From contig JAFKFN010000017.1 in assembly GCA_017308255.1 (NCBI GenBank), positions 11,386 through 75,385 of the forward strand: DNA of 64,000 bases. The letters are read 5' to 3'. A program made the position numbers and the translations under genes. How positions within the stretch are numbered: position 1 is the first letter of the stretch; the number at the start of each line of letters is the position of its first letter. Under the pieces are notes generated by a model. It did no database searches and was not told the DNA's origin. It saw only the letters and a program-made list of their open reading frames with translations. This document shows, piece by piece, positions 1 to 64,000 of this stretch. Origin of the DNA: Altererythrobacter sp. (GTDB lineage Bacteria > Pseudomonadota > Alphaproteobacteria > Sphingomonadales > Sphingomonadaceae).

Positions 1-2
1 AG

Positions 3-2378
3 ACCAGCCGGGTGAAGGACATCGCCGATGCGGCGAAGAAGGCTGACCGGCTGATCCTGGCCACCGACCCCGATCGCGAGGGGGAGGCGATTTCATGGCA
101 CGTGCGCGAGCTGCTGGCCAAGCGCAAGGCGCTGCCCAAGGAGGTGGAACGCGTCACCTTCAACGCCATCACCAAGCAGGCGGTGACGGAGGCGATGGCG
201 CATCCGCGGGCGCTCGATACCGATCTGATCGACGCCTATCTCGCCCGGCGCGCGCTGGACTACCTGTTCGGCTTCACCCTTTCCCCGGTGCTGTGGCGCA
301 AGCTGCCCGGCGCCAAGAGCGCGGGGCGCGTGCAATCGGTGGCGCTGCGCCTGATCGTCGATCGGGAGCGTGAGATCGAAGCCTTCGTGCCGCAGGAATA
401 CTGGTCGGTCGTGGCGCGGATGCAGCATGACGGGGCAGAGTTCGACGCGCGGCTGGTCACGTTCGACGGGCAGAAGCTGGAACGCCTGTCCATCGGTGAC
501 AAGGGCACGGCCGATCGGGCGAAAGCGGCGGTGGAATCCGGGCGCTTCACGGTGGAGCAGGTCGAGACCAAGCCGCTCAAGCGCAATCCCGCGCCGCCGT
601 TCACCACGTCCACCTTGCAGCAGGAAGCCGCGCGCAAGCTGGGCTTTTCGGCCAGCCACACGATGCGGCTGGCGCAGAACCTCTATGAAGCGGGCGCGAT
701 CACCTACATGCGTACCGACGGGGTGCAGATGGATCACAGCGCGATCAGCGCCGCGCGCAAGGCCATCGCCGATCGGTTCAGCGGGCATTACCTGCCCGAT
801 ACGCCGCGCATCTATCAGACCAAGGCCAAGAACGCGCAGGAAGCGCACGAGGCGATCCGGCCCACGGATTTCACCCGCGACCGGGCGGGGACGGGCGACG
901 AGGCCCGGCTTTACGAGCTGATCTTCAAGCGCGCCATGGCCAGCCAGATGGCCGCCGCCAGCCTGGAACGGACGAGCGTGACCCTGCGCGATCCCACCGG
1001 CCGGCACGAGCTGCGCGCCATTGGGCAGGTGGTGAAGTTCCCCGGCTTCCTGGCGGTGTACGAGGAAAGCTTCGACCAGAAGGCGGACGACGATGGAGAC
1101 GAGGGCCTGCTGCCGGTGATGCGCCAGGGCGATGCTCCGGCCAAGCTGGGCGTTTTGGCGGACCAGCACTTCACCCAGCCGCCGCCCCGCTATTCCGAGG
1201 CAAGCCTGGTCAAACGGCTGGAGGAACTCGGCATCGGCCGGCCATCGACTTACGCCTCGACTCTCCACGTGCTCAAGGATCGCGCCTATGTCCGCACGGA
1301 GAAGAACCGCTTCTTCGCGGAGGATTCGGGTCGGCTGCTGACGGCCTTCCTCGAACGCTTCTTCCCCCGCTACGTCGCCTACGATTTCACCGCGGAGATG
1401 GAGGAGGAGTTGGACGACGTCTCCGGCGGGCGGGCGGCATGGAAGGAAGTGCTCGAAGCCTTCTGGCGCGACTTCAAGCCGAAGAGCGACGAGGTGATGG
1501 AGCGCAAGCCCTCCGAAGTCACCGAAGTGCTCGACGAATTCCTGTCGGACTATCTCTTTCCGCCCCAGGCGGATGGCGGCGATCCCCGGCAATGCCCCCG
1601 ATGCGTAGCCGAAGGCCGCGCCGGCGGGCGCCTGTCGCTGCGCGGCGGGCGTTACGGCGCGTTCATCGCCTGCTCGAATTACCCGGAGTGCAATTTCCGC
1701 CGCAAGTTCGGCCAGCCGGACAGCGAGGGGGAAGGCGCCGAGGACGAGGCCATGGGCAAGGACCCCGCCAGCGGCCTGGAGATCCACCGCAAGACCGGCC
1801 GCTTCGGACCATACGTGCAGATGGGCGAAGGCAAGGACGCCAAGCGCGCCTCCATCCCCAAGGACCTGCCCGATTTCGATCTGGAATGGGCGATCAAGCT
1901 GCTGAGCCTGCCGCGCGAGATCGGCCCGCATCCCGAAAGCGGCAAGCCGATCACCGCCAGCATCGGCCGCTATGGCCCCTACCTGGCGCATGACGGCAAG
2001 TACGCCAAGTTGCAGTCCACCCGTGACGTGTTCGAAACGGGCATGAACAGCGCCGTGGCCTTGCTGGCCGAAGCCGCCAATCGCGGCAGCGGCGGCGGCC
2101 GGGCCAAGGCGGAGCCGATCAAGACGCTGGGCGCGCACCCCACCAGCGGCGGCGAGATCAAGGTCATGCCGGGCCGCTATGGCCCCTATGTCACCGACGG
2201 CACGACCAACGCCACGCTACCCAAGGATGTGAAGCCCGAGGACGTGACCGAAGAACAGGCGATAAGCCTGATCGACGCCCGCGCGGCCAAGGGGCCGGCA
2301 AAGAAGAAGGCGGCGCGCAAGAAAGCGCCGGCGAAGAAGGCCCCGGCAAAGAAGGCTCCGGCGAAGAAGAAGACGTAG
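3..2378 (+). CDS. topA: DNA topoisomerase I (5'-truncated by window edge)
   Basis: TOPRIM LATDPDREGEAI, SAGRVQS, active-site ITYMRTD, one C4 zinc ribbon, C-terminal GRYGPY repeats and KKAPAKK tail. Confidence 0.98.
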   Translation, partial: TSRVKDIADAAKKADRLILATDPDREGEAISWHVRELLAKRKALPKEVERVTFNAITKQAVTEAMAHPRALDTDLIDAYLARRALDYLFGFTLSPVLWRKLPGAKSAGRVQSVALRLIVDREREIEAFVPQEYWSVVARMQHDGAEFDARLVTFDGQKLERLSIGDKGTADRAKAAVESGRFTVEQVETKPLKRNPAPPFTTSTLQQEAARKLGFSASHTMRLAQNLYEAGAITYMRTDGVQMDHSAISAARKAIADRFSGHYLPDTPRIYQTKAKNAQEAHEAIRPTDFTRDRAGTGDEARLYELIFKRAMASQMAAASLERTSVTLRDPTGRHELRAIGQVVKFPGFLAVYEESFDQKADDDGDEGLLPVMRQGDAPAKLGVLADQHFTQPPPRYSEASLVKRLEELGIGRPSTYASTLHVLKDRAYVRTEKNRFFAEDSGRLLTAFLERFFPRYVAYDFTAEMEEELDDVSGGRAAWKEVLEAFWRDFKPKSDEVMERKPSEVTEVLDEFLSDYLFPPQADGGDPRQCPRCVAEGRAGGRLSLRGGRYGAFIACSNYPECNFRRKFGQPDSEGEGAEDEAMGKDPASGLEIHRKTGRFGPYVQMGEGKDAKRASIPKDLPDFDLEWAIKLLSLPREIGPHPESGKPITASIGRYGPYLAHDGKYAKLQSTRDVFETGMNSAVALLAEAANRGSGGGRAKAEPIKTLGAHPTSGGEIKVMPGRYGPYVTDGTTNATLPKDVKPEDVTEEQAISLIDARAAKGPAKKKAARKKAPAKKAPAKKAPAKKKT

Positions 2379-2521
2379 CTGGGCGTATGAAACCCCGCCT
2401 CGGCTTTCGCGGCCGGGGCTTGAAGCTTCGAGGCAAGGCCTCCACAGCGGGGGGAAACGCGCCCGTATCGCCAAGCCGGCGATCAGCGGGCCGAGCGCCC
2501 CATCGAAGGAGAAGGCCGATC

Positions 2522-2701
2522 ATGAGCGAACGTTTCGAACGCCATCGCCAGCCGTGGCGCTCCGACGAAGTCGCCAAGCTCAAGGTGCTGGCGGGCAAGG
2601 GCAAGGGCCTGAAGGAAATCGCCAAGGCTCTCGGCCGTACCGAGGAATCGACCAAGGAGCGGGCCAAGATCGACGGCGTGGGCATCGCCAAAAAGCGCTG
2701 A
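2522..2701 (+). CDS. 59-aa small HTH-like protein
   Basis: SD AGGAG before ATG 2522; W-x3-EV-x2-L...LKEIAKALGRT pattern. Confidence 0.7.
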   Translation: MSERFERHRQPWRSDEVAKLKVLAGKGKGLKEIAKALGRTEESTKERAKIDGVGIAKKR

Positions 2702-2746
2702 TTTTACCGGGTTGAAGCTTCGCCGCCATCGCGCCACATGGGCGCG

Positions 2747-4195
2747 ATGCTTGAAGCGCGCGATCATGAGCCGACGCCGGCCCGGGTGAGTCTGGCGACG
2801 CCCACGCGTCGGCCCGATGCTGACGGCCTCCCGTTTCCTCGCCGCTATTGGGCCATTGCCGCGATCAGCTTCGGCACGGCGCTGCTGGTGCTCGACGGCT
2901 CCATCGCCAATGTCGCGCTGCCGACGATCGCGCGCGACCTGGGGGTGGAGAACAGCGTGGTGACCAACGTGGTCACCGTCTACCAGCTCGTGCTCGTCAT
3001 GGTGCTGCTGCCGTTCGCCAGCGTGGGTGACAAGATCGGCCATCGGCGGCTCTACCAGTACGGGCAAGTGCTGTTCATGATTGCCTCCGGCCTGTGCCTG
3101 CTGGCGAACAACTTCGCCTTCCTGCTGGTGCTGCGCACCTTGCAGGCGATGGGGGCGGGCATGGCGCTCAGCGTCTCTTCGGCGATGGTGCGGCAGATAT
3201 ATCCGGCCAGCAAGCTCGGCACCGGGATGGGCATCAACAGCGTGATCGTCGCTTCCTCGGCCGCGGCGGCGCCCACGCTCGGCGGGTTCATCGCCGATGC
3301 CGCGCCCTGGCAATGGGTGTTCGTCGTCGCGGCTCCGCTGGCGGTGTTCTCTCTGCTGCTCGGCCGGGCGCTGCCCGATCCCGAGCCGCGCCCGATACCC
3401 ATGGAATGGATCAGCGGGGCGTGGAGCGCGGGCACGATGCTGCTGGTGATCGGCGGAATCCAGGTGGCGACCCACGGCGATCTGAATATCGGCGTCGCGC
3501 TGGCGCTGGCCGGGCTGCTGTCGCTGGCGCTGCTGATCCGGCGCGAACGCTCGCGCGCGGAGCCGGTGGTGCCGGTGGACCTGCTGGCCAAGCCGGTGCT
3601 GGGGCTTTCCGCGCTGGCGGCGTTCGCCTGCTTCATCTCCTCCGGCGCGCTGATGCTGTCGCTGCCGTTCCGCTTGCAGGAAGTCATGGGCTACGGCCCG
3701 CAGGAGGCGGGGCTGCTGCTCCTGCCGTTCCCCCTGACGATGCTGGTCGTCTCGCCCCTGGCGGGCTGGCTGTCGGACCGCGTGGCGCCGACCAAGCTGG
3801 GCGTTTCAGGCATGGTGGTGGCGATCGTCGGCCTGCTGCTGCTGGCCTTCATGCCCACCCACCCGGACGAATTCGCCATCGCCTGGCGGCTGAGCCTTAC
3901 CGCGGTGGGCTTCGGCCTGTTCTTCTCGCCCAATTCGCGGCTGCTTATCGGCCGCGCCCCGCGCGAGCGGGCGGCGGCGGCCGGCGGCCTGCTGTCGACC
4001 TCGCGCCTGCTGGGGCAGACCATGGCGGCGGTGGTGGTCGGCATTCTGCTGGCGACCGGCGCCGGCCTGGGGCCGACACCCCTGATGGTGAGCTGCGCGC
4101 TGGCGGTGGTGGCGGCGCTGTGCAGCCTGGCGCGGTTCCGCACCGCCAGCCGCACGCGCGGACAACAGGTGGCATCGGCCAGCCAGCCGACTTAG
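2747..4195 (+). CDS. MFS transporter, DHA2 (EmrB/QacA-like)
   Basis: LDGSIANVALPTIARDL, GDKIGHRR motif A, WQWVF, about 14 hydrophobic segments; start 2738 or 2747. Confidence 0.92.
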   Translation: MLEARDHEPTPARVSLATPTRRPDADGLPFPRRYWAIAAISFGTALLVLDGSIANVALPTIARDLGVENSVVTNVVTVYQLVLVMVLLPFASVGDKIGHRRLYQYGQVLFMIASGLCLLANNFAFLLVLRTLQAMGAGMALSVSSAMVRQIYPASKLGTGMGINSVIVASSAAAAPTLGGFIADAAPWQWVFVVAAPLAVFSLLLGRALPDPEPRPIPMEWISGAWSAGTMLLVIGGIQVATHGDLNIGVALALAGLLSLALLIRRERSRAEPVVPVDLLAKPVLGLSALAAFACFISSGALMLSLPFRLQEVMGYGPQEAGLLLLPFPLTMLVVSPLAGWLSDRVAPTKLGVSGMVVAIVGLLLLAFMPTHPDEFAIAWRLSLTAVGFGLFFSPNSRLLIGRAPRERAAAAGGLLSTSRLLGQTMAAVVVGILLATGAGLGPTPLMVSCALAVVAALCSLARFRTASRTRGQQVASASQPT

Positions 4196-5109
4196 CGCAC
4201 CCAGTCCAGCCCCATTTCCTCGTAGATCTCGCGGCTTTCGGCCCAGTTCTCTTCCACCTTGACGTGGAGGAACAGGTGCACCGGCACGCCCAGCATTTCG
4301 CTCAGTTCCTTGCGCGCGGCTTCGCCGATGGCCTTGATTCGCGCGCCGCGCCGGCCGAGCACGATCGGCTTCTGGCTGTCGCGTCCGACGACGATCTGCT
4401 GATGGATCTCGATGCTGCCGTCCTTGCGAACCTGATAGCGTTCGGGCCGCACCGCGCTGTCATAGGGCAGTTCTTCGTGAAGCTGGCGATAAAGCTGCTC
4501 CCGCGTCACTTCGGCGGCCAGCAGGCGCTCGCTGGCGTCCGACACCTGGTCTTCCGGATAGTGCCACGGCCCCACGGGCATCAGCGCGGCAAGGTGGGCT
4601 TTCAGTTCCGGCACGCCGTCGCCGGTGAGCGCGGAAATGAAGAACACCTCGGCGAAATCGACCTTGCCGGTGAGGGCCTGCGCCAGTTCGAGCAGCTTTT
4701 CCTTGGGGCTGGCGTCCACCTTGTTGATCGCCAGAAGCTTGCGCTCGGGCCGGTTCCTCAGCGTTTCCAGCAGGGGCTCCAGCTCATGCCGGCGCTGCTT
4801 GATCGGATCGACCACCAGCAGCACCGCATCGGCCGCCACGGCGCCTTCCCAGGCGGCGTTCACCATCGCCCGGTCGAGCCGCCGCTTGGGGGCGAAGATG
4901 CCCGGCGTATCGGCGAGGATGATCTGGGTTTCGTCCCCGTTTTCCGTTTTGGCCAGCGCGATGCCCAGCAGCCGCGCGCGCGTGGTCTGCGCCTTGGCGC
5001 TGGTGATCGCCACTTTCTGCCCCACGAGCTGGTTGACCAGCGTGGACTTGCCCGCGTTCGGCGCGCCGATCACGGCGACGACGCCGCAGCGGCTTTGCAC
5101 TTCACTCAC
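4192..5109 (-). CDS. era: GTPase Era
   Basis: GAPNAGKST, DTPG, NKVD, KH domain ending LFLHVKV; GTG start overlaps rnc stop. Confidence 0.97.
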   Translation of the reverse strand: MSEVQSRCGVVAVIGAPNAGKSTLVNQLVGQKVAITSAKAQTTRARLLGIALAKTENGDETQIILADTPGIFAPKRRLDRAMVNAAWEGAVAADAVLLVVDPIKQRRHELEPLLETLRNRPERKLLAINKVDASPKEKLLELAQALTGKVDFAEVFFISALTGDGVPELKAHLAALMPVGPWHYPEDQVSDASERLLAAEVTREQLYRQLHEELPYDSAVRPERYQVRKDGSIEIHQQIVVGRDSQKPIVLGRRGARIKAIGEAARKELSEMLGVPVHLFLHVKVEENWAESREIYEEMGLDWVR

Positions 5110-5777
5110 CCGAACTTCTCCATGAACAGCCGCGCCGCTTCGGTTTCGGCTTCCTGCTTGCTGCCGGCGGTGGCGTCCACTTCGCCGACATTCTTCACGC
5201 TGACCCGAACGGTGAACCGGGCCGCATGATCCGGGCCGGAGCGGCCGACGACCTCGTATTCCGGCGGCTTGCGGCGGTTGCCGGCGGCCCATTCCTGCAG
5301 CGCGCTCTTGGGATGCTTGGCCCGCCCCGCGCGGCCTTCCAGCGCTTCGGCCCACAGCGCGAGCACGGTGGCGCGGGTTGCCGGAAAGCCGCTTTCGATG
5401 AAGCCGGCCCCGATCAGCGCTTCCATCACGTCGCCCAGCACGTTGTCGCTATCGGCCGCGCCGTCGTCACGGGCCTGCTTGCCCAGGCGGACATGCTCCG
5501 GCGCGCCGATCTCGCGCGCGATCCGGGCGCACATCGTGCGCGCCACCAGCGCGTTCAGCCGCAGGGCCAGCTCACCCTCGCTGGCGGCGTTGCGGCGATA
5601 GAGCCATTCGGCGATCGACAGGCCCAGCACCCGATCGCCCAGGAACTCCAGCCGCTCATAGTCGCGGGCCGATCCGGTGCTGCCGTGAGTCAGCGCCTCG
5701 GCCCACAGCGCCTCGTCCTTCACGGCAAAGCCCAGCGCTTCCAGCCAGGCGCGCGTTTCCTTGTCCAGCGCGCTCAA
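5106..5777 (-). CDS. rnc: Ribonuclease III
   Basis: YERLEFLGDRVLGL signature, dsRBD (HPKSALQEW); TTG start overlaps lepB stop. Confidence 0.97.
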   Translation of the reverse strand: MSALDKETRAWLEALGFAVKDEALWAEALTHGSTGSARDYERLEFLGDRVLGLSIAEWLYRRNAASEGELALRLNALVARTMCARIAREIGAPEHVRLGKQARDDGAADSDNVLGDVMEALIGAGFIESGFPATRATVLALWAEALEGRAGRAKHPKSALQEWAAGNRRKPPEYEVVGRSGPDHAARFTVRVSVKNVGEVDATAGSKQEAETEAARLFMEKFG

Positions 5778-6613
5778 ATGGAACGCCCGATGCGATTCCA
5801 CCGCGCGGCGGTGAACCAGGTCCACGGCTTGATCCAGCTGGCTGTGCCGTCGGTGGAGAAGAACATGAAGCTGGCGCGGCCGACGAGGTTGTCCACCGAC
5901 ACCAGGCCCACGCCCTGATCGGCGACCGGCGGGAAGCGGCTGTCCATCGAATTGTCGCGATTGTCACCCATCAGGAACAGGCGCCCTTCGGGGACGATCA
6001 CCGGCGGCGTGACGTCCTGCGGGCGGAAGCCGAGATCGAGCACGTCATAGCCGACGCCGTTGGGCAAGGTCTCGTGATAGCGGGGATAGCGGCAGCCGAA
6101 CCGCCCGTCCTCCAGCTTCACCGTGAACTGCACGCCTGCCTTGCACCCTTCGTTGGGCCGCTGCGGCAGGACGAAATCGTCGATCCGGTGCTTGGGCACG
6201 GGCTTGCCGTTGAGTACGATCTGCCCGGCGACCATCTGCACCGTATCGCCCGGCAGGCCGATCACCCGCTTGATGTAATCGACCCGGTCCACCGGATGCT
6301 TGAAGATCACCACGTCGCCGCGCTTGGGCAAATGGCCGAACAGGCGGCCGGAGCCGATGTTGATATCCAGCGGCAACGAGGCGCGCGAATAGCCATAGGG
6401 CCATTTCGCCGCGAACAGGTAATCGCCTTCCAGCAGCCGCGGCATCATCGATTCGCTGGGGATCACGAAACTGGTGAAGACGAAGGTGCGAAACACCAGC
6501 ACCACCAGCACCAGCTTGACCAGGAACCAGAGGAAGCTGCCTTCCTCCTTCTTCTTCTTTCCGGCCTTGGGCTCGGCCGCAGGCGCGGCGTTTTCGGAAA
6601 CGGTATCGTTCAT
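5774..6613 (-). CDS. lepB: Signal peptidase I
   Basis: IPSESMMP (Ser), DYIKRVIGLPGD (Lys), GDNRDNSMDSR; canonical lepB-rnc-era order. Confidence 0.96.
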   Translation of the reverse strand: MNDTVSENAAPAAEPKAGKKKKEEGSFLWFLVKLVLVVLVFRTFVFTSFVIPSESMMPRLLEGDYLFAAKWPYGYSRASLPLDINIGSGRLFGHLPKRGDVVIFKHPVDRVDYIKRVIGLPGDTVQMVAGQIVLNGKPVPKHRIDDFVLPQRPNEGCKAGVQFTVKLEDGRFGCRYPRYHETLPNGVGYDVLDLGFRPQDVTPPVIVPEGRLFLMGDNRDNSMDSRFPPVADQGVGLVSVDNLVGRASFMFFSTDGTASWIKPWTWFTAARWNRIGRSI

Positions 6614-6785
6614 CGCGCCGGCCCGCGTGCGGGGGGTGTTGACGGTGTTGACACTGTCCTGAGCGAAACCCGCAGGGCCACCGCGCCCGCGCCCGAACGG
6701 GCCGCGATCCACGGGAATTTGCCGTTTGCAATCATGGGGTGAGGCCCTAACCCTTTTGTCCGTCACTAGGAAAGGGGAAACGCCT

Positions 6786-8327
6786 GTGTCCGATGCGCGC
6801 GAAGCCGCCTGGAAGCGCCTGAAGGCGGGTTCCGAAACGCTTGTCGAATTGTTCGCGGCGGATCCCGATCGCGCGAGCAAGCTTTCCGCCCGGTTTGAGC
6901 TGGAACAGGGCGGCATGCTGTTCGACTGGTCGAAAACCCATCTGACCGATGCCTTGCTGACCGGGTTCGAGGCGCTGGCGGAGGCCGCCGGATTCGGTGA
7001 GAAGCGGCGCCGGATGTTCGCTGGCGAGGTGGTCAATCCCACGGAGAACCGCGCCGCCGAACACACCGCGCTGCGCGGCGTGGGCAAGGCGGCGAGCGTG
7101 GAGGAAGCCGCTGCCTTGCGTGAGCGGATGAAGCTGCTGGTGGAGGCGATCCACGAAGGCGTGCTGGGCGACGTGCGCCACCTGATCCACATCGGCATCG
7201 GCGGTTCCGCCCTGGGGCCGGCGCTGGCGGTGGATGCGCTGGCGCGCGACCTGGCGCTGGTGGATGTCCACGTGGTCTCGAACATCGACGGCCTGGCGCT
7301 GGAAGAAGCCTTCGCCGCCTGCGATCCTGCTACGACGCTGATCGCGGTGGCCAGCAAGACCTTCACCACTGTCGAAACGATGACCAATGCCGCCAGCGCC
7401 CAGGCGTGGCTGGCGGACAACGGCGTCGCCGATCCGTCGGGCCGGGTTATCGCGTTGACCGCCTCTCCCGAAAAGGCGGTGCACTGGGGCGTGGACGAAA
7501 CGCGCATCCTGCCTTTCGCGGAAAGCGTGGGCGGGCGTTATTCGATCTGGTCTTCGATCGGTTTCCCCATCGCGCTGGCTACCGGGTGGGAGGATTTCGA
7601 AGCGATGCTGGCCGGCGCAGCGGCGATGGACGCGCATTTCCGCGATACCGACGGGCGGGCGAACCTGTGCCTGCTGGCCGCTTTCGCCGACCAGCTCTAT
7701 GCGCGGCTGAAAGGGGCCGAAACCCGGGCCGTGTTCGCTTATGACGAGCGGCTGCGGCTGCTGCCCGATTACCTCCAGCAGCTGGAGATGGAATCGAACG
7801 GCAAGCGGGTGACGCTGGAAGGCAAGCCGGTGGACGGCCCCACCGCGCCGATCACCTGGGGCGGGTTGGGCACCGATGCGCAGCACGCGGTGTTCCAGCT
7901 GCTCCACCAGGGTACGCACCTGGTGCCGATCGAATTCATCGCCAGCATCGCGCCGGGCGACCAGCTCGATCCCGAGCACCACCGCATCCTGCTGATGAAC
8001 TGTTTCGCGCAAGGTGCCGCGCTGATGGCCGGCCGGGCCAGCACCGATCCCGCGCGCGCCTATCCCGGCGACCGGCCGAGCGCCACGGTGCTGGTCGACG
8101 ATCTCGATCCCGCGACGCTGGGCGCGCTGATCGCGTTCCACGAACATCGCACTTTCGCCAATGCCGTGCTGATGGACATCAACCCGTTCGATCAGTTCGG
8201 CGTGGAGCTGGGCAAGGAGATCGCCCACAAGATCGAACAGGGCGGCGAACGCTTCGACGCCAGCACCGAAGCCCTGCTGAAGGCGGCGGGGTTGGAGGCA
8301 CCTTCCCCTCGTCGCCAGAGCGGATAG
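6786..8327 (+). CDS. pgi: Glucose-6-phosphate isomerase
   Basis: GIGGSALGP, SKTFTT, GGRYS, QQLEMESNGK, FDQFGVELGK. Confidence 0.97.
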   Translation: MSDAREAAWKRLKAGSETLVELFAADPDRASKLSARFELEQGGMLFDWSKTHLTDALLTGFEALAEAAGFGEKRRRMFAGEVVNPTENRAAEHTALRGVGKAASVEEAAALRERMKLLVEAIHEGVLGDVRHLIHIGIGGSALGPALAVDALARDLALVDVHVVSNIDGLALEEAFAACDPATTLIAVASKTFTTVETMTNAASAQAWLADNGVADPSGRVIALTASPEKAVHWGVDETRILPFAESVGGRYSIWSSIGFPIALATGWEDFEAMLAGAAAMDAHFRDTDGRANLCLLAAFADQLYARLKGAETRAVFAYDERLRLLPDYLQQLEMESNGKRVTLEGKPVDGPTAPITWGGLGTDAQHAVFQLLHQGTHLVPIEFIASIAPGDQLDPEHHRILLMNCFAQGAALMAGRASTDPARAYPGDRPSATVLVDDLDPATLGALIAFHEHRTFANAVLMDINPFDQFGVELGKEIAHKIEQGGERFDASTEALLKAAGLEAPSPRRQSG

Positions 8328-8338
8328 CGGGAACGGTC

Positions 8339-8959
8339 GTGACCATCCGTTTCGCCTTTGCCGCCATTCTCCTGCTGTTCGGTGCGCATCCTGCAATGGG
8401 CGCGTGTCTCGATGGTACTGTGCGGCCGATCGATTTCTTTGCGCCCACTCCGGGCCAAATCGTATTTGTCGCTGCCCCATCGTTGCAGGATCCCGTCCGG
8501 GGCTATGTCGTCCGCGTTTCTTCCGCCGGTCCTCAGGAGCCCCAGCCCAAGATCGAAGTGATCCAGCTTCTTAGGGACGATGGTTGTCCTCACTGGAGCA
8601 TGGAGAAGCAATGGAAAGCATCGCTGACGGCGGACGAACATGCCGAAGTTGTGCGGGCGGCGATGGCCTGGATGACGCCGCGGAACCCAGCTTCCAGCTT
8701 CCGTTCGGCGTGGCCCGACGATAGGGCATCGAGGGAAGGAGTGGACGGCGCGCTGCGGCTCCCCCCACCGCCGCCAGCGACCGACGGAACGCAGGTCGTG
8801 CTGCGACTGAGAGGGAGCGGCTGGGAAATTCTTCGCTACGAAAACCATTCTACAAAGGATGGCGCGGCGTTATCGGCGATTTTCTACCCCCTTGTGGCGA
8901 AATATGTTCCGGCACCGGATATTCCCACGAGTGACTGGCGCACCCGGACGAATGAATAG
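8339..8959 (+). CDS. Hypothetical exported protein
   Basis: 206-aa ORF with signal-peptide-like N-terminus; codon usage looks less GC3-rich than neighbours; no recognisable family. Confidence 0.55.
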   Translation: MTIRFAFAAILLLFGAHPAMGACLDGTVRPIDFFAPTPGQIVFVAAPSLQDPVRGYVVRVSSAGPQEPQPKIEVIQLLRDDGCPHWSMEKQWKASLTADEHAEVVRAAMAWMTPRNPASSFRSAWPDDRASREGVDGALRLPPPPPATDGTQVVLRLRGSGWEILRYENHSTKDGAALSAIFYPLVAKYVPAPDIPTSDWRTRTNE

Positions 8960-9027
8960 CCGTTTCAGGGGAATGGCCGGAAGGCTTTCAAGCGATTTTG
9001 CGCGAAATCGAATCTCACCGAAAGCCG

Positions 9028-9306
9028 CTATTCGACCTCTTCCGTTTCCTCCGCGCGCATCCGGGTGAAATCCGGCCGCAGCACGGCGCCGAAATCGTCT
9101 TCCGGCGGCGTGGCGCGCACATGGATATAAGGCACCCAGACATCGCCGTATTCGGCGCGCTGGTACCACAGGTCGAGCACGTCGTAGGACGACCATTCGC
9201 CATCGGGGCCTTGCAGGCGGATGCCTTCGCCGATGCGCGGCACGGCGATGAACTTCAGCCGCACCTGGTTCTGGTGAGTCTCGTTCTGGATTTCGATTTC
9301 GATCAA
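9028..9306 (-). CDS. Small acidic hypothetical protein
   Basis: 92 aa, host-like codon usage, fills the intergenic gap. Confidence 0.7.
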   Translation of the reverse strand: MIEIEIQNETHQNQVRLKFIAVPRIGEGIRLQGPDGEWSSYDVLDLWYQRAEYGDVWVPYIHVRATPPEDDFGAVLRPDFTRMRAEETEEVE

Positions 9307-9452
9307 CGTCGCAATTCCCCGGCGGCCCGCCGCGCCGCCCGCAGCGGAATTTCCCGCAAATTCAACGGCGACGCCCGAAGGGGGTAGGGCAAGACGGCTT
9401 CGCCTGAGTTTAGGCTCGTGGTTAATGGCCCGGCAGGGCGATCAATGGGCGA

Positions 9453-10025
9453 TCAGCGGGCAGGGCGGATGAACGGCACGATCATCGGTACGCGGGCGCG
9501 ATAGCCCTGGTAACCGCCCACCTCGCGTTCGAGGAACCGTTCCTCCACCCTGGCCTTCAAGGCGAAGCCCGCCGCGAACAGCACCAGGCCGAGCAGGGCC
9601 CAGGGCGTCGCGCGGATCACCGCCATGGCCGCGGCCGCGGCGATCAGGCCGGTATAGATCGGATGGCGCACCAGGGCATAAGGCCCGCTGTCCACCACCC
9701 GGTGATCGGCCATGCGTTCTATGCCGCCCGACCACAGCGTGCCCAGATGAATCCGCGCCCACCAGGCGAACAGGATGCCGCCCAGCGTCAGTGCCTCCAT
9801 CGACCAGCCCAGCAATGGGCTGATCGGCCACAGCAGTGGCCCGGCCAGGCTGGGAAGGGCGTTGAACAGCAGGAAGAAACCCAGCGCGATCATCACGAAA
9901 TGCAGCCGGTATTCACGGCGCGGCGCCTGGACGGTCGGCTTGCCGCGCCAGAAGGCGGCGATGTGCCAGGTGACGAACCAGGCGGCCCACAGGCCCACCG
10001 CGACGATGAAGAAGGTCCCCAGCAT
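9453..10025 (-). CDS. Isoprenylcysteine carboxylmethyltransferase (ICMT/PEMT) family membrane protein
   Basis: GPYALVRHPIYTG and KARVEERFL motifs. Confidence 0.9.
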   Translation of the reverse strand: MLGTFFIVAVGLWAAWFVTWHIAAFWRGKPTVQAPRREYRLHFVMIALGFFLLFNALPSLAGPLLWPISPLLGWSMEALTLGGILFAWWARIHLGTLWSGGIERMADHRVVDSGPYALVRHPIYTGLIAAAAAMAVIRATPWALLGLVLFAAGFALKARVEERFLEREVGGYQGYRARVPMIVPFIRPAR

Positions 10026-10096
10026 GAACCGCCCTTGTAGCGCGCGGGCCGGACCGCCGGAAGGACTCGATCATTGCCCGGATGCGCAAGATTCAT

Positions 10097-10125
10097 TTGA
10101 CTTTTCCGAAGCGCGCGACCATCTG
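10097..10125 (+). promoter_or_regulatory. Candidate sigma70 promoter of the DEAD-box helicase
   Basis: TTGACT-N17-CATCTG about 165 nt upstream of ATG 10290. Confidence 0.4.
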
Positions 10126-10289
10126 CCCGGCATCGAGGCGCCTTGGCAGCGTGAACGGCGATGCAAATCGCCCCGGCCGCACCTCGGTTTTTTCAAGAGC
10201 TTCCCTTTTCACGCGGGTCGTTCAGACACCCGCGTTGTCGCGCGCCTATGGGCCGCGCGCTGACGCATATTTTGCGAGTTATAATCAAA

Positions 10290-11699
10290 ATGACATTTGA
10301 ATCCCTCGGGCTGTCGCAGTCCGTTCTCCAGGCGCTCGAGCTGAAGGGCTATGGAACGCCGACCCCGATCCAGGCGCAAGCCATTCCCCACGTGCTCGAA
10401 GGGCGCGACCTGCTGGGCATTGCCCAGACCGGCACCGGCAAGACCGCCGCGTTCATGCTGCCGTCGATCGATCGGCTGGTCGCTTCCGACAAGCGGCCGA
10501 AGCCGCGCTCGTGCCGCATGCTGGTACTGGCCCCGACGCGCGAGCTGGCCGGCCAGATCGCCGACAGCGCGCGCGATTATGCCAAGTTCGCCCATCTCAA
10601 GGTCGTCACCGTGTTCGGCGGCACCTCGGTCAGCCGCAACCGGCAGGACGTGGCGCGCGGGGTCGATATCCTGATCGCCACGCCGGGCCGCCTGGTGGAC
10701 TTGTGCGACCAGAAGGCGCTCGATCTCAGCCAGGTCGAAATCCTCGTGCTGGACGAGGCGGACCAGATGCTCGATCTCGGCTTCATCCACGCGCTGCGGG
10801 CGATCGTGCGCCTGCTGCCGCAGAAGCGCCAGACGCTGTTCTTCTCGGCCACGATGCCGAACGCGATCAAGCAGCTCGCTGGGCAGTACCTGTCCGATCC
10901 GACGCAGGTTTCCGTGGCGCCGCAGGCGACCACGGCCGAGCGGGTGCAGCAATACGTCTGCTTCGTCGGCCAGGCCGAAAAGCAGGCCCTGCTCACCCTG
11001 GCGCTGCGCAAGGGTCTGCATTCGGGCGAGATGGACCGCGTGCTGATCTTCACCCGCACCAAGCATGGCGCTGACCGCGTGGTGAAGAAGCTGGCCCAGT
11101 CCGGCATCCGGTCGAACGCCATCCATGGCAACAAGAGCCAGCCGCAGCGCGAACGCGCCCTGGGCGAATTCCGCCAGGGCAGCGTGCGCGTGCTGGTGGC
11201 GACCGACATCGCCGCGCGCGGGATCGACATCCCGGGCGTGAGCCATGTCGTCAATTTCGAGCTGCCCAACGTGGCCGAACAATACGTCCACCGCATCGGC
11301 CGCACCGCGCGTGCCGGGCGTGAAGGCGTGGCGATCAGCTTCTGCGCGCAGGACGAACGCGATTATCTGCGCGACATCCAGCGGCTCACCCGCGTGACCC
11401 TGGACCAGGTGCCGCTGCCCGAAGGGCTGCGCGCCGAGGTGGAGATCGTCGCCAAGCATGTGGAGCCTGTTCGCGGCCCGCGTCCCCAGCCGCGCCGCAA
11501 CGGCGGCGGCGACCGGCGCGACAAGCGCACCGAAGCCCAGCGCGACGCGCGCGGCGAAGCCCGCGTGGAACCGCGCAGCGGCCATGGGGACCGGCGCAAG
11601 GCGCACGGTGCCGGCAGCGCCCATCCGGGCGGCAACGCCGGCAACCGCCGCCGCCGCAACCGTGGCGGCCGCCCGGGCGGCCAGCGGGCGCAGGCATGA
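10290..11699 (+). CDS. DEAD-box RNA helicase (RhlE-like)
   Basis: Q motif PTPIQ, AQTGTGKT, PTRELA, DEAD, SAT, HRIGRTARAG, RG-rich tail. Confidence 0.96.
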   Translation: MTFESLGLSQSVLQALELKGYGTPTPIQAQAIPHVLEGRDLLGIAQTGTGKTAAFMLPSIDRLVASDKRPKPRSCRMLVLAPTRELAGQIADSARDYAKFAHLKVVTVFGGTSVSRNRQDVARGVDILIATPGRLVDLCDQKALDLSQVEILVLDEADQMLDLGFIHALRAIVRLLPQKRQTLFFSATMPNAIKQLAGQYLSDPTQVSVAPQATTAERVQQYVCFVGQAEKQALLTLALRKGLHSGEMDRVLIFTRTKHGADRVVKKLAQSGIRSNAIHGNKSQPQRERALGEFRQGSVRVLVATDIAARGIDIPGVSHVVNFELPNVAEQYVHRIGRTARAGREGVAISFCAQDERDYLRDIQRLTRVTLDQVPLPEGLRAEVEIVAKHVEPVRGPRPQPRRNGGGDRRDKRTEAQRDARGEARVEPRSGHGDRRKAHGAGSAHPGGNAGNRRRRNRGGRPGGQRAQA

Positions 11700-11707
11700 G
11701 CTGCCTT

Positions 11708-11737
11708 TCGTCATCCCCGCCTGCGTGGGGATGACGA
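11708..11737. repeat. CGTC-type REP palindrome
   Basis: TCGTCATCCCCGC-CTGC-GTGGGGATGACGA hairpin. Confidence 0.8.
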
Positions 11738-11814
11738 GGGTTCGGATTTGACGGGCGCGGTTGCCGATCGCGCCCGCGGCCGCCATATCGCCCCGCACAG
11801 ACGGGAGCTTGCGC

Positions 11815-13158
11815 ATGGCCGATTACGATTACGACCTCTTCACGATCGGCGCCGGCTCCGGCGGGGTCCGGGCCAGCCGCGTAGCGGCTGCGCACGGTGC
11901 GAAAGTGGCGGTGGCGGAGGAGCATCGGGTCGGCGGCACCTGCGTGATCCGTGGCTGCGTGCCCAAGAAGATGCTGGTCTATGGCGCCCATTTCGCCGAG
12001 GACCTGCAGGATGCACGCGCCTTCGGCTGGACGGTGGAGAACTGCACGTTCGACTGGAAGGTGCTGCGCGACAACGTGCTGAAGGACGTGGACCGGCTGA
12101 ACGGCCTCTACACCCAGACGCTGGAAAACCATAAGGTCGAGATCATCCACCAGCGGGCGACCGTCACGGGCCCGAACGAGGTGACGCTGGCCGACGGCCG
12201 CAAGGTGACGGCCAAGTATATCCTCATCGCCACGGGCGCGCGGCCGCATGTCCCGGGCTGCCCGGGCCACGAGCACGGCATCACCTCCAACGAGGCGTTC
12301 CATCTCGATGCCTTGCCCAAGCGCATCCTGATCGCCGGCGGCGGCTATATCGCCAATGAATTCGCCGGCATCTTCAACGAGTTCGGCACCAGCGTGACGA
12401 TCATCAACCGGTCCGACCAGTTGCTGCGCGGCTATGACGAGCAGCTGCGCGACCGGCTGCTGCAGATATCGATCACCAAGGGAATCGATTTCCGCTTCAA
12501 GGCGGAGTTCCGCGGCATCGAGAAGCTGGAGAGCGGCGCGCTCAAGGTGTCGATGACCAATCATGACGATCTGGAAGTCGATTGCGTGATGTTCGCCACC
12601 GGCCGCCTGCCCAATACCGAGGGCCTGGGGCTGGAGGCGCTCGGCGTCGAACTGGGCGAGCGCGGGTCGATCAAGGTCGATCGCTTCAGCAAGTCCAGCG
12701 TGGACAGCATCTATGCGGTGGGCGACGTGACCGATCGCATCCAGCTGACCCCGGTGGCGATCCGCGAAGGGCAGGCCTTTGCCGACACCCTGTTCGGCAA
12801 CAAGCCGACCACGGTGGATTACAACCATGTTCCCAGCGCCGTGTTCAGCCACCCGCCGATGTGCGGCGTGGGGATGACGGAAAGCCAGGCCCGCAACGAA
12901 CTGGGCGCGATCCGGGTCTATACCTCGGACTTCCGGCCGATGAAGAACGTGCTCGCCGGCCGTAACGAACGCAGCCTCTACAAGATGATCTGCGACGAGG
13001 CGGACAAGGTGGTCGGCATCCACCTGCTCGGCCCGGATGCGCCGGAAATCCTCCAGGCCGCGGCGGTGGCGGTGAAGGCCGGGCTGACCAAGGCCGACTT
13101 CGACGCGACCGTGGCGATCCACCCCACCATGGCGGAAGAACTGGTGCTGATGCGGTAG
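11815..13158 (+). CDS. gor: Glutathione-disulfide reductase
   Basis: [19 protein letters not shown] redox disulfide, C-terminal IHPTMAEE. Confidence 0.96.
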
Positions 13159-13187
13159 GCTCCGCACGGGCGGAGGCCTCTTAGACA

Positions 13188-13276
13188 CTCGTCATTGCGA
13201 GGAGCGAAGCGACGAAGCAATCCAGGGGCGGCGCCCGCATCGCCCTGGATTGCTTCGCTACGCTCGCAATGACGAG
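13188..13276. repeat. CGTC-type REP doublet (REPIN-like)
   Basis: CGTCATTGCGAG...GAAGCAATCCAG / CTGGATTGCTTC...CTCGCAATGACG inverted pair. Confidence 0.88.
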
Positions 13277-13305
13277 ACTGGGACTGGGACTGGGACTGGG
13301 ACTGG
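13276..13305 (+). repeat. (GACTGG)x5 tandem repeat containing a (GGGACT)3GGG G-quadruplex motif
   Basis: Read directly; GGG runs start at 13280, 13286, 13292 and 13298. Confidence 0.9.
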
Positions 13306-13384
13306 CGGCTGGCCGCTCGCTCGGGGAAGGATTGGCAACGGGCCTGTGCGGTTCTACCCCTTTCCCACGCAGCAGGGAGAGCGC

Positions 13385-14911
13385 ATGTCCGCCAACATCG
13401 AGGAGCTTGAACGCCGCCGCGCCGCCGCCAGGCTGGGCGGGGGCGAGAAGCGGATCGCGGCGCAGCATGCCAAGGGCAAGCTGACCGCGCGCGAGCGGAT
13501 CGCCGTGCTGCTCGACGAAGGCAGCTTCGAAGAGCTCGACATGTATGTCGAGCACGACGCGGTCGATTTCGGGATCGACCGGCAGCGTATCCCCGGCGAT
13601 GGCGTGGTCACCGGCAGCGGCACGATCGACGGGCGGCTGGTCTTCGTGTTCAGCCAGGATTTCACCGTGTTCGGCGGATCGCTGTCCGAACGGCACGCGC
13701 AGAAGATCTGCAAGATCATGGACATGGCGATGAAAGTCGGCGCGCCGGTGATCGGGCTGAACGACAGCGGCGGCGCGCGCATCCAGGAAGGCGTCGCCAG
13801 CCTTGCCGGCTATGCCGAGGTGTTCCAGCGCAACGTGCTGGCGAGCGGGGTGATCCCGCAGCTCTCGCTCATCATGGGGCCGTGCGCGGGCGGGGCGGTC
13901 TATTCCCCGGCAATGACGGACTTCATCTTCATGGTGAAGGATTCGAGCTACATGTTCGTCACCGGGCCGGAAGTGGTCAGGACGGTCACTAATGAAGTGG
14001 TCACGCAGGAGGAACTGGGCGGGGCGATCACCCACACCACCCGCACGGGCGTGGCCGACGTGGCGTTCGAGAACGATATCGAGGCGCTGATGGCCGCCCG
14101 CGCCTTCATCAGCCTGCTGCCCGCGAACAACCGCAGCGGCGTGCCCGAATTGCCGAGCGACGATCCGTGGGACCGCCTGGAGGACAGCCTCGACACCCTG
14201 ATCCCTGCCAATGCCAGCCAGCCTTACGACATGCACGAGCTGGTGCGCAAAGTGCTGGATCATGGCGAGTTCTTCGAAATCCAGCCGGCGCATGGGGCGA
14301 ACATCATCTGCGGACTGGGCCGCGTCGAAGGGCGCACGGTGGGCGTGGTGGCCAACCAGCCCACGGTGCTGGCCGGCGTGCTGGACATCAACGCCAGCCG
14401 CAAGGCCGCGCGCTTCGTGCGCTTCTGCGATGCCTTCGGCATACCGATCGTGACGTTCGTGGACGTGCCCGGCTTCCTCCCTGGCACGGCGCAGGAGCAT
14501 GGCGGGATCATCAAGCATGGCGCCAAGCTGCTGTTCGCCTATGCCGAGGCGACCGTGCCCAAGATCACCGTGATCACCCGCAAGGCCTATGGCGGGGCCT
14601 ATGACGTCATGGCGTCAAAGCACTTGCGCGGCGACTTGAACTACGCCTGGCCCACCGCCGAGATTGCGGTGATGGGCGCCAAGGGCGCGGTGGAGATCAT
14701 CTTCCGCGGGCTTTCGCCGGAGGAAATCGCCGAGAAGACACAGGAGTACGAAGAGCGCTTCGCGAACCCGTTCGTGGCGGCTTCACGCGGCTATATCGAC
14801 GAGGTGATCTATCCGCACTCCACCCGGAAACGGATCGTGCTGGGGCTGCGGAAGCTGCGGGGGAAGCAGTTGGAGAACCCGTGGAAGAAACATGATAATC
14901 TACCGCTTTAA
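13385..14911 (+). CDS. pccB: Acyl-CoA (propionyl-CoA) carboxylase beta subunit
   Basis: [49 protein letters not shown] end. Confidence 0.95.
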
Positions 14912-14923
14912 CCTTGCGGCAGT

Positions 14924-15016
14924 CCGTCACCCTGAACTCGTTTCAGGGTCCATCTCTCCATCCACGCTGACATGGCAGGTCGTGAAATGGATGCTGAAAC
15001 AAGTTCAGCATGACGG
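14924..15016. repeat. CGTC-type REP doublet, third sequence variant
   Basis: CGTCACCCTGAACTCGTTTCAGGGT ... ATGCTGAAACAAGTTCAGCATGACG. Confidence 0.8.
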
Positions 15017-15028
15017 GGTTGGAGGGGA

Positions 15029-15487
15029 GTGGCGAAAACAATCTTCACCATTGGCTATGAACAGGCGACGCAAGCTGCGGTCCTTTCGGCGCTGCGTGAG
15101 GCGCGAGTGGAGGTAGTAGCGGACATCCGTTACCTGCCGCTTTCCCGCCGGCCGGGATTTTCCAAGAGTCCGCTGAGGGCCGCGGTGGAGGAGGCGGGGA
15201 TGGCGTATCGCCATTTCCGCCATGTCGGGACGCCGCCCGAAGGACGCGCGGCGGCGCGGCGGGGGGATCGGGAGACGTTGCGGCGGGTTTATGCGGGGCA
15301 GCTCGAATTGCCGGAGGCGCTGGCGCATATGGCCGAGTTGCGGCAGGTTGCGCTGGAGAAGCGGACTTGCCTGCTGTGCTATTGCCGTGAGGCCGACGAT
15401 TGCCATCGCGCGCTGCTGATGGAGGCGCTTTTCGCGGATTTCGAACGGGTGGATCTGACGCCGGACCTGGTCGGGACGCGTGAATAA
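15029..15487 (+). CDS. DUF488 family protein
   Basis: IFTIGYE start, ADIRYLPLSRRPGFSK, LLC-x7-CHR. Confidence 0.9.
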   Translation: MAKTIFTIGYEQATQAAVLSALREARVEVVADIRYLPLSRRPGFSKSPLRAAVEEAGMAYRHFRHVGTPPEGRAAARRGDRETLRRVYAGQLELPEALAHMAELRQVALEKRTCLLCYCREADDCHRALLMEALFADFERVDLTPDLVGTRE

Positions 15488-15488
15488 T

Positions 15489-15529
15489 TTCGTCATTGCG
15501 AGGAGCTTCGCTCCGCTCGCAATGACGAA
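15489..15529. repeat. Short CGTC-type REP palindrome
   Basis: TTCGTCATTGCGAG-GAGCTTCGCTCCG-CTCGCAATGACGAA. Confidence 0.85.
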
Positions 15530-15550
15530 GGTGGGGGTGGATGCGGGATT

Positions 15551-16951
15551 TTACGCCGCCGGCGCGCTCGCCGTCGCCTCGCCCATCAGGCGCTTGGCCA
15601 GCAGCAGCTTGAACGCCAGGAACGCCACCAATCCCACCGCCGATGTCGCGACGTGGAACAGCCAGAAGCTGACCGTGTCCCAGGTGGAATACCAGCCGCC
15701 GACATGGCCGATGATCTGGTTGGCGAGGAAGAACGCCAGATAATAGATGCCCACCACCGTGGCGTTGATCTGGCGCGGGGCGAGGCGGGTGAACAGGGCC
15801 AGGCTCACCGGCAGGATGTGGGCGAAGCCGATCGAATTGAACAAGTGGAACATGACCGGCCAGAACAGGCCGATCTTGGCATCTCCCTGCGTGGCCGCCG
15901 CGATGACCAAGCACAGGCCGCCGATCACCGTGAACACGCTGCCGATGACCATCTTGCCCAATTCGTCAGGCTCGGTGCCCTTGCGGTCGGAATACCATTT
16001 CCAGAACGCCACCACCGCCAGCAGCATCGAGAAGCTGAGCGCGGCGTCGATCGCCGTCATCCAGGTGGTGGGAATGCGATAATCGAAGAAAGTGAGCTGG
16101 AACTGCTCGTCCGCCCAGACGAGATAGGCGTTGAAGATCTCCTGATTGGTCAGCAGCGCGATGGCCATGATCGGCACCAGCACCAGCACCGCCGCGATCC
16201 GCATCCAGTCGTTGCGAGTGAGCTTGTCGCGGGGGGTGGATACGTTCTTCACCGGCCGGTTGTCCGGCGGCAGATAAGGACCGGCGGCGAGATAGGTCAC
16301 GACGCCCAGGACCATGACGATACCGGCCGTGCCGAAGCCGTAGTGCCAGCCGACTTTCTCCCCCAGCGTCCCGGTGACGAAGGGGGCGACGATCACGCTC
16401 ATCTGGATGGCGATGTAGAAGATCTGGAAGGCCATGGCGCGGCGCAGGTCGCCATCCTTGTAAAGCTCGCCCACCTGGCTGGCGATGTTGCCCTTGAACA
16501 GGCCGACGCCGACGATCAGCGTCAGCAGCGCGAAGATGAAGCTGCCTTCGAACGCCATCAGGAAGTGGCCGATGGCCATGACGATGCCGCCCGCGATCAG
16601 GGTGGCGCGGCGGCCGAGCCAGCGATCCGCCAGCAGCCCGCCGATGATCGGCGTGAGGTAGACCAGCGAGGTGTAATCGCCGAAGATCGCCGAGGCGAGC
16701 GGCTGCCCTTCCGCGCCGCCATATCGCACTTGTTGCAGCCAGCCGAGCCCGATCACCTGGCCGAACCGTTCCGGCAGCAGGTAATTGACCATGTAGAGCA
16801 CGAGCAGGTTCTGCATCGAATAGTACGAGAACCGCTCGCACCATTCGACCGCCGAGAGATAGGCGAGGCCCTTCGGATGGCCGAAGAACGCGCGATCGGC
16901 GCGGTCGCGGGTTTCGAAGTCCAGCTCGGGCGTCGCTTCGGCTACGGTCAT
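15551..16951 (-). CDS. POT/PTR family peptide:H+ symporter
   Basis: FFGHPKGL, EWCERFSYY (ExxERF), GLFKGNIASQVGELY. Confidence 0.93.
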   Translation of the reverse strand: MTVAEATPELDFETRDRADRAFFGHPKGLAYLSAVEWCERFSYYSMQNLLVLYMVNYLLPERFGQVIGLGWLQQVRYGGAEGQPLASAIFGDYTSLVYLTPIIGGLLADRWLGRRATLIAGGIVMAIGHFLMAFEGSFIFALLTLIVGVGLFKGNIASQVGELYKDGDLRRAMAFQIFYIAIQMSVIVAPFVTGTLGEKVGWHYGFGTAGIVMVLGVVTYLAAGPYLPPDNRPVKNVSTPRDKLTRNDWMRIAAVLVLVPIMAIALLTNQEIFNAYLVWADEQFQLTFFDYRIPTTWMTAIDAALSFSMLLAVVAFWKWYSDRKGTEPDELGKMVIGSVFTVIGGLCLVIAAATQGDAKIGLFWPVMFHLFNSIGFAHILPVSLALFTRLAPRQINATVVGIYYLAFFLANQIIGHVGGWYSTWDTVSFWLFHVATSAVGLVAFLAFKLLLAKRLMGEATASAPAA

Positions 16952-17063
16952 GCAGATCCCCGGGATAGTCTCGTTTGCGACGAAACTAGCGCGGCGGGGG
17001 AGGGTTGTCGCCTGCCTTCGTCAGGCGTGGATGTGGATAGAAGAGGGAGGACGTACTGCTTCT

Positions 17064-17291
17064 TTCGTCATCCCGCGGAGGCGGGGCCCAAGGCGACTGA
17101 GCGCCGCAGCGCTTTTTCGCCAGACCACGATCACCTGTCCTTGAATCGTCATTGCGAGCGTAGCGAAGCAATCCAGGGCGGCAGGGTAATACGCCCTGGA
17201 TTGCTTCGCTACGCTCGCAATGACGAGTGTTGGACGAGTGTTGGACTGAAGGCGATCGTGCGCCAGGTTCTCGTTTCGCGGGAATGACGAA
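17064..17291. repeat. Nested REP structure: outer CGTCATCCCGCG/CGCGGGAATGACG pair enclosing an inner doublet at 17147-17225
   Basis: Inner element nearly identical to those at 13188 and 21070; tandem GAGTGTTGGAC x2 at 17225-17246. Confidence 0.85.
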
Positions 17292-17310
17292 GCGTTGCGG
17301 CAGCAAGGGC

Positions 17311-18420
17311 TTAACTCCCCTGCAATTCCGCGTCGAGGAACGCGGCCACGTCGTCCAGCGACACCGCCTTGTCCAGGAACGCCTCCCCGATGCCATGCAG
17401 GAGGACGAAGGGCAGGGTGCCGGCATCCATCTTCTTGTCGTGCAGCATGTGATCGGCGAGCGCGCGGCCGTTGCAGTTGAGGCCGAGCGTGGAGATGGCG
17501 CTGGGCAGCCCGGCGGCGGCGATGGCCCCGGCGACGCGGTCCGCATCGGCAGCGGTGATATAGCCCCGCCGGGCGGAGTAGCGCGCCGCCAGCACCATGC
17601 CTAGCGCCACCCCTTCGCCATGCAGCAAACGGTCGGAAAAGCCGGTCTGCGCCTCCAGCGAATGGCCGAAGGTATGGCCCAGGTTGAGCAGGGCGCGCTT
17701 GCCGGTGGTCTCCCGCTCGTCCTCGGCCACGATGCGGGCCTTGGCCTTGACGCTTTCGGTGACGGCGTATTCCTGCGCCTCGGCATCGCCGGCGAGCACG
17801 GCGGGGCCGTGGCCCTCGCACCATTCGAAGAACGCCGTGTCGCCCAGGATGCCGTACTTGATGACCTCGGCATAGCCGGCGCACATTTCGCGCAGGGGCA
17901 GGGTGGCCAGCGCGCCGAGATCGGCCAGCACCAGGCTGGGCTGGTGGAACGCGCCGACCAGGTTCTTGCCGGCGCTGGTGTTGATCGCCGTCTTGCCGCC
18001 TACGCTGCTGTCCACCTGGGCCAGCAAGGTGGTGGGAAGCTGGATGAAGCCGCAGCCGCGCTTGAGGATCGCCGCGGCGAAGCCGGTGAGATCGCCGATC
18101 ACCCCGCCGCCCAGCGCCAGAATGTGATCGCCGCGCTCCACCTCTTCGGCCAGCAGCCAGTCCATCACCTTTTCCAGCACGGCCCACGACTTGGCGCCTT
18201 CGCCGGGTTCCAGCACCATCCAGCGCGGTTCGAACCCGGCGGAGACCAGTGCCGCCTGCACCGTGTCGCGCCAATGCGCCGCGACGTTGGAATCGGTCAC
18301 GATCGGTACGCGCTGCTTGCGCAGCAGCTTGCCGCATTGCGCCGGCAGATCGGCCAGCAGGCCGCCGCCCACGCGCACTTCATAAGCGCGGCCGGCGAGT
18401 TCGACAGGGATCACAGCCAT
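17311..18420 (-). CDS. aroB: 3-dehydroquinate synthase
   Basis: GGGVIGDL, PTTLLAQVDSSVGGKT, LNLGHTFGH. Confidence 0.97.
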   Translation of the reverse strand: MAVIPVELAGRAYEVRVGGGLLADLPAQCGKLLRKQRVPIVTDSNVAAHWRDTVQAALVSAGFEPRWMVLEPGEGAKSWAVLEKVMDWLLAEEVERGDHILALGGGVIGDLTGFAAAILKRGCGFIQLPTTLLAQVDSSVGGKTAINTSAGKNLVGAFHQPSLVLADLGALATLPLREMCAGYAEVIKYGILGDTAFFEWCEGHGPAVLAGDAEAQEYAVTESVKAKARIVAEDERETTGKRALLNLGHTFGHSLEAQTGFSDRLLHGEGVALGMVLAARYSARRGYITAADADRVAGAIAAAGLPSAISTLGLNCNGRALADHMLHDKKMDAGTLPFVLLHGIGEAFLDKAVSLDDVAAFLDAELQGS

Positions 18421-18980
18421 GCGTCGAGTGCCTGCAGGATACGGGAGACGGTTTCGCCATGCGGGCCTGTGTCGCTGGTCACCCTGATCGGCGCTTCGGC
18501 ATAAGCGGGCTCCCGCTCCGCCTTGAGGCGGGCGACGGTTTCCGGGAGATCGCCGCCGCGCAGAAGCGGGCGGTGGTCCCGGCGGCTCACCCGATCGACC
18601 AGGGTCTTCACGTCGCAGTCCAGCCATATCGGCAGGCCGCGTTCCAGGATCATGGCCCGCGTATCGGGCTGGACGAAGGCGCCGCCGCCCGTTGCCAGCA
18701 CGCGTGGCGGGTTTTCCAGCAGCCGGGCGATCACGCGCCGCTCTCCATCGCGGAAATAAGGCTCGCCAAAACTGTCGAAGATCTCGCTCACGCTCATCTG
18801 CGCGGCTTCCTCGATCTCGTCGTCGGCATCGGCGAAAGGCAACGCGAGCAGCTGGGCCAGCTTGCGGCCGATGGTGGACTTGCCGACCCCCATCATGCCG
18901 ACCAGCACGATAGGCCGGTCGATCCGGGCGGCCAGGGCGCGGATTTCGCTGTCGCTGAGGGTACGGGCGTCGATGGTCAT
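18411..18980 (-). CDS. aroK: Shikimate kinase
   Basis: GMMGVGKST Walker A, GEPYFRDGE, ATGGG, RPLL; the track ORF extends spuriously upstream. Confidence 0.95.
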   Translation of the reverse strand: MTIDARTLSDSEIRALAARIDRPIVLVGMMGVGKSTIGRKLAQLLALPFADADDEIEEAAQMSVSEIFDSFGEPYFRDGERRVIARLLENPPRVLATGGGAFVQPDTRAMILERGLPIWLDCDVKTLVDRVSRRDHRPLLRGGDLPETVARLKAEREPAYAEAPIRVTSDTGPHGETVSRILQALDAWL

Positions 18981-19050
18981 TGCCGCAAGCGCTATAGATG
19001 CGCTAGTCGCCCTTGCAAGTTCGGTTGAAGGGTTGACCAATACGGTGGCG

Positions 19051-19197
19051 ATGAGCCGCAAGACGATCCGGCTGGTGCTCGCGGTGCTGCTGGTCCTGTT
19101 TCTCGCACTCGCGTGGTTTGACGGCGGGCGTGAGCCGCAGCGCCTGATGGAGCAGCCGGTGGACCTGCCCCCGGCGCTGCAGGAGGCGGCACGATGA
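19051..19197 (+). CDS. 48-aa single-TM protein
   Basis: MSRKTIRLVLAVLLVLFLALAWFDGG; ATGA overlap with the next gene. Confidence 0.7.
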   Translation: MSRKTIRLVLAVLLVLFLALAWFDGGREPQRLMEQPVDLPPALQEAAR

Positions 19198-21041
19198 GGC
19201 GCGGATGGCTGCTGGCGGGCGCAGGGCTGGCGCTGGTTTCCTCGCTGGCGCTGGCGGCGCCCGAATCGCTGCTGCCGCCGAGCTTCCAGAACCCGGCGCC
19301 CGCTCCCGCTCCGGCCCCCGCTCCGCGACCGGCCCCGGCACCCGCGCCGGCCTCGTCCGCCGCGCCGGGGGCGGCCCCGACGACGCCCGGCGCGTCCATT
19401 CCGGTCATTCAGCCGATTCCCGGATTGCTCCAGCCCGAAACGCTGCCCCCCGTGGCGCTGCCGCCTAACTTTCCCAGCCTGGAGCAGCTGGAGGCGATGA
19501 GCCCCGATGCGTTCGACGAGTTGTTCGGCCTCAAGCCCAAGTTCGATATTCCGGCCGGCGCCCGCCGCGCGGTGCGGCAAGTGGGGATCATCGATCAGGA
19601 GGAAGGCGGGTTCGCCGCCGGCCTGCTGGACGAACAGCCGGCGGAACTGGTCCGGGCGGCGCTCACGGCCACCAAGGGGCCGCTGGTTTCGCGCTGGGGG
19701 CATATCCTGCTGCGCCGCGCGCTCGCCAGCCGGATGGACGCGCCGCGCGACATGGACCCGGTGGATTTCGCCGCCCTGCGCGCCGCGGTGCTCAACCGCA
19801 TCGGCGAAAGCGCCGCCGCGCGCGCGCTGGTGCAGGATGTCGATTCGGCCAATTACGACACCGCGCTCGCCAGCGCCGCGTTTGACGCCTATCTCGCCAC
19901 GGGCGACCTGCTCGGCATCTGCCCGGTGGTCCAGCTGAAGAGCACTCTGCGCGACGATGCCGAATGGAACATGGCGCGGGCGATCTGCGGCGCTTACGCC
20001 GGTGACGAACGCCAGGCGGACCGCGACCTGGAACGGATGCGCTATTACGGCAAGGCGCCGCGGATCGATGCGCTGCTGGCGGAACGCTATGCCGGCGCGG
20101 CGGGGCAGGGCCGGCGCGCGGTCAATATCGAATGGACCGGCGTTAACGAGCTGACCCCGTGGCGCTTTGCGCTGACTCGATCGCTGGGCATGGAATTGCC
20201 GGATAGCCTGAAGGACGCGGCGGCGCGCTTCGCCGTGGCGGACGTTCTCAATCCGGCGGTGCCGCTGGCGGAACGCGCGGCGGCGGCGGACAGGATCGCG
20301 GGCCGGGGCATCCTGTCGTCGGCCGCGCTGGTCGATCTTTATTCGCAGCTCTGGGCCGAAGGCACGATCGAAGGCCAGGAGCGGGAGCGCGCTGGCACGC
20401 TGCGTGAGGCTTATGTGGCGCGCGATCCCGCCGCGCGGATCGAAGCGATGCGCACCCTGTGGGGCAACGGCGGCAATTATGGCCGCCAGGTGCTGACCGC
20501 CTATGCCGCCGCGCGCCTGCCGGCGAGCGACGCGCTGGTGGACGATGCGCCGCTGATCATCGCCTCGATGCTTTCGGCCGGGCTGGACCGCAACGCCATG
20601 GCCTGGGGCGCGCTGGTCCCGCAAGGCAGCGTGGGCTGGGCCATGCTGGCGCTGGCGCAGCCGAATCGCGGCACGCAAGTGAGCCGGAGCGCGGTGAACA
20701 GCTTCGTCGATGATGACGGCAGCGCCGCCCAGCGCAAGTCGCGCTTCCTCGTGGCCGGGCTGGCCGCACTGGGGCGGCTCGACATGGGCGCGGCGAACGA
20801 TCTGGCCGGCAAGCTGGGGGTTGATCTGGGCCGCGAGAGCGCGTGGAGCCGCAAGATCGACCGCGCGGCGGAGCTGAACAATCCCGCGCTGGTGGCGCTG
20901 CTCGCAGGGCTGGGGATGCAGGGAGACGGCTGGAACAAGATGACCGCACGCCACCTGTTCCATATCGTTCGCGCGCTTGACCGGGTGGGGCTGGAAGCGG
21001 AAGCCCGGATGATCGCGGCCGAGGCCGTGGCCCGGGGGTAA
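19194..21041 (+). CDS. Hypothetical exported alpha-helical protein, 615 aa
   Basis: Signal peptide, PAPA linker, long Ala-rich helical body; lies between aroK and xerD. Confidence 0.85.
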   Translation: MRRGWLLAGAGLALVSSLALAAPESLLPPSFQNPAPAPAPAPAPRPAPAPAPASSAAPGAAPTTPGASIPVIQPIPGLLQPETLPPVALPPNFPSLEQLEAMSPDAFDELFGLKPKFDIPAGARRAVRQVGIIDQEEGGFAAGLLDEQPAELVRAALTATKGPLVSRWGHILLRRALASRMDAPRDMDPVDFAALRAAVLNRIGESAAARALVQDVDSANYDTALASAAFDAYLATGDLLGICPVVQLKSTLRDDAEWNMARAICGAYAGDERQADRDLERMRYYGKAPRIDALLAERYAGAAGQGRRAVNIEWTGVNELTPWRFALTRSLGMELPDSLKDAAARFAVADVLNPAVPLAERAAAADRIAGRGILSSAALVDLYSQLWAEGTIEGQERERAGTLREAYVARDPAARIEAMRTLWGNGGNYGRQVLTAYAAARLPASDALVDDAPLIIASMLSAGLDRNAMAWGALVPQGSVGWAMLALAQPNRGTQVSRSAVNSFVDDDGSAAQRKSRFLVAGLAALGRLDMGAANDLAGKLGVDLGRESAWSRKIDRAAELNNPALVALLAGLGMQGDGWNKMTARHLFHIVRALDRVGLEAEARMIAAEAVARG

Positions 21042-21069
21042 GGCTTCGCAGGCAACTGTATTCCAAGGT

Positions 21070-21150
21070 TCGTCATTGCGAGCGTAGCGAAGCAATCCAG
21101 AGCGACAGCGCAAAACGCTCTGGATTGCTTCGCTACGCTCGCAATGACGA
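21070..21150. repeat. CGTC-type REP doublet
   Basis: CGTCATTGCGAGCGTAGCGAAGCAATCCAGAGCG...CGCTCTGGATTGCTTCGCTACGCTCGCAATGACG perfect arms. Confidence 0.9.
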
Positions 21151-21221
21151 GTAAAGGGGCTGGCGCGCAAAGCGGCGATGACGCCGATGCGGAGAGGACC
21201 GCGCATGCGGAAAAGGAAGTA

Positions 21222-22100
21222 ATGTCCGCCGCCATCGAGTCCTTCCTCGCCATGCTTGCCGCCGAGCGGGGCGCGGCGGCCAATACGCTGGCGGCTTACC
21301 GGCGCGATCTCGAAGGGGCGGAGGAGATTCTCGGCGATCTCGCGGCGGCCGATCGTGAGGCCTTGGGCAGGCTGGCGGCGGCTTGGGCGGGCCTGGCCCC
21401 GGCCAGCGTGGCGCGCAAGGCCTCCGCGCTGCGGCAATTCTACGGTTTCCTGGTGGATGAAGGCCTGCGCGAGGACGATCCCTCGCCCGCGCTGCCGCGC
21501 CCCGCCATGCGGCGGCCCCTGCCGAAAATCCTCTCCCACCCCGAAGTGGAGGCCCTGTTCGCCCGGGCGGAGCTGGAGGCGGACAGCGCGCGGCCGGAAG
21601 CGATACGGCTGCTGGCGCTGCTGGAACTTCTTTATGGCTCCGGCCTGCGGGCGACGGAGCTGGTTGCCCTGCCGCGGGCCGCCGTGCCGCGCGATGCGCC
21701 GCTGCTGACAGTGACCGGCAAGGGCTCGCAGCAGCGCATGGTGCCCGTTTCCACGCGCGCGCGGCAGGCCCTGTCGCGCTGGCTTGCGGTGCGGCCGGAG
21801 GGTTCGCGTTATCTCTTCCCTTCGCGCGGTAAACATTTGACCCGCATACGGTTATTCCAGCTGGTGAAGGAACTAGCGGCGCGCGCGGGCCTCGATCCGG
21901 CCAAGGTCAGCCCACACGTGCTGCGACATGCCTTCGCCACCCATTTGCTCGAAGGTGGGGCGGACTTGCGAGTGCTGCAGACCCTGCTCGGCCATGCCGA
22001 TATCGCCACTACGCAGATCTACACCCACGTCGATGCCGCGCGGCTGGTGACGCTGGTCAACGAGCGGCATCCTCTTGCGGGCGAGCAGCGGGGCGGTTAG
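21222..22100 (+). CDS. xerD: Tyrosine recombinase XerD-like
   Basis: NTLAAYRRDL, YGSGLRATEL, HVLRHAFATHLL, GHADIATTQIYTH; the track start at 21144 lies inside a REP. Confidence 0.9.
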   Translation: MSAAIESFLAMLAAERGAAANTLAAYRRDLEGAEEILGDLAAADREALGRLAAAWAGLAPASVARKASALRQFYGFLVDEGLREDDPSPALPRPAMRRPLPKILSHPEVEALFARAELEADSARPEAIRLLALLELLYGSGLRATELVALPRAAVPRDAPLLTVTGKGSQQRMVPVSTRARQALSRWLAVRPEGSRYLFPSRGKHLTRIRLFQLVKELAARAGLDPAKVSPHVLRHAFATHLLEGGADLRVLQTLLGHADIATTQIYTHVDAARLVTLVNERHPLAGEQRGG

Positions 22101-22109
22101 CGCGGCCGG

Positions 22110-23075
22110 ATGATTTCGTATCTGGAATTCGAGAAGCCCGTCGCTGAGCTGGAAGCGCGAATCGCGGAACTGCGCGAGGCCGCTTCGGGCGACGACGTGG
22201 ACATCTCGTCGGAACTGGCGCGGCTAGAGGCCAAGAGCGCGGACCTGCTGCGCACCACATATGCCGCGCTGACGCCCTGGCAGAAGACGCAGGTGGCCCG
22301 CCATCCGGGGCGGCCGCATTTCCGCGACTATGTGGAAATGGCGTTCAAGGACTTCGTCCCGCTCGGCGGCGATCGCCATTATGGCGATGATCTGGCGATC
22401 ATGGGCGGCCTTGCCACGCTGGGCGATCGCAAGGTCATGCTGATCGGGCACGAGAAGGGCAACGATACCCAGAGTCGGATCGCGCACAACTTCGGCATGG
22501 GCAAGCCGGAAGGCTATCGCAAGGCGATCCGGCTGATGGACATGGCCGGCCGTTTCGGCCTGCCGGTGGTGACGCTGGTCGATACATCGGGCGCCTTTCC
22601 GGGCGTGGAGGCGGAAGAACGCGGCCAGGCCGAAGCCATCGCCCGTTCGACCGAGGCCTGCCTGGCGCTGCCGGTGCCGATGGTTTCGGCCATCGTGGGC
22701 GAGGGCGGCTCCGGCGGCGCGGTGGCTCTGGCCAGCGCGGAGCGGGTGCTGATGTTCGAGCACGCGGTCTATTCGGTGATCTCGCCCGAAGGCTGCGCCT
22801 CGATCCTCTGGCGCACGGCGGAAAAGGCGCCGCAGGCGGCCGAGGCGATGAAGATGACCGCGCAGGACCTGGCGCAGCTGGGCGTGATCGACCGCGTCGT
22901 GCCCGAGCCGGTGGGCGGCGCTCAGCGCGATCCGGCCCTGGCGGCCGACACGCTGGCCCAGGCCATCGGCGAGGAGCTGGATGCGCTGTCAGGCAAGACG
23001 GCCAAGCAGCTGCGCCGCCTGCGCGAGAACCGTTTTCTCTCGATGGGCGAGCGCCGCAAGCCCCGCCGCGGCTGA
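22110..23075 (+). CDS. accA: Acetyl-CoA carboxylase carboxyltransferase alpha
   Basis: [42 protein letters not shown]. Confidence 0.97.
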
Positions 23076-23171
23076 CCTTCGGGAACAGAGCCCGGCGGGA
23101 AGAGGTTTTCCGAGTGGAGCAAGCATAGGGCAGCGGAATCACCCGCGCCCGTCCGTCATGAGGAGCCTTTG

Positions 23172-24695
23172 ATGTCCGACACCGCACAGACCCGCCGCGA
23201 GGCCGGGGCCCCTGTCCAAGTGCGTGGCCGCGTCCGCAGGATCGTGCTGGCCGGCGCCGCCGGCTGTTCCCTGTTCGCTTGCGCCACCGTGCCGCAGCAG
23301 GCCCAGGCGCAGCGCGGCGGCGGGGCGATAACCGCAGCGGAAGCGCGCCAGGGGGCGGAATATCACCCGCAATTCCTGCAGGAATTCGGCGGCGCGATGA
23401 GCGGGCCGCAAGCGACCTATGTCGAACAGATCGGCAAGAACATCGCCGTGCAATCGGGCCTGGCCAATTCGCAATCGGCCTTCACCGTCACCCTGCTGAA
23501 CAGTTCGGTGGACAATGCTTTCGCCATCCCCGGCGGCTATGTCTACATCACCCGGCAGCTCGTCTCGCTGATGAACAACGAGGCGGAGCTGGCCGGGGTG
23601 CTGGGGCACGAAGTGGGCCACGTCGCCGCGCGGCATTCGGCGCAGCGCCAGCAGGTGGCCCAGCGCAACAGCATCCTGGGCGCGATCGGTTCCGTGCTGT
23701 CGGGCGTGCTGCTGGGCAACAGCCAGCTCGGCCAGCTCGGCCAGCAGCTTTCATCGGCCGTGCCGCAGCTGGCGACGCTGAAGTATTCGCGCAGCCAGGA
23801 GACGGAGGCCGACAACCTCGGCATCCAGTATCTGCGCAGCGCCGGCTACGATCCCCATGCGATGGCCAGCGTGCTGCAAAGCCTGGCGGCGCAGAACGCG
23901 CTGGACGCGCAGATCCAGGGCAGCAACGCGACGATTCCCGAATGGGCCTCCACCCACCCCGATCCGGCCAGCCGCGTGCAGGCGGCGATGCGCCAGGCCG
24001 GCAGCGCCACGGGCGTGACCAACCGGGACACCTTCCTCACCCGCATCGACGGGCTGCTTTATGGCGACGATCCGCACCAGGGCGTGATCGAAGGCAACAG
24101 CTTCATCCACCCGGACATGCGGCTGACGTTCACGGTGCCCAACGGCTTCTACATGGTCAACGGCACGCAGGCCGTTTCGATCAACGGGCAGAGCGGGCAG
24201 GCGCAGCTTTCCACCGGGCCTTACAGCGGCAACCTGGAAACCTATGTGCGCCAGGCATTCCAGGCGATCGGCGGGCAGAACGCCCAGCTCGCCCCGCAGA
24301 CGCTCCAGCGCACGACGATCAACGGCCTGCCGGCGGTGATCGGCAGCGCGCGGGTCAACAGCGGGCAGAACCAGGTGGACGTCACCGTGGTCGGCTATGA
24401 ATTCGCGCGCAACCAGGCCTATCACTTCGCGGCCATCACACCGGCGGGCCGGGCGGCGGTCTTCAACCCGATGTTCAACTCGCTGCGCCGGATCAGCCAG
24501 GCCGAAGCGGCGCAAGTCGTGCCGCGCAAGCTCAGCGTGGTGACGGCGGCACGGGCGGACACGGTGCAGACCCTGGCGCGCCGCATGGCCTACACCAATG
24601 CCCAGGAAGCCCGCTTCCGCGTGCTGAACGGGCTGGCGAGCAATGCTCAACTGGTGCCGGGACAACGCTACAAGATCGTGGTGCGCGGGAGTTGA
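23172..24695 (+). CDS. M48 family zinc metalloprotease with C-terminal LysM-like domain
   Basis: NAFAIPGG, HEVGH, YSRSQETEAD, THP; start 23169 or 23172. Confidence 0.9.
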   Translation: MSDTAQTRREAGAPVQVRGRVRRIVLAGAAGCSLFACATVPQQAQAQRGGGAITAAEARQGAEYHPQFLQEFGGAMSGPQATYVEQIGKNIAVQSGLANSQSAFTVTLLNSSVDNAFAIPGGYVYITRQLVSLMNNEAELAGVLGHEVGHVAARHSAQRQQVAQRNSILGAIGSVLSGVLLGNSQLGQLGQQLSSAVPQLATLKYSRSQETEADNLGIQYLRSAGYDPHAMASVLQSLAAQNALDAQIQGSNATIPEWASTHPDPASRVQAAMRQAGSATGVTNRDTFLTRIDGLLYGDDPHQGVIEGNSFIHPDMRLTFTVPNGFYMVNGTQAVSINGQSGQAQLSTGPYSGNLETYVRQAFQAIGGQNAQLAPQTLQRTTINGLPAVIGSARVNSGQNQVDVTVVGYEFARNQAYHFAAITPAGRAAVFNPMFNSLRRISQAEAAQVVPRKLSVVTAARADTVQTLARRMAYTNAQEARFRVLNGLASNAQLVPGQRYKIVVRGS

Positions 24696-24712
24696 GTGCG
24701 GCACGCGCAAGC

Positions 24713-24744
24713 AAAAAGGGCGGCGAGTTGCCTCGCCGCCCCTT
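24713..24744. terminator. Intrinsic terminator between convergent M48 and pilin genes
   Basis: A-run, then 10-bp stem GGGCGGCGAG-TTGC-CTCGCCGCCC. Confidence 0.75.
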
Positions 24745-24767
24745 CCGAATACCGTAATTGCGAACGA

Positions 24768-24932
24768 TTACTTCGCCATCGAGGTCGCCACCTTGTTGAA
24801 GGTGGTCGAGAGCTGGCCGCCGAGGCTGGTCATCGCGGTGATCGCGGCAACCGCGATCAGGGCGGCGATCAGGCCGTATTCGATGGCGGTAGCGCCCGCT
24901 TCATCGCGGAGCAGCTTGTTGATGAACTTCAT
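24768..24932 (-). CDS. pilA: Flp/type IVc pilin
   Basis: DEAG|ATAIEYGLIAALI cleavage motif, 54 aa. Confidence 0.95.
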   Translation of the reverse strand: MKFINKLLRDEAGATAIEYGLIAALIAVAAITAMTSLGGQLSTTFNKVATSMAK

Positions 24933-25022
24933 GGTCGGTCTCCTGGTTCTTCGATACCCGGCCTGACCCCCTGCTTCCGGATCAAGCATTCGCACCCTAG
25001 TTCGGCATTGGTTTAGAAAGGC

Positions 25023-25205
25023 CTAAGACATGGCGGCCGTGGCCTTGTCGGCCACGTCACCCCAGGCCCCTCCGCTGCTCGCGCCCAGGCTTTGAAAGGC
25101 AACCAGGGCGCCGAGAGCAATCAATGCCACTATCAGGCCGTACTCGATGGCGGTCGCTCCGCGATCGTCCCGCAGCAGTTGTATGACGATCAGGCTTCCA
25201 CGCAT
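25023..25205 (-). CDS. Second Flp pilin
   Basis: DDRG|ATAIEYGLIVALI. Confidence 0.88.
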   Translation of the reverse strand: MRGSLIVIQLLRDDRGATAIEYGLIVALIALGALVAFQSLGASSGGAWGDVADKATAAMS

Positions 25206-25270
25206 CGGTTTCCCCCCGGAAATGTACGGTCCGATGCGGTGGCTTTTCGCAGCAGCCTGCTAACGAAGCC

Positions 25271-25714
25271 TTGATGCGGTCGGTTAACGTGGAAAATTCT
25301 CCGACATTCATTCCGGTGGTCGCGGCGGCGATCGTCGATGGCGCCGGGCGCCTGCTCTTGCAGCAGGCCTTGCTCGGCAAGCGCCATGCCGGGCAGTGGG
25401 AATTCCCCGGCGGGAAGGTGGAACCCGCGGAATCCCTCCGTTTTGCCCTGTGCCGCGAAGTGCGTGAGGAACTGGCGCTGGAGCTGGATGAAGCGGTGCT
25501 CCAGCCCGCCGGATTCGCCGAGGAAGCGCCGGCAGACGGCCGGCCCGGCCTTGTCCTGTTGCTTTACAGATGCACGCGCTGGAGCGGCGTGCCCGAAGCC
25601 TGCGAGGGCCAGCGCTGGGCCTGGTTCACCCTCGCGGAAGCCGACTCACTGCCGCTGGCGGCGATGGACAGGGCTCTGCTCGGCGGGCTCATCGGCCAAG
25701 TTCCCCTGGCGTAA
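25271..25714 (+). CDS. Nudix hydrolase (MutT-like)
   Basis: WEFPGGKVEPAES...REVREEL Nudix box. Confidence 0.9.
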   Translation: MMRSVNVENSPTFIPVVAAAIVDGAGRLLLQQALLGKRHAGQWEFPGGKVEPAESLRFALCREVREELALELDEAVLQPAGFAEEAPADGRPGLVLLLYRCTRWSGVPEACEGQRWAWFTLAEADSLPLAAMDRALLGGLIGQVPLA

Positions 25715-25733
25715 GCGAGCACGGGAATGGCTA

Positions 25734-25762
25734 TTGCCAAGCCCGCGCCGCCTGCCTATGTG
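25734..25762 (+). promoter_or_regulatory. sigma70 promoter of tRNA-Arg
   Basis: TTGCCA-N17-TATGTG followed by a GC-rich discriminator. Confidence 0.6.
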
Positions 25763-25775
25763 CCGCCCTCCAAGC

Positions 25776-25852
25776 GCGCCCGTAGCTCAGCTGGATAGAG
25801 CACCAGACTACGAATCTGGGGGTCAGAGGTTCGAATCCTTTCGGGCGCGCCA
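25776..25852 (+). tRNA. tRNA-Arg(ACG)
   Basis: GCGCCCG/CGGGCGC acceptor stem, anticodon arm CCAGA-CTACGAA-TCTGG, TTCGAAT T-loop, encoded CCA, 77 nt. Confidence 0.98.
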
Positions 25853-27508
25853 TTTCGGTTCAAAGGCACGAACGCCTAGCACCGCCGCCTCTACGCCAGA
25901 GGCGGCGGTTAGGGTTCGGAGCAGTTCGCTCCGCAGTCCACGGATGCGGACCTCCTTCCGGCTCACCACTTCAACCCGCTGCGCGACCGCGCGAACCTGA
26001 TCGCGAGCGAACGTCCCATCGCCGTTCCGCAGCTTCTTGCGCAGGGCCGCCGCAAACGCCCGGAGGGTTTCCGGCGTGATCGCTGGGCCGATCTTTACGA
26101 TATGCGCCAAGGCGCGTTCGGAATCGCCCTTGGCCTGGTCGCGCGTCGCGGTCAGCTCGGTGATGCGATCCTTGAGCGATGGATCGTTCACGTCGATCAC
26201 GCCGTTCTCGATCGCGTCATAGAGGCGCTTGAGCTTCGCTTCGGCCTCGGTCGCGCGCCGTTCAAGATCGGCGACATGCTCGCGGCGCTGGTTCACCCAC
26301 TCGTCGCGCCGTTCGAGGATCTGATCCATCAGAGCTTCGAGCCGCGTAGGATCAAGCAGCCGTGCCTCGAGATGATCGACCACGGCCTCATTGAGCCGGT
26401 CCATCGGCACCGTGATGCCGGGGCAGCCGGTCGCGCCCTGCCGCGCCTTCGTCGAGCAGGTGTAATAGCGATACTCCCTCCCGACACTGCTGGTGCCCGT
26501 GCGCAGCGTCATCGCGCCGCCGCAGCACGCGCAGAAGCAGATGCCGGTGAGCAGCGTCGGGCCGCCCACTGCCATCGGCGCCATCATCTTCGGGCTGCGC
26601 GCCTTGAGCGAGCGCTGCACGGCCTCGAACTGGGCTTCCGACACGATCGCCGGCACTTCCATGACGGCGTGCTCGCTCTCCGGCTTCGGCGTCTTCGTCT
26701 TGTGATCGCGGGTGTTGAAGCGGTGCTGGCCGATATAGGTCGTGCGGGTGAGCACCTGATGCACCGCGCCCAAGCCCCACCGACCGCCGTCGCGGGTGCG
26801 GATGTTGTTCTCGTTGAGCCAGGTCGCGATCGACTTGAGGCCCATCGGCCCTTTGTTATCGACGCCGTTCAATGCCATCCGGTAGATGCGCCGCACCGTC
26901 TCGGCCTGGATCGGGTCGATCTCCAGCTTCTTCTTGATCTTCGCGCCGCGCTCGCCGGCCGCGACCACGCGATAACCGATGGGCGCCCGCGCGCCGTTCC
27001 AGAAGCCTTGTCGGGCGTTCTCCTTCATCGCTCGCAACGTGTGCTTGCCGTTCTCCTTCGACTGATACTCATCGAACAGCGTCATGATCTGACGCATCAT
27101 CACGCTCATCGGATCGTCGCCCAAATCCTGTGTGATGGAGATCAGCCGCACACCGTTCTTCGCCAGCTTGCGAACGTAGAACTCGAACTGGAACTGGTCG
27201 CGAAAGAACCGCGAGAAGCTGTGGACGAGAATGACGTTGAACGTCGGCGGCTTCACCATCGCCGCGTCGATCATCGCCTGGAAAGCTGGGCGACGATCAT
27301 CGGTCGCGGTGTTGCCCGGCTCGACGAACTCCGCGGCGACCTCCCAGCCGCGCGACAGGCAGTAGCCTTCGATCTGGCGGCGCTGGTCGGGAATCGACAG
27401 ATCGCTATCGGCCTGCCGACCCGTCGAGACGCGCAGGTAGAGCGCCGCGCGAGCGGTCGCCACGACTGGCGCCTCATCCTCATTTCGTCGCACGGCGGCG
27501 CTGGTCAT
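25823..27508 (-). CDS. Large serine recombinase (ICE integrase)
   Basis: YLRVSTGRQ catalytic Ser, HSFSRFFR, recombinase domain, CACCGG...YYTC zinc ribbon, coiled coil; last 10 codons (incl. stop) antisense to the tRNA. Confidence 0.96.
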   Translation of the reverse strand: MTSAAVRRNEDEAPVVATARAALYLRVSTGRQADSDLSIPDQRRQIEGYCLSRGWEVAAEFVEPGNTATDDRRPAFQAMIDAAMVKPPTFNVILVHSFSRFFRDQFQFEFYVRKLAKNGVRLISITQDLGDDPMSVMMRQIMTLFDEYQSKENGKHTLRAMKENARQGFWNGARAPIGYRVVAAGERGAKIKKKLEIDPIQAETVRRIYRMALNGVDNKGPMGLKSIATWLNENNIRTRDGGRWGLGAVHQVLTRTTYIGQHRFNTRDHKTKTPKPESEHAVMEVPAIVSEAQFEAVQRSLKARSPKMMAPMAVGGPTLLTGICFCACCGGAMTLRTGTSSVGREYRYYTCSTKARQGATGCPGITVPMDRLNEAVVDHLEARLLDPTRLEALMDQILERRDEWVNQRREHVADLERRATEAEAKLKRLYDAIENGVIDVNDPSLKDRITELTATRDQAKGDSERALAHIVKIGPAITPETLRAFAAALRKKLRNGDGTFARDQVRAVAQRVEVVSRKEVRIRGLRSELLRTLTAASGVEAAVLGVRAFEPKWRARKDSNL

Positions 27509-27526
27509 GACGCTTCACTCCTCACT

Positions 27527-27772
27527 TCACGGCAGCGGCCCGAACAGCTTGTCCAGCTCTTGCCGCATATGGCCTTCGATCGCGCGCAGTTCGGCGTCGC
27601 CGATCGGAACTTGCTCCGGCCAGTCATCGGTGACGACGATTGGCCCATCATCTTCGCGCGACCGGCGCGAAGCCCGGCGCGGCGCGGCGCGATTGGTGTA
27701 GTCGTGCAAGTCATCCGGGCTTTCGGCCCAGCGACGAGGCGTGCGGCGGCGGAGCTTGCGAGGAAGGGCCAT
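27527..27772 (-). CDS. 81-aa hypothetical protein upstream of the integrase
   Basis: Basic N-terminus, acidic VTDDWPEQVPIGDAELRAIE C-terminus; its stop sits beside the integrase SD GAGGAG. Confidence 0.6.
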   Translation of the reverse strand: MALPRKLRRRTPRRWAESPDDLHDYTNRAAPRRASRRSREDDGPIVVTDDWPEQVPIGDAELRAIEGHMRQELDKLFGPLP

Positions 27773-27854
27773 CCCGACACGCTGCGACGCGACCGCGCCG
27801 CGTGCAAAGCCTCTGTGGCGGCGTAGCGCAGATAGGGGCGCGCTGCGGCGGGCG

Positions 27855-28277
27855 TCATGCTGCGCCCCACGGATCGACGACCGTGATCCCGCAGTCGGCG
27901 AAATCGCGGACGTTGCGAGTCGCCAGCCGCGCGCCGCGCGAGCGCACGATGGCGGCAATCTGCGCGTCGATCTGGCTGATCGGTTTGCCACCGTGTTTCC
28001 GACCGGCGGCGATCTCGGGATAGGCCGCGGCGGCATCGGTATCGAACGGCAGGACGCGCCCCGCCAGATCGACATCGAACATCGGACGCGCGGCCGCCAG
28101 CAGATCATCGCGGCGGCGTCCCTCGGGGAGCAGCGCCAATCCGTAGAAGATTTCCGCCTGGGTCAAGGTCGTCGTGAACACCCCCGCCATCGGTTGCTCG
28201 GCGATCCACGCCATGACCTTCGGGTCAGGTTCGCGCCGCATCAGCTCGGAAATGACGTTGGTGTCGAGGACGATCAT
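27855..28277 (-). CDS. vapC: PIN-domain toxin (VapC/FitB)
   Basis: MIVLDTNVISE, DAQIAAI, LATRNVRDF. Confidence 0.95.
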   Translation of the reverse strand: MIVLDTNVISELMRREPDPKVMAWIAEQPMAGVFTTTLTQAEIFYGLALLPEGRRRDDLLAAARPMFDVDLAGRVLPFDTDAAAAYPEIAAGRKHGGKPISQIDAQIAAIVRSRGARLATRNVRDFADCGITVVDPWGAA

Positions 28278-28522
28278 CAGCCGAAGTCCACCGGCTCGCG
28301 GATCGCTTCGCGCGGCACGTCAGGCAGATCGACGCCGCCCAGCGGGCCGAAGCGTTCGTGGATTGCCTGACCAAGATTGCGAGGGCGAGGATCGTCAGTG
28401 GAGAGCGCCGAGCGCAGGATGTCCCGCGCCTCGTCTTCCATCGAACGGCCATTGACGGCCGCGCGCACGCGAAGGCGCTTCTTGATCGCATCGTCGATGT
28501 TTCGGATCGTCATCACCGCCAT
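28277..28522 (-). CDS. fitA: FitA/StbC-like RHH antitoxin
   Basis: MTIRNIDD...LRVRAAVNGRSMEDEARDIL; SD GGAGG; TGATG coupling to the toxin. Confidence 0.92.
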   Translation of the reverse strand: MAVMTIRNIDDAIKKRLRVRAAVNGRSMEDEARDILRSALSTDDPRPRNLGQAIHERFGPLGGVDLPDVPREAIREPVDFG

Positions 28523-28534
28523 ATGCACCTCCAT

Positions 28535-28564
28535 AAGTCACTGACTTCATATTAGTCGATGAAG
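28535..28564. promoter_or_regulatory. Candidate FitAB operator
   Basis: AAGTCA-C-TGACTT and CTTCAT-N8-ATGAAG inverted repeats just upstream of the antitoxin SD. Confidence 0.5.
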
Positions 28565-28977
28565 GTGAAAATTGCAAGATGGGTTGGCGCCTCCCTTCGG
28601 GACCGCCGCTCTATCTTCGCTGCGCTTCGACCGAACCCCTGAAGGGTTTCGGCCCTGCCGGGTGACGATCAGCATGGCGAGGCGGCGCTGGCGCGCCGGT
28701 CGGTCAATCCGCCCCTGCGGATTGTAACTGTTCTGAGGTGCGGAGATCGGGCCAGGGCTGCGCCGGCCCGATCGCATTGTTTGTAGCTCTCCCCGTCGGT
28801 GGGGTGGGCGACGCTTCCCTTTAGGCCCGCCGCGCCGGGCCGCAACGCGCGGTAAGCCGCGCTTACCTCCTCTGCGTTCCGGCCCTTCGGGTGCGCCCCG
28901 GCTCCGCCGGCGGGCCTGCCGGTCCGCTCCTTCGCCGCCCACCCCATTCCGGGGTGAGTGCGGTTTGAAGGAGAAAT

Positions 28978-31017
28978 GTGATGAACGCTGTTACCGAAAC
29001 CGTAGCCGCCGAGCCTGTGTCGGGCGTCGAGATTTTCGTGCCGCTCGCCAAGCTCAAGAAGTCCCCGCGCAATGCCCGCAAGGTGCCGCATGGGGAGGCC
29101 GCTATCGAGGCGCTGGCCGCTTCGATCCAGCACAAGGGGCTGATCCAGAACCTTGTCGTGGAGCCCGAGACCAAGGAGGACGGGACGCCGACCGGCTATT
29201 ACCTCGTCACCGCAGGCGAGGGCCGCAGGCTGGCGATGCTGCTGCGCGCCAAGCGCAAGCAGATCAAGAAATCCGAGCCGGTGCGCTGCTGGCTCGATAC
29301 CGCCAATGACCCGTCCGAGATCAGTCTGGACGAGAATGTGACCCGGACCCCGATGCACCCCGCCGATCAGTTCGAGCGGTTCCGCGAGCTTGCGGACGGC
29401 AAGGGCTGGGGCGCGGAGGAAATCGGCGCGCGGTTCGGCGTGTCGGCGGGCGTGGTGAAGCAACGCCTTCGCCTTGGCGCCGTCTCCCCGAAGCTGTTGC
29501 AGGTCTATCGCGAGGACGGCCTTACGCTCGATCAGCTTATGGCCTTCGCCATCACCGAGGACCATGCTCGGCAGGAACAGGTTTTCGAGGGTCTGCATCA
29601 CAACCGCGAACCGTGGATCATCCGGCGCGACATGACCGCTGCCAACGTCCCGGCGACCGACCGGCGCGCGGTGTTCGTCGGAGCCGACGCCTATGTCGAG
29701 GCGGGCGGCAACATCCTCCGCGACCTGTTCAGCGAGGACCGGGGCGGGTTCTTCGAGGATGCAGGCTTGCTCGACATGCTCGCCATCGAGAAGCTGCGCG
29801 AGGTCGCAGGTGAGGTCGAGGCCGAGGGTTGGAAATGGGCCGAGGCTCATATCGACTACCCCCACGCCCACGGGATGCGGCGCTTCTATCCGCAAACCGT
29901 TCCGCTGTCCGACGAGGACGAGGCGCGGTTGGAGGCGCTGTCCGCCGAGCATGACGAGCTTGCCGAAGGCTATTCGTCCTATGACGAAATGCCCGAGGAC
30001 GTGGCGGCCAAGCTGGAGGCGGTGTCCGACGAGATCGACGCCATTTCCGAGAGGCGTTCGGCCTACGACGCCAATGTGATCGCGCATGGCGGCGCGTTCG
30101 TCGTGCTGCACCATGACGGCAGCGTTCGGATCGAGCGCGGTTTCGTTCGGGCCGAGGATGAGGCGCTGGCGGACCCCCAGCCCGAGCAGGAAGCCGAGGG
30201 CGATGCCACCGACCCGCAGACCGGGGAGCGCGAGCAGCCGGAGGACGGCGACGAGGACGCGCAGGAGATCGAGGAGGACGAGGAACCGGGCAAGCCCATT
30301 TCCGACAGCCTCACTCGCGACCTGTCCGCCTATCGGACGCTGGCGCTTCGCGTGGCCTTGGCCGACCAGCCGGATACGGCGTTGATCGCGCTGACCCACA
30401 CGCTCACCGCGCAACTGTTCTACAGCTATGCGGAGGCGGGTTGCCTTGAGGTCCGTCCGACCGTGACCCCTTTGGGGAGCCACGCGGACGGGATCGAGAA
30501 CACTCCCTTGGCGGCGCGGGCTAGCGAGGCGCATGAAGCGTGGGCCGAGCGGATGCCGCGCGACGTGGCCGACCTGTGGAGCTTCATCGTCAATCTGGAC
30601 GACGAGAAGCGGTTGGCGTTGCTGGCGCATTGCGCGGCCCGCACCGTCAACGCCCTGCGGCTGCCGTGGGACCGCAAGCCTCGGACGCTGCAAACCGCCG
30701 ACCGGCTGGCGAGCGCGCTGGCGCTGGACGTGGCGAAGGACTGGACGCCCACCGTGGACAGCTACCTTGGCCGCGTTACCAAGGCGCATATCGTGGAGGC
30801 CGTGACCGAGGGCGTTTCGGAGGATGCCGCGCGCTGTATCGCGGACATGAAGAAGCCGGAGATGGCGCAAGCCGCCGAGCAGCTTCTGGCCGGGACCGGC
30901 TGGCTTCCCGCAGTGCTGCGGACCCCGCAGCCGGAAGCGGAGCAGCCCGCCGAGGCCAGTGCGAGCGCGCCGCAGGACGCGGACGAGGAAGGCATCTACG
31001 CCGTCGCTGCCGAATAG
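28978..31017 (+). CDS. Long ParB/Spo0J-like protein
   Basis: SPRNARK, GLIQNLVV, AGEGRRLA, ENVTRTPMHPADQFERF; 679 aa; no ParA partner in the window. Confidence 0.9.
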   Translation: MMNAVTETVAAEPVSGVEIFVPLAKLKKSPRNARKVPHGEAAIEALAASIQHKGLIQNLVVEPETKEDGTPTGYYLVTAGEGRRLAMLLRAKRKQIKKSEPVRCWLDTANDPSEISLDENVTRTPMHPADQFERFRELADGKGWGAEEIGARFGVSAGVVKQRLRLGAVSPKLLQVYREDGLTLDQLMAFAITEDHARQEQVFEGLHHNREPWIIRRDMTAANVPATDRRAVFVGADAYVEAGGNILRDLFSEDRGGFFEDAGLLDMLAIEKLREVAGEVEAEGWKWAEAHIDYPHAHGMRRFYPQTVPLSDEDEARLEALSAEHDELAEGYSSYDEMPEDVAAKLEAVSDEIDAISERRSAYDANVIAHGGAFVVLHHDGSVRIERGFVRAEDEALADPQPEQEAEGDATDPQTGEREQPEDGDEDAQEIEEDEEPGKPISDSLTRDLSAYRTLALRVALADQPDTALIALTHTLTAQLFYSYAEAGCLEVRPTVTPLGSHADGIENTPLAARASEAHEAWAERMPRDVADLWSFIVNLDDEKRLALLAHCAARTVNALRLPWDRKPRTLQTADRLASALALDVAKDWTPTVDSYLGRVTKAHIVEAVTEGVSEDAARCIADMKKPEMAQAAEQLLAGTGWLPAVLRTPQPEAEQPAEASASAPQDADEEGIYAVAAE

Positions 31018-31027
31018 CGGCACTTGG

Positions 31028-31109
31028 GCCGGGGCCGTGCGAGCGGTCCCGGCTTTCTTCGGAACGACCAAAAAAAATTGCGGCCGCGCCCCTGATCGGG
31101 CGCGGCCGC
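31028..31109. terminator. Plus-strand terminator after parB-like gene plus a minus-strand terminator-like hairpin
   Basis: 10-bp stem + TTTCTT (31028-31059); A8 run then 12-bp stem at 31080-31109. Confidence 0.65.
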
Positions 31110-31695
31110 TTGGTGTCGGCTCCGGTGCGCCCGCCGCTCGGGCAGAGCGGGGGCGCTTGGAGGCGTGTCAAGAGAGGGCGTCGCACCATGCCGGTTCAAC
31201 AGGTGTTTACCGATCCCGTGAGCAGGGTCGCCGTTGGCGATAAGCACGCACCAAGCGGCCGGGATCTTCCACCGTGGCGCTGACATGCCCCGCCGTCCAT
31301 CTAGGGCGGCGCGCTGCCGGACTGCCGCATCATGTCAGTGTGGCAGAGTTCAGGCGATGAGAGCGGACACGGTTTGAGCTGGTCCGGCCGGATAGGCGGC
31401 ATGGGTTTGGCAGTGCGGGGTCGCCACAGCATTCCATCCTCGCATCGGCGCGACCGCATGGCCTCTCGATTGGCTTGATCTAACCGGGGCCGGCTTCGCC
31501 TTGCTCGGCCTGGCGCAACGCCGCCGCGCGGCTTTTTTCCGCCGCCTTCGGCTTTGCATCGCGAAACAAAAAAGCCGCGCGTCGCCATCCTCCGCTGTGC
31601 TCCGGCCGCAAGCGGTGCGCGTCCGATCATCCCCGCTTCACCGATCGCCATCGAGGCCGCGGCAGTCGCGGTCCGAAAGCGAAAGGAACTTCGAC

Positions 31696-31995
31696 ATGGC
31701 GATCATCGGCACCTTCACCCAGGCGGACAACGGCACCTTCACCGGCACCATCACCTCCGCGACTCTCAAACTCAAGGCGACTCTCCGCCCCATCGACATC
31801 GAAGGCGACAAGGCGCCCAACTACCGACTCCTGGTCGGGACGGTCGAATGCGGCGCAGGTTGGAAGAAGACCAGCCGCCAAGAGCGCGACTACATCTCGG
31901 TCAAGTTCGACGATCCGACCTTCCCGGCGCCGATCTACGCCACCCTGTCCGAGACCGACACCGCTGGCGAATACGCGCTCATCTGGTCTCGCTGA
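31696..31995 (+). CDS. DUF736 family protein
   Basis: IGTF...APNYR...GAGW...YISVKFDDP-F-APIYATL...LIWSR. Confidence 0.9.
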   Translation: MAIIGTFTQADNGTFTGTITSATLKLKATLRPIDIEGDKAPNYRLLVGTVECGAGWKKTSRQERDYISVKFDDPTFPAPIYATLSETDTAGEYALIWSR

Positions 31996-32003
31996 CCCCC
32001 AAC

Positions 32004-32034
32004 GGCGCCCCCGCTCCACCTGAGCGGGGGCGCC
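32004..32034 (+). terminator. Hairpin terminator after DUF736
   Basis: 13-bp perfect stem GGCGCCCCCGCTC/GAGCGGGGGCGCC; short U-tract. Confidence 0.55.
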
Positions 32035-32285
32035 TTGTCATGCCTCTTCTGGGCCATGAGAGACGGACGGGCTGGAGGCCCGGCATCGTCTGTGAGGTGC
32101 TTGGGGCGCTGCCCCCAGCGCCCTTCGGAGCGGCTTCCGCCCAGCTTCCTCCACGCGCGAGCGCGTTCCGTGCAGCCGGTTCCCCGCGAAGCCGCCCACT
32201 CCGGTTGCACCCCCGGTCTCGCCGACGGGCAGGGTTTCAGCGCGGCGCTCCGCTGCGCGGAAACCCAAGCCCAAAGGAGGCCAAA

Positions 32286-33128
32286 ATGCACTACCAGCTT
32301 GCCACTCGGTTCGGTCGCAACGCCCATCAGATCAGCGGCCGGGAGCCGCTCGATAACGAGGCGCTGTATCGGCACGTCCCGTCAATCTTCGCCCGCGAGG
32401 CGCACGACAGCCGTTCGGATCGCTATGTCTATGTCCCCACCATCGACATCGTAGAGGGGCTGCGTCGGGAAGGATGGTCGCCGTTCTTCGCGGTCCAGTC
32501 CGTTCCGCGCGACGGCAGCCGCCACGGCCACGCCAAGCACATGCTGCGCCTGCGCCGGGATGACGGCATCGGCAAGCCCGAGGCCGCAGAAGTCATCATC
32601 GTGAACAGCCATGACGGGACCAGTGCCTATCAGATGTTCGCCGGGATGCTGCGTTTCGTCTGCACCAACAGCATGATCGCGGGCGAGCGGTTTGAGGAGG
32701 TGCGCGTTCCCCATAAGGGCAACATCGAGCACGATATCATCGAAGGCGTTTACACCGTCGCCGAGGACTTCCCCCGGCTGATCGACGCCAGCGAGTCGAT
32801 GAAGGCGATCCAGCTTTCGCCGGATGAGCAGCGCTTGCTCGGCGAGGTTAGCCTTGTTGCTCGCTATGGCGACGACGAAAGCCCGATTCGGCCCGAGCAG
32901 ATCATTGAGCCGCGCCGCCGCGAGGATGTAGACCGCAGCCTGTGGACCACATTCAACGTCATTCAGGAGAATGTCGTTCGTGGCGGGTTGCATGGCCGCA
33001 AGCGCAATGCGGAGGGCCGTATCCGCCGCGTGCAAACCCGCGCCATCAACGGCATCGACCAGAACGTGACGCTTAATCGCGCGCTCTGGACGCTGGCTGA
33101 GGGGATGCAGCGCCTCAAGGCCGCCTGA
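32286..33128 (+). CDS. DUF932/DUF945 family protein
   Basis: PSIFA...HDSRSDRYVYVPT, NSHDGTSAYQMFAGMLRFVCTN, LWTTFNVIQEN, NRALW; SD AGGAGG. Confidence 0.92.
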   Translation: MHYQLATRFGRNAHQISGREPLDNEALYRHVPSIFAREAHDSRSDRYVYVPTIDIVEGLRREGWSPFFAVQSVPRDGSRHGHAKHMLRLRRDDGIGKPEAAEVIIVNSHDGTSAYQMFAGMLRFVCTNSMIAGERFEEVRVPHKGNIEHDIIEGVYTVAEDFPRLIDASESMKAIQLSPDEQRLLGEVSLVARYGDDESPIRPEQIIEPRRREDVDRSLWTTFNVIQENVVRGGLHGRKRNAEGRIRRVQTRAINGIDQNVTLNRALWTLAEGMQRLKAA

Positions 33129-33138
33129 CTGTTCCCCG

Positions 33139-33170
33139 CCGCAGGGCCGGAGTTCCGGCCCTGCGGTTTT
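33139..33170 (+). terminator. Intrinsic terminator after DUF932
   Basis: 12-bp perfect stem, AGTT loop, TTTT. Confidence 0.85.
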
Positions 33171-33282
33171 GCCGCTTGCGCGCCGATCCGCTGCGCCGGA
33201 TCGGCAGCGGCCGCGCGTCCCAAAGGTCCGCGCGGCCGCATGGGCGCGCTCACCGGGCTGGCGCCCGGCTCGCGGTGGGTAG

Positions 33283-33545
33283 TGGTAAAATCCCCAGCGC
33301 TGCCTTAAAAGGGCGATGGGCTGCTACGCGGCAGCCTGGGGTGTGGAAACCCCACGTTTAGCGGTTCGGCACCGGCCGTAACGGTGCCGCAATCCTTGAC
33401 CACGCGGTCGGGGAGCCTGTGACGTATGTCCAGGCGCTCCGGTGCTAAAGGTCACAGGAACCGTCTAAACGCGGTTTTCCAACTCCCCGATCAGGGTTCA
33501 GGAGCTGTTTGCGGGGGCGCACCGCAAACCAGCAGCCCCTGTGAG
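33283..33545 (+). ncRNA. Candidate structured non-coding RNA or long qseM leader
   Basis: Extended -10 TGGTAAAAT at 33283-33291; many nested and crossing helices with G-U pairs on the plus strand; no credible ORF. Confidence 0.45.
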
Positions 33546-33660
33546 TGTGCAGTAGGCAATGCAGATTCCGCGCGCAATTATGCCTGGCAAGCACGTCGAA
33601 AATGCTCGGCATTGTCCTATTGGTTAACGCGGACGGGAAGCCAAGGGCATGGTGGTCAAG

Positions 33661-33924
33661 ATGAGATTCGATGATCGGGCGCCCGATTCACCACAACTCA
33701 CCAGCTATGACGAAGGTCATCTGGCAGATTATCTGCGCTTGCTCGACGCCGACGCCGATGGGGCCGATTGGCGCGAGGCTGCGAGGCTGATCTTCGGCAT
33801 CGACACGACCGCCGAGCCGGATCGCGCGAAGACGATGCACGACTCTCACTTGGCCCGCGCGCGGTGGATGACTGAGGTTGGCTACGCTCATCTGCTCGGC
33901 TGTCAGCGCCCGCTAAACTGTTAA
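33661..33924 (+). CDS. qseM: QseM-like DUF2285 antiactivator
   Basis: TSYDEGHLADYLRLLDADADGADWREAARLIFGID...HDSHLARARWMTEVGYAHLL; alternative start 33649. Confidence 0.85.
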   Translation: MRFDDRAPDSPQLTSYDEGHLADYLRLLDADADGADWREAARLIFGIDTTAEPDRAKTMHDSHLARARWMTEVGYAHLLGCQRPLNC

Positions 33925-34072
33925 GATTTAACTCCAATCTGGATCGAGTTCCGGGGGTAATTGCTCCGCTCGCACGGCATGGTTGTGCGCGATCTTCGCC
34001 CTAGCAAACGTCAGTGGCGACCGGGATGTTCGGTGCTCCGAAATCCGCGCGAGGCGCGGTGGGGAGGATGCA

Positions 34073-34856
34073 ATGCCGACGCCGCCTGGGCGTCGCCAGC
34101 GACGCGCCGGCGGAATGTCCGACGCGCTCGGGCGCGCCGATCTAGCCGCGGAGTTCTTGCGGCGGAACCGCACCTACCGCGCCGAACATACGCAGATGCA
34201 AGAGCGCATCGACGAGGGCGCCGTCGCGAAGAACGCCGCCGAATTGGCGTTCGCGCGGCGCTGGGGGTTATCCTTTCGCCACGGCGCCGGATGACCTCTC
34301 GGAGCCGGTCGTCTGGCGCCCGGAGCTGACCGCTGTCACGGTCATTCTCGACGCTGCGCCGGAGGGATTCAAGACCGCCGCTCCGGTCGATCCTCGCGCA
34401 CTCGGGGCGCTGCTCGCCGACCTGGCCGGGATTGAAGGCCGCCACGTCATCGTCGCCGACGCGGCCGGCGAGCATCGACTCTGGCTGCGCGATGCGACCC
34501 CCGGCCGGCCGCTCGCGGCCATCATCCCGCTTGACAAGGATTTCCCCACCCGGATCGCCAGCTTGCTGCGTTTCCACCGCCGTCTGCTCGGCCGCGCTGC
34601 CGGGCCGCTGCCGCGCGGCTGGCCGCTTACCGCCTACCGGCTCGCCCGGCTCGACCTGATGCTCCGCGCGCTCGACCTGCGTGATGCCGGAGCAACCTAT
34701 CGCGAGATCGCCGCCGAGCTGGGGCGTGACGACGCGAACAAACTATCCGCGAGCGACTGGAAGATGTCGGCCTCGCGCTCGTTCGTCGTGCGGCTGGTCC
34801 GCGACGGCATCGCCATGATGAACGGCGACTACCGCAAGCTGCTCCGCATCCGCTGA
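34073..34856 (+). CDS. fseA: FseA-like transcriptional activator made by +1 programmed frameshift (DUF6499 ORF 34073-34294 joined to DUF2285 frame 34275-34856), 260 aa predicted
   Basis: SD GGAGG; AAEFLRRN; CGC.TGG.GGG.TTA.TCC.TTT.CGC at 34259-34279; the +1 frame is open with LRALDLRDAGATYREIA HTH. Confidence 0.88.
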
Positions 34857-34986
34857 TCCCCTCCCCGCTGCCACCCCGCGCGTGGGGGGGGTCACATCCG
34901 CGTAGCCGCACATCTTCATACCCCACCCAGCCGCCTCCGTTCTGACAATTACGCCTCCTGCCGCCACCGCCCGCAGGAGTCGTCAC

Positions 34987-35253
34987 TTGTCCGATACGCC
35001 CACCAACCTGCCGCCCCGCTTCCTGCGCACGCCGGAAGCCGCCCGCTTCCTCGGCCTCTCAGGCCGCACCCTTGAAAAGCACCGTTATTTCGGCACCGGC
35101 CCGGCCTACCGCCGGATCGGGGGCCGGGTGGTCTATTCGGTCGATGACCTGCGCGCCTGGGCCGATATCGGCATCAAGCATTCGACCTCCGATCCGGGGC
35201 AGGACGACCTCATGCCGCGCGCGGATTCGGCCATCGCCCGGAGCCGGCGATGA
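34987..35253 (+). CDS. rdfS: AlpA/MerR-type HTH excisionase (RdfS-like)
   Basis: FLRTPEAARFLGLSGRTLEKHRYFGTGPAYRRIGGRVVYSVDDL; TTG start, SD CAGGAG. Confidence 0.9.
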   Translation: MSDTPTNLPPRFLRTPEAARFLGLSGRTLEKHRYFGTGPAYRRIGGRVVYSVDDLRAWADIGIKHSTSDPGQDDLMPRADSAIARSRR

Positions 35254-35756
35254 CCGTCCCGCCGTCGCCCATGCGCCACCGCCAGCCGTCCGATGACGGC
35301 ATGACTCGCGTCGAACTGACGTGGATCGAGAAGCGGATTGAGCACTGGATCAGGTTCGGCCGCGTCGCCGTTGACGAGATCGTCGATCGCCGCCGCCGCA
35401 TCGTCCGCTTCCGCCCCGGCGCCATCTTCGCGTTCGTCCGCTGGGCGGCGAACGACTACGGCACGGTAAGCTCGCGCATCGACATCGTGCGCGCGGTCGG
35501 CGCGGGCGAGCCGTTCACGACACTGCCATTCGTGCGGCCGGGCGGCGACATCCTGCTCAAGATCGAGGGCTGGCCCAAGGTCAGCCAGGTGCTCGCCGCG
35601 ATCGACGCGGCCGAGGCGGCCGGCGTCGATCCGTGCGACGCCGCACCCGATCATTGGCGACACGTCGCCAACCGCATCGCCGCCGGACATCAGCCGCGCC
35701 CCTATACGCTGGAGCGCCATCGCGCCTGGCTCAAACGCCGAGAGATCGAAGGATGA
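35250..35756 (+). CDS. DUF2840 family protein
   Basis: TRVELTWIEKRIEHWIRFG, RWAANDYGT, PDHWRHV. Confidence 0.9.
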   Translation: MTVPPSPMRHRQPSDDGMTRVELTWIEKRIEHWIRFGRVAVDEIVDRRRRIVRFRPGAIFAFVRWAANDYGTVSSRIDIVRAVGAGEPFTTLPFVRPGGDILLKIEGWPKVSQVLAAIDAAEAAGVDPCDAAPDHWRHVANRIAAGHQPRPYTLERHRAWLKRREIEG

Positions 35757-36298
35757 CGCCCCGTGGATGGACCATCGCGACGGCTTCCGCCGCGTCGGTG
35801 TTCGCCGTGTCGTTCACTGCCGTCGCGATATTCGACCCGCTGCCGCGCGTCATCTGGAACGCCAGCGCCAGCGCACCGCTCGGCCTCTACCGGATAGAGC
35901 CCGACCGCGATCCCGCCGTCGGCACGCTGGTCGCCGTTACGCCGCCCGCGCCGCTGGCGCGGTGGCTGGCCGAGCGCAGCTATCTTGGTGAGCGTGTGCC
36001 GTTGTTGAAGCATGTCGCGGCCAAGCCGGGGCAGTTTGTGTGCCGGATCGGCGCCGTCGTGAGCGTCGATGCCCGGCCGGTCGCCGTTGCCCTGGCGCGT
36101 GACGGACGAGGCCGCTCGCTCCCCGTCTGGCAGGGCTGCCGCACGCTGCGCGGCAGCGAGCTGCTGATGCTCAACCCCCAACACGCGGACAGTATGGACG
36201 GCCGCTATTTCGGCCCGCTGCCGGCCTCGACCGTGCTCGGCCGCGCCGTCCCGATCCTCACCCGCGACACCCCCAACGCGTCGCTCGTGTGGCGCTGA
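35753..36298 (+). CDS. traF: S26 family pilin-processing peptidase TraF
   Basis: WNASASAPLGLY, LLKHVAA, SMDGRYFGP. Confidence 0.92.
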   Translation: MTPRGWTIATASAASVFAVSFTAVAIFDPLPRVIWNASASAPLGLYRIEPDRDPAVGTLVAVTPPAPLARWLAERSYLGERVPLLKHVAAKPGQFVCRIGAVVSVDARPVAVALARDGRGRSLPVWQGCRTLRGSELLMLNPQHADSMDGRYFGPLPASTVLGRAVPILTRDTPNASLVWR

Positions 36299-36333
36299 AC
36301 CCGCTCATCCCTGCCAACCCAAAGGAGAGTCCC

Positions 36334-36669
36334 ATGCAGATCGGCAGCTTCTTCCGCACCGCCAACGGTTACGAAGGCATCATCGAGACCGCGACGCTCG
36401 ACATTCGCATCTCGATCGTTCCGGCCGAGCCGAGCGACGCCGACAATGCGCCGAACTGGCGCATTCATCGCGGCGACGGCGGCGAAGGCCCAGAGATCGG
36501 CGCGGGCTGGAACGAGACCGGCGAACGCGCCGGCGATTACGTCTCGCTGCGCATCGACGATCCCGCCTTAGCCCAGCCGCTCCGTGCCGCGCTGTTCCAG
36601 ACCACGGGCGACACGTCGGCCTGGTCGCTGCGCTGGAACCGCCAACCGAAGTCGCGCGAGCAGGACTGA
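36334..36669 (+). CDS. DUF736 family protein, second paralog
   Basis: MQIGSF, APNWRI, EIGAGW, YVSLRIDDP...LRAALF...LRW; SD AAGGAG. Confidence 0.88.
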   Translation: MQIGSFFRTANGYEGIIETATLDIRISIVPAEPSDADNAPNWRIHRGDGGEGPEIGAGWNETGERAGDYVSLRIDDPALAQPLRAALFQTTGDTSAWSLRWNRQPKSREQD

Positions 36670-36673
36670 TCCG

Positions 36674-37585
36674 GTGCGCTTTTCCATCATCCCTTTGTTC
36701 GCGGGAAAGCCGTCTCATCCCTCCGTCCCGCTCGGTCGCAGACCGGCCGGGGCGCGCAGCGGAGGTCAAAGGCGGCCGCAGGCCGGCGCGGCGCGCGCAC
36801 CCTTGAGCGTAGCGAGCACGCTGGCAGGCTGGCGGCGGAGCGGAGTCGGATCGGCGGTGGCGTTGGCCGTCGCGCTGATGTCCGGCGGCGCTGCGCCGGT
36901 CGCGGCAACGGCGCAGGATTTGCCGGCCGCACGATCGGCGGCGGCTCATCCATATGCCGGTCATGTCGCCGAGGCCGCGCGGCGATTCGGCATCCCCGAA
37001 GGGTGGATATGGGCGGTGATGCGCGTCGAGAGCGGCGGCAACTCCCGCGCCGTTTCGCGTGCGGGTGCGATGGGATTGATGCAGATCATGCCCGCGACCT
37101 GGGCCGATCTTCGCGCGCGATATGGCCTCGGCGCTGACCCGTTCGACGTGCGAGACAACATCATGGCGGGCGCGGCCTATCTGCACGCGATGCACGACCG
37201 CTACGGCAACGCGAGCGCGATGCTGGCAGCCTATAATGCCGGGCCGGGCCGCTACGACGATTACCTGTCGCGCGGCCGTCCGCTGCCGCCCGAGACGGTC
37301 GGCTACCTAGCTCAGCTCAGCGCCGTTGTCGGCCCATCGGGCGCTGCGGAGATGGCGGTGAGCGCACCGCCTGATCCGTTCGCCTGGCGCCGCGCCGCGC
37401 TGTTCGTCCGCACCGCGAGCGCCCCGTCCGAAGCCGTTTCCGTGCAGTCAGATGGCGAGGAGCCCGCGTCGGAGCTGCCAGCCGATGGGCCGACATCCGG
37501 TGACGTTCGCTCCGCAGCTTCGCCTTCGAATGAGCCGGAGGACACGCTGTTCGTGCCCCGCGCCCGCGCGGGCCGACTGCAATGA
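36674..37585 (+). CDS. Lytic transglycosylase (SLT, Msi107-like)
   Basis: VMRVESGG, GAMGLMQIMPAT, AAYNAGPGR; start uncertain. Confidence 0.88.
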   Translation: MRFSIIPLFAGKPSHPSVPLGRRPAGARSGGQRRPQAGAARAPLSVASTLAGWRRSGVGSAVALAVALMSGGAAPVAATAQDLPAARSAAAHPYAGHVAEAARRFGIPEGWIWAVMRVESGGNSRAVSRAGAMGLMQIMPATWADLRARYGLGADPFDVRDNIMAGAAYLHAMHDRYGNASAMLAAYNAGPGRYDDYLSRGRPLPPETVGYLAQLSAVVGPSGAAEMAVSAPPDPFAWRRAALFVRTASAPSEAVSVQSDGEEPASELPADGPTSGDVRSAASPSNEPEDTLFVPRARAGRLQ

Positions 37586-37823
37586 TTTGCGCGCTATCCC
37601 CATCATCCGTCCCGAGCAGGAAAGTGGCTGGGGAGGGAGAAAACGACAGGGACAGACGAGGGCAAGATATAAGCAGCGCCCCGTTTCGCCGAAAAGCCGA
37701 GGCTTTTCCGTGGCTTCACGCGGGGGCATCGGTCGGCACGCGTGCCGCGCGGAAGGAAAAAGGCAGCAATATCAACGTGCCGAACGGCACCACAGGCCGT
37801 TTTCGGCGGAAAGCCGTTCAGCC

Positions 37824-39584
37824 ATGAGCGAGGACGGCGAGTTCCGCGTCCGGCCGGGCAAGGCTAAGCGCACCAACGCCCAGGGCCGCAACGCGCGCGG
37901 GCTGGTGGCCGAGGTGCTGCGCGTGGCCGCCCTGCACAGCGGCGGCCGGCGCGGCGGTGCCAGCAGCGGGCACCGCGGTGCGCGATCGAGCTTTGGCCGG
38001 GGCCGCACAGCGTTCGCGCGCAATCGCCTGTTCGGCTCGGGCCGGCGGGTCATGGTGAAGATGCTGCCCGTCACCACGCGCAGCCGGGGCGGCCGGCGCA
38101 TGGCGCCGCTGTCCGCGCACGTTGCCTATCTGAAGCGCGAGGGCGTTACGCGCGACGGCTCGCCGACGCGCATGTTCGATGCCGAGGGGGACCGCGCCGA
38201 CGATCGCGGGTTCACCGAGCGGTGCAAGGATGACCGGCACCATTTCAGGGTCATCGTGTCGCCCGAGGATGCGGCCGAGCTGACGGACCTACGCGAATAC
38301 ACCCGCGACCTCATGCGCCAGATGGAGGCGGATCTGGGGACGCGGCTCGATTGGGTCGCGGTCGATCATTGGAACACTGACAATCCGCACGTCCACCTGA
38401 TCGTGCGTGGCGTCAACGATCAAGGCGGCGATCTCGTCATCTCCCGCGACTACATCAGCCACAATCTTCGCTCGCGCGCAGAGGAGCTGGCCTTCGCCGA
38501 GCTCGGGCCGAAGCCCGAGCATGAAGTCCAGCGTGCGCTCGACCGCGAGGTGACGGCCGAACGCTGGACGCGGCTCGACACGGAGATCGGCCGGGCCGCT
38601 GACGAGCTCGGCGTGATCGACCTCCGCCCCGAGCGGCCTGGTCCGGACGATCCGCGGTTACGCCGGCTGATGATCGGGCGCTTGCAGCATCTGGAGACGA
38701 TGGGGCTCGCCGCCGAGGGCGAGCCCGGACAGTGGGCGGTGGCGGAAGGCGCGCAAACCAAGCTGCGCGAGCTGGCCGCACGCGGCGACATCATCCGCAC
38801 GATCGGCGCGGCGTTGAAAGAGCGCGGCCAGGATCGGCCGCTCGATAGCTACGCCGTCGTCAGTGGTGCGCCCGAGAAGCCGATCGCCGGCCGGCTGATC
38901 GACAAGGGCTTGCACGACGAGCTGACCGGCACGGCCTATGCCGTGATCGACGGCACGGACGGGCGCACCCATCATGTCCGGCTTCCCGGCATTGAGGCGC
39001 TGGAGCACAGCCCCGCACTCGGCGGCGTCGTCGAGCTGCGCGGCGTCGGCCGCCCCGGCGAGGCGAAGCCGACGCTGATCCTTGCCACGCGGTCGGACCT
39101 CGACCTCGCCGCGCAGATCAAGGCGCCCGGTGCGACCTGGCTCGACCATCGGCTGATCGAGCGCGGCGCCGGGGTCGCGGACGGCGGGTTCGGCGCCGAG
39201 GTGCGTCGGGCGATAGACGCCCGCACCGACCATCTCGTCCGCGAGGGACTGGCCCGACGCTACGGTGAACGCGCGGTGTTCGAGCGCGGACTGCTCGACA
39301 CTCTGCGCAAGCGCGAGCTGGATGCCGTTGGCGCGAAGATCGCGGGCGATACCGGCCTTGCCTATCGCCCGGCCGCCACTGGCGAGAAGGTCGCCGGCGT
39401 GGTCCGCCAGCGGCTTGCGCTCGCCTCGGGCCGCTTCGCGATGATCGACGATGGGCTCGGCTTCCGCCTCGTGCCCTGGGCCAGCACTCTCGAGCAACAG
39501 CTCGGCCGGCAGGTCGCGGGCGTCGTCCGCTCAGGCGGCAGCATCGACTGGACGCTCGGCCGCAAACGCGGCCTCGGCCTCTAA
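37824..39584 (+). CDS. rlxS: Relaxase (RlxS/VirD2-like with DUF3363)
   Basis: HVAYLKREGV (Tyr), HHFRVIVSPED, HWNTDNPHVHLIVRG (HUH). Confidence 0.94.
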   Translation: MSEDGEFRVRPGKAKRTNAQGRNARGLVAEVLRVAALHSGGRRGGASSGHRGARSSFGRGRTAFARNRLFGSGRRVMVKMLPVTTRSRGGRRMAPLSAHVAYLKREGVTRDGSPTRMFDAEGDRADDRGFTERCKDDRHHFRVIVSPEDAAELTDLREYTRDLMRQMEADLGTRLDWVAVDHWNTDNPHVHLIVRGVNDQGGDLVISRDYISHNLRSRAEELAFAELGPKPEHEVQRALDREVTAERWTRLDTEIGRAADELGVIDLRPERPGPDDPRLRRLMIGRLQHLETMGLAAEGEPGQWAVAEGAQTKLRELAARGDIIRTIGAALKERGQDRPLDSYAVVSGAPEKPIAGRLIDKGLHDELTGTAYAVIDGTDGRTHHVRLPGIEALEHSPALGGVVELRGVGRPGEAKPTLILATRSDLDLAAQIKAPGATWLDHRLIERGAGVADGGFGAEVRRAIDARTDHLVREGLARRYGERAVFERGLLDTLRKRELDAVGAKIAGDTGLAYRPAATGEKVAGVVRQRLALASGRFAMIDDGLGFRLVPWASTLEQQLGRQVAGVVRSGGSIDWTLGRKRGLGL

Positions 39585-39598
39585 CGACAGGAGAACCC

Positions 39599-41572
39599 AT
39601 GTCCGCGACAAAGATTTTGTGGGGGCAGGTCATAACCGTGTTTCTGATCGTGCTCGCCGCAGTGTGGGGCGCGACCCAATGGACCGCCGCCGCGCTCGCC
39701 TATCAGCCCGAGCTGGGGCCGCCCTGGTTCATGCTCGGAGACTGGCGCGTCTATCCGCCGCCGGCCTTCTTCTGGTGGTGGTTCTCGTTCGACGCCTATG
39801 CGCCCGACATCTTCAAGACCGGCGCGTTCATCGCCGCGTCGGGCGGGTTCGTGTCGATCGCGGTCGCCATTGGCATGTCGGTGTGGCGCGCCCGCGAACT
39901 GAAGAACGCCGAGACCTACGGCTCGGCGCGCTGGGCGACCGAACGGGAGGTGCGCGCGGCCGGGCTGCTGGGGGCGAACGGCGTGGTGCTGGGCAAGCTC
40001 GCAGCCGACTATCTGCGCCACGACGGCCCCGAGCATGTGCTGTGCTTCGCGCCGACACGGAGCGGCAAGGGCGTTGGCCTCGTCGTGCCGTCGCTGCTGA
40101 CCTGGCCGGCCTCGGCGATCGTCCACGACATCAAGGGCGAGAACTGGACGCTGACCGCCGGCTTTCGGTCGCGCCACGGCCGCGTGCTGCTGTTTGATCC
40201 GACCAACGCCGCGTCGGCCGCCTACAATCCGCTGCTGGAGGTGCGGCGCGGCCAATGGGAGGTGCGCGACGTGCAGAATGTCGCGGACGTGCTGGTGGAT
40301 CCCGAAGGCAGCTTGGAGCGCCGGAACCATTGGGAGAAGACATCGCACTCGCTGCTGGTCGGCGCGATTCTCCACGTCCTCTACGCCGAGCCCGACAAGA
40401 CGCTGGCCGGCGTTGCGTCCTTCCTCTCCGATCCGTCGCGCACGATCGAGCAGACCTTGGCGGCGATGATGGCGACGCCGCACTTGGGCGAGGCCGGCGT
40501 GCATCCGGTCGTCGCCAGCGCCGCGCGCGAACTGCTGAACAAGTCCGACAACGAGCGATCGGGCGTGCTCAGCACGGCCATGTCGTTTCTCGGCCTCTAC
40601 CGCGATCCTGTCGTCGCGCAGGTCACGCGCGCCTGCCAGTGGCGCATAACGGATCTAATCGAGGGCGAGCGGCCAGCGACGCTGTATCTGGTCGTGCCGC
40701 CCAGCGACATCTCGCGCACCAAGCCGCTCATCCGCCTCATCCTCAACCAGATCGGGCGCCGGCTGACCGAGGAGCTGACACCCAAGGGAAACCGCCATCG
40801 CGTGCTGCTGATGCTCGATGAGTTCCCCGCCCTCGGCCGTCTCGACTTCTTCGAGTCCGCCCTGGCGTTCATGGCGGGTTACGGACTCAAGGCGTTCCTG
40901 ATCGCGCAGAGCCTCAATCAGATCGAGAAGGCTTATGGCCCGAACAACGCGATCCTCGACAACTGCCACGTCCGCGTGAGCTTCGCCACGAACGACGAGC
41001 GGACGGCCAAGCGGGTGTCGGACGCGCTCGGCACCGCGACCGAGATGCGCGCGATGAAGAACTATGCCGGGCACCGCCTGTCGCCGTGGCTGGGGCATTT
41101 GATGGTGTCGCGCTCCGAGACGGCTCGCCAGCTCCTCACGCCCGGCGAGGTGATGCAGCTCCCGCCCGACGACGAGATCGTGATGGTGGCGGGCGTCCAT
41201 CCCATCCGCGCGAAGAAGGCGCGCTACTTTCGCGATCGGCGTTTCGCCGAGCGGATCGTGGACGCGCCGAAGCCTGCCGCTGACGCCGTGCGGCCCGACG
41301 ATTGGACCGAGCGCACCGCGGCCGCCGATCCTACCGACGTGGCGCGGATCGTGCGCGCCCAAGAGGATGCCGCCAATGGCGGGCTGCGCCGCGAGCCGGA
41401 GCTTCCCGAGCATGTCGCCATCACGCCCGAGACGACCGCGCCGCCCGCGCAGGAGTTTGCGATCGTCGACGACGAGCAGGACGACGCGGCGCGGCAGGCG
41501 GCGTTGCGGCGCCGGATGCAGAGACTCGCGCGGCAAGCATCGCTCGACCCCGGCGACGGCATCGAGCTGTAG
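39599..41572 (+). CDS. traG: Type IV coupling protein TraG/VirD4
   Basis: TYGSARWA, APTRSGKG Walker A, LDEFPALG, IAQSLNQI. Confidence 0.96.
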   Translation: MSATKILWGQVITVFLIVLAAVWGATQWTAAALAYQPELGPPWFMLGDWRVYPPPAFFWWWFSFDAYAPDIFKTGAFIAASGGFVSIAVAIGMSVWRARELKNAETYGSARWATEREVRAAGLLGANGVVLGKLAADYLRHDGPEHVLCFAPTRSGKGVGLVVPSLLTWPASAIVHDIKGENWTLTAGFRSRHGRVLLFDPTNAASAAYNPLLEVRRGQWEVRDVQNVADVLVDPEGSLERRNHWEKTSHSLLVGAILHVLYAEPDKTLAGVASFLSDPSRTIEQTLAAMMATPHLGEAGVHPVVASAARELLNKSDNERSGVLSTAMSFLGLYRDPVVAQVTRACQWRITDLIEGERPATLYLVVPPSDISRTKPLIRLILNQIGRRLTEELTPKGNRHRVLLMLDEFPALGRLDFFESALAFMAGYGLKAFLIAQSLNQIEKAYGPNNAILDNCHVRVSFATNDERTAKRVSDALGTATEMRAMKNYAGHRLSPWLGHLMVSRSETARQLLTPGEVMQLPPDDEIVMVAGVHPIRAKKARYFRDRRFAERIVDAPKPAADAVRPDDWTERTAAADPTDVARIVRAQEDAANGGLRREPELPEHVAITPETTAPPAQEFAIVDDEQDDAARQAALRRRMQRLARQASLDPGDGIEL

Positions 41573-41582
41573 GAGTCCGCCC

Positions 41583-42008
41583 ATGCGAACCAGGCTCAAC
41601 GTCTATTTTCCGCCCGCGCTCGCCAAGCAGGTTGACGAGCTGGCGATCCGGCGACGCATCTCACGCTCGGCGATCGTAGAGGCGGCGGTAGCGTCCTACC
41701 TGTCGCCGGACGGCGCCGACCGGATGGAGGCGGCGTTCGCGCGCCGGCTCGATCGTTTGTCACGTCAGATGCAGCGCCTGGAGCGCAACACCGGCCTGAC
41801 GACCGAGGCGCTGACATTATTCGTGCGCTTCTGGCTATCGGTGACGCCGCCGCTTCCCGACGAGGATCAGGCGGCCGCGCAGGTGAAGGGCCGCAAGCGC
41901 TATGAGGGCTTCGTCGAGACGCTCGGTCGGCGCTTCGCCAGTGGGAAGAGTCTGCTCGACGAAATCCCCGAAGATATCTGGCCGAAAACGCCGACCGATT
42001 CGGAATAG
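41583..42008 (+). CDS. CopG/RHH DNA-binding protein
   Basis: RTRLNVYF...SRSAIVEAAVASYLSPD. Confidence 0.88.
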   Translation: MRTRLNVYFPPALAKQVDELAIRRRISRSAIVEAAVASYLSPDGADRMEAAFARRLDRLSRQMQRLERNTGLTTEALTLFVRFWLSVTPPLPDEDQAAAQVKGRKRYEGFVETLGRRFASGKSLLDEIPEDIWPKTPTDSE

Positions 42009-42178
42009 ACGCGCCGCGATCGTCGGCGCGACCGAGGGCGCGATCCGCACTCCGTAAGTATCTGCCGCCGCTTCTACTACGCCGTAAGCTATCTATTGCA
42101 GCGGCCGAGTTTCTGGCTCTCTTGATGTGCTCCTGACGCCGGGCGGCGGTTCGCCCGGTCCATTTCAGGGGCCAAGTC

Positions 42179-43165
42179 TTGACCGTTCATCCGATCCGAT
42201 CCGAGGCAAAATCACGCGGCGCACGGATGCTGCGCACAGCGCTCGGACCGTCGATTGCGGCATGGCTCGACGATCCCGCCGTCATCGAGGTGATGCTGAA
42301 CCCGGACGGCCGGCTGTGGCTCGATCGGCTCGGCGACGGGATCAGCGATACCGGCGAGCTGCTGTCCGCCGCCGATGGCGAACGCATCGTCCGCCTGGTC
42401 GCGCACCATGTCGGCGTCGAGGTTCACGCCCGTAGCCCGCGCGTTTCGGCCGAACTGCCGGAAGGGGGCGAGCGGTTCGAGGGGTTGTTGCCACCCGTCG
42501 TCGCCGCGCCTGCCTTCGCTATCCGCAAGCCGGCCGTCGCCGTCTTCACGCTCGATGACTATGCGGCAGCCGGCATCATGTCGGCGCCGCACGCCGAGGC
42601 GCTGCGGCATGGCGTCGAGAGGCGCGCCAACATCCTTGTCGCGGGCGGCACAGGCGCAGGCAAGACCACGCTGGTCAACGCGCTGCTCGCGGAGGTGGCG
42701 AAGACTACCGATCGCATCGTTCTGATCGAAGACACTCGCGAGCTGCAATGCGCGGCGCCGAACCTCGTCGCCATGCGGACCAAGGACGGCGTGGTGTCGC
42801 TCGCCGAGCTGGTCCGCTCATCGCTGCGCCTGCGGCCCGACCGCATCCCCATCGGCGAGGTGCGCGGCGCCGAGGCGCTCGACCTTATCAAAGCCTGGGG
42901 CACCGGCCATCCCGGCGGCGTCGGCACGATCCACGCCGGGTCTGCGCTCGGCGCGCTCCGCCGCATGGAGCAGCTCGTGCAGGAGGCCGTGGTCACGGTC
43001 CCGCGCGCGCTCATCGCCGAGACCATCGACCTCATCGCCGTGCTGGTCCGCGACGCGCACGGGCGCCGACTCACCGAGCTGGCCCGTGTCGAAGGACTCG
43101 ACCCTGGCACCGGCGACTACCGCCTTATTCCTCTTTCCACCACCCAGCCGGGAGACCTCAAATGA
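42179..43165 (+). CDS. trbB: P-type T4SS ATPase TrbB
   Basis: [43 protein letters not shown]. Confidence 0.96.
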
Positions 43166-43497
43166 TCCATGCCCTTAGGCATGGCGCACGACGCGCCATG
43201 CTTACAGCCACCGCCAGCGTAATCGCGATGCTCTACGCGGTGCCCGCCCATGCGGGCGGCTCGTCGATGCCGTGGGAAGCGCCGCTCCAGTCGATCCTCG
43301 AAAGCATCGAGGGGCCGGTCGCCAAGATCGTCGCGGTCATCATCATCATCGTGACCGGTCTGACGCTGGCGTTCGGCGATACGTCGGGCGGCTTCCGAAG
43401 GCTGATCCAGATCGTGTTCGGCCTATCGATCGCGTTCGCGGCCAGCTCCTTCTTCCTCAGCTTCTTCAGCTTCGGTGGCGGAGCGCTGATAGCATGA
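43162..43497 (+). CDS. trbC: Conjugative pilin TrbC/VirB2
   Basis: AHAGGSSMPWEAPL, two TM segments. Confidence 0.94.
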   Translation: MIHALRHGARRAMLTATASVIAMLYAVPAHAGGSSMPWEAPLQSILESIEGPVAKIVAVIIIIVTGLTLAFGDTSGGFRRLIQIVFGLSIAFAASSFFLSFFSFGGGALIA

Positions 43498-43775
43498 CCG
43501 GCGCGGTCGGTCCTGGCGAGCCGATCGCGGGCTACTTCGCGCCCGTCCATCGGGCGCTGACCGAGCCGATTTTGCTCGGCGGCGCCCCGCGCTCGCTCGC
43601 CATCGTCAACGGGACGCTGGCGGGTGCAATCGGTCTCGGCCTCCGCCTCTGGATCGCCGGCCTCGTCATCTGGGCGATCGGCCACGCGCTCTCCGTCTGG
43701 GCCGCGCGCCGCGACCCGCAATTCGTGGACGTGGCCCGCCGCCACCTCCGTTACCCGAGCTGGATGCGGCCATGA
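43494..43775 (+). CDS. trbD: TrbD/VirB3
   Basis: PVHRALTEPILLGGAPR, RRDPQF. Confidence 0.94.
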   Translation: MTGAVGPGEPIAGYFAPVHRALTEPILLGGAPRSLAIVNGTLAGAIGLGLRLWIAGLVIWAIGHALSVWAARRDPQFVDVARRHLRYPSWMRP

Positions 43776-46261
43776 TGAGCCTGCGTGAATACCGCAACAA
43801 GGCGGCGCACCTTGCCGACTTCCTGCCCTGGGCCGCGCTGGTCGGCGAAGGGGTCGTGCTCAACAAGGACGGGTCGTTCCAGCGCACCGCCCGGTTCCGC
43901 GGCCCCGATCTCGACAGCGCCACGCCGGCCGAGCTGGTGGCGACGACATCGCGGCTGAACAATTCTCTTCGCCGGCTCGGCTCCGGCTGGGCGATCTTCG
44001 TCGAGGCGCAGCGCTTGCCCGCGCTCGACTATCCCGACGCCGAGTTCGCCGATCCGGTTTCCGCGCTCGTGGACATGGAGCGGCGCGAACAATTCCGTGA
44101 AGAAGGCGCGCATTTCGAGAGCCGCTACTTCCTGACGCTGCTGTGGATGCCGCCGGCAGAGGAAGCCGCGCGCGCCGAAGGCTGGCTCTACGAGGGTCGC
44201 TCGACCACCGGCGTCGATCCGCGGGAGTTGCTCAAGAGCTTCGCCGATCGCAGCGACCGCGTGTTGAACCTGGTCGAAGGTTTCGTGCCCGAGGTTCGCT
44301 GGCTCGATGACGCCGAGACGCTGACCTATCTGCACAGCACGGCTTCTACCCGTCGCCAGCGCGTTCGCGTTCCCGAAACGCCGATGCATCTCGACGCGCT
44401 CTTGGCAGACGAGCCGCTAACCGGCGGGCTGGAGCCGCGCCTGGGCGATCATCATCTGCGCACGCTCACCATCGTCGGTTTTCCCAGTGTCACGTTCCCG
44501 GGCCTGCTCGACGAGCTGAACCGGCTTGCCTTCGAGTATCGCTGGTCCACCCGCGCGATCATGCTCGACAAGACCGACGCGACCAAGCTGCTGACCCGCA
44601 TCCGGCGCCAGTGGTTTGCCAAGCGCAAGTCCGTCGCGGCCATCTTGAAGGAGGTGATGACCAACGAGGCGAGCACACTGCTCGACAGCGACGCCTCGAA
44701 CAAGGCCGCAGACGCCGACACGGCCCTGCAGGAGTTGGGCGCCGACTACGCCGGCATGGCCTACGTCACCGCGACGGTGACGGTATGGGACCGCGATCCG
44801 GCCATCGTCGCCGAAAAACTGCGGCTGGCCGAGAAGATCATCCAGGGTCGCGACTTCACCGTCATCCCCGAGAGCATGAACGCGATCGAAGCATGGTTGG
44901 GAAGTCTGCCCGGCCACACCTACGCCAACGTCCGGCAACCGCCGATCTCCACCATCAATCTCGCCCACCTGATCCCCCTGTCAGCGGTATGGGCGGGGCC
45001 GGAACGGGACGAGCATTTCGGTGCAGCCCCCTTGCTCTACGCAAGAACCGAAGGCTCGACCCCGTTCCGGTTTTCCCTTCACGTCGGCGATGTCGGTCAC
45101 ACGCTGATCGTCGGCCCGACTGGCGCCGGCAAGTCGGTGCTGCTCGCCCTCATGGCGATGCAGTTCCGCCGCTACGAGAACGGCCAGGTCTTCGCCTTCG
45201 ATTTCGGCGGCAGCATCCGCGCCGCCGCGATCGGCATGGGCGGCGACTGGCAGGATCTCGGTGGGATGCTCGCCGACGAGGCCGGCGACGGCGTGCAGCT
45301 CCAGCCGCTCGCACGCATCGACGATCCGGCCGAGCGCGCATGGGCAGCCGAATGGCTGGGGGCGATCCTGACGAGCGAAGGCGTCGCGGTCGATCCGCAG
45401 GCCAAGGAGCATATCTGGTCTGCGCTGGGATCGCTGGCGTCCGCGCCGATCGCCGAGCGGACCCTGACCGGGCTTGCCGTGCTGCTCCAGAGCCAGCAGC
45501 TCAAGCAGGCGCTCGCACCCTATTGCATCGGCGGGACGTGGGGTCGGCTGCTCGACGCCGAGGCCGAACGGATCGGCGAGGCCGACGTGCAGGCTTTCGA
45601 GACCGAGGGCCTGGTCGGCGCCGGATCGGCCGCGGCAGTCCTGTCCTATCTGTTTCACCGCATCGGCGATCGGCTCGACGGCTCGCCCACGCTCATCATC
45701 ATCGACGAGGGCTGGCTGGTCCTCGATAGCCCAGACTTCGCTGCGCAACTCCGCGAATGGCTGAAGACGCTGCGCAAGAAGAACGCCAGCGTCGTGTTCG
45801 CCACGCAGAGTCTCGCAGACATCGAGACGAGCGACATCGCGCCGGCCATCATCGAATCCTGCCCGACCCGCATCTTCCTGCCGAACGAGCGCGCGGCCGA
45901 GCCGCAGATCGCGGCCATCTACGAGCGGTTCGGGCTCAATGCTCGCCAGATCGAGATACTGAGCCGGGCGACGCCGAAGCGCGACTATTACTGCCAGTCG
46001 CGGCGCGGCAATCGGCTGTTCGAGCTGGGCCTGGGCGAAGTCGCGCTCGCCTTCGCGGCCGCTTCCTCCAAGACCGATCAGCTCCGCATCGCCGAACTGG
46101 TCGAGACCCACGGCCGCGAGCACTTCGCCGCCGAATGGCTGCGGCATCGCGGCTGCGCCTGGGCGATCGAGCTTCTTCCCGAACCCCAACCCGATCCGCT
46201 GGCCGGTCGCCGGGAAGATACTGGCCAGCTCCCCCTTGCCATGAAGGACATGACCCCATGA
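43772..46261 (+). CDS. trbE: TrbE/VirB4 ATPase
   Basis: LADFLPW, GPTGAGKS, FDFGGS, IDEGW, ATQS. Confidence 0.97.
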   Translation: MMSLREYRNKAAHLADFLPWAALVGEGVVLNKDGSFQRTARFRGPDLDSATPAELVATTSRLNNSLRRLGSGWAIFVEAQRLPALDYPDAEFADPVSALVDMERREQFREEGAHFESRYFLTLLWMPPAEEAARAEGWLYEGRSTTGVDPRELLKSFADRSDRVLNLVEGFVPEVRWLDDAETLTYLHSTASTRRQRVRVPETPMHLDALLADEPLTGGLEPRLGDHHLRTLTIVGFPSVTFPGLLDELNRLAFEYRWSTRAIMLDKTDATKLLTRIRRQWFAKRKSVAAILKEVMTNEASTLLDSDASNKAADADTALQELGADYAGMAYVTATVTVWDRDPAIVAEKLRLAEKIIQGRDFTVIPESMNAIEAWLGSLPGHTYANVRQPPISTINLAHLIPLSAVWAGPERDEHFGAAPLLYARTEGSTPFRFSLHVGDVGHTLIVGPTGAGKSVLLALMAMQFRRYENGQVFAFDFGGSIRAAAIGMGGDWQDLGGMLADEAGDGVQLQPLARIDDPAERAWAAEWLGAILTSEGVAVDPQAKEHIWSALGSLASAPIAERTLTGLAVLLQSQQLKQALAPYCIGGTWGRLLDAEAERIGEADVQAFETEGLVGAGSAAAVLSYLFHRIGDRLDGSPTLIIIDEGWLVLDSPDFAAQLREWLKTLRKKNASVVFATQSLADIETSDIAPAIIESCPTRIFLPNERAAEPQIAAIYERFGLNARQIEILSRATPKRDYYCQSRRGNRLFELGLGEVALAFAAASSKTDQLRIAELVETHGREHFAAEWLRHRGCAWAIELLPEPQPDPLAGRREDTGQLPLAMKDMTP

Positions 46262-47016
46262 AGCCCTCCATCCTGCGTCGCGCCGTCCTGGCCGGCACCA
46301 TCGCCACGTCGAGCATGATCGGCATCACCGCCGCCACGCCCGCGCACGCTCAGTTCGGCGGCATCGTCTATGACCCGACCAACTACGCGCAGAACGTGCT
46401 GACGGCCGCCCGGTCGCTCCAGCAAATCAACAACCAGATTCAGCAAATCCAGAATCAGGCGACGAGCCTTATCAACGAGGCGCGCAACCTGACCTCGTTG
46501 CCGTTCAGCTCGCTCCAGCAGTTGCAGCAGCAGGTGCAGCGCACCCAGCAGCTTCTCGGGGAAGCACAGCGCATCGCCTACGACGTGCAGAACGTCCAAC
46601 AGGCGTTCAGCAACCGCTACAAGGGCGCGGCGCTCACCGGCAGCCACGCGCAGATGGTTGCCAACGCGAATGCGCGCTGGGAGGATAGCGTCGGCGCGTT
46701 CGAGGATGCGCTGCGTGTGCAGGCTGGCGTCGTCGGCAACATCAACGGCACGCGCACGACGATGGATGGCCTGGTCTCGTCCAGCCAGTCCGCGACCGGC
46801 GCGCTCCAGGCCGCGCAGGCGGGCAACCAGCTTCTCGCTCTGCAATCGCAGCAACTCGCGGACCTGACGGCGCTGCTCGCCGCGCAGGGCCGGGCGCAGG
46901 CGTTGGATTCGGCGCGCAATGCGGCCGTCGAAGCCGAAAGCCGCGAACGGCTCCGCCGCTTCCTGGCGCGACCCACCGGCTATCAGCCGGGCAACGCGCG
47001 CATGTTCCACGACTGA
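46258..47016 (+). CDS. trbJ: TrbJ/VirB5
   Basis: VYDPTNYAQNVLTAAR, ALQAAQAGNQLLA. Confidence 0.95.
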   Translation: MKPSILRRAVLAGTIATSSMIGITAATPAHAQFGGIVYDPTNYAQNVLTAARSLQQINNQIQQIQNQATSLINEARNLTSLPFSSLQQLQQQVQRTQQLLGEAQRIAYDVQNVQQAFSNRYKGAALTGSHAQMVANANARWEDSVGAFEDALRVQAGVVGNINGTRTTMDGLVSSSQSATGALQAAQAGNQLLALQSQQLADLTALLAAQGRAQALDSARNAAVEAESRERLRRFLARPTGYQPGNARMFHD

Positions 47017-47020
47017 GCCG

Positions 47021-47326
47021 ATGGACACCAAGCTCCTCGCGCGCATCGGCGCCGTGATCTTCATCGCGATCGCGATCACGATGACGGCGATCGAGATGAG
47101 CCGTGCGCCCGAGCCCGCGCGCGAGGCGCCGGCGGTTGTCGCCGATCCCTCGGGGACGATCGACCCACTGCTGATCGAGCTGCGCCGCTGCCAGTCCGTC
47201 GGGGCTTCGGGCGCGAGCGATCCCGACTGCCTGCGCGCCTGGGCCGAGAACCGCCGCCGGTTCCTTGGCGACAGCGCGCGACCCGCCGCCCGCATCGCCG
47301 AAGACGCTTCGGCTCAGGAGAACTGA
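47021..47326 (+). CDS. trbK: TrbK-like entry exclusion protein
   Basis: Between trbJ and trbL; TM anchor, LRRCQ...CLRAWAENRRRFLG. Confidence 0.85.
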   Translation: MDTKLLARIGAVIFIAIAITMTAIEMSRAPEPAREAPAVVADPSGTIDPLLIELRRCQSVGASGASDPDCLRAWAENRRRFLGDSARPAARIAEDASAQEN

Positions 47327-47327
47327 C

Positions 47328-48638
47328 ATGGGCGGCACCGGCGTCGTTGATCGCTTCCTGGACGTTTTCACCCGCTACATCGACAGCGGGTTCGGCCTGC
47401 TCGGCGGCGAAGTAGCGTTCATCGCCACCACGCTGATCGTCATCGACGTTACCTTGGCCGCGCTGTTCTGGACCTGGGGCGAAGGCGACGACATCATCGC
47501 GCGCCTCGTCAAGAAGACCCTGTTCGTCGGCATCTTCGCCTACATCATCGGCAACTGGAACAGCCTGGCGCGGATCGTCTTCGAGAGCTTCGCCGGCCTC
47601 GGCCTGAAAGCGGCCGGCACCGGCTTTACCGCCGCCGAGCTGCTGCAACCAGGCCGCGTCGCGCAAGTCGGTTTGGAAGCTGGCGAACCGATCCTCCAAT
47701 CCATTTCCGACCTGATGGGCTGGGTCGCATTCTTCGAGAATTTCATCCAGATCGCTGTGCTGCTGTTCGCCTGGGTGATGGTCGTCCTCGCCTTCTTCAT
47801 CCTGTCGATCCAGCTTTTCATCACGCTCATTGAATTCAAGCTGGCGACGCTCGCCGGCTTCGTGCTCATCCCGTTCGGCCTGTTCGGTAAGACGGCCTTC
47901 ATGGCCGAACGCGTGCTGGGGCTGGTGATCTCGTCGGGCGTGAAGGTGCTGGTGCTGGCGGTGATCGTCGGCATCGGCTCGACGCTGTTCGACGAGTTTC
48001 GCGCTGGCTTCGGCGGCGCGCAACCAACGATTGAAGACGCGATGGCCATCGCGCTCGCTTCGCTATGCCTGCTCGGCCTCGGCATCTTCGGACCGAGCAT
48101 CGCCAACGGCATCGTCTCTGGCGGTCCTTCGCTGGGCGCAGGCGCCGCGGCAGGAACCGCGCTCGCCGCTGGCGGCGCGCTGGTCGGCGGCGCGGCGGCC
48201 GCCCGCCTTGGCGCTGGCGCGGTCGCGGGTGCCGTTGGAGGCGCGGCGCGCGGCAGCGCCTTCGCCTCGGGAGCGGCGAGCAGCGCCTATGCCCTCGGCT
48301 CGGCCGGTAAGACCGGGGCGGCCGCGGCAGCGGGCGGCGCGGCCGGCGTCGGCAAGGCTGCCGTCGGCGCCGCCCTCTCGCCGCTCAGGAAGGCGGCAGC
48401 CTCGCTCAAGGACAGCTACCGCTCGGGCGGACGCGCCGCCGTCACAGCGACCGGCGGGACCATCTCGGGCGGCGCGGCGGCCCCGTCGCCGGAGGCGTCC
48501 GGCGGCTCGCCCGCTTGGGCCGCCGCGATGAAGCGCCGTCAGACCATGACCCACGCCGCGACCGTCGCCGCCCACACGCTGCGCTCGGGCGACGGCGGCG
48601 GCAACGGCGCATCGGTCGATGTCAGCCAGAAGGATTGA
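47328..48638 (+). CDS. trbL: TrbL/VirB6
   Basis: FLDVFTRYIDSGFGLL, IEFKLATLAGF, Ala/Gly-rich tail. Confidence 0.95.
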   Translation: MGGTGVVDRFLDVFTRYIDSGFGLLGGEVAFIATTLIVIDVTLAALFWTWGEGDDIIARLVKKTLFVGIFAYIIGNWNSLARIVFESFAGLGLKAAGTGFTAAELLQPGRVAQVGLEAGEPILQSISDLMGWVAFFENFIQIAVLLFAWVMVVLAFFILSIQLFITLIEFKLATLAGFVLIPFGLFGKTAFMAERVLGLVISSGVKVLVLAVIVGIGSTLFDEFRAGFGGAQPTIEDAMAIALASLCLLGLGIFGPSIANGIVSGGPSLGAGAAAGTALAAGGALVGGAAAARLGAGAVAGAVGGAARGSAFASGAASSAYALGSAGKTGAAAAAGGAAGVGKAAVGAALSPLRKAAASLKDSYRSGGRAAVTATGGTISGGAAAPSPEASGGSPAWAAAMKRRQTMTHAATVAAHTLRSGDGGGNGASVDVSQKD

Positions 48639-48641
48639 TCC

Positions 48642-49325
48642 ATGTTCAAGCGACCCTCCATCCGCTACGGCCAAACGCCCGAACCGACCACGCCCTACCA
48701 GCGCGCGGCGCAGGTATGGGACGACCGGATCGGCTCAGCCCGCGTCCAGGCGAAGAACTGGCGGCTCGCCTTCTTCGGCGCGCTGGCGCTGTCGGGCGGA
48801 CTTACCGCTGGCCTCGTCTGGCAGTCGGCACGCGGGCACATCGTCCCTTGGGTCGTGCAGGTCGACCGGCTCGGCGAAGCGCAGGCGGTCGCGCCGGCTG
48901 AGGCCGGCTACCGCCCGACCGATCCGCAGGTCGCATTCCATCTCGCGCGATTCATCGAACAGGTCAGGAGCATCCCGGCCGATCCGGTCATCGTGCGGCA
49001 AAATTGGCTCCGCGCTTACGACTTCACGACCGATCGCGGCGCACTGGCGCTCAACGACTACGCGCGCGCCAACGACCCGTTCGCCGATGTCGGCCGGGTG
49101 CAGGTCGCGGTGGATGTCTCCAGCGTCATCCGCGCCTCGCCCGACAGCTTCCGCGTCGCCTGGACCGAGCGCCGCTATCAGGACGGCAGCCTCACCGCGA
49201 CCGAGCGGTGGTCGGCGATCCTCACCGTCGTCGTGCAACCGCCGCGCACACCCGACGCCCTGCGCAAGAATCCGCTCGGCGTCTTCGTCAACGCCCTCAA
49301 CTGGTCGAAGGAGCTGTCGCAATGA
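48642..49325 (+). CDS. trbF: TrbF/VirB8
   Basis: YQRAAQVWDDRIGSARVQAKNWR, KNPLGVFV. Confidence 0.96.
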   Translation: MFKRPSIRYGQTPEPTTPYQRAAQVWDDRIGSARVQAKNWRLAFFGALALSGGLTAGLVWQSARGHIVPWVVQVDRLGEAQAVAPAEAGYRPTDPQVAFHLARFIEQVRSIPADPVIVRQNWLRAYDFTTDRGALALNDYARANDPFADVGRVQVAVDVSSVIRASPDSFRVAWTERRYQDGSLTATERWSAILTVVVQPPRTPDALRKNPLGVFVNALNWSKELSQ

Positions 49326-50338
49326 CCGCCAGTCCGTTTCGCAGTGCCGCATCGGCGGCGCTGCTCGTCTCCGCATCCGCGCTCGCCGGCTGCGCCACCA
49401 CGTCGGCGAAGCCGCCCGTCATCACCTTTGACGATCCGCCGGCCGAGATCGCCGCCACGCCCGCACCGGAGCCGCCGCGCGCCGTTGAGGTGGTTGCGAT
49501 CCCCGAGCCGTTGCCGCTGCCCGGCCAGTTGAAGCCGGTGACGGATGCGCCTCGTGCGCCGGAGCCATCCGATCCCCGCCAGCGCGTCGGCGCGGCTAAC
49601 GCCGCCGCGCGCGTGCAGCCGGTGCGCGACGGCTTCCTCAACGCCATCCAGCAATATCCGTGGACGGATGGGGCGCTCTATCAGGTCTATACGGCGCCCG
49701 GACAGGTGACGGACATTGCCTTGCAAGAAGGCGAGCAGCTTGTGGGGCCGGGCCCGGTCGCGGCCGGCGATACCGTTCGCTGGATCATCGGCGACACCAT
49801 CAGCGGCAGCGGGCCGGCCGCGCGGGTGCATATCCTCGTAAAGCCGACCCGGCCGGACCTCGCCACCAACCTCGTCATCAACACCGACCGGCGCACCTAC
49901 CACCTAGAGCTGCGGGCCACGGCCGCGACCTACATGGCGTCGGTGTCGTGGACCTATCCGCAAGAGGCGCTGATTGCGTTGCAGGGCCTCAACGCTCTTG
50001 CCACGTCCGCCGCGCCGGTGGCGAGGGACGTGGACGTGTCCGCGCTCAACTTCCGCTACCGCATCGACGGCGACCGGGCGCCGTGGCGTCCGGCGCGGGC
50101 GTTCGACGACGGGCGGCAGGTCTTCATCGAGTTTCCGGCCGGGATCTCGCAGGGCGAGATGCCGCCGCTGTTTGTCACCGGCGCGGCTGGCGACGCCGAG
50201 CTGGTCAATTATCGCGTGCAAGGCCGCTACATGGTGGTCGATCGCCTGTTTGCGGCCGCCGAACTGCGGCTGGGCGATCAGCGCAGCGACCAGCGCGTCC
50301 GCATCGTGCGCGACGATGGACGGCGGGGGCGGCCGTGA
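49322..50338 (+). CDS. trbG: TrbG/VirB9
   Basis: Lipobox LAGC, AAGDTVRW, NLVINTDRRTYH, NYRVQG. Confidence 0.95.
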   Translation: MTASPFRSAASAALLVSASALAGCATTSAKPPVITFDDPPAEIAATPAPEPPRAVEVVAIPEPLPLPGQLKPVTDAPRAPEPSDPRQRVGAANAAARVQPVRDGFLNAIQQYPWTDGALYQVYTAPGQVTDIALQEGEQLVGPGPVAAGDTVRWIIGDTISGSGPAARVHILVKPTRPDLATNLVINTDRRTYHLELRATAATYMASVSWTYPQEALIALQGLNALATSAAPVARDVDVSALNFRYRIDGDRAPWRPARAFDDGRQVFIEFPAGISQGEMPPLFVTGAAGDAELVNYRVQGRYMVVDRLFAAAELRLGDQRSDQRVRIVRDDGRRGRP

Positions 50339-51552
50339 GCGACCCGATCGACACTTCAGCCACCGATCCCGCCGCGTCGCGCTCCGATTCCCGAGCTTTC
50401 CAGCTTCGCGGGAACGCGCCGCGCGTAATGCGGCTGTCGCGAAAGGCGCTCGCTGTCGTTGGCGTCGCCGCCGGCCTCGGCATCGGCGGTTCGCTGATTT
50501 ATGCGCTGCGGCCGCCCGGCGAGAAGGCCGCGCAGGAACTCTATAACACCGACAGCCGCGCCACGGCCGAGACCATCACGTCGGGGCCGCGCGACTACGC
50601 GCAGGCGCCGCGGCTCGGCCCGCCGCTCCCCGGCGACCTCGGCGGGCCGATCGTGGCGGCGCAGCAGCGCGGGGACGCCGTGCCCGTGCCACCGATCGGC
50701 GCGCAGCCGGGACAACCCGATCCCCGCGTTCATTCCTCCGAAGCCGCCCGTCAGCGCGCGCAACAAGAGCGCGACGCGGCCCGCACGAGTTCGGTCTTCC
50801 TCGGCAGCGGCGGGGACGCGGCCTCCCCATCGGCTCCGGCACTGCCCGGCATTGCCGCGCCAAGCCCGGCGGCTCCAGCGACGACCGATACTGCGGCGCA
50901 AGGCGATCAGGCCGCGAAGCGTGCCTTCATGGCGCAAACGCCCAACCAGCGCACGGTCAGCGTCGAGCGGCTGACGGCCCCGGCATCCCCCAACATCGTG
51001 CAGGCCGGCAGCATCATACCGGCCGCGCTCATCACCGGCGTCCGTTCCGACTTGCCCGGCCAGATCACCGCCCAGGTGACCGCCAACGTCTATGACAGCC
51101 CAACCGGGCGCATCCTGCTCATCCCGCAGGGTGCGCGGCTAATCGGCGAGTACGACAGCGAGATCGCCGCCGGGCAGACCCGCGTGCTGCTCGCCTGGGT
51201 TCGGCTCATCATGCCGGACGGGCGCTCGATCGTTCTCGAGCGCCAGCCCGGCGCGGACGGAGCGGGGTTCGCGGGCCTACAGGACCGCGTGAACCAGCAT
51301 TGGGGCAATCTCCTCAAGGCGGCGGCCGTCTCGACGCTGCTCGGCGTCGGCGCCGAGCTTGGAGCGGATAGTGAGGACGACTTGACCCGCGCGCTGCGGC
51401 GGGGCTCGCAGGACACCATCAACCAGACCGGCCAGCAGATCGTGCGACGGCAGCTCAATGTGCAGCCCACGCTCACTATCCGGCCGGGCCACCCGCTGCG
51501 CGTGGTCCTGACCCGCGACCTGGTCCTTGAACCGATTGGAGTGACACGATGA
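50335..51552 (+). CDS. trbI: TrbI/VirB10
   Basis: GSIIPAALITG-RSDLPGQI, DRVNQHW, PTLTIRPG. Confidence 0.96.
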   Translation: MSDPIDTSATDPAASRSDSRAFQLRGNAPRVMRLSRKALAVVGVAAGLGIGGSLIYALRPPGEKAAQELYNTDSRATAETITSGPRDYAQAPRLGPPLPGDLGGPIVAAQQRGDAVPVPPIGAQPGQPDPRVHSSEAARQRAQQERDAARTSSVFLGSGGDAASPSAPALPGIAAPSPAAPATTDTAAQGDQAAKRAFMAQTPNQRTVSVERLTAPASPNIVQAGSIIPAALITGVRSDLPGQITAQVTANVYDSPTGRILLIPQGARLIGEYDSEIAAGQTRVLLAWVRLIMPDGRSIVLERQPGADGAGFAGLQDRVNQHWGNLLKAAAVSTLLGVGAELGADSEDDLTRALRRGSQDTINQTGQQIVRRQLNVQPTLTIRPGHPLRVVLTRDLVLEPIGVTR

Positions 51553-51773
51553 CGAAGTTGAAGCTGGGGCCGCTCGCCGACGACCGCCCCGCCAAGCTGA
51601 CGGTCGAACTGCCCGCCGCTGTTCACCGCGATCTTGTCGCCTACGCCGCCGCGCTCGCGGCCGAGACCGGCGGGGAGGCCGTGACGCCAGAGAAGTTGGT
51701 CGCGCCGATGCTCGCGCGTTTCATGGCGAGCGACCGTGGCTTCGCGCGTGGCCGGCGTAGCGCGAAAGGCTGA
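51549..51773 (+). CDS. DUF2274 family protein
   Basis: KLKLGPLADDRPAKLTVELPA...PMLARFMASDRGF. Confidence 0.9.
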   Translation: MTKLKLGPLADDRPAKLTVELPAAVHRDLVAYAAALAAETGGEAVTPEKLVAPMLARFMASDRGFARGRRSAKG

Positions 51774-51787
51774 GCGCCCCGCCAGGG

Positions 51788-52093
51788 TCAGTTGCCGAGG
51801 AAGCGCTTGCGGCGTTCAGCGGCATCGGCCTTGATGATCGCTTCCTCGGCTGTGGCGCATTCACCACCACGAACCGAGCCGTCACGGCACCCGGTCACGA
51901 CCTGCCGCGCCTCCTCGATATGCGCCACGAAATACTGCGTGCCGCGGGCTTCGGCCGATGTCGGCGCAGGCGCCGGGCTGGTAGCCGCCACCGTTTGCGG
52001 CGCTGGAGCGATGATCGGCCGAAGGACGAACCCTCCGGCAAACCCGATGATCAACGCGACGAGCACGATGATGAGTGTCTTGCCTTGAAACAT
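51788..52093 (-). CDS. EexN/TrbK-like membrane-anchored two-Cys protein
   Basis: SD GGAGG; TM segment, Pro linker, YFVAHIEEAR...C-x9-C...RRKRFLG. Confidence 0.7.
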   Translation of the reverse strand: MFQGKTLIIVLVALIIGFAGGFVLRPIIAPAPQTVAATSPAPAPTSAEARGTQYFVAHIEEARQVVTGCRDGSVRGGECATAEEAIIKADAAERRKRFLGN

Positions 52094-52124
52094 GACATCA
52101 ACCTCCAACGAGGAATAATATTGC

Positions 52125-53042
52125 TTAATTCGCTGAAATATTAAAGGATAACGCAAAGCGCGTCTTGATGAATTCAAGAAAGCGTCGCAAAGCTGGATTG
52201 CGGTTGTCGTCACGCCAATATCCCGAATAGCCAGTGAGCGCTGGGCCTTGTTCGCCATGTATTGGTCGATAGACGACATCAGGGTAGTGCGCGCCCGTCG
52301 AACCCTCGCAGACGAGGCTCACGGCGGAGCCGCCGCCGAGGATGCTCAGGATCGTCTCCCGGCTCGCTTGGTGCATCCGAATGTCTGGTTTTGCGCCGGA
52401 CACAGCCAACCGCCCAAATAGCAAGTCACGCATCTCCGGGCCGGGATCGGCAACAGGCATTAGGAACCGCTCGTTTCGGAGATCCGTCCAGTGAACTACC
52501 TGGAGCTCGGTAAGGGGATGCGCGGCGGGCAGCGCGATAAGCATCCGCTCGCTCCACAACGCTTGGCAGCGGAAGCCGTCATGGATGGCCGTACCCATCA
52601 GGATTGCGATGTCGATCGCGCCAGTATCGAGACCGGCGACGAGAACTCGGCGATCCGCTTCCACGCACTCGACTTCAACGTCGGGATGCGCGTCGCGCCA
52701 GCTCATCATCGTGGCACGCAGGTTGCCGGCCGAAACTGAGCAGTTATGTCCCAGCCGCAGTCCGCCAGCACGACCCTGGCCGGCCGCCCGCATCATCGCG
52801 ACGAGCTTATCCGCCGTAGCGACCATCGACTTGGCGCCACGAAGGAATGCGCTGCCCGCCGATGTGGTGGTAACTCCCGCGCGCGAGCGCTCAAAAATCG
52901 GCATACCGATGGCGCGCTCCAGCTTCGAGATGTTTCTACTCAGTGTCGATTGCTCGATGTCAAGCGCGCGGGCCGCGCGATAGAAGCTTCCATGATCCGC
53001 CGCCGCGATGGCGTAGCGAAGTTGACGAATGTTGAAAGCCAA
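52125..53042 (-). CDS. LysR-family regulator
   Basis: IRQLRYAIAAADHGSF..AA..L.IEQSTLSRNISKLE HTH; TTG start with SD GGAGG. Confidence 0.93.
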   Translation of the reverse strand: MAFNIRQLRYAIAAADHGSFYRAARALDIEQSTLSRNISKLERAIGMPIFERSRAGVTTTSAGSAFLRGAKSMVATADKLVAMMRAAGQGRAGGLRLGHNCSVSAGNLRATMMSWRDAHPDVEVECVEADRRVLVAGLDTGAIDIAILMGTAIHDGFRCQALWSERMLIALPAAHPLTELQVVHWTDLRNERFLMPVADPGPEMRDLLFGRLAVSGAKPDIRMHQASRETILSILGGGSAVSLVCEGSTGAHYPDVVYRPIHGEQGPALTGYSGYWRDDNRNPALRRFLEFIKTRFALSFNISAN

Positions 53043-53055
53043 CGGACCCTCCGCC

Positions 53056-54312
53056 TCACTTTTTATCAGGCGTCGGGTCCTGTTTCTGTCTTCGAAGCAC
53101 GAGCAAGAGGCCGAGCAGCGCAACGCCGGCAAAGGCGGCCCCCGATGCAAAGGTGGCCCGCGCACCGAACTCCTGCCACAGCAAGCCGGCAAGCGCGCTG
53201 GCCGCGAGCAGCACGATCCCGGTCACCAGATTGAAGATGCCGAACGCGGTTCCCCTGAGCGCCGGGGGCGCGTAGTCCGCGATGAGCGCGGAGAAGAGCC
53301 CCTGGGTAAGCCCCATGTACATGCCCCACAGCCCTGCACCGACGAGCGCGCCCGCGATCGTGCCCCAGAAGCCGAGAACAAGGTCGGCGCCGATCAGTAC
53401 CAAGAGCCCGGCCGCGAGCACCCATCTGCGGTCGATGCGGTCGGATAGCTCGCCGGCCGGCGTCGCGACCAGCGCATAAATGACATTCATGACCACCATG
53501 ATCAGCGGCACGAACGCCGCCGTCAGGCCAACATCGCTCGCGCGCAGGACGAGAAAGGCCTCACTGAATCGCGCCATCGTGAAGACCGCGCCGATCCCGA
53601 CCACCAGCCAGAAACCGGAGCCGATCTGCCGCACGTCCGCCAGCCGGATCGGAGTGCGGGCGCGCTTCTCGGCGAGATGAGCCGGCTCCTCGACGCCGAG
53701 AATGAGCAGCAGGATTGCGATCGCGCCTGGCACGATCGCCCACCAGAACACCGCGCGGATGTCGCCTGCCAGCAGTGCCATCAGGCCGATCGCCAGCAGC
53801 GGTCCCGCAAAGGCGCCGACCGTGTCCAGCGTCTGGCGCAGGCCATAGGCCGCGCCGCGCATGTCGGCGGTGACGATGTCGGCAACCAGCGCGTCGCGCG
53901 GAGCGCCGCGGATGCCCTTGCCGATCCGGTCGACGAACCGGGCGCCGAGGACCTCGACCGGCGTTGCCGCAAGCGGGAAGATCGGCTTGGTGAGTGCGCC
54001 GAGGCCATAGCCGATCACTGCGAGGAGCTTGCGCTTGCCGAGCTTGTCGCTCAGCCAGCCGGAGAAGACCTTGGTGATGGACGCGGTCGCCTCGGCGATG
54101 CCTTCGATGAGCCCGACGACGGTCGTTGACGCGCCTAACGTCCCGACCAGGAAGACCGGCAGCAGGCTGTGGATCATCTCGGATGAGACATCCATGAACA
54201 TGGCGACGAGCCCGAGCGCCCACACGCCGCGCGGCAGGCGCCAGATTCCCCGGCCGAGGGCTTCGGTCGCTGCGTCTGCGGGCGCCGTCTGAGCTCTTTC
54301 TTCCTCGGTCAT
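53056..54312 (-). CDS. MFS transporter (MJ1317-like subgroup)
   Basis: FMDVSSEMIHSLLP, GWLSDKLGKRK, DRIGKGIRGAPRDAL. Confidence 0.92.
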   Translation of the reverse strand: MTEEERAQTAPADAATEALGRGIWRLPRGVWALGLVAMFMDVSSEMIHSLLPVFLVGTLGASTTVVGLIEGIAEATASITKVFSGWLSDKLGKRKLLAVIGYGLGALTKPIFPLAATPVEVLGARFVDRIGKGIRGAPRDALVADIVTADMRGAAYGLRQTLDTVGAFAGPLLAIGLMALLAGDIRAVFWWAIVPGAIAILLLILGVEEPAHLAEKRARTPIRLADVRQIGSGFWLVVGIGAVFTMARFSEAFLVLRASDVGLTAAFVPLIMVVMNVIYALVATPAGELSDRIDRRWVLAAGLLVLIGADLVLGFWGTIAGALVGAGLWGMYMGLTQGLFSALIADYAPPALRGTAFGIFNLVTGIVLLAASALAGLLWQEFGARATFASGAAFAGVALLGLLLVLRRQKQDPTPDKK

Positions 54313-55103
54313 GGCGTTTCTCGATCCTGCGTGGTCTCTGCCGGCGTGCTCTCGATCTCACCTGTCTTTTGAAAGCGCAGCGCGACGATCCTGCACCCGA
54401 TCGCCCAGGCGGCGCCAAGCGTCCAGCCGGCAAGCACGTCGGTCGGCCAATGGACACCCAGATAGACGCGGCTCACGCCGACTGCGATGGTGACGAACAC
54501 CGCTAGCGCCAACAGGTACACCTTCACCTGCCTGTCGGGTTGAAAGCGGGCCAGCAGCAATCCGAGGGTCAGATAGGTGATCGCGGCCATCGCCGAATGG
54601 CCGCTTGGAAAGCTCGCCGAATAGACCACCGTCTCGTGCGGGACGAGTTCGGGCCTTGGCCGATTGAAGCCGTGCTTGAGCAGCGTGCTGAGCAACTGGC
54701 CGCCTGCCACCGACAAGAGGACGAACCACATCGCGCGCGGCTGACGCCGAAGCGCCAGGAAACCGGCAGCGGATAGCGTGATCAGCGTCAGCACGGCCAC
54801 GCCGCCAAGAGCCGTGAAATCCCGCGCCATTTCCTCGACCCAGGGAGGGCCGACCGGGTCCGACAAGTCCGCATGTTCGCGCAGCGCCAGCAGGATCGCC
54901 CGGTCCAACGCCTGCGTGTGCCCCTTCAGCATCTCCTCCGCGGTCTTGATGAAGCCGGCCACCGCGGCGACGAGCAGCGCGACGCTCGCCAGCGTCCCGG
55001 TCTTGGTACGGCCCAGCCGCAGGACGGCGTCCACGGCGAGCCGCGCGACGGGCTCGGGAAGGAGCCTGCGGAGCCTCTCCGCGCCTGGCAGCCACGCCTT
55101 CAA
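54309..55103 (-). CDS. PAP2 phosphatase (multi-TM, LpxE/BcrC-like)
   Basis: K-x6-RP (KHGFNRPRP), FPSGH, SRVYLGVHWPTD; TTG start overlaps the upstream stop. Confidence 0.92.
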   Translation of the reverse strand: MKAWLPGAERLRRLLPEPVARLAVDAVLRLGRTKTGTLASVALLVAAVAGFIKTAEEMLKGHTQALDRAILLALREHADLSDPVGPPWVEEMARDFTALGGVAVLTLITLSAAGFLALRRQPRAMWFVLLSVAGGQLLSTLLKHGFNRPRPELVPHETVVYSASFPSGHSAMAAITYLTLGLLLARFQPDRQVKVYLLALAVFVTIAVGVSRVYLGVHWPTDVLAGWTLGAAWAIGCRIVALRFQKTGEIESTPAETTQDRETP

Positions 55104-55648
55104 AACCGGGCTCCCACCGCGATGCCCGCGCCATGGGTGTCGCCCCACGGCAGCAGGATGACTCGATCGTCGCGCGGGGAAGTCAGAAGAAAGGCGGACC
55201 CTTCTCCGATCGCGGCGCCCGCCACCACGTCGTACCAGTGATGCTTGCGCGCTTCGACGCGCGAGAAGCCGACAAAGCCTGCGGCCACTGTCGCGGGCAG
55301 GCCCCATTGCCAGCCGTAGCGCTGGTGCAGATAGCCGGCGGCGGCGAAGGCCGTCGATGCGTGACCGGATGGGAGGGACCGGCGATCCGAGCCGTCGGGC
55401 CGGGTCTCCGGGAAGGCCCGCTTGAGAATCTGCGTCGTGCCCGTTGCCGCGCCGACGCTGAGGCCGAGATGGGCGGCGCCATTCCAATCTTCGTCGGCCA
55501 CCGACTTGCCAAGCGCCAGCCCAACCAGACTCCACTCAACCGCAGTGCCGGCAGTGTCCCAGTCGTCCGCCTTCGCCGCGGCCGGAGCCGGCAGCCATGC
55601 CACCCCTGTAAAGGCTGCGATGATGAGCATCGGTCGCATGGTCTGCAT
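55100..55648 (-). CDS. PAP2 phosphatase with signal peptide (LpxE/LpxF-like)
   Basis: KRAFPETRP, LPSGH, SRVEARKHHWYD. Confidence 0.9.
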   Translation of the reverse strand: MQTMRPMLIIAAFTGVAWLPAPAAAKADDWDTAGTAVEWSLVGLALGKSVADEDWNGAAHLGLSVGAATGTTQILKRAFPETRPDGSDRRSLPSGHASTAFAAAGYLHQRYGWQWGLPATVAAGFVGFSRVEARKHHWYDVVAGAAIGEGSAFLLTSPRDDRVILLPWGDTHGAGIAVGARF

Positions 55649-55660
55649 GTCAGTTTTCCT

Positions 55661-58600
55661 TCAGGCCGGTGCCGGCTGCGGCGTGCCGCCCTCGTCGAGA
55701 ACGTCGTGGCCGCGTTCGAAGCGGCCGAACATCAGCGCGAGCGCCGGCAGCACGAGCAGGTTGAGCGCCATCGAGGTGAGGAGCCCGCCGAGGATGACCA
55801 CCGCCATCGGCCCTTCCACCTCTCGGCCGGGATCGCCCATGCCGATCGCCAGCGGCAGCAACCCCAGGCCGGTGACGAGCGAGGTCATGACGATCGGAAC
55901 CAGCCGGTCGGCAGCGCCCTCCATCGCCGTTTCCGGTCCCCAGGTCCGCCCCTCCGCCGATACCAGATGCTCGTAGTGCGAGATCATCATGATCGAGTTG
56001 CGCAGCGTGATGCCGAACAGGGTGACGAAGCCGACCATCGAACCGAGGGTCAGTTGGCCGCCGGTCAGCATCACCGCGATCACGCCGCCGGCGAGCGCGA
56101 ACGGCAGATTGGCGAGGATGAGCAACAGGTTGCGCCAGTGGCGCGTGGCGACCGCGAGAAGGATGACGATGCCGACCGCCGCCAGCAGAGAATTGAGGAG
56201 CAGGGTGCGCTGGGCCTGAGACTGGGCCTCCGCCGCCCCGGCGAAGGCGACATAGCTTCCCGGCGACAACTGGACCCGGGCGGCGATCGCCGCCCGTGCA
56301 TCCTGGACGAACGAAGCGACGTCGCGCCCGGCGACGTTCGCGGTAACGCTCTGCAGTCGCCGCGCGCCGTCATGTTGCACCTGATAGCGCCCGCTCGTCA
56401 TCGACACGTCCGCGACCTGCCGCAGCAGCACGAATCTGCCGTCGGCCGCCTTGAACGGCAGCTCGGCGATCCGCGCGGGGTCGCCGCGGCTGTCGCGGTC
56501 GAGAATGGTGATGACATTGAATACTCGGTCGCCGTCATAGGTCTGGCCGACGACGTCGCCCTGATAGGCGGCGCGGACGACGTCGAGCACGTCGACGGCA
56601 TTGAGGCCAAATTGCGCGAGATCGGCGTTGCGCAGGCGGATCGAAATCTGCGGCAGACCCGGCGGGGACTGGACCTGGACCTCGCTCGCGCCGGGAACCG
56701 CGGCCAGCACCCGGGCGATCTCCTGGGCCTTGGCGTCGAGCATCGAAAGATCGTCGCCGAACAGATTCACCGCGACCGCCGCCGTATAGCCCGACAGCGT
56801 CTCCTCGACCCGCTCGGTGAGGAAGGTCTTCAATGAGAAGTTCACCCCGACGAAGCCGCTCAGCACCTGGCGGATGCGGCCCTGCGTCTGCTCGAACTCC
56901 TCGCCGCTCTGGGGCACGAGATCGACGTTGAACTCGCTGTAGTGCGTGCCCCACGTGTCGCCCGCCTTCTCGGCCCTTCCGACCTGCTGGCTGACCGAAC
57001 GGACCTCCGGAATCTGCCGCAGCGCGGAAGTGACTCGCGCGCCGATCCGAAGGGACTCCTCAAGCGACGTGCCGGGCGCGGCGGACATGTGCAGGATGTA
57101 ATGGCCCTCCTTCAATTCGGGGATGAACCCGCCCCCGAAGAACGGGAGCGCCGCGAGGCTGAGCAGGGTGAGAGCGCCGGCGGCGAGAAGGAGCTGACGG
57201 GGGCGGTCGATGAGCCGTTCGAGGGCATGAAGATAGCGGCCACGGCTCCAATTGCTGACCGGCGGATCGGCGATCTCCTCCGCACGGCCTGTCAGCCACA
57301 GCAGGCTCAGCGCCGGCGTCACGGTCAGCGCCACCACCAGCGAGGCGAGCACGGCGATGATGTAGGCGATCCCCAGCGGCGCGAACAAGCGGCCGGCAAT
57401 GCCGGGCAGGGCGATGATCGGCACGAAGACGAGGATGACGGCGAACGTGGCGTAGACGACCGCGCTCCGCACTTCGAGAACGGCATCGAAGACGACGCGC
57501 CCCTCCGGGCGCGGATGTTCGAGGCGCCGGTTCTGGTGCAGGCGACGCATGATGTTCTCGACCCCGATCACCGCATCGTCGACCACCTCGCCGATAGCGA
57601 TGGCGAGCCCGCCGAGCGTCATCGTGTTGAGCGATATTCCCAGCTGTTCGAGCAGCAGCGTCGCCGTGAGCAGCGACAGTGGAATGGCGGTGCAGGCGAT
57701 CGCTGCGGTGCGCAGGTTGAAGAGAAACAGGAACAGGACGGCGATCACCAGGATGCCGCCGAGAATCAGCGAGGTGCGGATATTCGACAGCGCCGTGCTG
57801 ATGAAGTTCGCCGGACGAAAGAGCGAGGAATTGAGGTTCACTCCTTGGCGCGTTAGCGCCGGGCGGAGATCGTCCAGCGCCGCCTCGACCGCGCGCGTCA
57901 CCTTGATCGTGTTGGCGCCATATTGTTCGGAGACGACGAGGACGACGCCGGGCTTTCCCTCGACAGCCGCAGCGCCGATCGGCGGCTCGGGAGCATCGGC
58001 GAGGTCGGCGACCTGACCCAGCGTCACGCGGCCGCCGTCGCTGGCGACCAGCACCGTGCCGGCGAGATCCCGAGCGTGCAGGGCTTGCCCTTCGGTCTGG
58101 AACAGGATGCGCTGGTTTGAGGTATCGATGAAGCCGGCGCCGCGCACGCCGGTCGCCTGGCGGGCGGCAGCGAGGACTTCGCTCATGCCGAGGCCATATT
58201 GCACCAGTCGCTCGGGATGGACCTGGACCTGGATCGAGCGCGTGTCCCCGCCAAACACCAGTACGTCCGCGACGCCTGGCACGGCGAGCAGCCGGCGGCG
58301 GACGGTCCATTCGGCGAGCGTGCGAAGGTCCATCAGCGAGCGGCGGTCCGAGGTGAGGCCGGCCACCAGCACCGTGCTGGTCGAGGAGGTCAGCGGCGTG
58401 ATCGCCGGCGGCTGCACGCCCTGCGGGAGCTGCTGAGCGGCCGAAGCGAGCCGTTCGGCGACCACCTGCCGGTCGCGGTAGATGTCGCTTGCCGGATCGA
58501 AGAAGACGTTGACGACCGAAAGGCCCTGGATCGAGGTGGACCTCAGGCTCTGGATGCCTGGAACGCCGTTGATCGCCGTCTCGATCGGCCGGGTGACGAG

Positions 58601-58813
58601 CAGCTCGACCTGCTCGGGGCCGAGCCCCGGCGCTTCGGTCTGGATGCCGACCTGCGGCGGCGCGAACTCGGGAAACACGTCATATTTGGCTTGGGTGAGG
58701 CCATAGACGCCGTAGAACACCAGCAGCGTCGCCAGCGCGATGACGATGCCGCGGAAGCGGACGGCAAAGGCGATGATGCCGGCCTGGAGGCCGGACGGGC
58801 GGGTCGCAATCAC
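55661..58813 (-). CDS. RND efflux permease (CusA/CzcA/NolG-like)
   Basis: DVFPEFAPPQV, GEVVDDAVIGVENI proton relay, GITLRNSI, RLVPIVMT; 1050 aa. Confidence 0.95.
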   Translation of the reverse strand: MIATRPSGLQAGIIAFAVRFRGIVIALATLLVFYGVYGLTQAKYDVFPEFAPPQVGIQTEAPGLGPEQVELLVTRPIETAINGVPGIQSLRSTSIQGLSVVNVFFDPASDIYRDRQVVAERLASAAQQLPQGVQPPAITPLTSSTSTVLVAGLTSDRRSLMDLRTLAEWTVRRRLLAVPGVADVLVFGGDTRSIQVQVHPERLVQYGLGMSEVLAAARQATGVRGAGFIDTSNQRILFQTEGQALHARDLAGTVLVASDGGRVTLGQVADLADAPEPPIGAAAVEGKPGVVLVVSEQYGANTIKVTRAVEAALDDLRPALTRQGVNLNSSLFRPANFISTALSNIRTSLILGGILVIAVLFLFLFNLRTAAIACTAIPLSLLTATLLLEQLGISLNTMTLGGLAIAIGEVVDDAVIGVENIMRRLHQNRRLEHPRPEGRVVFDAVLEVRSAVVYATFAVILVFVPIIALPGIAGRLFAPLGIAYIIAVLASLVVALTVTPALSLLWLTGRAEEIADPPVSNWSRGRYLHALERLIDRPRQLLLAAGALTLLSLAALPFFGGGFIPELKEGHYILHMSAAPGTSLEESLRIGARVTSALRQIPEVRSVSQQVGRAEKAGDTWGTHYSEFNVDLVPQSGEEFEQTQGRIRQVLSGFVGVNFSLKTFLTERVEETLSGYTAAVAVNLFGDDLSMLDAKAQEIARVLAAVPGASEVQVQSPPGLPQISIRLRNADLAQFGLNAVDVLDVVRAAYQGDVVGQTYDGDRVFNVITILDRDSRGDPARIAELPFKAADGRFVLLRQVADVSMTSGRYQVQHDGARRLQSVTANVAGRDVASFVQDARAAIAARVQLSPGSYVAFAGAAEAQSQAQRTLLLNSLLAAVGIVILLAVATRHWRNLLLILANLPFALAGGVIAVMLTGGQLTLGSMVGFVTLFGITLRNSIMMISHYEHLVSAEGRTWGPETAMEGAADRLVPIVMTSLVTGLGLLPLAIGMGDPGREVEGPMAVVILGGLLTSMALNLLVLPALALMFGRFERGHDVLDEGGTPQPAPA

Positions 58814-59880
58814 TCCTTGTTCTCGCCGACCTGGATTTGCGACCGCATCTCCTCGGAGAGGAGGAGCTGCGCGCCCTGCGTTACGACGCGGGTTCCCGCA
58901 GCGAGGCCCGGCACGATCGAGCCGCCCTCGCTCGCCTGAAGCTCGCTCGGAACCTCGATACGCTCGAACGCCTCAGGACCGACAAGCCGGTACAGCCAGG
59001 AACGGCCCTGCCAGGAGACGATCGTCGTCTCCGGCACCAATGCCCCGCTCACGGTCCGGCTGCCCGGCAGCAGTGCCAGCAGGTTCATGCCAGGCAGAAG
59101 CCCGCTCGACGCCGCCGCGACATAGTAGAAGCTGTATCCCTGAATGCGCGGATCGACCTGCGCAGCGGCGGAGACCAGCCTGGCGCTGGTCCTGACGCCC
59201 GTGTCGCTTTCGAGCTGCACCGCGCTCGGCGCGGAAACTCCGGCCACGCCCGGCGGCGCGGTCACCTGGATCAGCACCGAACGCCGCTGCGCGAGCGACG
59301 CGACCAGCGTCGCTCCCGGCCGAAACGCCATGCCGAACTCCTGGCGGATGAGCGCCGTATTGGCATCGAGCTGTGCCCGCGCCGAGGCGGCGGCCGCTTC
59401 ATCGGCCCGCCACGTCGCCTCTGCACTCTGGAGCTGAGCCAGCGAGAAATTCTGCGCATCGCGGTAGAGGAGCCGGGCGCGCTCCGCTGCGGCGCGCGAA
59501 GCCGCCGCCTTGGCCTCGGCTGCGGCGACCGACGCCCGCGACGTCTCGTAATTGTTGTTGAGATCGGTGAGGCGCGCGACGTCCACCACCCGTGCGAAGG
59601 CGCGGATGGGCGCGACGGCGCTCGCTGCCTCGACGGGCGTGACGATGATCCCGTTGCGCCGCTGGGTCGCGGCATCGACACGGACGATGGGGCGGCCGTT
59701 CTCGTAGGTCGCACGCAGGGGGATCGGGACGGGACGCTCGCGCTCGGCTTCGAGCGCCGCTTCCTTGCGGGACTCCTCGAAGGCCCAGGCGAGGAGAAGA
59801 ATGATCCCCACGGCCGCAACCGCGATCAGGATCAGGCGCGCGGGACGCGAGCCACGGAGATATTCGATGGCTCGGTTCAC
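58810..59880 (-). CDS. RND periplasmic adaptor (MFP)
   Basis: N-terminal TM, coiled hairpin, VVTQGAQLLLSEE end; coupled to the RND gene. Confidence 0.88.
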   Translation of the reverse strand: MNRAIEYLRGSRPARLILIAVAAVGIILLLAWAFEESRKEAALEAERERPVPIPLRATYENGRPIVRVDAATQRRNGIIVTPVEAASAVAPIRAFARVVDVARLTDLNNNYETSRASVAAAEAKAAASRAAAERARLLYRDAQNFSLAQLQSAEATWRADEAAAASARAQLDANTALIRQEFGMAFRPGATLVASLAQRRSVLIQVTAPPGVAGVSAPSAVQLESDTGVRTSARLVSAAAQVDPRIQGYSFYYVAAASSGLLPGMNLLALLPGSRTVSGALVPETTIVSWQGRSWLYRLVGPEAFERIEVPSELQASEGGSIVPGLAAGTRVVTQGAQLLLSEEMRSQIQVGENKE

Positions 59881-61295
59881 TCGGACCGCTCCTCGCTTCG
59901 AAGGGTGGGGCCTGCGGTTGCAGGAGGTGAGGCCGGCGCAAAGATCGGCTGCTGCAGGGCGTCCTCGATGGCGCCAAGCGCCCGCCGCTGGTTGGTCAGC
60001 GCCAGGAGACGCTCCAGCTCGGTGGCGGCTAGTTCAAGTTCACCGGCGAGCAGTGTGACATGGTCAATCTGGCCCGCGTCGAACAGCCGTTTGGTCCGCG
60101 CCTGGCGCGCGGTCTGCTCCGAAAGAAGCGCCTCGGCTCTTTCGAGGCTCCGCGTGCTGGCCTGGTAGTCAGCCGACGCCCGATCGACCGCGCCGAGCAC
60201 CGTGGCCTGCAGCGCCTCGAAGTTGGCGGCTGACAGACGCCTGCGCGCGACGGCCTCGGCGATCGGCCCTTGGTTCTGGTTAAAGATCGGAAGGTCGGCC
60301 GAGGCGGACAGACTGAACTTGTTGTCGCCCTGATCGTAGGTGTAGCCGGGTCCGAGCGTCAGGTTCGGGAACTGGTTGGCGATCTGGAGCCGCAGCGCCG
60401 CCTCGGCCGCGTCATATTGCTTGAGCGACGACACGATGTCGCTGCGCCCGGTCAGAGCCTGTCGGCGGAGCGGCGCAATGCCCTCGGTTGGCGGAACCGC
60501 GGTGGGGATCGCGCCGAAGTCGATCGCCACCCCTTGAAGCGCGTCCGCCGGAACTCCGATCGCAGTCGCGAGCGCGGCACGCGCGGTGGCGAGGTCGCGC
60601 TCCGCATCGCGCTCGGCAAGCCGGTATCGGTCGAGATTGACGCGTTCCCTTGAAACGTCGAGGCCCGACGCCTCGCCGACCACTTGGCGCCGCCCGAGAA
60701 ATCCGACCAGCTGCTCCTGAAACTCAAGCTGACGAGCGCTGAGCGCGATCCGCTGGCTCGCTGCCCACATGTCTATATAGGCCGAACGGACCCGTCCCCG
60801 GACCTCCCAGCCGGCCGTAGCAATGTCGTGCCGCGCCGCTGCCTCCAGCGCCTCGGCCTGCTCGGTTCGATGCCCGCGCTTGCCGAACAGTTCGAGGAGT
60901 AAATTGATCGCGGTTCCGATCGTCAGCGCGGTAGGGTTGGCCGAGGTTGCGTTGAACCCGCCGTCGATGGTGAGGCCGGGATTGGGGCGCTGTGCTGCGG
61001 TGCGGATCGCCGCCTGGGCGACGGCCAGTCTGGATTGCGCCACCTCGAGATCGGGATGGAAGTAGAGTGCGGCGAGCGTCAAGCGCTCCAGATCCCACGC
61101 CCCCGCCGACGACGTCTGTGTCTGTGGGGAGAGTCGGAGGAATTCCTGGAGCCGCTCATCCGCAAGCGTCCGCTGTTCCAACGCTGCGGCGCTCTGCGCT
61201 GGGACGAGGGGCACTGGCCGATAGGTCGTGCACGCTGCCGGAGCGACGGCGACAGCGGCAACAAGAAGGACACGAGGAAATCGAAAGTAGATCAT
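59877..61295 (-). CDS. TolC-family outer membrane factor (lipoprotein)
   Basis: Signal ending PAAC, HPDL, QRPNP, FPNLTLG, LPIFNQNQG; start probably 61295. Confidence 0.92.
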   Translation of the reverse strand: MIYFRFPRVLLVAAVAVAPAACTTYRPVPLVPAQSAAALEQRTLADERLQEFLRLSPQTQTSSAGAWDLERLTLAALYFHPDLEVAQSRLAVAQAAIRTAAQRPNPGLTIDGGFNATSANPTALTIGTAINLLLELFGKRGHRTEQAEALEAAARHDIATAGWEVRGRVRSAYIDMWAASQRIALSARQLEFQEQLVGFLGRRQVVGEASGLDVSRERVNLDRYRLAERDAERDLATARAALATAIGVPADALQGVAIDFGAIPTAVPPTEGIAPLRRQALTGRSDIVSSLKQYDAAEAALRLQIANQFPNLTLGPGYTYDQGDNKFSLSASADLPIFNQNQGPIAEAVARRRLSAANFEALQATVLGAVDRASADYQASTRSLERAEALLSEQTARQARTKRLFDAGQIDHVTLLAGELELAATELERLLALTNQRRALGAIEDALQQPIFAPASPPATAGPTLRSEERSE

Positions 61296-61319
61296 TGCCG
61301 AACTGCGTGCTGGGCTAAG

Positions 61320-61422
61320 CTGACAAGTACCTGACGAGAAAATGGGTGATCCATTTCTCTTGCCTGCCGGAAAGCCGGACATCAGGGTCACGCAACGACG
61401 ACGTGCGTCAGAATGTGGTCAG
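61320..61422. promoter_or_regulatory. Two OmpR-type tandem boxes, one per divergent promoter
   Basis: Minus strand CGTCAG-N5-TGTCAG (61336-61320); plus strand CGTCAG-N5-GGTCAG (61406-61422). Confidence 0.65.
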
Positions 61423-61484
61423 CATCCCTGCCGACGCGGTAGTCTATGAACGGACATTGCGCGGAAGAAGAGGTTGGCGATTCG

Positions 61485-62174
61485 GTGAAGGTGCTGCTGG
61501 TCGAAGACAACATTGAATTGCGTGAGATGATCGCTGCCCATCTCGACGGCTGCGGCATCACGGTGGATGCATTAGCCACTGCGGAGGAAGCTAGTGAGGC
61601 TCTTTCGCTCGCGACCTATGACATCCTGCTCCTCGACCTGGGATTGCCCGATGGAGACGGGCTGGACCTGATCGGCTGCATCGCCGCTCGTCCGGACTTT
61701 CACTTGCCGATCATCGTCATCACGGCGCGGGATGCGCTTTCCTCCCGCATCGAGGGCCTCAATGCAGGTGCAGACGACTATCTGGTCAAACCCTTCGATC
61801 TGGCGGAATTGCAGGCGCGCATTCATGCGGTGCTGCGGCGGCCGGGGGAAAGAAAATCGGGCACATTGGGCTGCGGTGACGTGACACTCGACATCGCATC
61901 GCGCGCGGCGTTCGTGGGCGATCAGCCACTCGACCTGGCTCGACGGGAAGCTGCGATGCTGGAGGAACTGCTTCGGGCGGCCGGCCGTATCGTGGTGCGC
62001 GACGTGCTGGAGGAGCGGCTGTATTCGTTCAACGAGCCGGTCACGCCTAACGCGATTGAGGCGGTTGTGTCGCGTCTGCGCCGAAAGCTCGAACTTCTTG
62101 GTTCAACGACCCGCATTCAGACCAAACGCGGTATCGGATACCGGATCGGTATTGAGCCGGACCAGACGACATGA
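61485..62174 (+). CDS. OmpR-family response regulator
   Basis: LLVEDN, LLLDLGLPDGDG, ITARD, GADDYLVKPF, IQTKRGIGY. Confidence 0.96.
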   Translation: MKVLLVEDNIELREMIAAHLDGCGITVDALATAEEASEALSLATYDILLLDLGLPDGDGLDLIGCIAARPDFHLPIIVITARDALSSRIEGLNAGADDYLVKPFDLAELQARIHAVLRRPGERKSGTLGCGDVTLDIASRAAFVGDQPLDLARREAAMLEELLRAAGRIVVRDVLEERLYSFNEPVTPNAIEAVVSRLRRKLELLGSTTRIQTKRGIGYRIGIEPDQTT

Positions 62175-63583
62175 ACAATTGGTGGGCGCATATCCGAACC
62201 ATGCTGTGGCGCCCGAGCCTTCGCGCACGCCTCATCCTGATCCTTTTCGTCACATTCTGCGCTGGACTGCTCGGGGCTGGCGCCTTCTTCTATTGGGAGG
62301 GGGGCGCCATCGGGGCCGGGCTGCGCGAGCGCAGCCTTCAGGAACAGGCTCGTCAACTGCTGGACGGTTTGTCTTCCGGGAGCAGCGGGCAGACAGCCGC
62401 AGCGGCGCTGCGCTCGGTCGATCCCATCTACGCTCGCCCGGGCGCGGCCTACGGCTATACGCTGTTCGACCGGGATGGACGCGTGCGGGCCGTGTCCGAA
62501 AGCCGCCGCGGCAGCGGCCCACTGCCGTTCACGCAGCTCCCCGGTTTCGGTGAGCAGTTCGGCCCGGTCTTCTTCGTGGGGCCAAGCCGAATTGCGGCCA
62601 TGACCGTTCGCACACCGGACAATCGTTTCTTCTTGATCGTGTCCCGCGACGATCCCGATCCCAGGACGCTGGCGGAAAGCCTCATCGAGCAGGACGCAAG
62701 GCCACTCTTCATCCTGGCGCCTTTCGTGCTCCTTGCCTTTGCCCTTATCGTGCTCGTGATCAACCGCACGCTTCGTCCGCTTGAGCGGGCTTCGTCCGAG
62801 GCCGCTCGGATCGGCCCGGCGTCGTCGGTGGCACGCGTTTCGCCAGCCGGGCTTCCGTCGGAAATCATTCCGCTCGTGAAAGCCTTCAACGGCGCGCTCG
62901 ACCGGCTACACAAGGCGTATCATTTCGAGAAGCAACTAACTGCGGATGCCGCGCATGAGCTGCGGACCCCTTTGGCGGTGTTGCGGATGCGCCTAGAGCG
63001 CGCCCGCTTGAGCACCGAGACGCAGCTCGATTGGGAGGCTGTCAGCCGCGACTTCGCTCAGATCGACCGCCTCACGGCCCAGTTGCTCGACTTGGCCCGC
63101 AAGGAGCAGGTCGGAACCCCTGAGCGCAAATCCGAGGTAAACATGTCGCGGGTGGCGCGCGAAGCCGCCGCGCTGCTCTTGCCGATGGTCGAACGAGCAG
63201 ATCGATCGCTCACCGTTGTGGCACCTGAGCCGGTGGTTATCGCCCACGGCGTCGAGGACGATCTTCGAGACATGCTCCGGAATCTGATCGAAAATGCCCT
63301 GATTCACGGTAAGGGCGCGATCACCGTAACTGTGGAGCGCGTCGGTCGCCGCGACCGCGACTACGCCACAATAACGGTTGAGGATGAGGGCGGGGGCGTA
63401 CCCGAATCGATCCGTGAGCTCGTATTTGAGCGATTTCGGAAAGGTGACGCCTCAACACGAGGAGCTGGGCTTGGCCTCGCGATCGTGCGGCATGTTGCTG
63501 GGAAGCACGGAGGAACCGCCGAGTTTCAAGCGGGTCCCCAGAGCTGCGTTCGGATTACCCTACCCCTTGTAGGGCCGGAATAG
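62171..63583 (+). CDS. Sensor histidine kinase (QseC-like)
   Basis: Two TMs, HAMP, DAAHELRTPL, NLIENALIHG, DEGGG, GAGLGLAI. Confidence 0.96.
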   Translation: MNNWWAHIRTMLWRPSLRARLILILFVTFCAGLLGAGAFFYWEGGAIGAGLRERSLQEQARQLLDGLSSGSSGQTAAAALRSVDPIYARPGAAYGYTLFDRDGRVRAVSESRRGSGPLPFTQLPGFGEQFGPVFFVGPSRIAAMTVRTPDNRFFLIVSRDDPDPRTLAESLIEQDARPLFILAPFVLLAFALIVLVINRTLRPLERASSEAARIGPASSVARVSPAGLPSEIIPLVKAFNGALDRLHKAYHFEKQLTADAAHELRTPLAVLRMRLERARLSTETQLDWEAVSRDFAQIDRLTAQLLDLARKEQVGTPERKSEVNMSRVAREAAALLLPMVERADRSLTVVAPEPVVIAHGVEDDLRDMLRNLIENALIHGKGAITVTVERVGRRDRDYATITVEDEGGGVPESIRELVFERFRKGDASTRGAGLGLAIVRHVAGKHGGTAEFQAGPQSCVRITLPLVGPE

Positions 63584-63784
63584 CGCGCAAGAGCGGGCCG
63601 TGTGGCGAATGGCGGTCGGCGGTGGCTTCAGGCGGTATTAGCGTAGTAGGAACGGCGATACATATTCGTTATGTTTGTCCTGCGTGGGGCGCCAACTGTC
63701 TTCCGTGAAACTGATGGGCAAAGGCCAGGGCTTGGATTGGCCCGGTTTCTTCGTATCCGGCCCATGCGCGCGAGCCAGCCGATC

Positions 63785-64000
63785 TCAGCCAGGGCGGGGA
63801 TAGATCACCTTGCCGTCATCGGTCCGTTCCGCGCCGGGAGTGGGGCGGGCGGGGTCTGTGCGGCCGGGCGCCATGAGGTGGTCTACGGGGTGGCCGTTAA
63901 ACAGGAGGTAGTCGGCGATGATGCGGCGGTGGCATCGCCACCAGACCGCTTCCGCGCACATCAGGGCCAGCCGCTGCTCGCCGCCCAGGTGGAGGAGCGT
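63785..64000 (-). CDS. DUF488 family protein, 3' part (truncated by window edge)
   Basis: Hand translation LALMCAEAVWWRCHRRIIADYL...GKVIYPRPG*; absent from the ORF track. Confidence 0.88.
   Translation of the reverse strand, partial: TLLHLGGEQRLALMCAEAVWWRCHRRIIADYLLFNGHPVDHLMAPGRTDPARPTPGAERTDDGKVIYPRPG

What the first reader, a model, noticed from the sequence alone, without database searches (positions are those of the whole stretch)
33283..33545. Compact pseudoknot/switch-like structured element upstream of qseM: candidate ICE-encoded ncRNA controlling transfer
Seen: an extended -10 (TG-G-TAAAAT, 33283-33291) precedes about 250 nt with no credible ORF but dense complementarity. A closing helix 33318-25/33531-38 (8 bp perfect) competes with a local hairpin at 33318-37. 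Further helices: hairpin 33337-54; helix A 33355-67/33458-71 (13 bp, one bulge); hairpin 33368-88 (7 bp); helix 33416-23/33451-58 (8 bp); hairpin GTTTGCGG/CCGCAAAC within 33507-33529. Helix B, 33406-15/33483-92 (10 bp, extendable by 33391-96/33493-98), crosses helix A, so it is either a pseudoknot or a two-state switch. The non-canonical pairs are G-U on the plus strand, favouring a plus-strand RNA. I do not recognise it as tmRNA, RNase P, 6S, SRP, a group I/II intron or a riboswitch I know. Inference: in ICEMlSym the qseM antiactivator is controlled by QseC, which is absent here, so this element may be an RNA-level controller of qseM and hence of excision and transfer, or a standalone ICE ncRNA.
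Basis: partly seen in the sequence, partly recalled or inferred. Interest (0 to 1): 0.8.

Follow-up and report, generated by a model that had tools for sequence, protein, structure and literature searches.

The report
Pseudoknotted leader RNA upstream of qseM
The stretch is a real, promoter-driven, doubly pseudoknotted 5' leader RNA of a large, so far uncurated family that sits in front of transfer and lysogeny regulators (TraM, QseM, XRE, antirepressors) on mobile elements of Proteobacteria and looks like an orphan riboswitch.

Summary
Window 33318-33540 (+) encodes a conserved, structured plus-strand RNA with its own sigma-70-type promoter.

The element is not ICE-specific. A covariance model finds it in 358 rhizobial and other plasmids, in 100/100 fetched loci, and in 22 of 151 alphaproteobacterial family representatives, at up to 9 copies per genome. 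In pTiC58 it is the published 234-nt traM 5' UTR, which accumulates as an abundant ~217-nt RNA starting at the base homologous to G33318.

In relatives, the 3' strand of the pseudoknots doubles as the 5' arm of an intrinsic terminator (22/46) or as an anti-Shine-Dalgarno sequence. This is riboswitch-like "ON" architecture; the signal is unknown.

Rfam has no family for it. However, sRNA-Xcc1 (RF02221) of beta/gamma-proteobacterial integrons and prophages turns out to be the 3' half of an RNA with the same architecture.

In this window the link to qseM rests on position only: a 115-nt spacer, with no terminator and no conserved SD pairing. The run-finding tool for sequencing reads was closed, so this genome has no direct transcript evidence. 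The scan had not noted this RNA before on other DNA.

The parts
   Evidence: Aligns with CTGGCG/CTAGCG/TTGCGC, 17 nt upstream of the -10, in >100 homologues. pTiC58 has gctggca at the same place.
33305..33311 (+). -10 box (TTAAAAG; family consensus CTATAAG)
   Evidence: Conserved column block in the alignments. It lies 7 nt upstream of the mapped start in pTiC58.
33318..33318 (+). Predicted transcription start (G), inferred by homology
   Evidence: The pTiC58 traM TSS at 149937 is the first base of P1 (Lee et al. 2013, PMC3738593 supplement). The homologous base here is G33318.
33319..33336 (+). P1 hairpin (7 bp, ACGC loop)
   Evidence: 97.4% paired; 7/7 pairs show double changes.
33338..33353 (+). 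P2 hairpin GGGG-UGUGGAAA-CCCC; its loop (33344-49) is the 5' strand of pseudoknot PK1
   Evidence: P2 is 100% paired. PK1 is 94% paired with 4/6 pairs covarying in A3 and 6/7 in divergent copies.
33356..33470 (+).
   Evidence: 98.1% paired; 8/9 pairs show double changes, with up to 5 pair types per position.
33367..33389 (+). P4 hairpin
   Evidence: 97.8% paired; 7/8 pairs covary.
33393..33414 (+). Alternative local hairpin UCCUUGACC/GGUCGGGGA (P4b), mutually exclusive with PK2
   Evidence: 9-11 bp in most of the 79 variants, rich in U-G pairs. 87% paired in A3 despite a register shift between clades.
33406..33415 (+).
   Evidence: Pairs with 33483-92. Compensatory variants include GGCCGGGGG/CCCCCGGCU, GCCGGGAG/CUUCCGGC and GCCGGGUG/CACCCGGC. 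91.6% paired in A5.
33416..33458 (+). P5 with inner hairpin P5a (33433-46) and near-invariant internal loop (G)UAUGUCCAGG ... CUAAAGG
   Evidence: P5 is 98.4% paired and P5a 99.8%. The loop letters are invariant or nearly so even in divergent copies that were not selected by the search pattern.
33475..33498 (+). Switching strand: the PK1 3' strand (33476-81) and PK2 3' strand CUCCCCGAUC (33483-92), followed by AGGGUU (33493-98)
   Evidence: In relatives this strand is also the 5' arm of a terminator (22/46) or is complementary to the Shine-Dalgarno region.
33504..33533 (+). P6 hairpin with conserved loop GGGCGCA; specific to the plasmid/ICE clade
   Evidence: 89.9% paired in A3. Present in only about 10 of 51 divergent copies. 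The pTiC58 abundant RNA ends just 3' of it.
33540..33648 (+). Spacer between the leader and the qseM-like gene; contains the conserved box CCTATTGGTTAACGCGG (33616-32)
   Evidence: Alignment of 8 clade members. The 22-codon ORF at 33559 is not conserved.
33649..33924 (+). qseM-like gene (91 aa), the presumed regulated gene
   Evidence: Pfam RovC_DNA-bd/DUF2285, E = 3.8e-7. The same gene follows the leader in 11 loci at +88 to +132 nt.

Best explanation
The element is the promoter and 5' leader of the qseM-like transcript.

**Shown**
- A sigma-70-type promoter (-35 at 33283-88, -10 at 33305-11) precedes a plus-strand RNA of about 220 nt.
- The RNA folds into a compact core: hairpins P1 and P2, a long helix P3 enclosing P4 and P5, and two pseudoknots.
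- PK1 pairs the P2 loop with 33476-81. PK2 pairs the G strand 33406-15 with the C strand 33483-92.
- The G strand can alternatively pair with the upstream pyrimidine strand 33393-401.

**Shown in relatives, inferred here**
- The 3' strand of the pseudoknots is a switching strand.
- When it is held in the core, downstream expression is allowed.
- When it is free, it forms the 5' arm of an intrinsic terminator and/or pairs with the Shine-Dalgarno region.
- The RNA therefore behaves as an 'ON' riboswitch-like sensor.

**Inferred**
- Some cellular signal that stabilises the pseudoknotted core sets how much antiactivator (QseM here, TraM on Ti-type plasmids) is made. That in turn sets the threshold for excision and transfer. 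The signal could be a small molecule, an ion or another factor; its identity is unknown.
- In this window's clade the read-out is probably transcript continuation or stability across the 115-nt spacer rather than direct SD masking.
For: **The family is real**
- blastn finds the core in 358 plasmids.
- A 26-nt pattern finds more than 118 genome loci.
- Covariance model R1 scores 100/100 loci at 40-236 bits.
- R1 finds 1-9 copies in 22/151 alphaproteobacterial family representatives.

**Structure**
- A3: 95.3% paired versus 80.3% in shuffles; 50/63 pairs are compensatory.
- In 51 divergent copies: 90.8% versus 64.3%. This includes both pseudoknots, which the aligning model did not contain.

**Strand and transcription**
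- G-U 752 versus A-C 52.
- A conserved -35/-10 lies in the same orientation.
- The pTiC58 homologue (203.9 bits, 149931-150163, 8 nt before traM) has a mapped TSS at 149937 and a 234-nt 5' UTR.
- That homologue is listed as the abundant RNA pTi_149938F (149938-150154). RPKM is 2545-4465 without TEX and 6638-17365 with TEX, and coverage is at least 10x that of adjacent regions (PMC3738593 supplement).

**Cis-regulatory design**
- An ORF with an SD starts 25-40 nt after the element in most loci.
- 22/46 divergent copies have a terminator hairpin plus U-tract starting 5-8 nt into the C strand.
- Other copies have GGGGAGUU next to the start codon, complementary to AACUCCCC.
- The SD-proximal sequences GGGUUGG versus GGGUUAG, and CAAGCC versus CGAGCC, follow changes in the switching strand.
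- In RF02221-type loci the RBS region copies the P2 loop and the P3 5' strand (CCGAAAA-GGAG-ACGUAAG) and changes with them in four variants.

**Competing pairing and protein data**
- The G strand has two conserved partners.
- TraM protein drops in an A. tumefaciens hfq mutant (PMC4201532). This fits post-transcriptional control.
Against: - No ligand or effector is known, and the downstream genes are heterogeneous. They include regulators, lipoproteins, outer-membrane proteins, a chemoreceptor, nucleases and tiny unknowns. A metabolite cannot be read from the regulon.
- In this window's clade there is no terminator. The start codon is 115 nt away, and no conserved pairing between the switching strand and the qseM RBS was found. 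qseM may have a promoter of its own in the spacer.
- Statistical support for the anti-SD pairing is modest. Own versus swapped strands give -16.6 versus -14.8 kcal/mol. The variant association gives Fisher p = 0.06 on sequences that are not independent.
- The abundant short RNA in Agrobacterium, and the published description of sRNA-Xcc1 as a trans-acting sRNA, leave room for a function in trans.
Confidence: 0.7

Rival explanations
1. The RNA works mainly in trans. It is a stable sRNA of about 217 nt, released from the 5' UTR or terminated before the gene, that base-pairs with other mRNAs. This is what has been claimed for sRNA-Xcc1 and for the neighbouring Ti-plasmid sRNA QfsR.
For: - The pTiC58 homologue accumulates at least 10-fold above the adjacent traM region in four growth conditions.
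- sRNA-Xcc1, its partial relative, was detected as an 88-nt species (PMC2996969), and the title of Chen et al. 2011 calls it trans-acting.
- In this window there is no obvious expression platform.
- Exposed pyrimidine-rich stretches (AUCCUC, CUCCCC) resemble the anti-SD seeds of alphaproteobacterial sRNAs (own knowledge).
Against: - Position and orientation relative to a downstream ORF are kept in nearly every locus.
- The terminators and SD-complementary segments overlap the pseudoknot strand.
- The most conserved letters are internal-loop and junction residues, not a single-stranded seed.
- Up to 8-9 copies occur per genome, each in front of its own gene.
Confidence: 0.15
2. The leader is a constitutive structural 5' UTR. 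It gives stability, processing or a docking site for a general RNA-binding protein such as Hfq, but does not switch in response to any signal.
For: - The RNA is highly stable and abundant in all four conditions tested in Agrobacterium.
- TraM levels depend on Hfq.
- The regulon is heterogeneous, with no metabolic theme.
Against: - Two conserved, mutually exclusive partners exist for the G strand.
- Terminators or SD-sequestering helices are built on the pseudoknot's 3' strand in different lineages. That is the hallmark of a conditional switch.
- About 20 near-invariant unpaired residues around P5 suggest a binding pocket.
Confidence: 0.1
3. The element acts as single-stranded DNA during conjugation, for example as an Frpo/ssi-type single-strand promoter or primosome site of the leading region, rather than as RNA.
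For: - It lies among leading-region-type genes: ParB-like, DUF736 and DUF932.
- It folds equally well on both strands by energy.
Against: - A conserved double-strand promoter lies directly upstream, and an RNA 5' end has been mapped in pTiC58.
- Many copies are chromosomal and multi-copy, in front of non-conjugative genes with RNA terminators and SD pairings.
- The G-U bias fixes one strand, the same as the mRNA strand.
Confidence: 0.02

Closest known systems
traM 5' UTR leader pTi_149938F of Agrobacterium fabrum C58 (Lee et al. 2013, PLoS One, PMC3738593, Tables S2/S3)
   Same: - It is a true homologue: R1 scores 203.9 bits at pTiC58 149931-150163, immediately upstream of traM.
- It has the same promoter layout, with the start at the first base of P1.
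- It is experimentally transcribed, enriched by TEX treatment and very abundant.
   Different: - In that paper it is only an entry in a list of 20 '5' UTR leaders'. No structure, pseudoknots, family or function were described there, as far as the text and supplement searches show.
- Its downstream gene is TraM at +8 nt, not a QseM-like gene at +115 nt.
sRNA-Xcc1, Rfam RF02221 (Xanthomonas integron cassettes; genomic islands and prophages of beta/gamma-proteobacteria)
   Same: - The architecture is the same. The 87-nt Rfam model corresponds to the PK2 helix (GGCCGGGKG/CMCCCGGYC) enclosing a P5-like hairpin with a conserved internal loop, followed by the 3' strands of P3 and PK1.
- Upstream of RF02221 hits lie a P2-like hairpin, PK1 and P3 with the same bulge, all covarying (A6: 86.2% versus 74.0% in shuffles; PK1 7/7 pairs with double changes).
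- It is also multi-copy, carried on mobile elements and placed upstream of a gene: symE, Bro-N/P22 Ant, Rha.
   Different: - The sequences are too far apart for either model to find the other family. The window has no RF02221 hit even at E<=10, and R1 scores RF02221 loci at only 7-19 bits.
- The P5 loop letters differ: AAUACAAUA...GAAU versus GUAUGUCCA...CUAAAG.
- In place of the P4/P4b region it has other hairpins.
- It is curated as an 87-nt trans-acting sRNA, not as part of a leader of about 200 nt.
Riboswitches whose pseudoknot 3' strand overlaps the expression platform (for example ZTP/pfl, cobalamin kissing-loop types; own knowledge of these classes)
   Same: - A conserved aptamer-like core with strong covariation.
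- Lineage-specific expression platforms, either a terminator or SD sequestration, that share a strand with a long-range pairing of the core.
- 'ON' logic.
   Different: - No ligand is known.
- The regulon is not metabolic. It is made of mobile-element regulators and envelope or secreted proteins.
- It is not a member of any Rfam riboswitch family.
QfsR (RNA1083) of pTiC58, bioRxiv 10.1101/533729
   Same: - It is a plasmid-borne, strongly structured RNA (z = -7.2).
- It is conserved on repABC plasmids, lies next to a DUF736 gene and is linked to conjugation and quorum sensing.
   Different: - It shows no sequence similarity and has a different fold.
- It lies at a different locus (139075-139262, minus strand).
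- Its authors showed it acts in trans.

Membership tests
Rfam RF02221 sRNA-Xcc1 | Covariance-model score at or above the gathering score (53 bits) | tested here: not met
   There is no RF02221 match in window 33100-33700 even at E<=10, and none in the whole own genome. The best alphaproteobacterial copy reaches 38.6 bits.
Rfam RF02221 sRNA-Xcc1 | Outer helix GGCCGGGKG/CMCCCGGYC enclosing a hairpin with a conserved asymmetric internal loop | tested here: met
   It corresponds to PK2 plus P5 of the window RNA (33406-15/33483-92 enclosing 33416-58). See the cmscan alignment and the pair counts.
Rfam RF02221 sRNA-Xcc1 | Acts as a trans-acting sRNA of about 88-100 nt | not testable with these tools
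   Only literature statements are available. The context found here argues for a cis leader.
Riboswitch (generic definition) | Conserved structured aptamer in a 5' UTR, supported by covariation | tested here: met
.
Riboswitch (generic definition) | Expression platform (terminator or SD-sequestering helix) that shares nucleotides with the aptamer | tested here: met
   This is met in relatives. 22/46 have terminators overlapping the C strand, and SD-complementary or RBS-mimic segments occur. In the window's own clade it is inconclusive.
Riboswitch (generic definition) | Direct, specific binding of a small ligand that changes the fold | not testable with these tools
   This needs in-line probing, ITC or reporter assays.
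Riboswitch (generic definition) | Functionally coherent set of regulated genes pointing to the ligand | tested here: not met
   The downstream genes are TraM, QseM-like, XRE, ECF sigma, MCP, OMP, autotransporter, lipoproteins, nucleases, Bro-N/Ant, Rha and many unknowns.
traM-leader family of alphaproteobacterial plasmids/ICEs (model R1 built here; homologue of pTi_149938F) | Full-length match to R1 with P1-P6, PK1 and PK2, and the upstream CTGGCG-N17-CTATAAG-type promoter | tested here: met
   The window scores 219.7 bits over model positions 1-230. The window was part of the seed alignment, so its score is partly circular. Independent loci such as pTiC58 score 203.9 bits.
QfsR | Sequence or structure similarity to pTiC58 139075-139262 | tested here: not met
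   blastn with word size 7 gives only chance 10-14-mers. The fold is different.
Single-stranded-DNA promoter (Frpo/ssi) | Long imperfect hairpin that reconstitutes -35/-10 boxes in ssDNA, restricted to leading regions of conjugative elements | tested here: not met
   The fold is a multi-branch pseudoknotted structure with an ordinary duplex promoter upstream. Many copies are chromosomal and not linked to conjugation.

The most novel reading that the evidence does not exclude
The alphaproteobacterial leader and the sRNA-Xcc1 group would together form one orphan riboswitch superfamily. Plasmids, ICEs, integron cassettes and prophages of Alpha-, Beta- and Gammaproteobacteria would use it to read a host-cell signal directly at the RNA level. 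That reading would gate the regulators that decide transfer or induction: TraM, QseM, XRE repressors, Ant/Bro and Rha antirepressors, and SymE. The published 'trans-acting sRNA' would be its terminated or processed 3' half.
Probability: 0.35. Interest if true: 0.9.

Novelty: new variant of a known kind. Interest (0 to 1): 0.8.

Why it matters
TraM and QseM set the threshold at which quorum sensing triggers the transfer of Ti and symbiosis plasmids and of ICEs. A conserved sensor RNA in front of them would be an unrecognised input into horizontal gene transfer in rhizobia, agrobacteria and sphingomonads.

The family is large. It has hundreds of plasmid copies, occurs in about 15% of sampled alphaproteobacterial families and reaches 9 copies per genome. 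It also has the anatomy of a riboswitch, yet it has no Rfam entry and no ligand.

The work also suggests that a curated Rfam family, sRNA-Xcc1, describes only the 3' half of a longer cis-acting leader. sRNA-Xcc1 is routinely annotated in islands, integrons and prophages as a virulence-linked trans sRNA. If the suggestion holds, those annotations would have to be read differently.

The proposal is directly testable with reporter fusions and probing in laboratory strains of Agrobacterium.

Tried and rejected
- **Rfam.** The whole window at gathering threshold, and the region at E<=10, gave only chance hits on the upstream terminator hairpin.
- **QfsR homology.** Rejected: no similarity.
- **ssDNA-promoter reading.** Rejected (see rivals).
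- **Coding potential.** Indels of 1-2 nt run through the alignment. The 22-codon ORF at 33559 is not conserved.
- **Closing helix 33318-25/33531-38.** Not conserved, so dropped.
- **Register problem.** The first CM alignment placed the G strand one column off between clades. P4b and PK2 were therefore scored per sequence in a script and on the divergent set.
- **Anti-SD pairing statistics.** Only modest: swap control -16.6 versus -14.8 kcal/mol and Fisher p = 0.06. I treat the pairing as suggestive and rely instead on the terminator overlap and the RBS-mimic variants.
- **Literature.** Searches for a traM leader, motif or riboswitch found nothing. Chen et al. 2011 on sRNA-Xcc1 (PMC3256417) is not held.
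- **blastn of the RF02221 consensus against plasmids.** One weak hit.
- **Chance match.** One pattern hit (L040, an Omnitrophota MAG) was the only one of the 100 sources that gave no R1 match; it matched the 26-nt pattern by chance.
- **PraR/PhrR lead.** This concerns low-pH induction of related XRE genes. I did not test whether those genes carry the leader.
Full report
**What is at the locus**

The 520-nt gap between a DUF932 gene (ending at 33128) and a 91-aa qseM-like gene (33649-33924) holds no credible ORF. Pfam matches the qseM-like gene to RovC_DNA-bd/DUF2285. Upstream lie ParB-like, DUF736 and DUF932 genes. The stretch 33290-33560 folds 4.4 SD better than dinucleotide shuffles on either strand. 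Rfam gives nothing there at gathering threshold or at E<=10. The only weak hits fall on the GC-rich hairpin plus U-run that ends the DUF932 gene.

**It is conserved far beyond this ICE**

- blastn against PLSDB finds window 33306-33533 at 73-78% identity in 358 plasmids of Agrobacterium, Rhizobium, Bradyrhizobium, Methylobacterium and others. No feature is annotated there.
- A 26-nt pattern from the most conserved block finds more than 118 loci in one-per-species genomes of Hyphomicrobiales, Sphingomonadales and Rhodobacterales.
- A covariance model (R1) matches 100 times in 100 loci at 40-236 bits.
- R1 finds one copy in the window's own genome.
- R1 finds 1-9 copies in 22 of 151 genomes that each represent one alphaproteobacterial family.
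- Outside the class, R1 finds almost nothing.

**Structure**

On the 100-sequence alignment, 95.3% of cells form standard pairs against 80.3% in column shuffles. Structures with the partner slid by 1-3 columns give 39-49%. Fifty of 63 pairs show changes on both sides.

On 51 divergent copies the figures are 90.8% versus 64.3%. This includes the two pseudoknots, which the aligning model did not contain. PK1 has 6/7 pairs, and PK2 6/10 pairs, with double changes.

The helices in window coordinates are:

| Helix | Coordinates |
|---|---|
| P1 | 33319-36 |
| P2 | 33338-53 |
| P4 | 33367-89 |
| P5 | 33416-23 / 33451-58 |
| P5a | 33433-46 |
| P6 | 33504-33 |

PK1 covaries conspicuously: UGGAAA/UUUCCA, UAGAAA/UUUCUA, UCGUAA/UUACGA, UCAUAA/UUAUGA and UUCAAAA/UUUUGAA.

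The G-rich strand of PK2 has a second conserved partner, the pyrimidine strand 33393-401. The resulting local hairpin is 9-11 bp in most variants, so the two states exclude each other.

P6 belongs only to the plasmid/ICE clade.

**Strand, promoter, transcript**

Paired columns hold 752 G-U/U-G cells against 52 A-C/C-A, so the plus strand folds.

Directly upstream, all homologues keep a CTGGCG/TTGCGC box, about 17 nt of spacer, and CTATAAG. In the window these are TGGTAA (33283-88) and TTAAAAG (33305-11).

The pTiC58 copy lies at 149931-150163, 8 nt before traM. Lee et al. 2013 mapped the traM start at 149937, giving a 5' UTR of 234 nt; the other published data set also gives 234. They listed pTi_149938F (149938-150154) among RNAs whose coverage exceeds adjacent regions at least 10-fold. 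Its RPKM is 2545-4465 without TEX and 6638-17365 with TEX, in four conditions (PMC3738593 supplement).

Position 149937 is the first base of P1. The homologous base here is G33318. This transfers experimental support for a plus-strand primary transcript to the family.

**Why a cis-acting switch**

In the plasmid/ICE set an ORF with an SD begins 25-40 nt after P6 in most loci. The downstream genes in that set are:

| Downstream gene | Loci |
|---|---|
| TraM (PF09228) | 53 |
| XRE HTH proteins | 16 |
| QseM-like proteins, at about +130 nt | 11 |
| Large secreted proteins | 6 |
| Small Methylobacterium proteins, an ECF sigma factor, DUF5818 | the remainder |

In the divergent chromosomal copies the 3' end is plainer.

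- In 22 of 46 copies, a stem of 6-14 bp followed by a U-tract starts 5-8 nt into the PK2 3' strand. An example is AACACCCCGAUCGCCAAUUUAUUUUGGCGGUCUUUUUUUU.
- In other copies the start codon is preceded by GGGGAGUU, complementary to AACUCCCC. Examples are the eight XRE paralogues of one genome.
- In plasmid copies the SD-proximal sequence follows variants of the switching strand: CCAACCC/GGGUUGG versus CUAACCC/GGGUUAG, and GGCUUG/CAAGCC versus GGCUCG/CGAGCC.

The global statistics for this last pairing are modest, so I treat it as suggestive.

Taken together, the pseudoknot's 3' strand is either held in the core (expression allowed) or free to terminate transcription or mask the SD. This is ON-type logic. 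What tips the balance is unknown.

**Relation to sRNA-Xcc1**

One divergent alpha copy hits Rfam RF02221 below threshold: 38.6 bits against a gathering score of 53. The alignment shows that the 87-nt model equals the PK2 helix, a P5-like hairpin, and the 3' strands of P3 and PK1.

RF02221 occurs in 39 of 151 sampled Pseudomonadota genomes, mostly beta and gamma, and often in several copies. In 14 such loci the upstream 110 nt contain a P2-like hairpin. Its loop pairs with the segment just 5' of the C strand (7/7 pairs with double changes), and there is a P3 with the same bulge. Overall 86.2% of cells are paired versus 74.0% in shuffles and 36-54% in slid controls.

The ribosome-binding region downstream repeats the P2 loop and the P3 5' strand around GGAG, and it changes with them...CAAACAG...ACGUAAG...AAUAGUAG...ACACAAG.

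Downstream genes there are Bro-N/P22-Ant antirepressors, Rha, a Rap1a immunity protein and unknowns. A preprint places sRNA-Xcc1 upstream of symE in the commonest Xanthomonas integron cassette.

The curated sRNA therefore appears to be the 3' half of a longer leader with the same architecture as the window RNA. By sequence the two groups are separate: the window has no RF02221 hit, and R1 scores RF02221 loci at 7-19 bits.

**What remains weak for this window**

In the sphingomonad-type ICE clade the qseM-like start is 115 nt beyond P6. There is no terminator. The spacer contains a conserved box, CCTATTGGTTAACGCGG (33616-32), that could belong to a second promoter or an operator. No conserved pairing between the switching strand and the RBS was found. 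Control of qseM by the leader is therefore an inference from position, orientation and analogy with traM.

**Verdict**

- The RNA is a member of a large, uncurated alphaproteobacterial leader family. It is experimentally transcribed in Agrobacterium, has riboswitch-like anatomy, and is a distant architectural relative of sRNA-Xcc1.
- Its signal and its exact output in this ICE are open.

Noticed in passing
window 33138-33170: A GC-rich 12-bp hairpin followed by UUUU lies directly after the DUF932 stop codon. It looks like that gene's terminator, and it caused the only (chance) low-score Rfam hits in the region.
   Followed up: partly
window 33262-33281: A small palindrome, CCGGGC-TGGCG-CCCGG, lies just upstream of the -35 box. 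It is conserved in the sphingomonad-type ICE clade (L038, L054, L079, L082, L111) and could be an operator or a hairpin.
   Followed up: no
window 33616-33632: CCTATTGGTTAACGCGG is the best-conserved block of the spacer between the leader and the qseM-like gene. It could be a second promoter or a regulator site. The 22-codon ORF at 33559 is not conserved.
   Followed up: partly
window 33326-33329 and 33515-33521 (P1 loop and P6 loop): The P1 loop change ACGC to ACGU co-occurs with the P6 loop change GGGCG to GGACG in 5 of 7 U-variants and 0 of 74 C-variants. It does so in Methylobacterium and in Rhizobiaceae. This hints at a loop-loop tertiary base pair.
   Followed up: partly
L018, L026, L027, L030 (Agrobacterium/Rhizobium loci), about 55-65 nt upstream of the leader start: A TGCAGATCTGCA core, like the TraR tra box (own knowledge), lies upstream of the leader promoter. 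In these plasmids the leader-traM transcript is therefore probably TraR-activated as well.
   Followed up: no
L182-L189 (genome G228): Eight paralogous 137-aa XRE regulators in one 3.7-Mb genome each carry their own copy of the leader. Each has a TTGACC-N17-GTTATCT promoter and an SD (GGGGAGUU) complementary to the switching strand. Their relation to the PraR/PhrR/CdxA family was not tested.
   Followed up: partly
L005 3076-3263 (pTiC58 139075-139262, minus strand): QfsR lies just downstream of a DUF736 gene, as the window RNA lies downstream of DUF736-DUF932. It folds very strongly (z = -7.2) but shares no sequence with the window RNA.
   Followed up: yes
Published table for Xylella fastidiosa (PMC12189769): Five sRNA-Xcc1 copies lie about 380 nt apart in one genomic island. 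In another strain a copy sits next to C4 antisense RNA and isrK annotations. Both would fit leader-plus-small-gene repeats and phage immunity regions.
   Followed up: no
window 33983-34856: A Trans_reg_dom ORF and a RovC_DNA-bd ORF lie in different frames downstream of the qseM-like gene. This is consistent with the neighbouring note on a frameshifted FseA. I did not examine it.
   Followed up: no

Follow-up and report, generated by a model that had tools for sequence, protein, structure and literature searches.

Which signal decides on transfer in an ICE that carries the QseM-FseA-RdfS switch of ICEMlSymR7A without the inputs known to act on it? This question is raised by a locus in the window, by which we mean the whole 64,000-nucleotide stretch of DNA that was analysed, and it concerns R7A-type elements lacking quorum sensing in general. 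Their family is very large, with some 4,700 homologues of FseA according to the literature. The elements concerned spread efflux, catabolic, symbiosis or virulence-plasmid genes. That QseM and FseA occur on ICEs lacking quorum-sensing genes is already known; an RNA that replaces the qseC cassette, as found here, is not described.

The switch lies on an ICE with a serine integrase

The locus belongs to an ICE of about 38 kb, which is integrated at a tRNA-Arg gene and is contained in a single contig (C26). The limits of the element were defined by comparison with the empty sites of relatives, where the folE-side flank lies 1.3-2.2 kb downstream of tRNA-Arg(ACG). As the relatives place this flank at position 77247 of C26 and the last cargo gene stops at position 63583 of the window, the right end of the ICE falls at about 63.6-64.6 kb in window coordinates, within C26. 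Direct repeats of the attL/attR kind were not found at the ICE and are not expected with a serine integrase, the only integrase present at its border.

25776 to 25852, + strand: tRNA-Arg(ACG), the left border of the ICE (ARAGORN, Rfam)
25823 to 27508, - strand: integrase of the ICE, a large serine recombinase (Pfam Resolvase, Recombinase and Zn_ribbon_recom)
32286 to 33128, + strand: DUF932 gene, the last one ahead of the switch region (Pfam PF06067, E = 2.4e-44)
35250 to 39584, + strand: transfer genes for DUF2840, TraF (S26 peptidase), DUF736, a lytic transglycosylase and a MobA/VirD2-DUF3363 relaxase (Pfam)

The core of the switch is of the R7A type

The first-pass annotation had placed qseM, fseA and rdfS in tandem on one strand. 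Pfam matches and homology to R7A bear this out, with fseA as a whole at 34073-34856.

33649 to 33924, + strand: qseM, an acidic antiactivator with DUF2285 only; alternative start at 33661 (PF10074, 31 bits)
33981 to 34004, + strand: conserved block in the qseM-fseA spacer, candidate fseA promoter/operator (alignment of 9 loci, with qseC or with the leader RNA described below)
34073 to 34277, + strand: fseA part 1 (msi172-like), DUF6499 with the AAEFLRRN motif (PF20109, E = 4e-17)
34278 to 34856, + strand: fseA part 2 (msi171-like), DUF7012 and DUF2285, after a +1 shift (Pfam)
34857 to 34986, + strand: PrdfS region, presumed FseA target, with high conservation across loci of both the leader and the QseC type
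34987 to 35253, + strand: rdfS, winged-HTH excisionase/transfer regulator (Pfam HTH_17, PF12728)

QseM has 91 residues and PF10074 as its sole Pfam match; it has neither DUF6499 nor an EFLRRN-type motif. Residues 4-83 align with QseM of R7A (PDB 7UQT; E = 4.9e-18 over 80 residues), and the G-Y motif ahead of the last helix is kept: among 17 homologues G78 is invariant, and Y79 is conserved in no fewer than 90%. With charge serving as a proxy for the surface, QseM (net charge -5) stands against the DUF2285 domain of FseA (+10), a contrast between an acidic and a basic protein that has already been published (PMC10359603). RdfS matches its R7A counterpart (PDB 8DGL, E = 1.7e-10) and heads a string of genes in the order rdfS, DUF2840, TraF, DUF736 and SLT, followed by the relaxase. 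The domains and the matches to both structures support the claim that this is an R7A-type core.

Two details of the first description had to be changed. Instead of the single open reading frame that had been assumed, fseA consists of two frames: the one at 34073-34294 encodes DUF6499 (PF20109) and meets its in-frame stop at 34292-34294, while the overlapping +1 frame remains open until 34856 and encodes DUF7012 and DUF2285. To join them, a +1 shift is needed at TCC-TTT-C (TTT at 34274-34276). Slippage is predicted at UUU-C (34274-34277) in the context UGG GGG UUA UCC UUU C (34262-34277), and reading TTTC as one step yields an FseA of 260 residues with PF20109, PF22792 and PF10074. The AWEFLRRN-like motif that characterizes FseA reads AAEFLRRN here. 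The motif CGN-TGG-GGG-TTR-TCC-TTT-C is kept across most of the best 80 qseM loci, and the site in the window agrees with the published description of the FseA frameshift (PMC4755241).

The other detail is the label 'excision switch', which is an extrapolation. RdfS is the proven directionality factor for the tyrosine integrase IntS. On this ICE, a large serine recombinase takes the place of such a tyrosine enzyme; an 81-residue open reading frame at 27527-27772 is a further candidate for its directionality factor. Judged from these gene types, a role of RdfS as excision factor appears less probable on this element, whereas a role in regulating transfer would be unaffected. In the PrdfS region we searched for an FseA box in the form of two inverted hexamers 15-16 bp apart and adjoining the -35 element; no convincing inverted hexamers with at least 5/6 matches occur at the published spacing and position, and neither the window nor the rest of the genome, the vicinity of the integrase included, contains another copy of the region. 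In sister loci, the conserved block ahead of fseA contains two TGCGC words separated by roughly one turn of the helix; in the window, TCGCC stands in place of the second.

Known upstream inputs are absent from the ICE

We searched for the inputs with profile HMMs. Neither PF03472 (Autoind_bind) nor PF00765 (Autoind_synth) gave a match above cut-off in the 3.16-Mb genome (99.99% complete, 2,944 bases of contig C10 lying outside). On C26, no match to PF01381 (HTH_3) was obtained at E<=1, nor any to a QseC HMM that was built from 48 qseC genes adjoining qseM. The earlier statement that QseC, TraR and TraI are missing is thereby upheld, also with regard to the right part of the ICE, which had not been in view; this part is small, lies within C26 and contains none of the three modules. 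With regard to quorum sensing, the absence is not unusual: QseM and FseA have been reported on numerous ICEs lacking quorum-sensing genes (Ramsay & Ronson, 2015). In the 520 bp ahead of qseM, no open reading frame with a Pfam family was found. Two small frames, 33426-33674 (+ strand) and 33445-33612 (- strand), were rejected as genes: they match no Pfam family, and conservation across them tracks base pairing rather than codons.

A structured RNA precedes qseM

The interval between the DUF932 gene and qseM consists of four parts:

33136 to 33277, + strand: conserved DNA downstream of DUF932, including a GC-rich hairpin at 33140-33165 (blastn against sister loci)
33283 to 33310, + strand: promoter-like elements of the leader, TGGTAA and TTAAAA with 16 nt between them (cross-locus conservation)
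33318 to 33553, + strand: structured leader RNA of a traM/qseM-leader family, at the position of qseC (RNAalifold, covariance model)
33554 to 33648, + strand: leader-qseM spacer of 95 nt (alignment of leader-type and QseC-type loci)

The leader is about 235 nt long, runs on the same strand as qseM and folds into 43 pairs in RNAalifold. Across 32 distinct sequences, 97.4% of the cells are paired. Compensatory changes occur in 21 of the 43 pairs, compared to 9.4 +/- 1.6 in shuffled alignments and 1-5 when the structure is slid along the sequence; none of 500 shuffles reached 21. Many G-U pairs lie on the + strand, and many unpaired positions are invariant. One helix pairs about 33410-33422 with about 33481-33492 and encloses another. 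Folded as a single sequence, the leader together with the start of qseM reaches z = -3.3, yet the consensus fold is not reproduced. A covariance model matches 33321-33553 with 201 bits over model positions 1-236, the window sequence being part of the seed; plasmid members outside the seed score 135-169 bits. In the genome the RNA is present as a single copy, and Rfam yielded no family for it, whether at the gathering score or with the limit relaxed to E<=10, chance hairpin matches aside.

The RNA probably starts at about 33318-33321. A pair of -35/-10-like elements recurs at equal distance from its 5' end in 31 loci of differing context, and it is on this cross-locus conservation that the promoter call rests; a scan of 33000-35300 against the E. 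coli consensus predicted neither a promoter nor a terminator. The spacer downstream of the leader shows weak homology to the sequence next to qseM in QseC-type loci; common to the two are the elements TCGAAA-N16-CTATTG, GGTTAACG and a Shine-Dalgarno-like AAGGG. By their sequence, these elements may constitute a second, proximal promoter of qseM.

The RNA takes the place of the qseC cassette

Among the best 80 qseM loci, 48 carry QseC, 21 the leader RNA and 11 a third kind of small HTH gene, while not a single locus combines QseC with the RNA. The covariance model found the leader in none of seven QseC-type loci (six sister loci and the element on contig C6) and in none of seven loci of the third type. 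A leader-type and a QseC-type locus (L065 and L080) are 85% identical on both flanks, but about 420 bp before qseM cannot be aligned. The block at 33136-33277 is common to both types and marks the left edge of the swapped cassette, and the DUF932 gene ahead of it is 89-98% identical across sister loci of either type. The leader fills precisely the cassette that qseC occupies in sister elements: where these have a divergent qseC gene and operators, the window has a promoter followed by a structured RNA of about 235 nt on the qseM strand. In a tree of the qseM-fseA-rdfS module, the two types interleave.

Leader and switch region recur together in at least 16 distinct sister loci. Leader-type modules of 5.3 kb are 99.6-100% identical between Sphingomonadaceae and three genera of Hyphomicrobiales, which argues that elements of this type are functional in nature. 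The QseC form is present in the same genome as well, on a second, complete and related ICE (C6:216.9-254.3 kb) with qseC, qseM, fseA and rdfS. There, qseC (HTH_3, E = 3e-12) and qseM form the canonical divergent pair, and QseM is 57% identical to that of the window.

The RNA family includes the traM leader of Ti plasmids

The leader shares homology with the 5' UTR of traM as mapped on pTiC58. On Ti and rhizobial plasmids, the same RNA family forms the 5' UTR of this gene, which encodes the antiactivator of TraR and is unrelated to qseM. On pTiC58, the mapped start site of traM lies 3 nt ahead of the covariance model match. This start site is 234 nt upstream of the gene, and RNA of the 5' UTR accumulates to high abundance; it is listed as pTi_149938F (Lee et al. 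2013, PMC3738593 and supplement). On six of seven sampled plasmids the leader ends 1-30 nt upstream of traM or of a small HTH regulator gene; on the seventh, an IS630 element lies between leader and traM. Two unrelated antiactivator systems are therefore linked by one upstream element. In an hfq mutant, the amount of TraM protein is reduced (PMC4201532). A literature search for a described traM or qseM leader or riboswitch returned only the transcriptome listing of the pTiC58 RNA, with no published function.

The same RNA also occurs ahead of genes for DUF5818 and for lipoproteins, in surroundings that seem unrelated to conjugation, and is therefore not specific for brake genes.

How the leader might control the switch

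Taken together, we consider the locus to be a switch of the ICEMlSymR7A type that is independent of quorum sensing, lacks QseC and has its brake gene controlled by a further signal via the leader RNA, a reading to which we assign a probability of roughly 55%. By homology to R7A, FseA would be synthesized only when the ribosome slips by +1 at UUU-C, and would then activate the rdfS promoter and turn on the string from rdfS via traF to the relaxase. The acidic single-domain QseM would bind the DUF6499 end of FseA and so hold the element off. In the part specific to this locus, qseM would be transcribed together with, or behind, the leader. In response to a ligand, an sRNA with Hfq or a protein, the leader would act on elongation, stability or translation and so set the amount of QseM. 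If it controls the level of the brake in this way, it would replace QseC as the input upstream of the switch. As the spacer measures 95 nt and possibly has its own promoter, the leader may lie outside most qseM mRNAs and could not simply mask the ribosome-binding site. Whether the RNA itself senses the signal is a separate matter. If it were an orphan riboswitch, or a switch that responds to RNA or protein, it would represent an RNA counterpart of the QseC/QseC2 epigenetic switch and decide on the timing of transfer; we put this forward tentatively, as possible rather than probable.

The locus may also have no dedicated input at all. Only a small fraction of cells turns on a switch of the R7A type, and the frameshift has been proposed to dampen noise (PMC4755241), so that the decision could arise from stochastic noise in the ratio of qseM to fseA, damped by the frameshift and by titration through QseM, with the leader as a constitutive 5' UTR that stabilizes the mRNA or sets its translation. 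The leader accumulates constitutively in strain C58 under four conditions (PMC3738593), and we identified no ligand, ligand-binding pocket, alternative fold or terminator in it, as this explanation would have it. Nevertheless, an RNA of 235 nt in which 21 pairs covary and many unpaired positions are invariant goes far beyond the needs of a stabilizer. It is also kept before two unrelated brake genes and cleanly exchanged with the cassette of a regulatory protein, and we regard purely stochastic control as unlikely. The spacer, with its -35/-10-like boxes and its homology to the sequence next to qseM in QseC-type loci, would likewise fit an arrangement in which qseM is constitutively expressed from the proximal promoter, the leader being a small RNA in its own right or the remnant of a graft, with another task. 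The decision would then be made at the fseA promoter by a host or ICE factor, for which the block with repeated TGCGC, found in both locus types, offers a candidate site; that the leader is also found upstream of unrelated genes agrees with such independence. However, no terminator is predicted between leader and qseM, the RNA directly abuts the downstream start codon in other qseM loci and on the plasmids, and leader and QseC exclude each other among the best 80 loci. This makes a decision at fseA quite improbable.

We give little credence to a control from elsewhere. QseC or QseM of the related ICE on C6 might be supplied in trans, but the palindromic operators of its qseC-qseM spacer are not found in the window, the C-terminal parts of the two FseA proteins are just 39% identical, and leader-type elements occur in many genomes regardless of a second ICE; we hold such a supply to be very unlikely. 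Much the same applies to the cargo regulators. The first-pass annotation had named three candidate inputs, the structured element upstream of qseM, a LysR gene (about 52.1-53.2 kb) and an OmpR-type two-component system (61.4-63.6 kb). The first has gained support as a covarying RNA. The other two are the sole other classical regulators on the ICE, yet nothing ties them to the switch: they adjoin efflux/PAP2 cargo 17-28 kb away, shared motifs were not found, and the switch region recurs with its leader across the sister loci. An input from this side therefore seems scarcely plausible.

The locus shows that the top of the cascade is modular: upstream of the same core there can be the QseC cassette, small HTH genes of a second kind or a structured RNA. 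A single RNA of 235 nt also provides a concrete, testable handle on the signal that releases conjugation. If the leader is indeed a riboregulator, it would be a common input that sets the levels of brakes such as QseM, TraM and small XRE repressors, and hundreds of alphaproteobacterial ICEs and plasmids would be concerned, Ti plasmids among them.

Comparison with known systems

The C-protein (controller) switches of restriction-modification systems are the model for QseC. Their place in the regulation is the same, as they determine how strongly a 'brake' gene downstream of them is expressed on a mobile element, but they consist of protein repressor/activators with operators, whereas the window locus has neither such a gene nor an operator. 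The closest well-studied system is ICEMlSymR7A of Mesorhizobium japonicum R7A (Ramsay et al. 2013, 2015, 2022; Jowsey et al. 2023; Verdonk et al. 2025), with which the window ICE shares homologous QseM, FseA (DUF6499 and DUF2285) and RdfS. In both, FseA requires a +1 frameshift at UUU-C behind a G-rich tract, rdfS leads the string from traF to the relaxase, and an acidic QseM faces a basic DNA-binding domain of FseA. Unlike R7A, the window ICE has no TraR/TraI and no QseC/QseC2, carries a structured RNA at the qseC position and uses a serine recombinase in place of the tyrosine integrase IntS. Its qseM is in tandem with fseA, while the two genes are convergent in R7A, and its RdfS match starts at residue 18 of the R7A protein, the N-terminal extension of which has no counterpart.

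More similar in layout are the QseC-QseM-FseA-RdfS modules without quorum sensing, the common form (48 of the best 80 loci), to which the ICE on C6 belongs. They have the same order of DUF932, cassette, qseM, fseA and rdfS, and flanks that are up to 85-93% identical. Their cassette of about 420 bp holds a divergent HTH_3 gene with palindromic operators, where the window has the leader RNA. The traM 5' UTR of pTiC58 and its rhizobial homologues, finally, differ in setting, as the leader abuts the traM start codon on plasmids with TraR/TraI, compared to a distance of 95 nt from qseM on an ICE without quorum sensing. In both cases, an RNA of the same family precedes the antiactivator gene of a conjugative element.

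The switch genes and the fseA frameshift

Every gene between 31.7 and 39.6 kb of the window lies on the plus strand:

31696-31995, +, DUF736 gene
32286-33128, +, DUF932 gene
520 bp between the DUF932 gene and qseM, gap without a credible ORF
33649-33924, +, qseM, encoding a 91-aa DUF2285-only protein
34073-34294, +, first frame of fseA, a DUF6499 ORF overlapping the second frame
to 34856, +, second frame of fseA, DUF7012 and DUF2285
34987-35253, +, rdfS, encoding an HTH_17 protein
3' of rdfS, +, genes for DUF2840, TraF peptidase, DUF736, a lytic transglycosylase and a MobA/VirD2-DUF3363 relaxase

The order of the Pfam domains bears out the tandem of qseM, fseA and rdfS described in the first-pass annotation. 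QseM aligned over 80 residues to the solved R7A QseM of Mesorhizobium japonicum (7UQT, E 4.9e-18), and RdfS aligned to the solved RdfS (8DGL, E 1.7e-10). QseM is acidic (net charge -5), whereas FseA has a basic DUF2285 domain (+10), a contrast that separates the antiactivator from the DNA-binding activator (Jowsey et al., PMC10359603). The three genes are thus real and encode proteins of the R7A type.

The annotation was right in naming an fseA gene, but not in treating it as a single ORF. The first frame closes at TGA 34292-34294, and the second is entered by a +1 step at UCC-UUU-C, with the UUU at 34274-34276, a short way after UGGGGG. Taking TTTC as one step yields an open 260-aa FseA with all three domains. 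The slippery UUUC and upstream G-rich tract of msi172-msi171 represent the same site type (PMC4755241). The site is kept in most of 80 sister loci, and among 4,709 FseA homologues counted by Jowsey et al., 61% have the frameshift (PMC10359603).

Extent of the ICE and absence of the known upstream inputs

The source genome (3.16 Mb, 37 contigs) is 99.99% complete; the window spans positions 11386-75385 of its contig C26. In congeners, the homologue of the sequence from C26:77247 onward (folE side) begins 1.3-2.2 kb after the tRNA-Arg. The final cargo gene encodes a histidine kinase and stops at window position 63583; DUF488, TUDOR-like and NnrS genes come next. The congener flanks and the position of the last cargo gene place the ICE, an estimated insert of about 38 kb, entirely on contig C26, with its right end at about 63.6-64.6 kb of the window. 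The integrase gene beside the tRNA encodes a large serine recombinase (Resolvase, Recombinase and Zn ribbon domains) and not a tyrosine IntS. Between the integrase and a ParB-like gene lies a VapBC-like pair (27855-28534, minus strand), consisting of a PIN-domain toxin and a FitA-like ribbon-helix-helix antitoxin. Elsewhere in the genome, a fragment beside a paralogous tRNA-Arg (C6:21071-21437; 72% identity to the C-terminal 95 residues of the serine integrase) looks like what is left of a similar element that inserted there earlier.

Neither PF03472 (Autoind_bind) nor PF00765 (Autoind_synth) gave a match above cut-off anywhere in the genome, all but 2,944 bases of which were covered, in agreement with the proposed lack of LuxR and LuxI. 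HTH_3 matched 24 times genome-wide, from weak to strong, and an HMM built from 48 qseC genes adjoining qseM in other genomes matched on C6, C21 and further contigs; both searches were blank on C26. The claim that the ICE carries no XRE-type qseC thus held, and, with the element wholly on C26, no qseC or traR/traI module turned up in its right part, which the first-pass annotation had not seen. The second-best QseC-like ORF of the genome (C21:34843-35112; HMM E 1.4e-13, HTH_3 57 bits) adjoins no DUF2285 gene.

A second complete, related ICE is present at C6:216900-254300 (compared as locus L055, 232000-245000). It has a canonical divergent qseC-qseM pair (qseC at C6:239663-239902), followed by a two-frame fseA and rdfS, as well as traF, relaxase, traG, trb and ParB-like genes. 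Its QseM is 57% and the C-terminal part of its FseA 39% identical to those of the window. A third TraG/Trb type IV secretion cluster (C9:3590-15830, on a 26-kb contig; 40-68% identity to that of the window) is possibly a plasmid or another ICE fragment.

A structured RNA leader precedes qseM

Five other genera of the family share the 520-bp gap from end to end at 73-81% conservation, and its middle part matches by itself in many further genomes. It is modular, comprising a block behind DUF932 (33136-33277), a core (about 33318-33553) and a proximal spacer. The non-coding block, directly 3' of DUF932, carries a GC-rich hairpin (33140-33165) followed by TTTT and is common to elements with and without qseC; sequence comparison marks it as the left edge of an exchanged cassette.

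When 18 copies of the core were aligned, their helices were seen to change by compensation, and RNAalifold predicted 43 pairs, 13 of them compensatory. With a covariance model, 37 matches (32 distinct) were aligned; as this alignment is fitted to the model structure, it leans towards it. Among the 32 distinct sequences, 97.4% of cells were paired, and 21 of the 43 pairs had changes on both sides, compared to 9.4 ± 1.6 in shuffled alignments (none of 500 reached 21) and to only 1-5 when partners were slid by 1-3 columns. G-U pairs, which the opposite strand would read as A-C, were frequent, which places the RNA on the qseM strand. No Rfam 15 family matches the leader, which occurs once in the genome.

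A -35/-10-like pair (TGGTAA, 16 nt, TTAAAA; 33283-33310), called as a putative promoter from conservation only, recurs 7-10 nt upstream of the 5' end of the model match in loci of quite different contexts. The 95-nt spacer between leader and qseM start may contain a second promoter, being weakly homologous, -35/-10-like boxes included, to the part of QseC-type loci that adjoins qseM. Between qseM and fseA, a block conserved in both QseC-type and leader-type loci (33981-34004) may serve some factor as an fseA promoter or operator; TGCGC occurs twice in sister loci, at a distance of about 11 nt, and the second copy reads TCGCC in the window.

Leader and QseC are alternative cassettes

We scanned 1.3 kb upstream of the best 80 of at least 590 qseM loci, one genome per species. 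A QseC-like ORF was found in 48 loci, the leader in 21, neither in 11 and both in none; as the loci are related and partly redundant, these counts describe the sample rather than independent events. At least 7 of the 11 remaining loci share a conserved region of about 480 bp with a co-directional ORF of 83-90 aa that begins MITSRQVRAARALLGW and has a borderline HTH_3 match (22.8 bits; L127:2095-2346, also L104, L111, L114, L131, L134, L138, L018 and L024). The covariance model detected no leader in seven QseC-type loci (six sister loci and the C6 element), nor in seven of the third type.

Two loci, L065 with the leader and L080 with QseC, are about 85% identical on either flank, while some 420 bp immediately 5' of qseM cannot be aligned, which we read from the sequences as a clean cassette exchange. 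In a FastTree phylogeny built on 69 distinct modules of qseM, fseA and rdfS, loci with the three kinds of upstream cassette were interleaved (9 parsimony changes), a pattern that is suggestive only, the tree being midpoint-rooted and its branch supports not evaluated. Top-level regulators have been described as often rearranged (Colombi et al.).

Leader-type modules of 5.3 kb from Prosthecomicrobium, Enterovirga, a Xanthobacteraceae MAG and a Sphingomonadaceae isolate (L065, L066, L067, L069) are 99.6-100% identical, as are modules of 5.2-5.3 kb from Brevundimonas and Sphingomonadaceae (L080, L081, L082). Such near-identity implies either that the modules crossed between orders very recently or that assemblies are contaminated. 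The leader-type identities across taxa indicate that these elements are functional in nature. The window module is 98.5% identical to that of Sphingopyxis sp. LK2115.

The leader also precedes traM and other genes

By blastn, the core was found on plasmids, in 390 records (208 from Agrobacterium, 80 from Rhizobium, 20 from Bradyrhizobium, the rest from others), overlapping no annotated feature among the matches listed. Plasmids from Mesorhizobium sp. NBSH29 and Sinorhizobium sp. RAC02 likewise have the leader 5' of traM. In an Ochrobactrum plasmid, the gene behind the leader adjoins traR and encodes a 'transcriptional regulator' of 100 aa, probably TraM. An IS separates leader and traM on a Bradyrhizobium plasmid, and on pMRAD01 and pRetTAL182c the leader precedes small HTH regulator genes. 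On pTiC58, the traM start site, mapped 234 nt upstream of the start codon (Lee et al., PMC3738593 supplement), falls 3 nt before the model match. The 217-nt traM 5' UTR (pTi_149938F) was abundant in all four conditions tested (same supplement), and an hfq mutant has less TraM protein (PMC4201532).

The leader is not restricted to antiactivator genes, since it also precedes genes for DUF5818 small proteins or lipoproteins in contexts without qseM, fseA or rdfS (L023, L030-L033, L035, L038; in L030, leader 1985-2217, DUF5818 gene 2220-2447, divergent ORF 1282-1995). Such leaders are often divergent from a conserved 237-aa ORF (MGGINSGRRRSV...) without a Pfam family.

A probable mechanism and comparison with known systems

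Following the R7A work, rare +1 slippage would produce FseA, which would activate PrdfS, the rdfS promoter region; QseM would sequester FseA via the DUF6499 domain of FseA, and RdfS would switch on transfer functions. As no terminator is predicted between leader and qseM, we propose that qseM is transcribed from the leader promoter and that the leader would set the amount of the QseM brake, in the role of QseC. With qseM and fseA in tandem, a leader lowering QseM synthesis but not transcription could, speculatively, tip the QseM:FseA ratio. No FseA-box inverted repeat was recognised. A role of RdfS in excision is only putative: the integrase is a serine recombinase, and no PrdfS-like site was found close to it. 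That ICEs and plasmids alike keep rdfS ahead of traF and the relaxase gene (PMC11963761) argues for a role of RdfS at least in transfer.

A QseM/FseA/RdfS switch without quorum sensing is a correct but ordinary finding. We found no description of a qseC-less qseM with an upstream structured RNA shared with traM and strictly alternating with QseC, nor, in the literature, an account of the traM/qseM leader as a regulatory element; the locus would be more notable should the leader turn out to be the sensor that feeds the switch. Compared to the R7A system, QseM, FseA and RdfS are homologous, whereas the integrase is a serine recombinase and not a tyrosine IntS. Compared to pTiC58, where the leader match stops 1 nt before traM, the window copy lies 95 nt from the qseM start.
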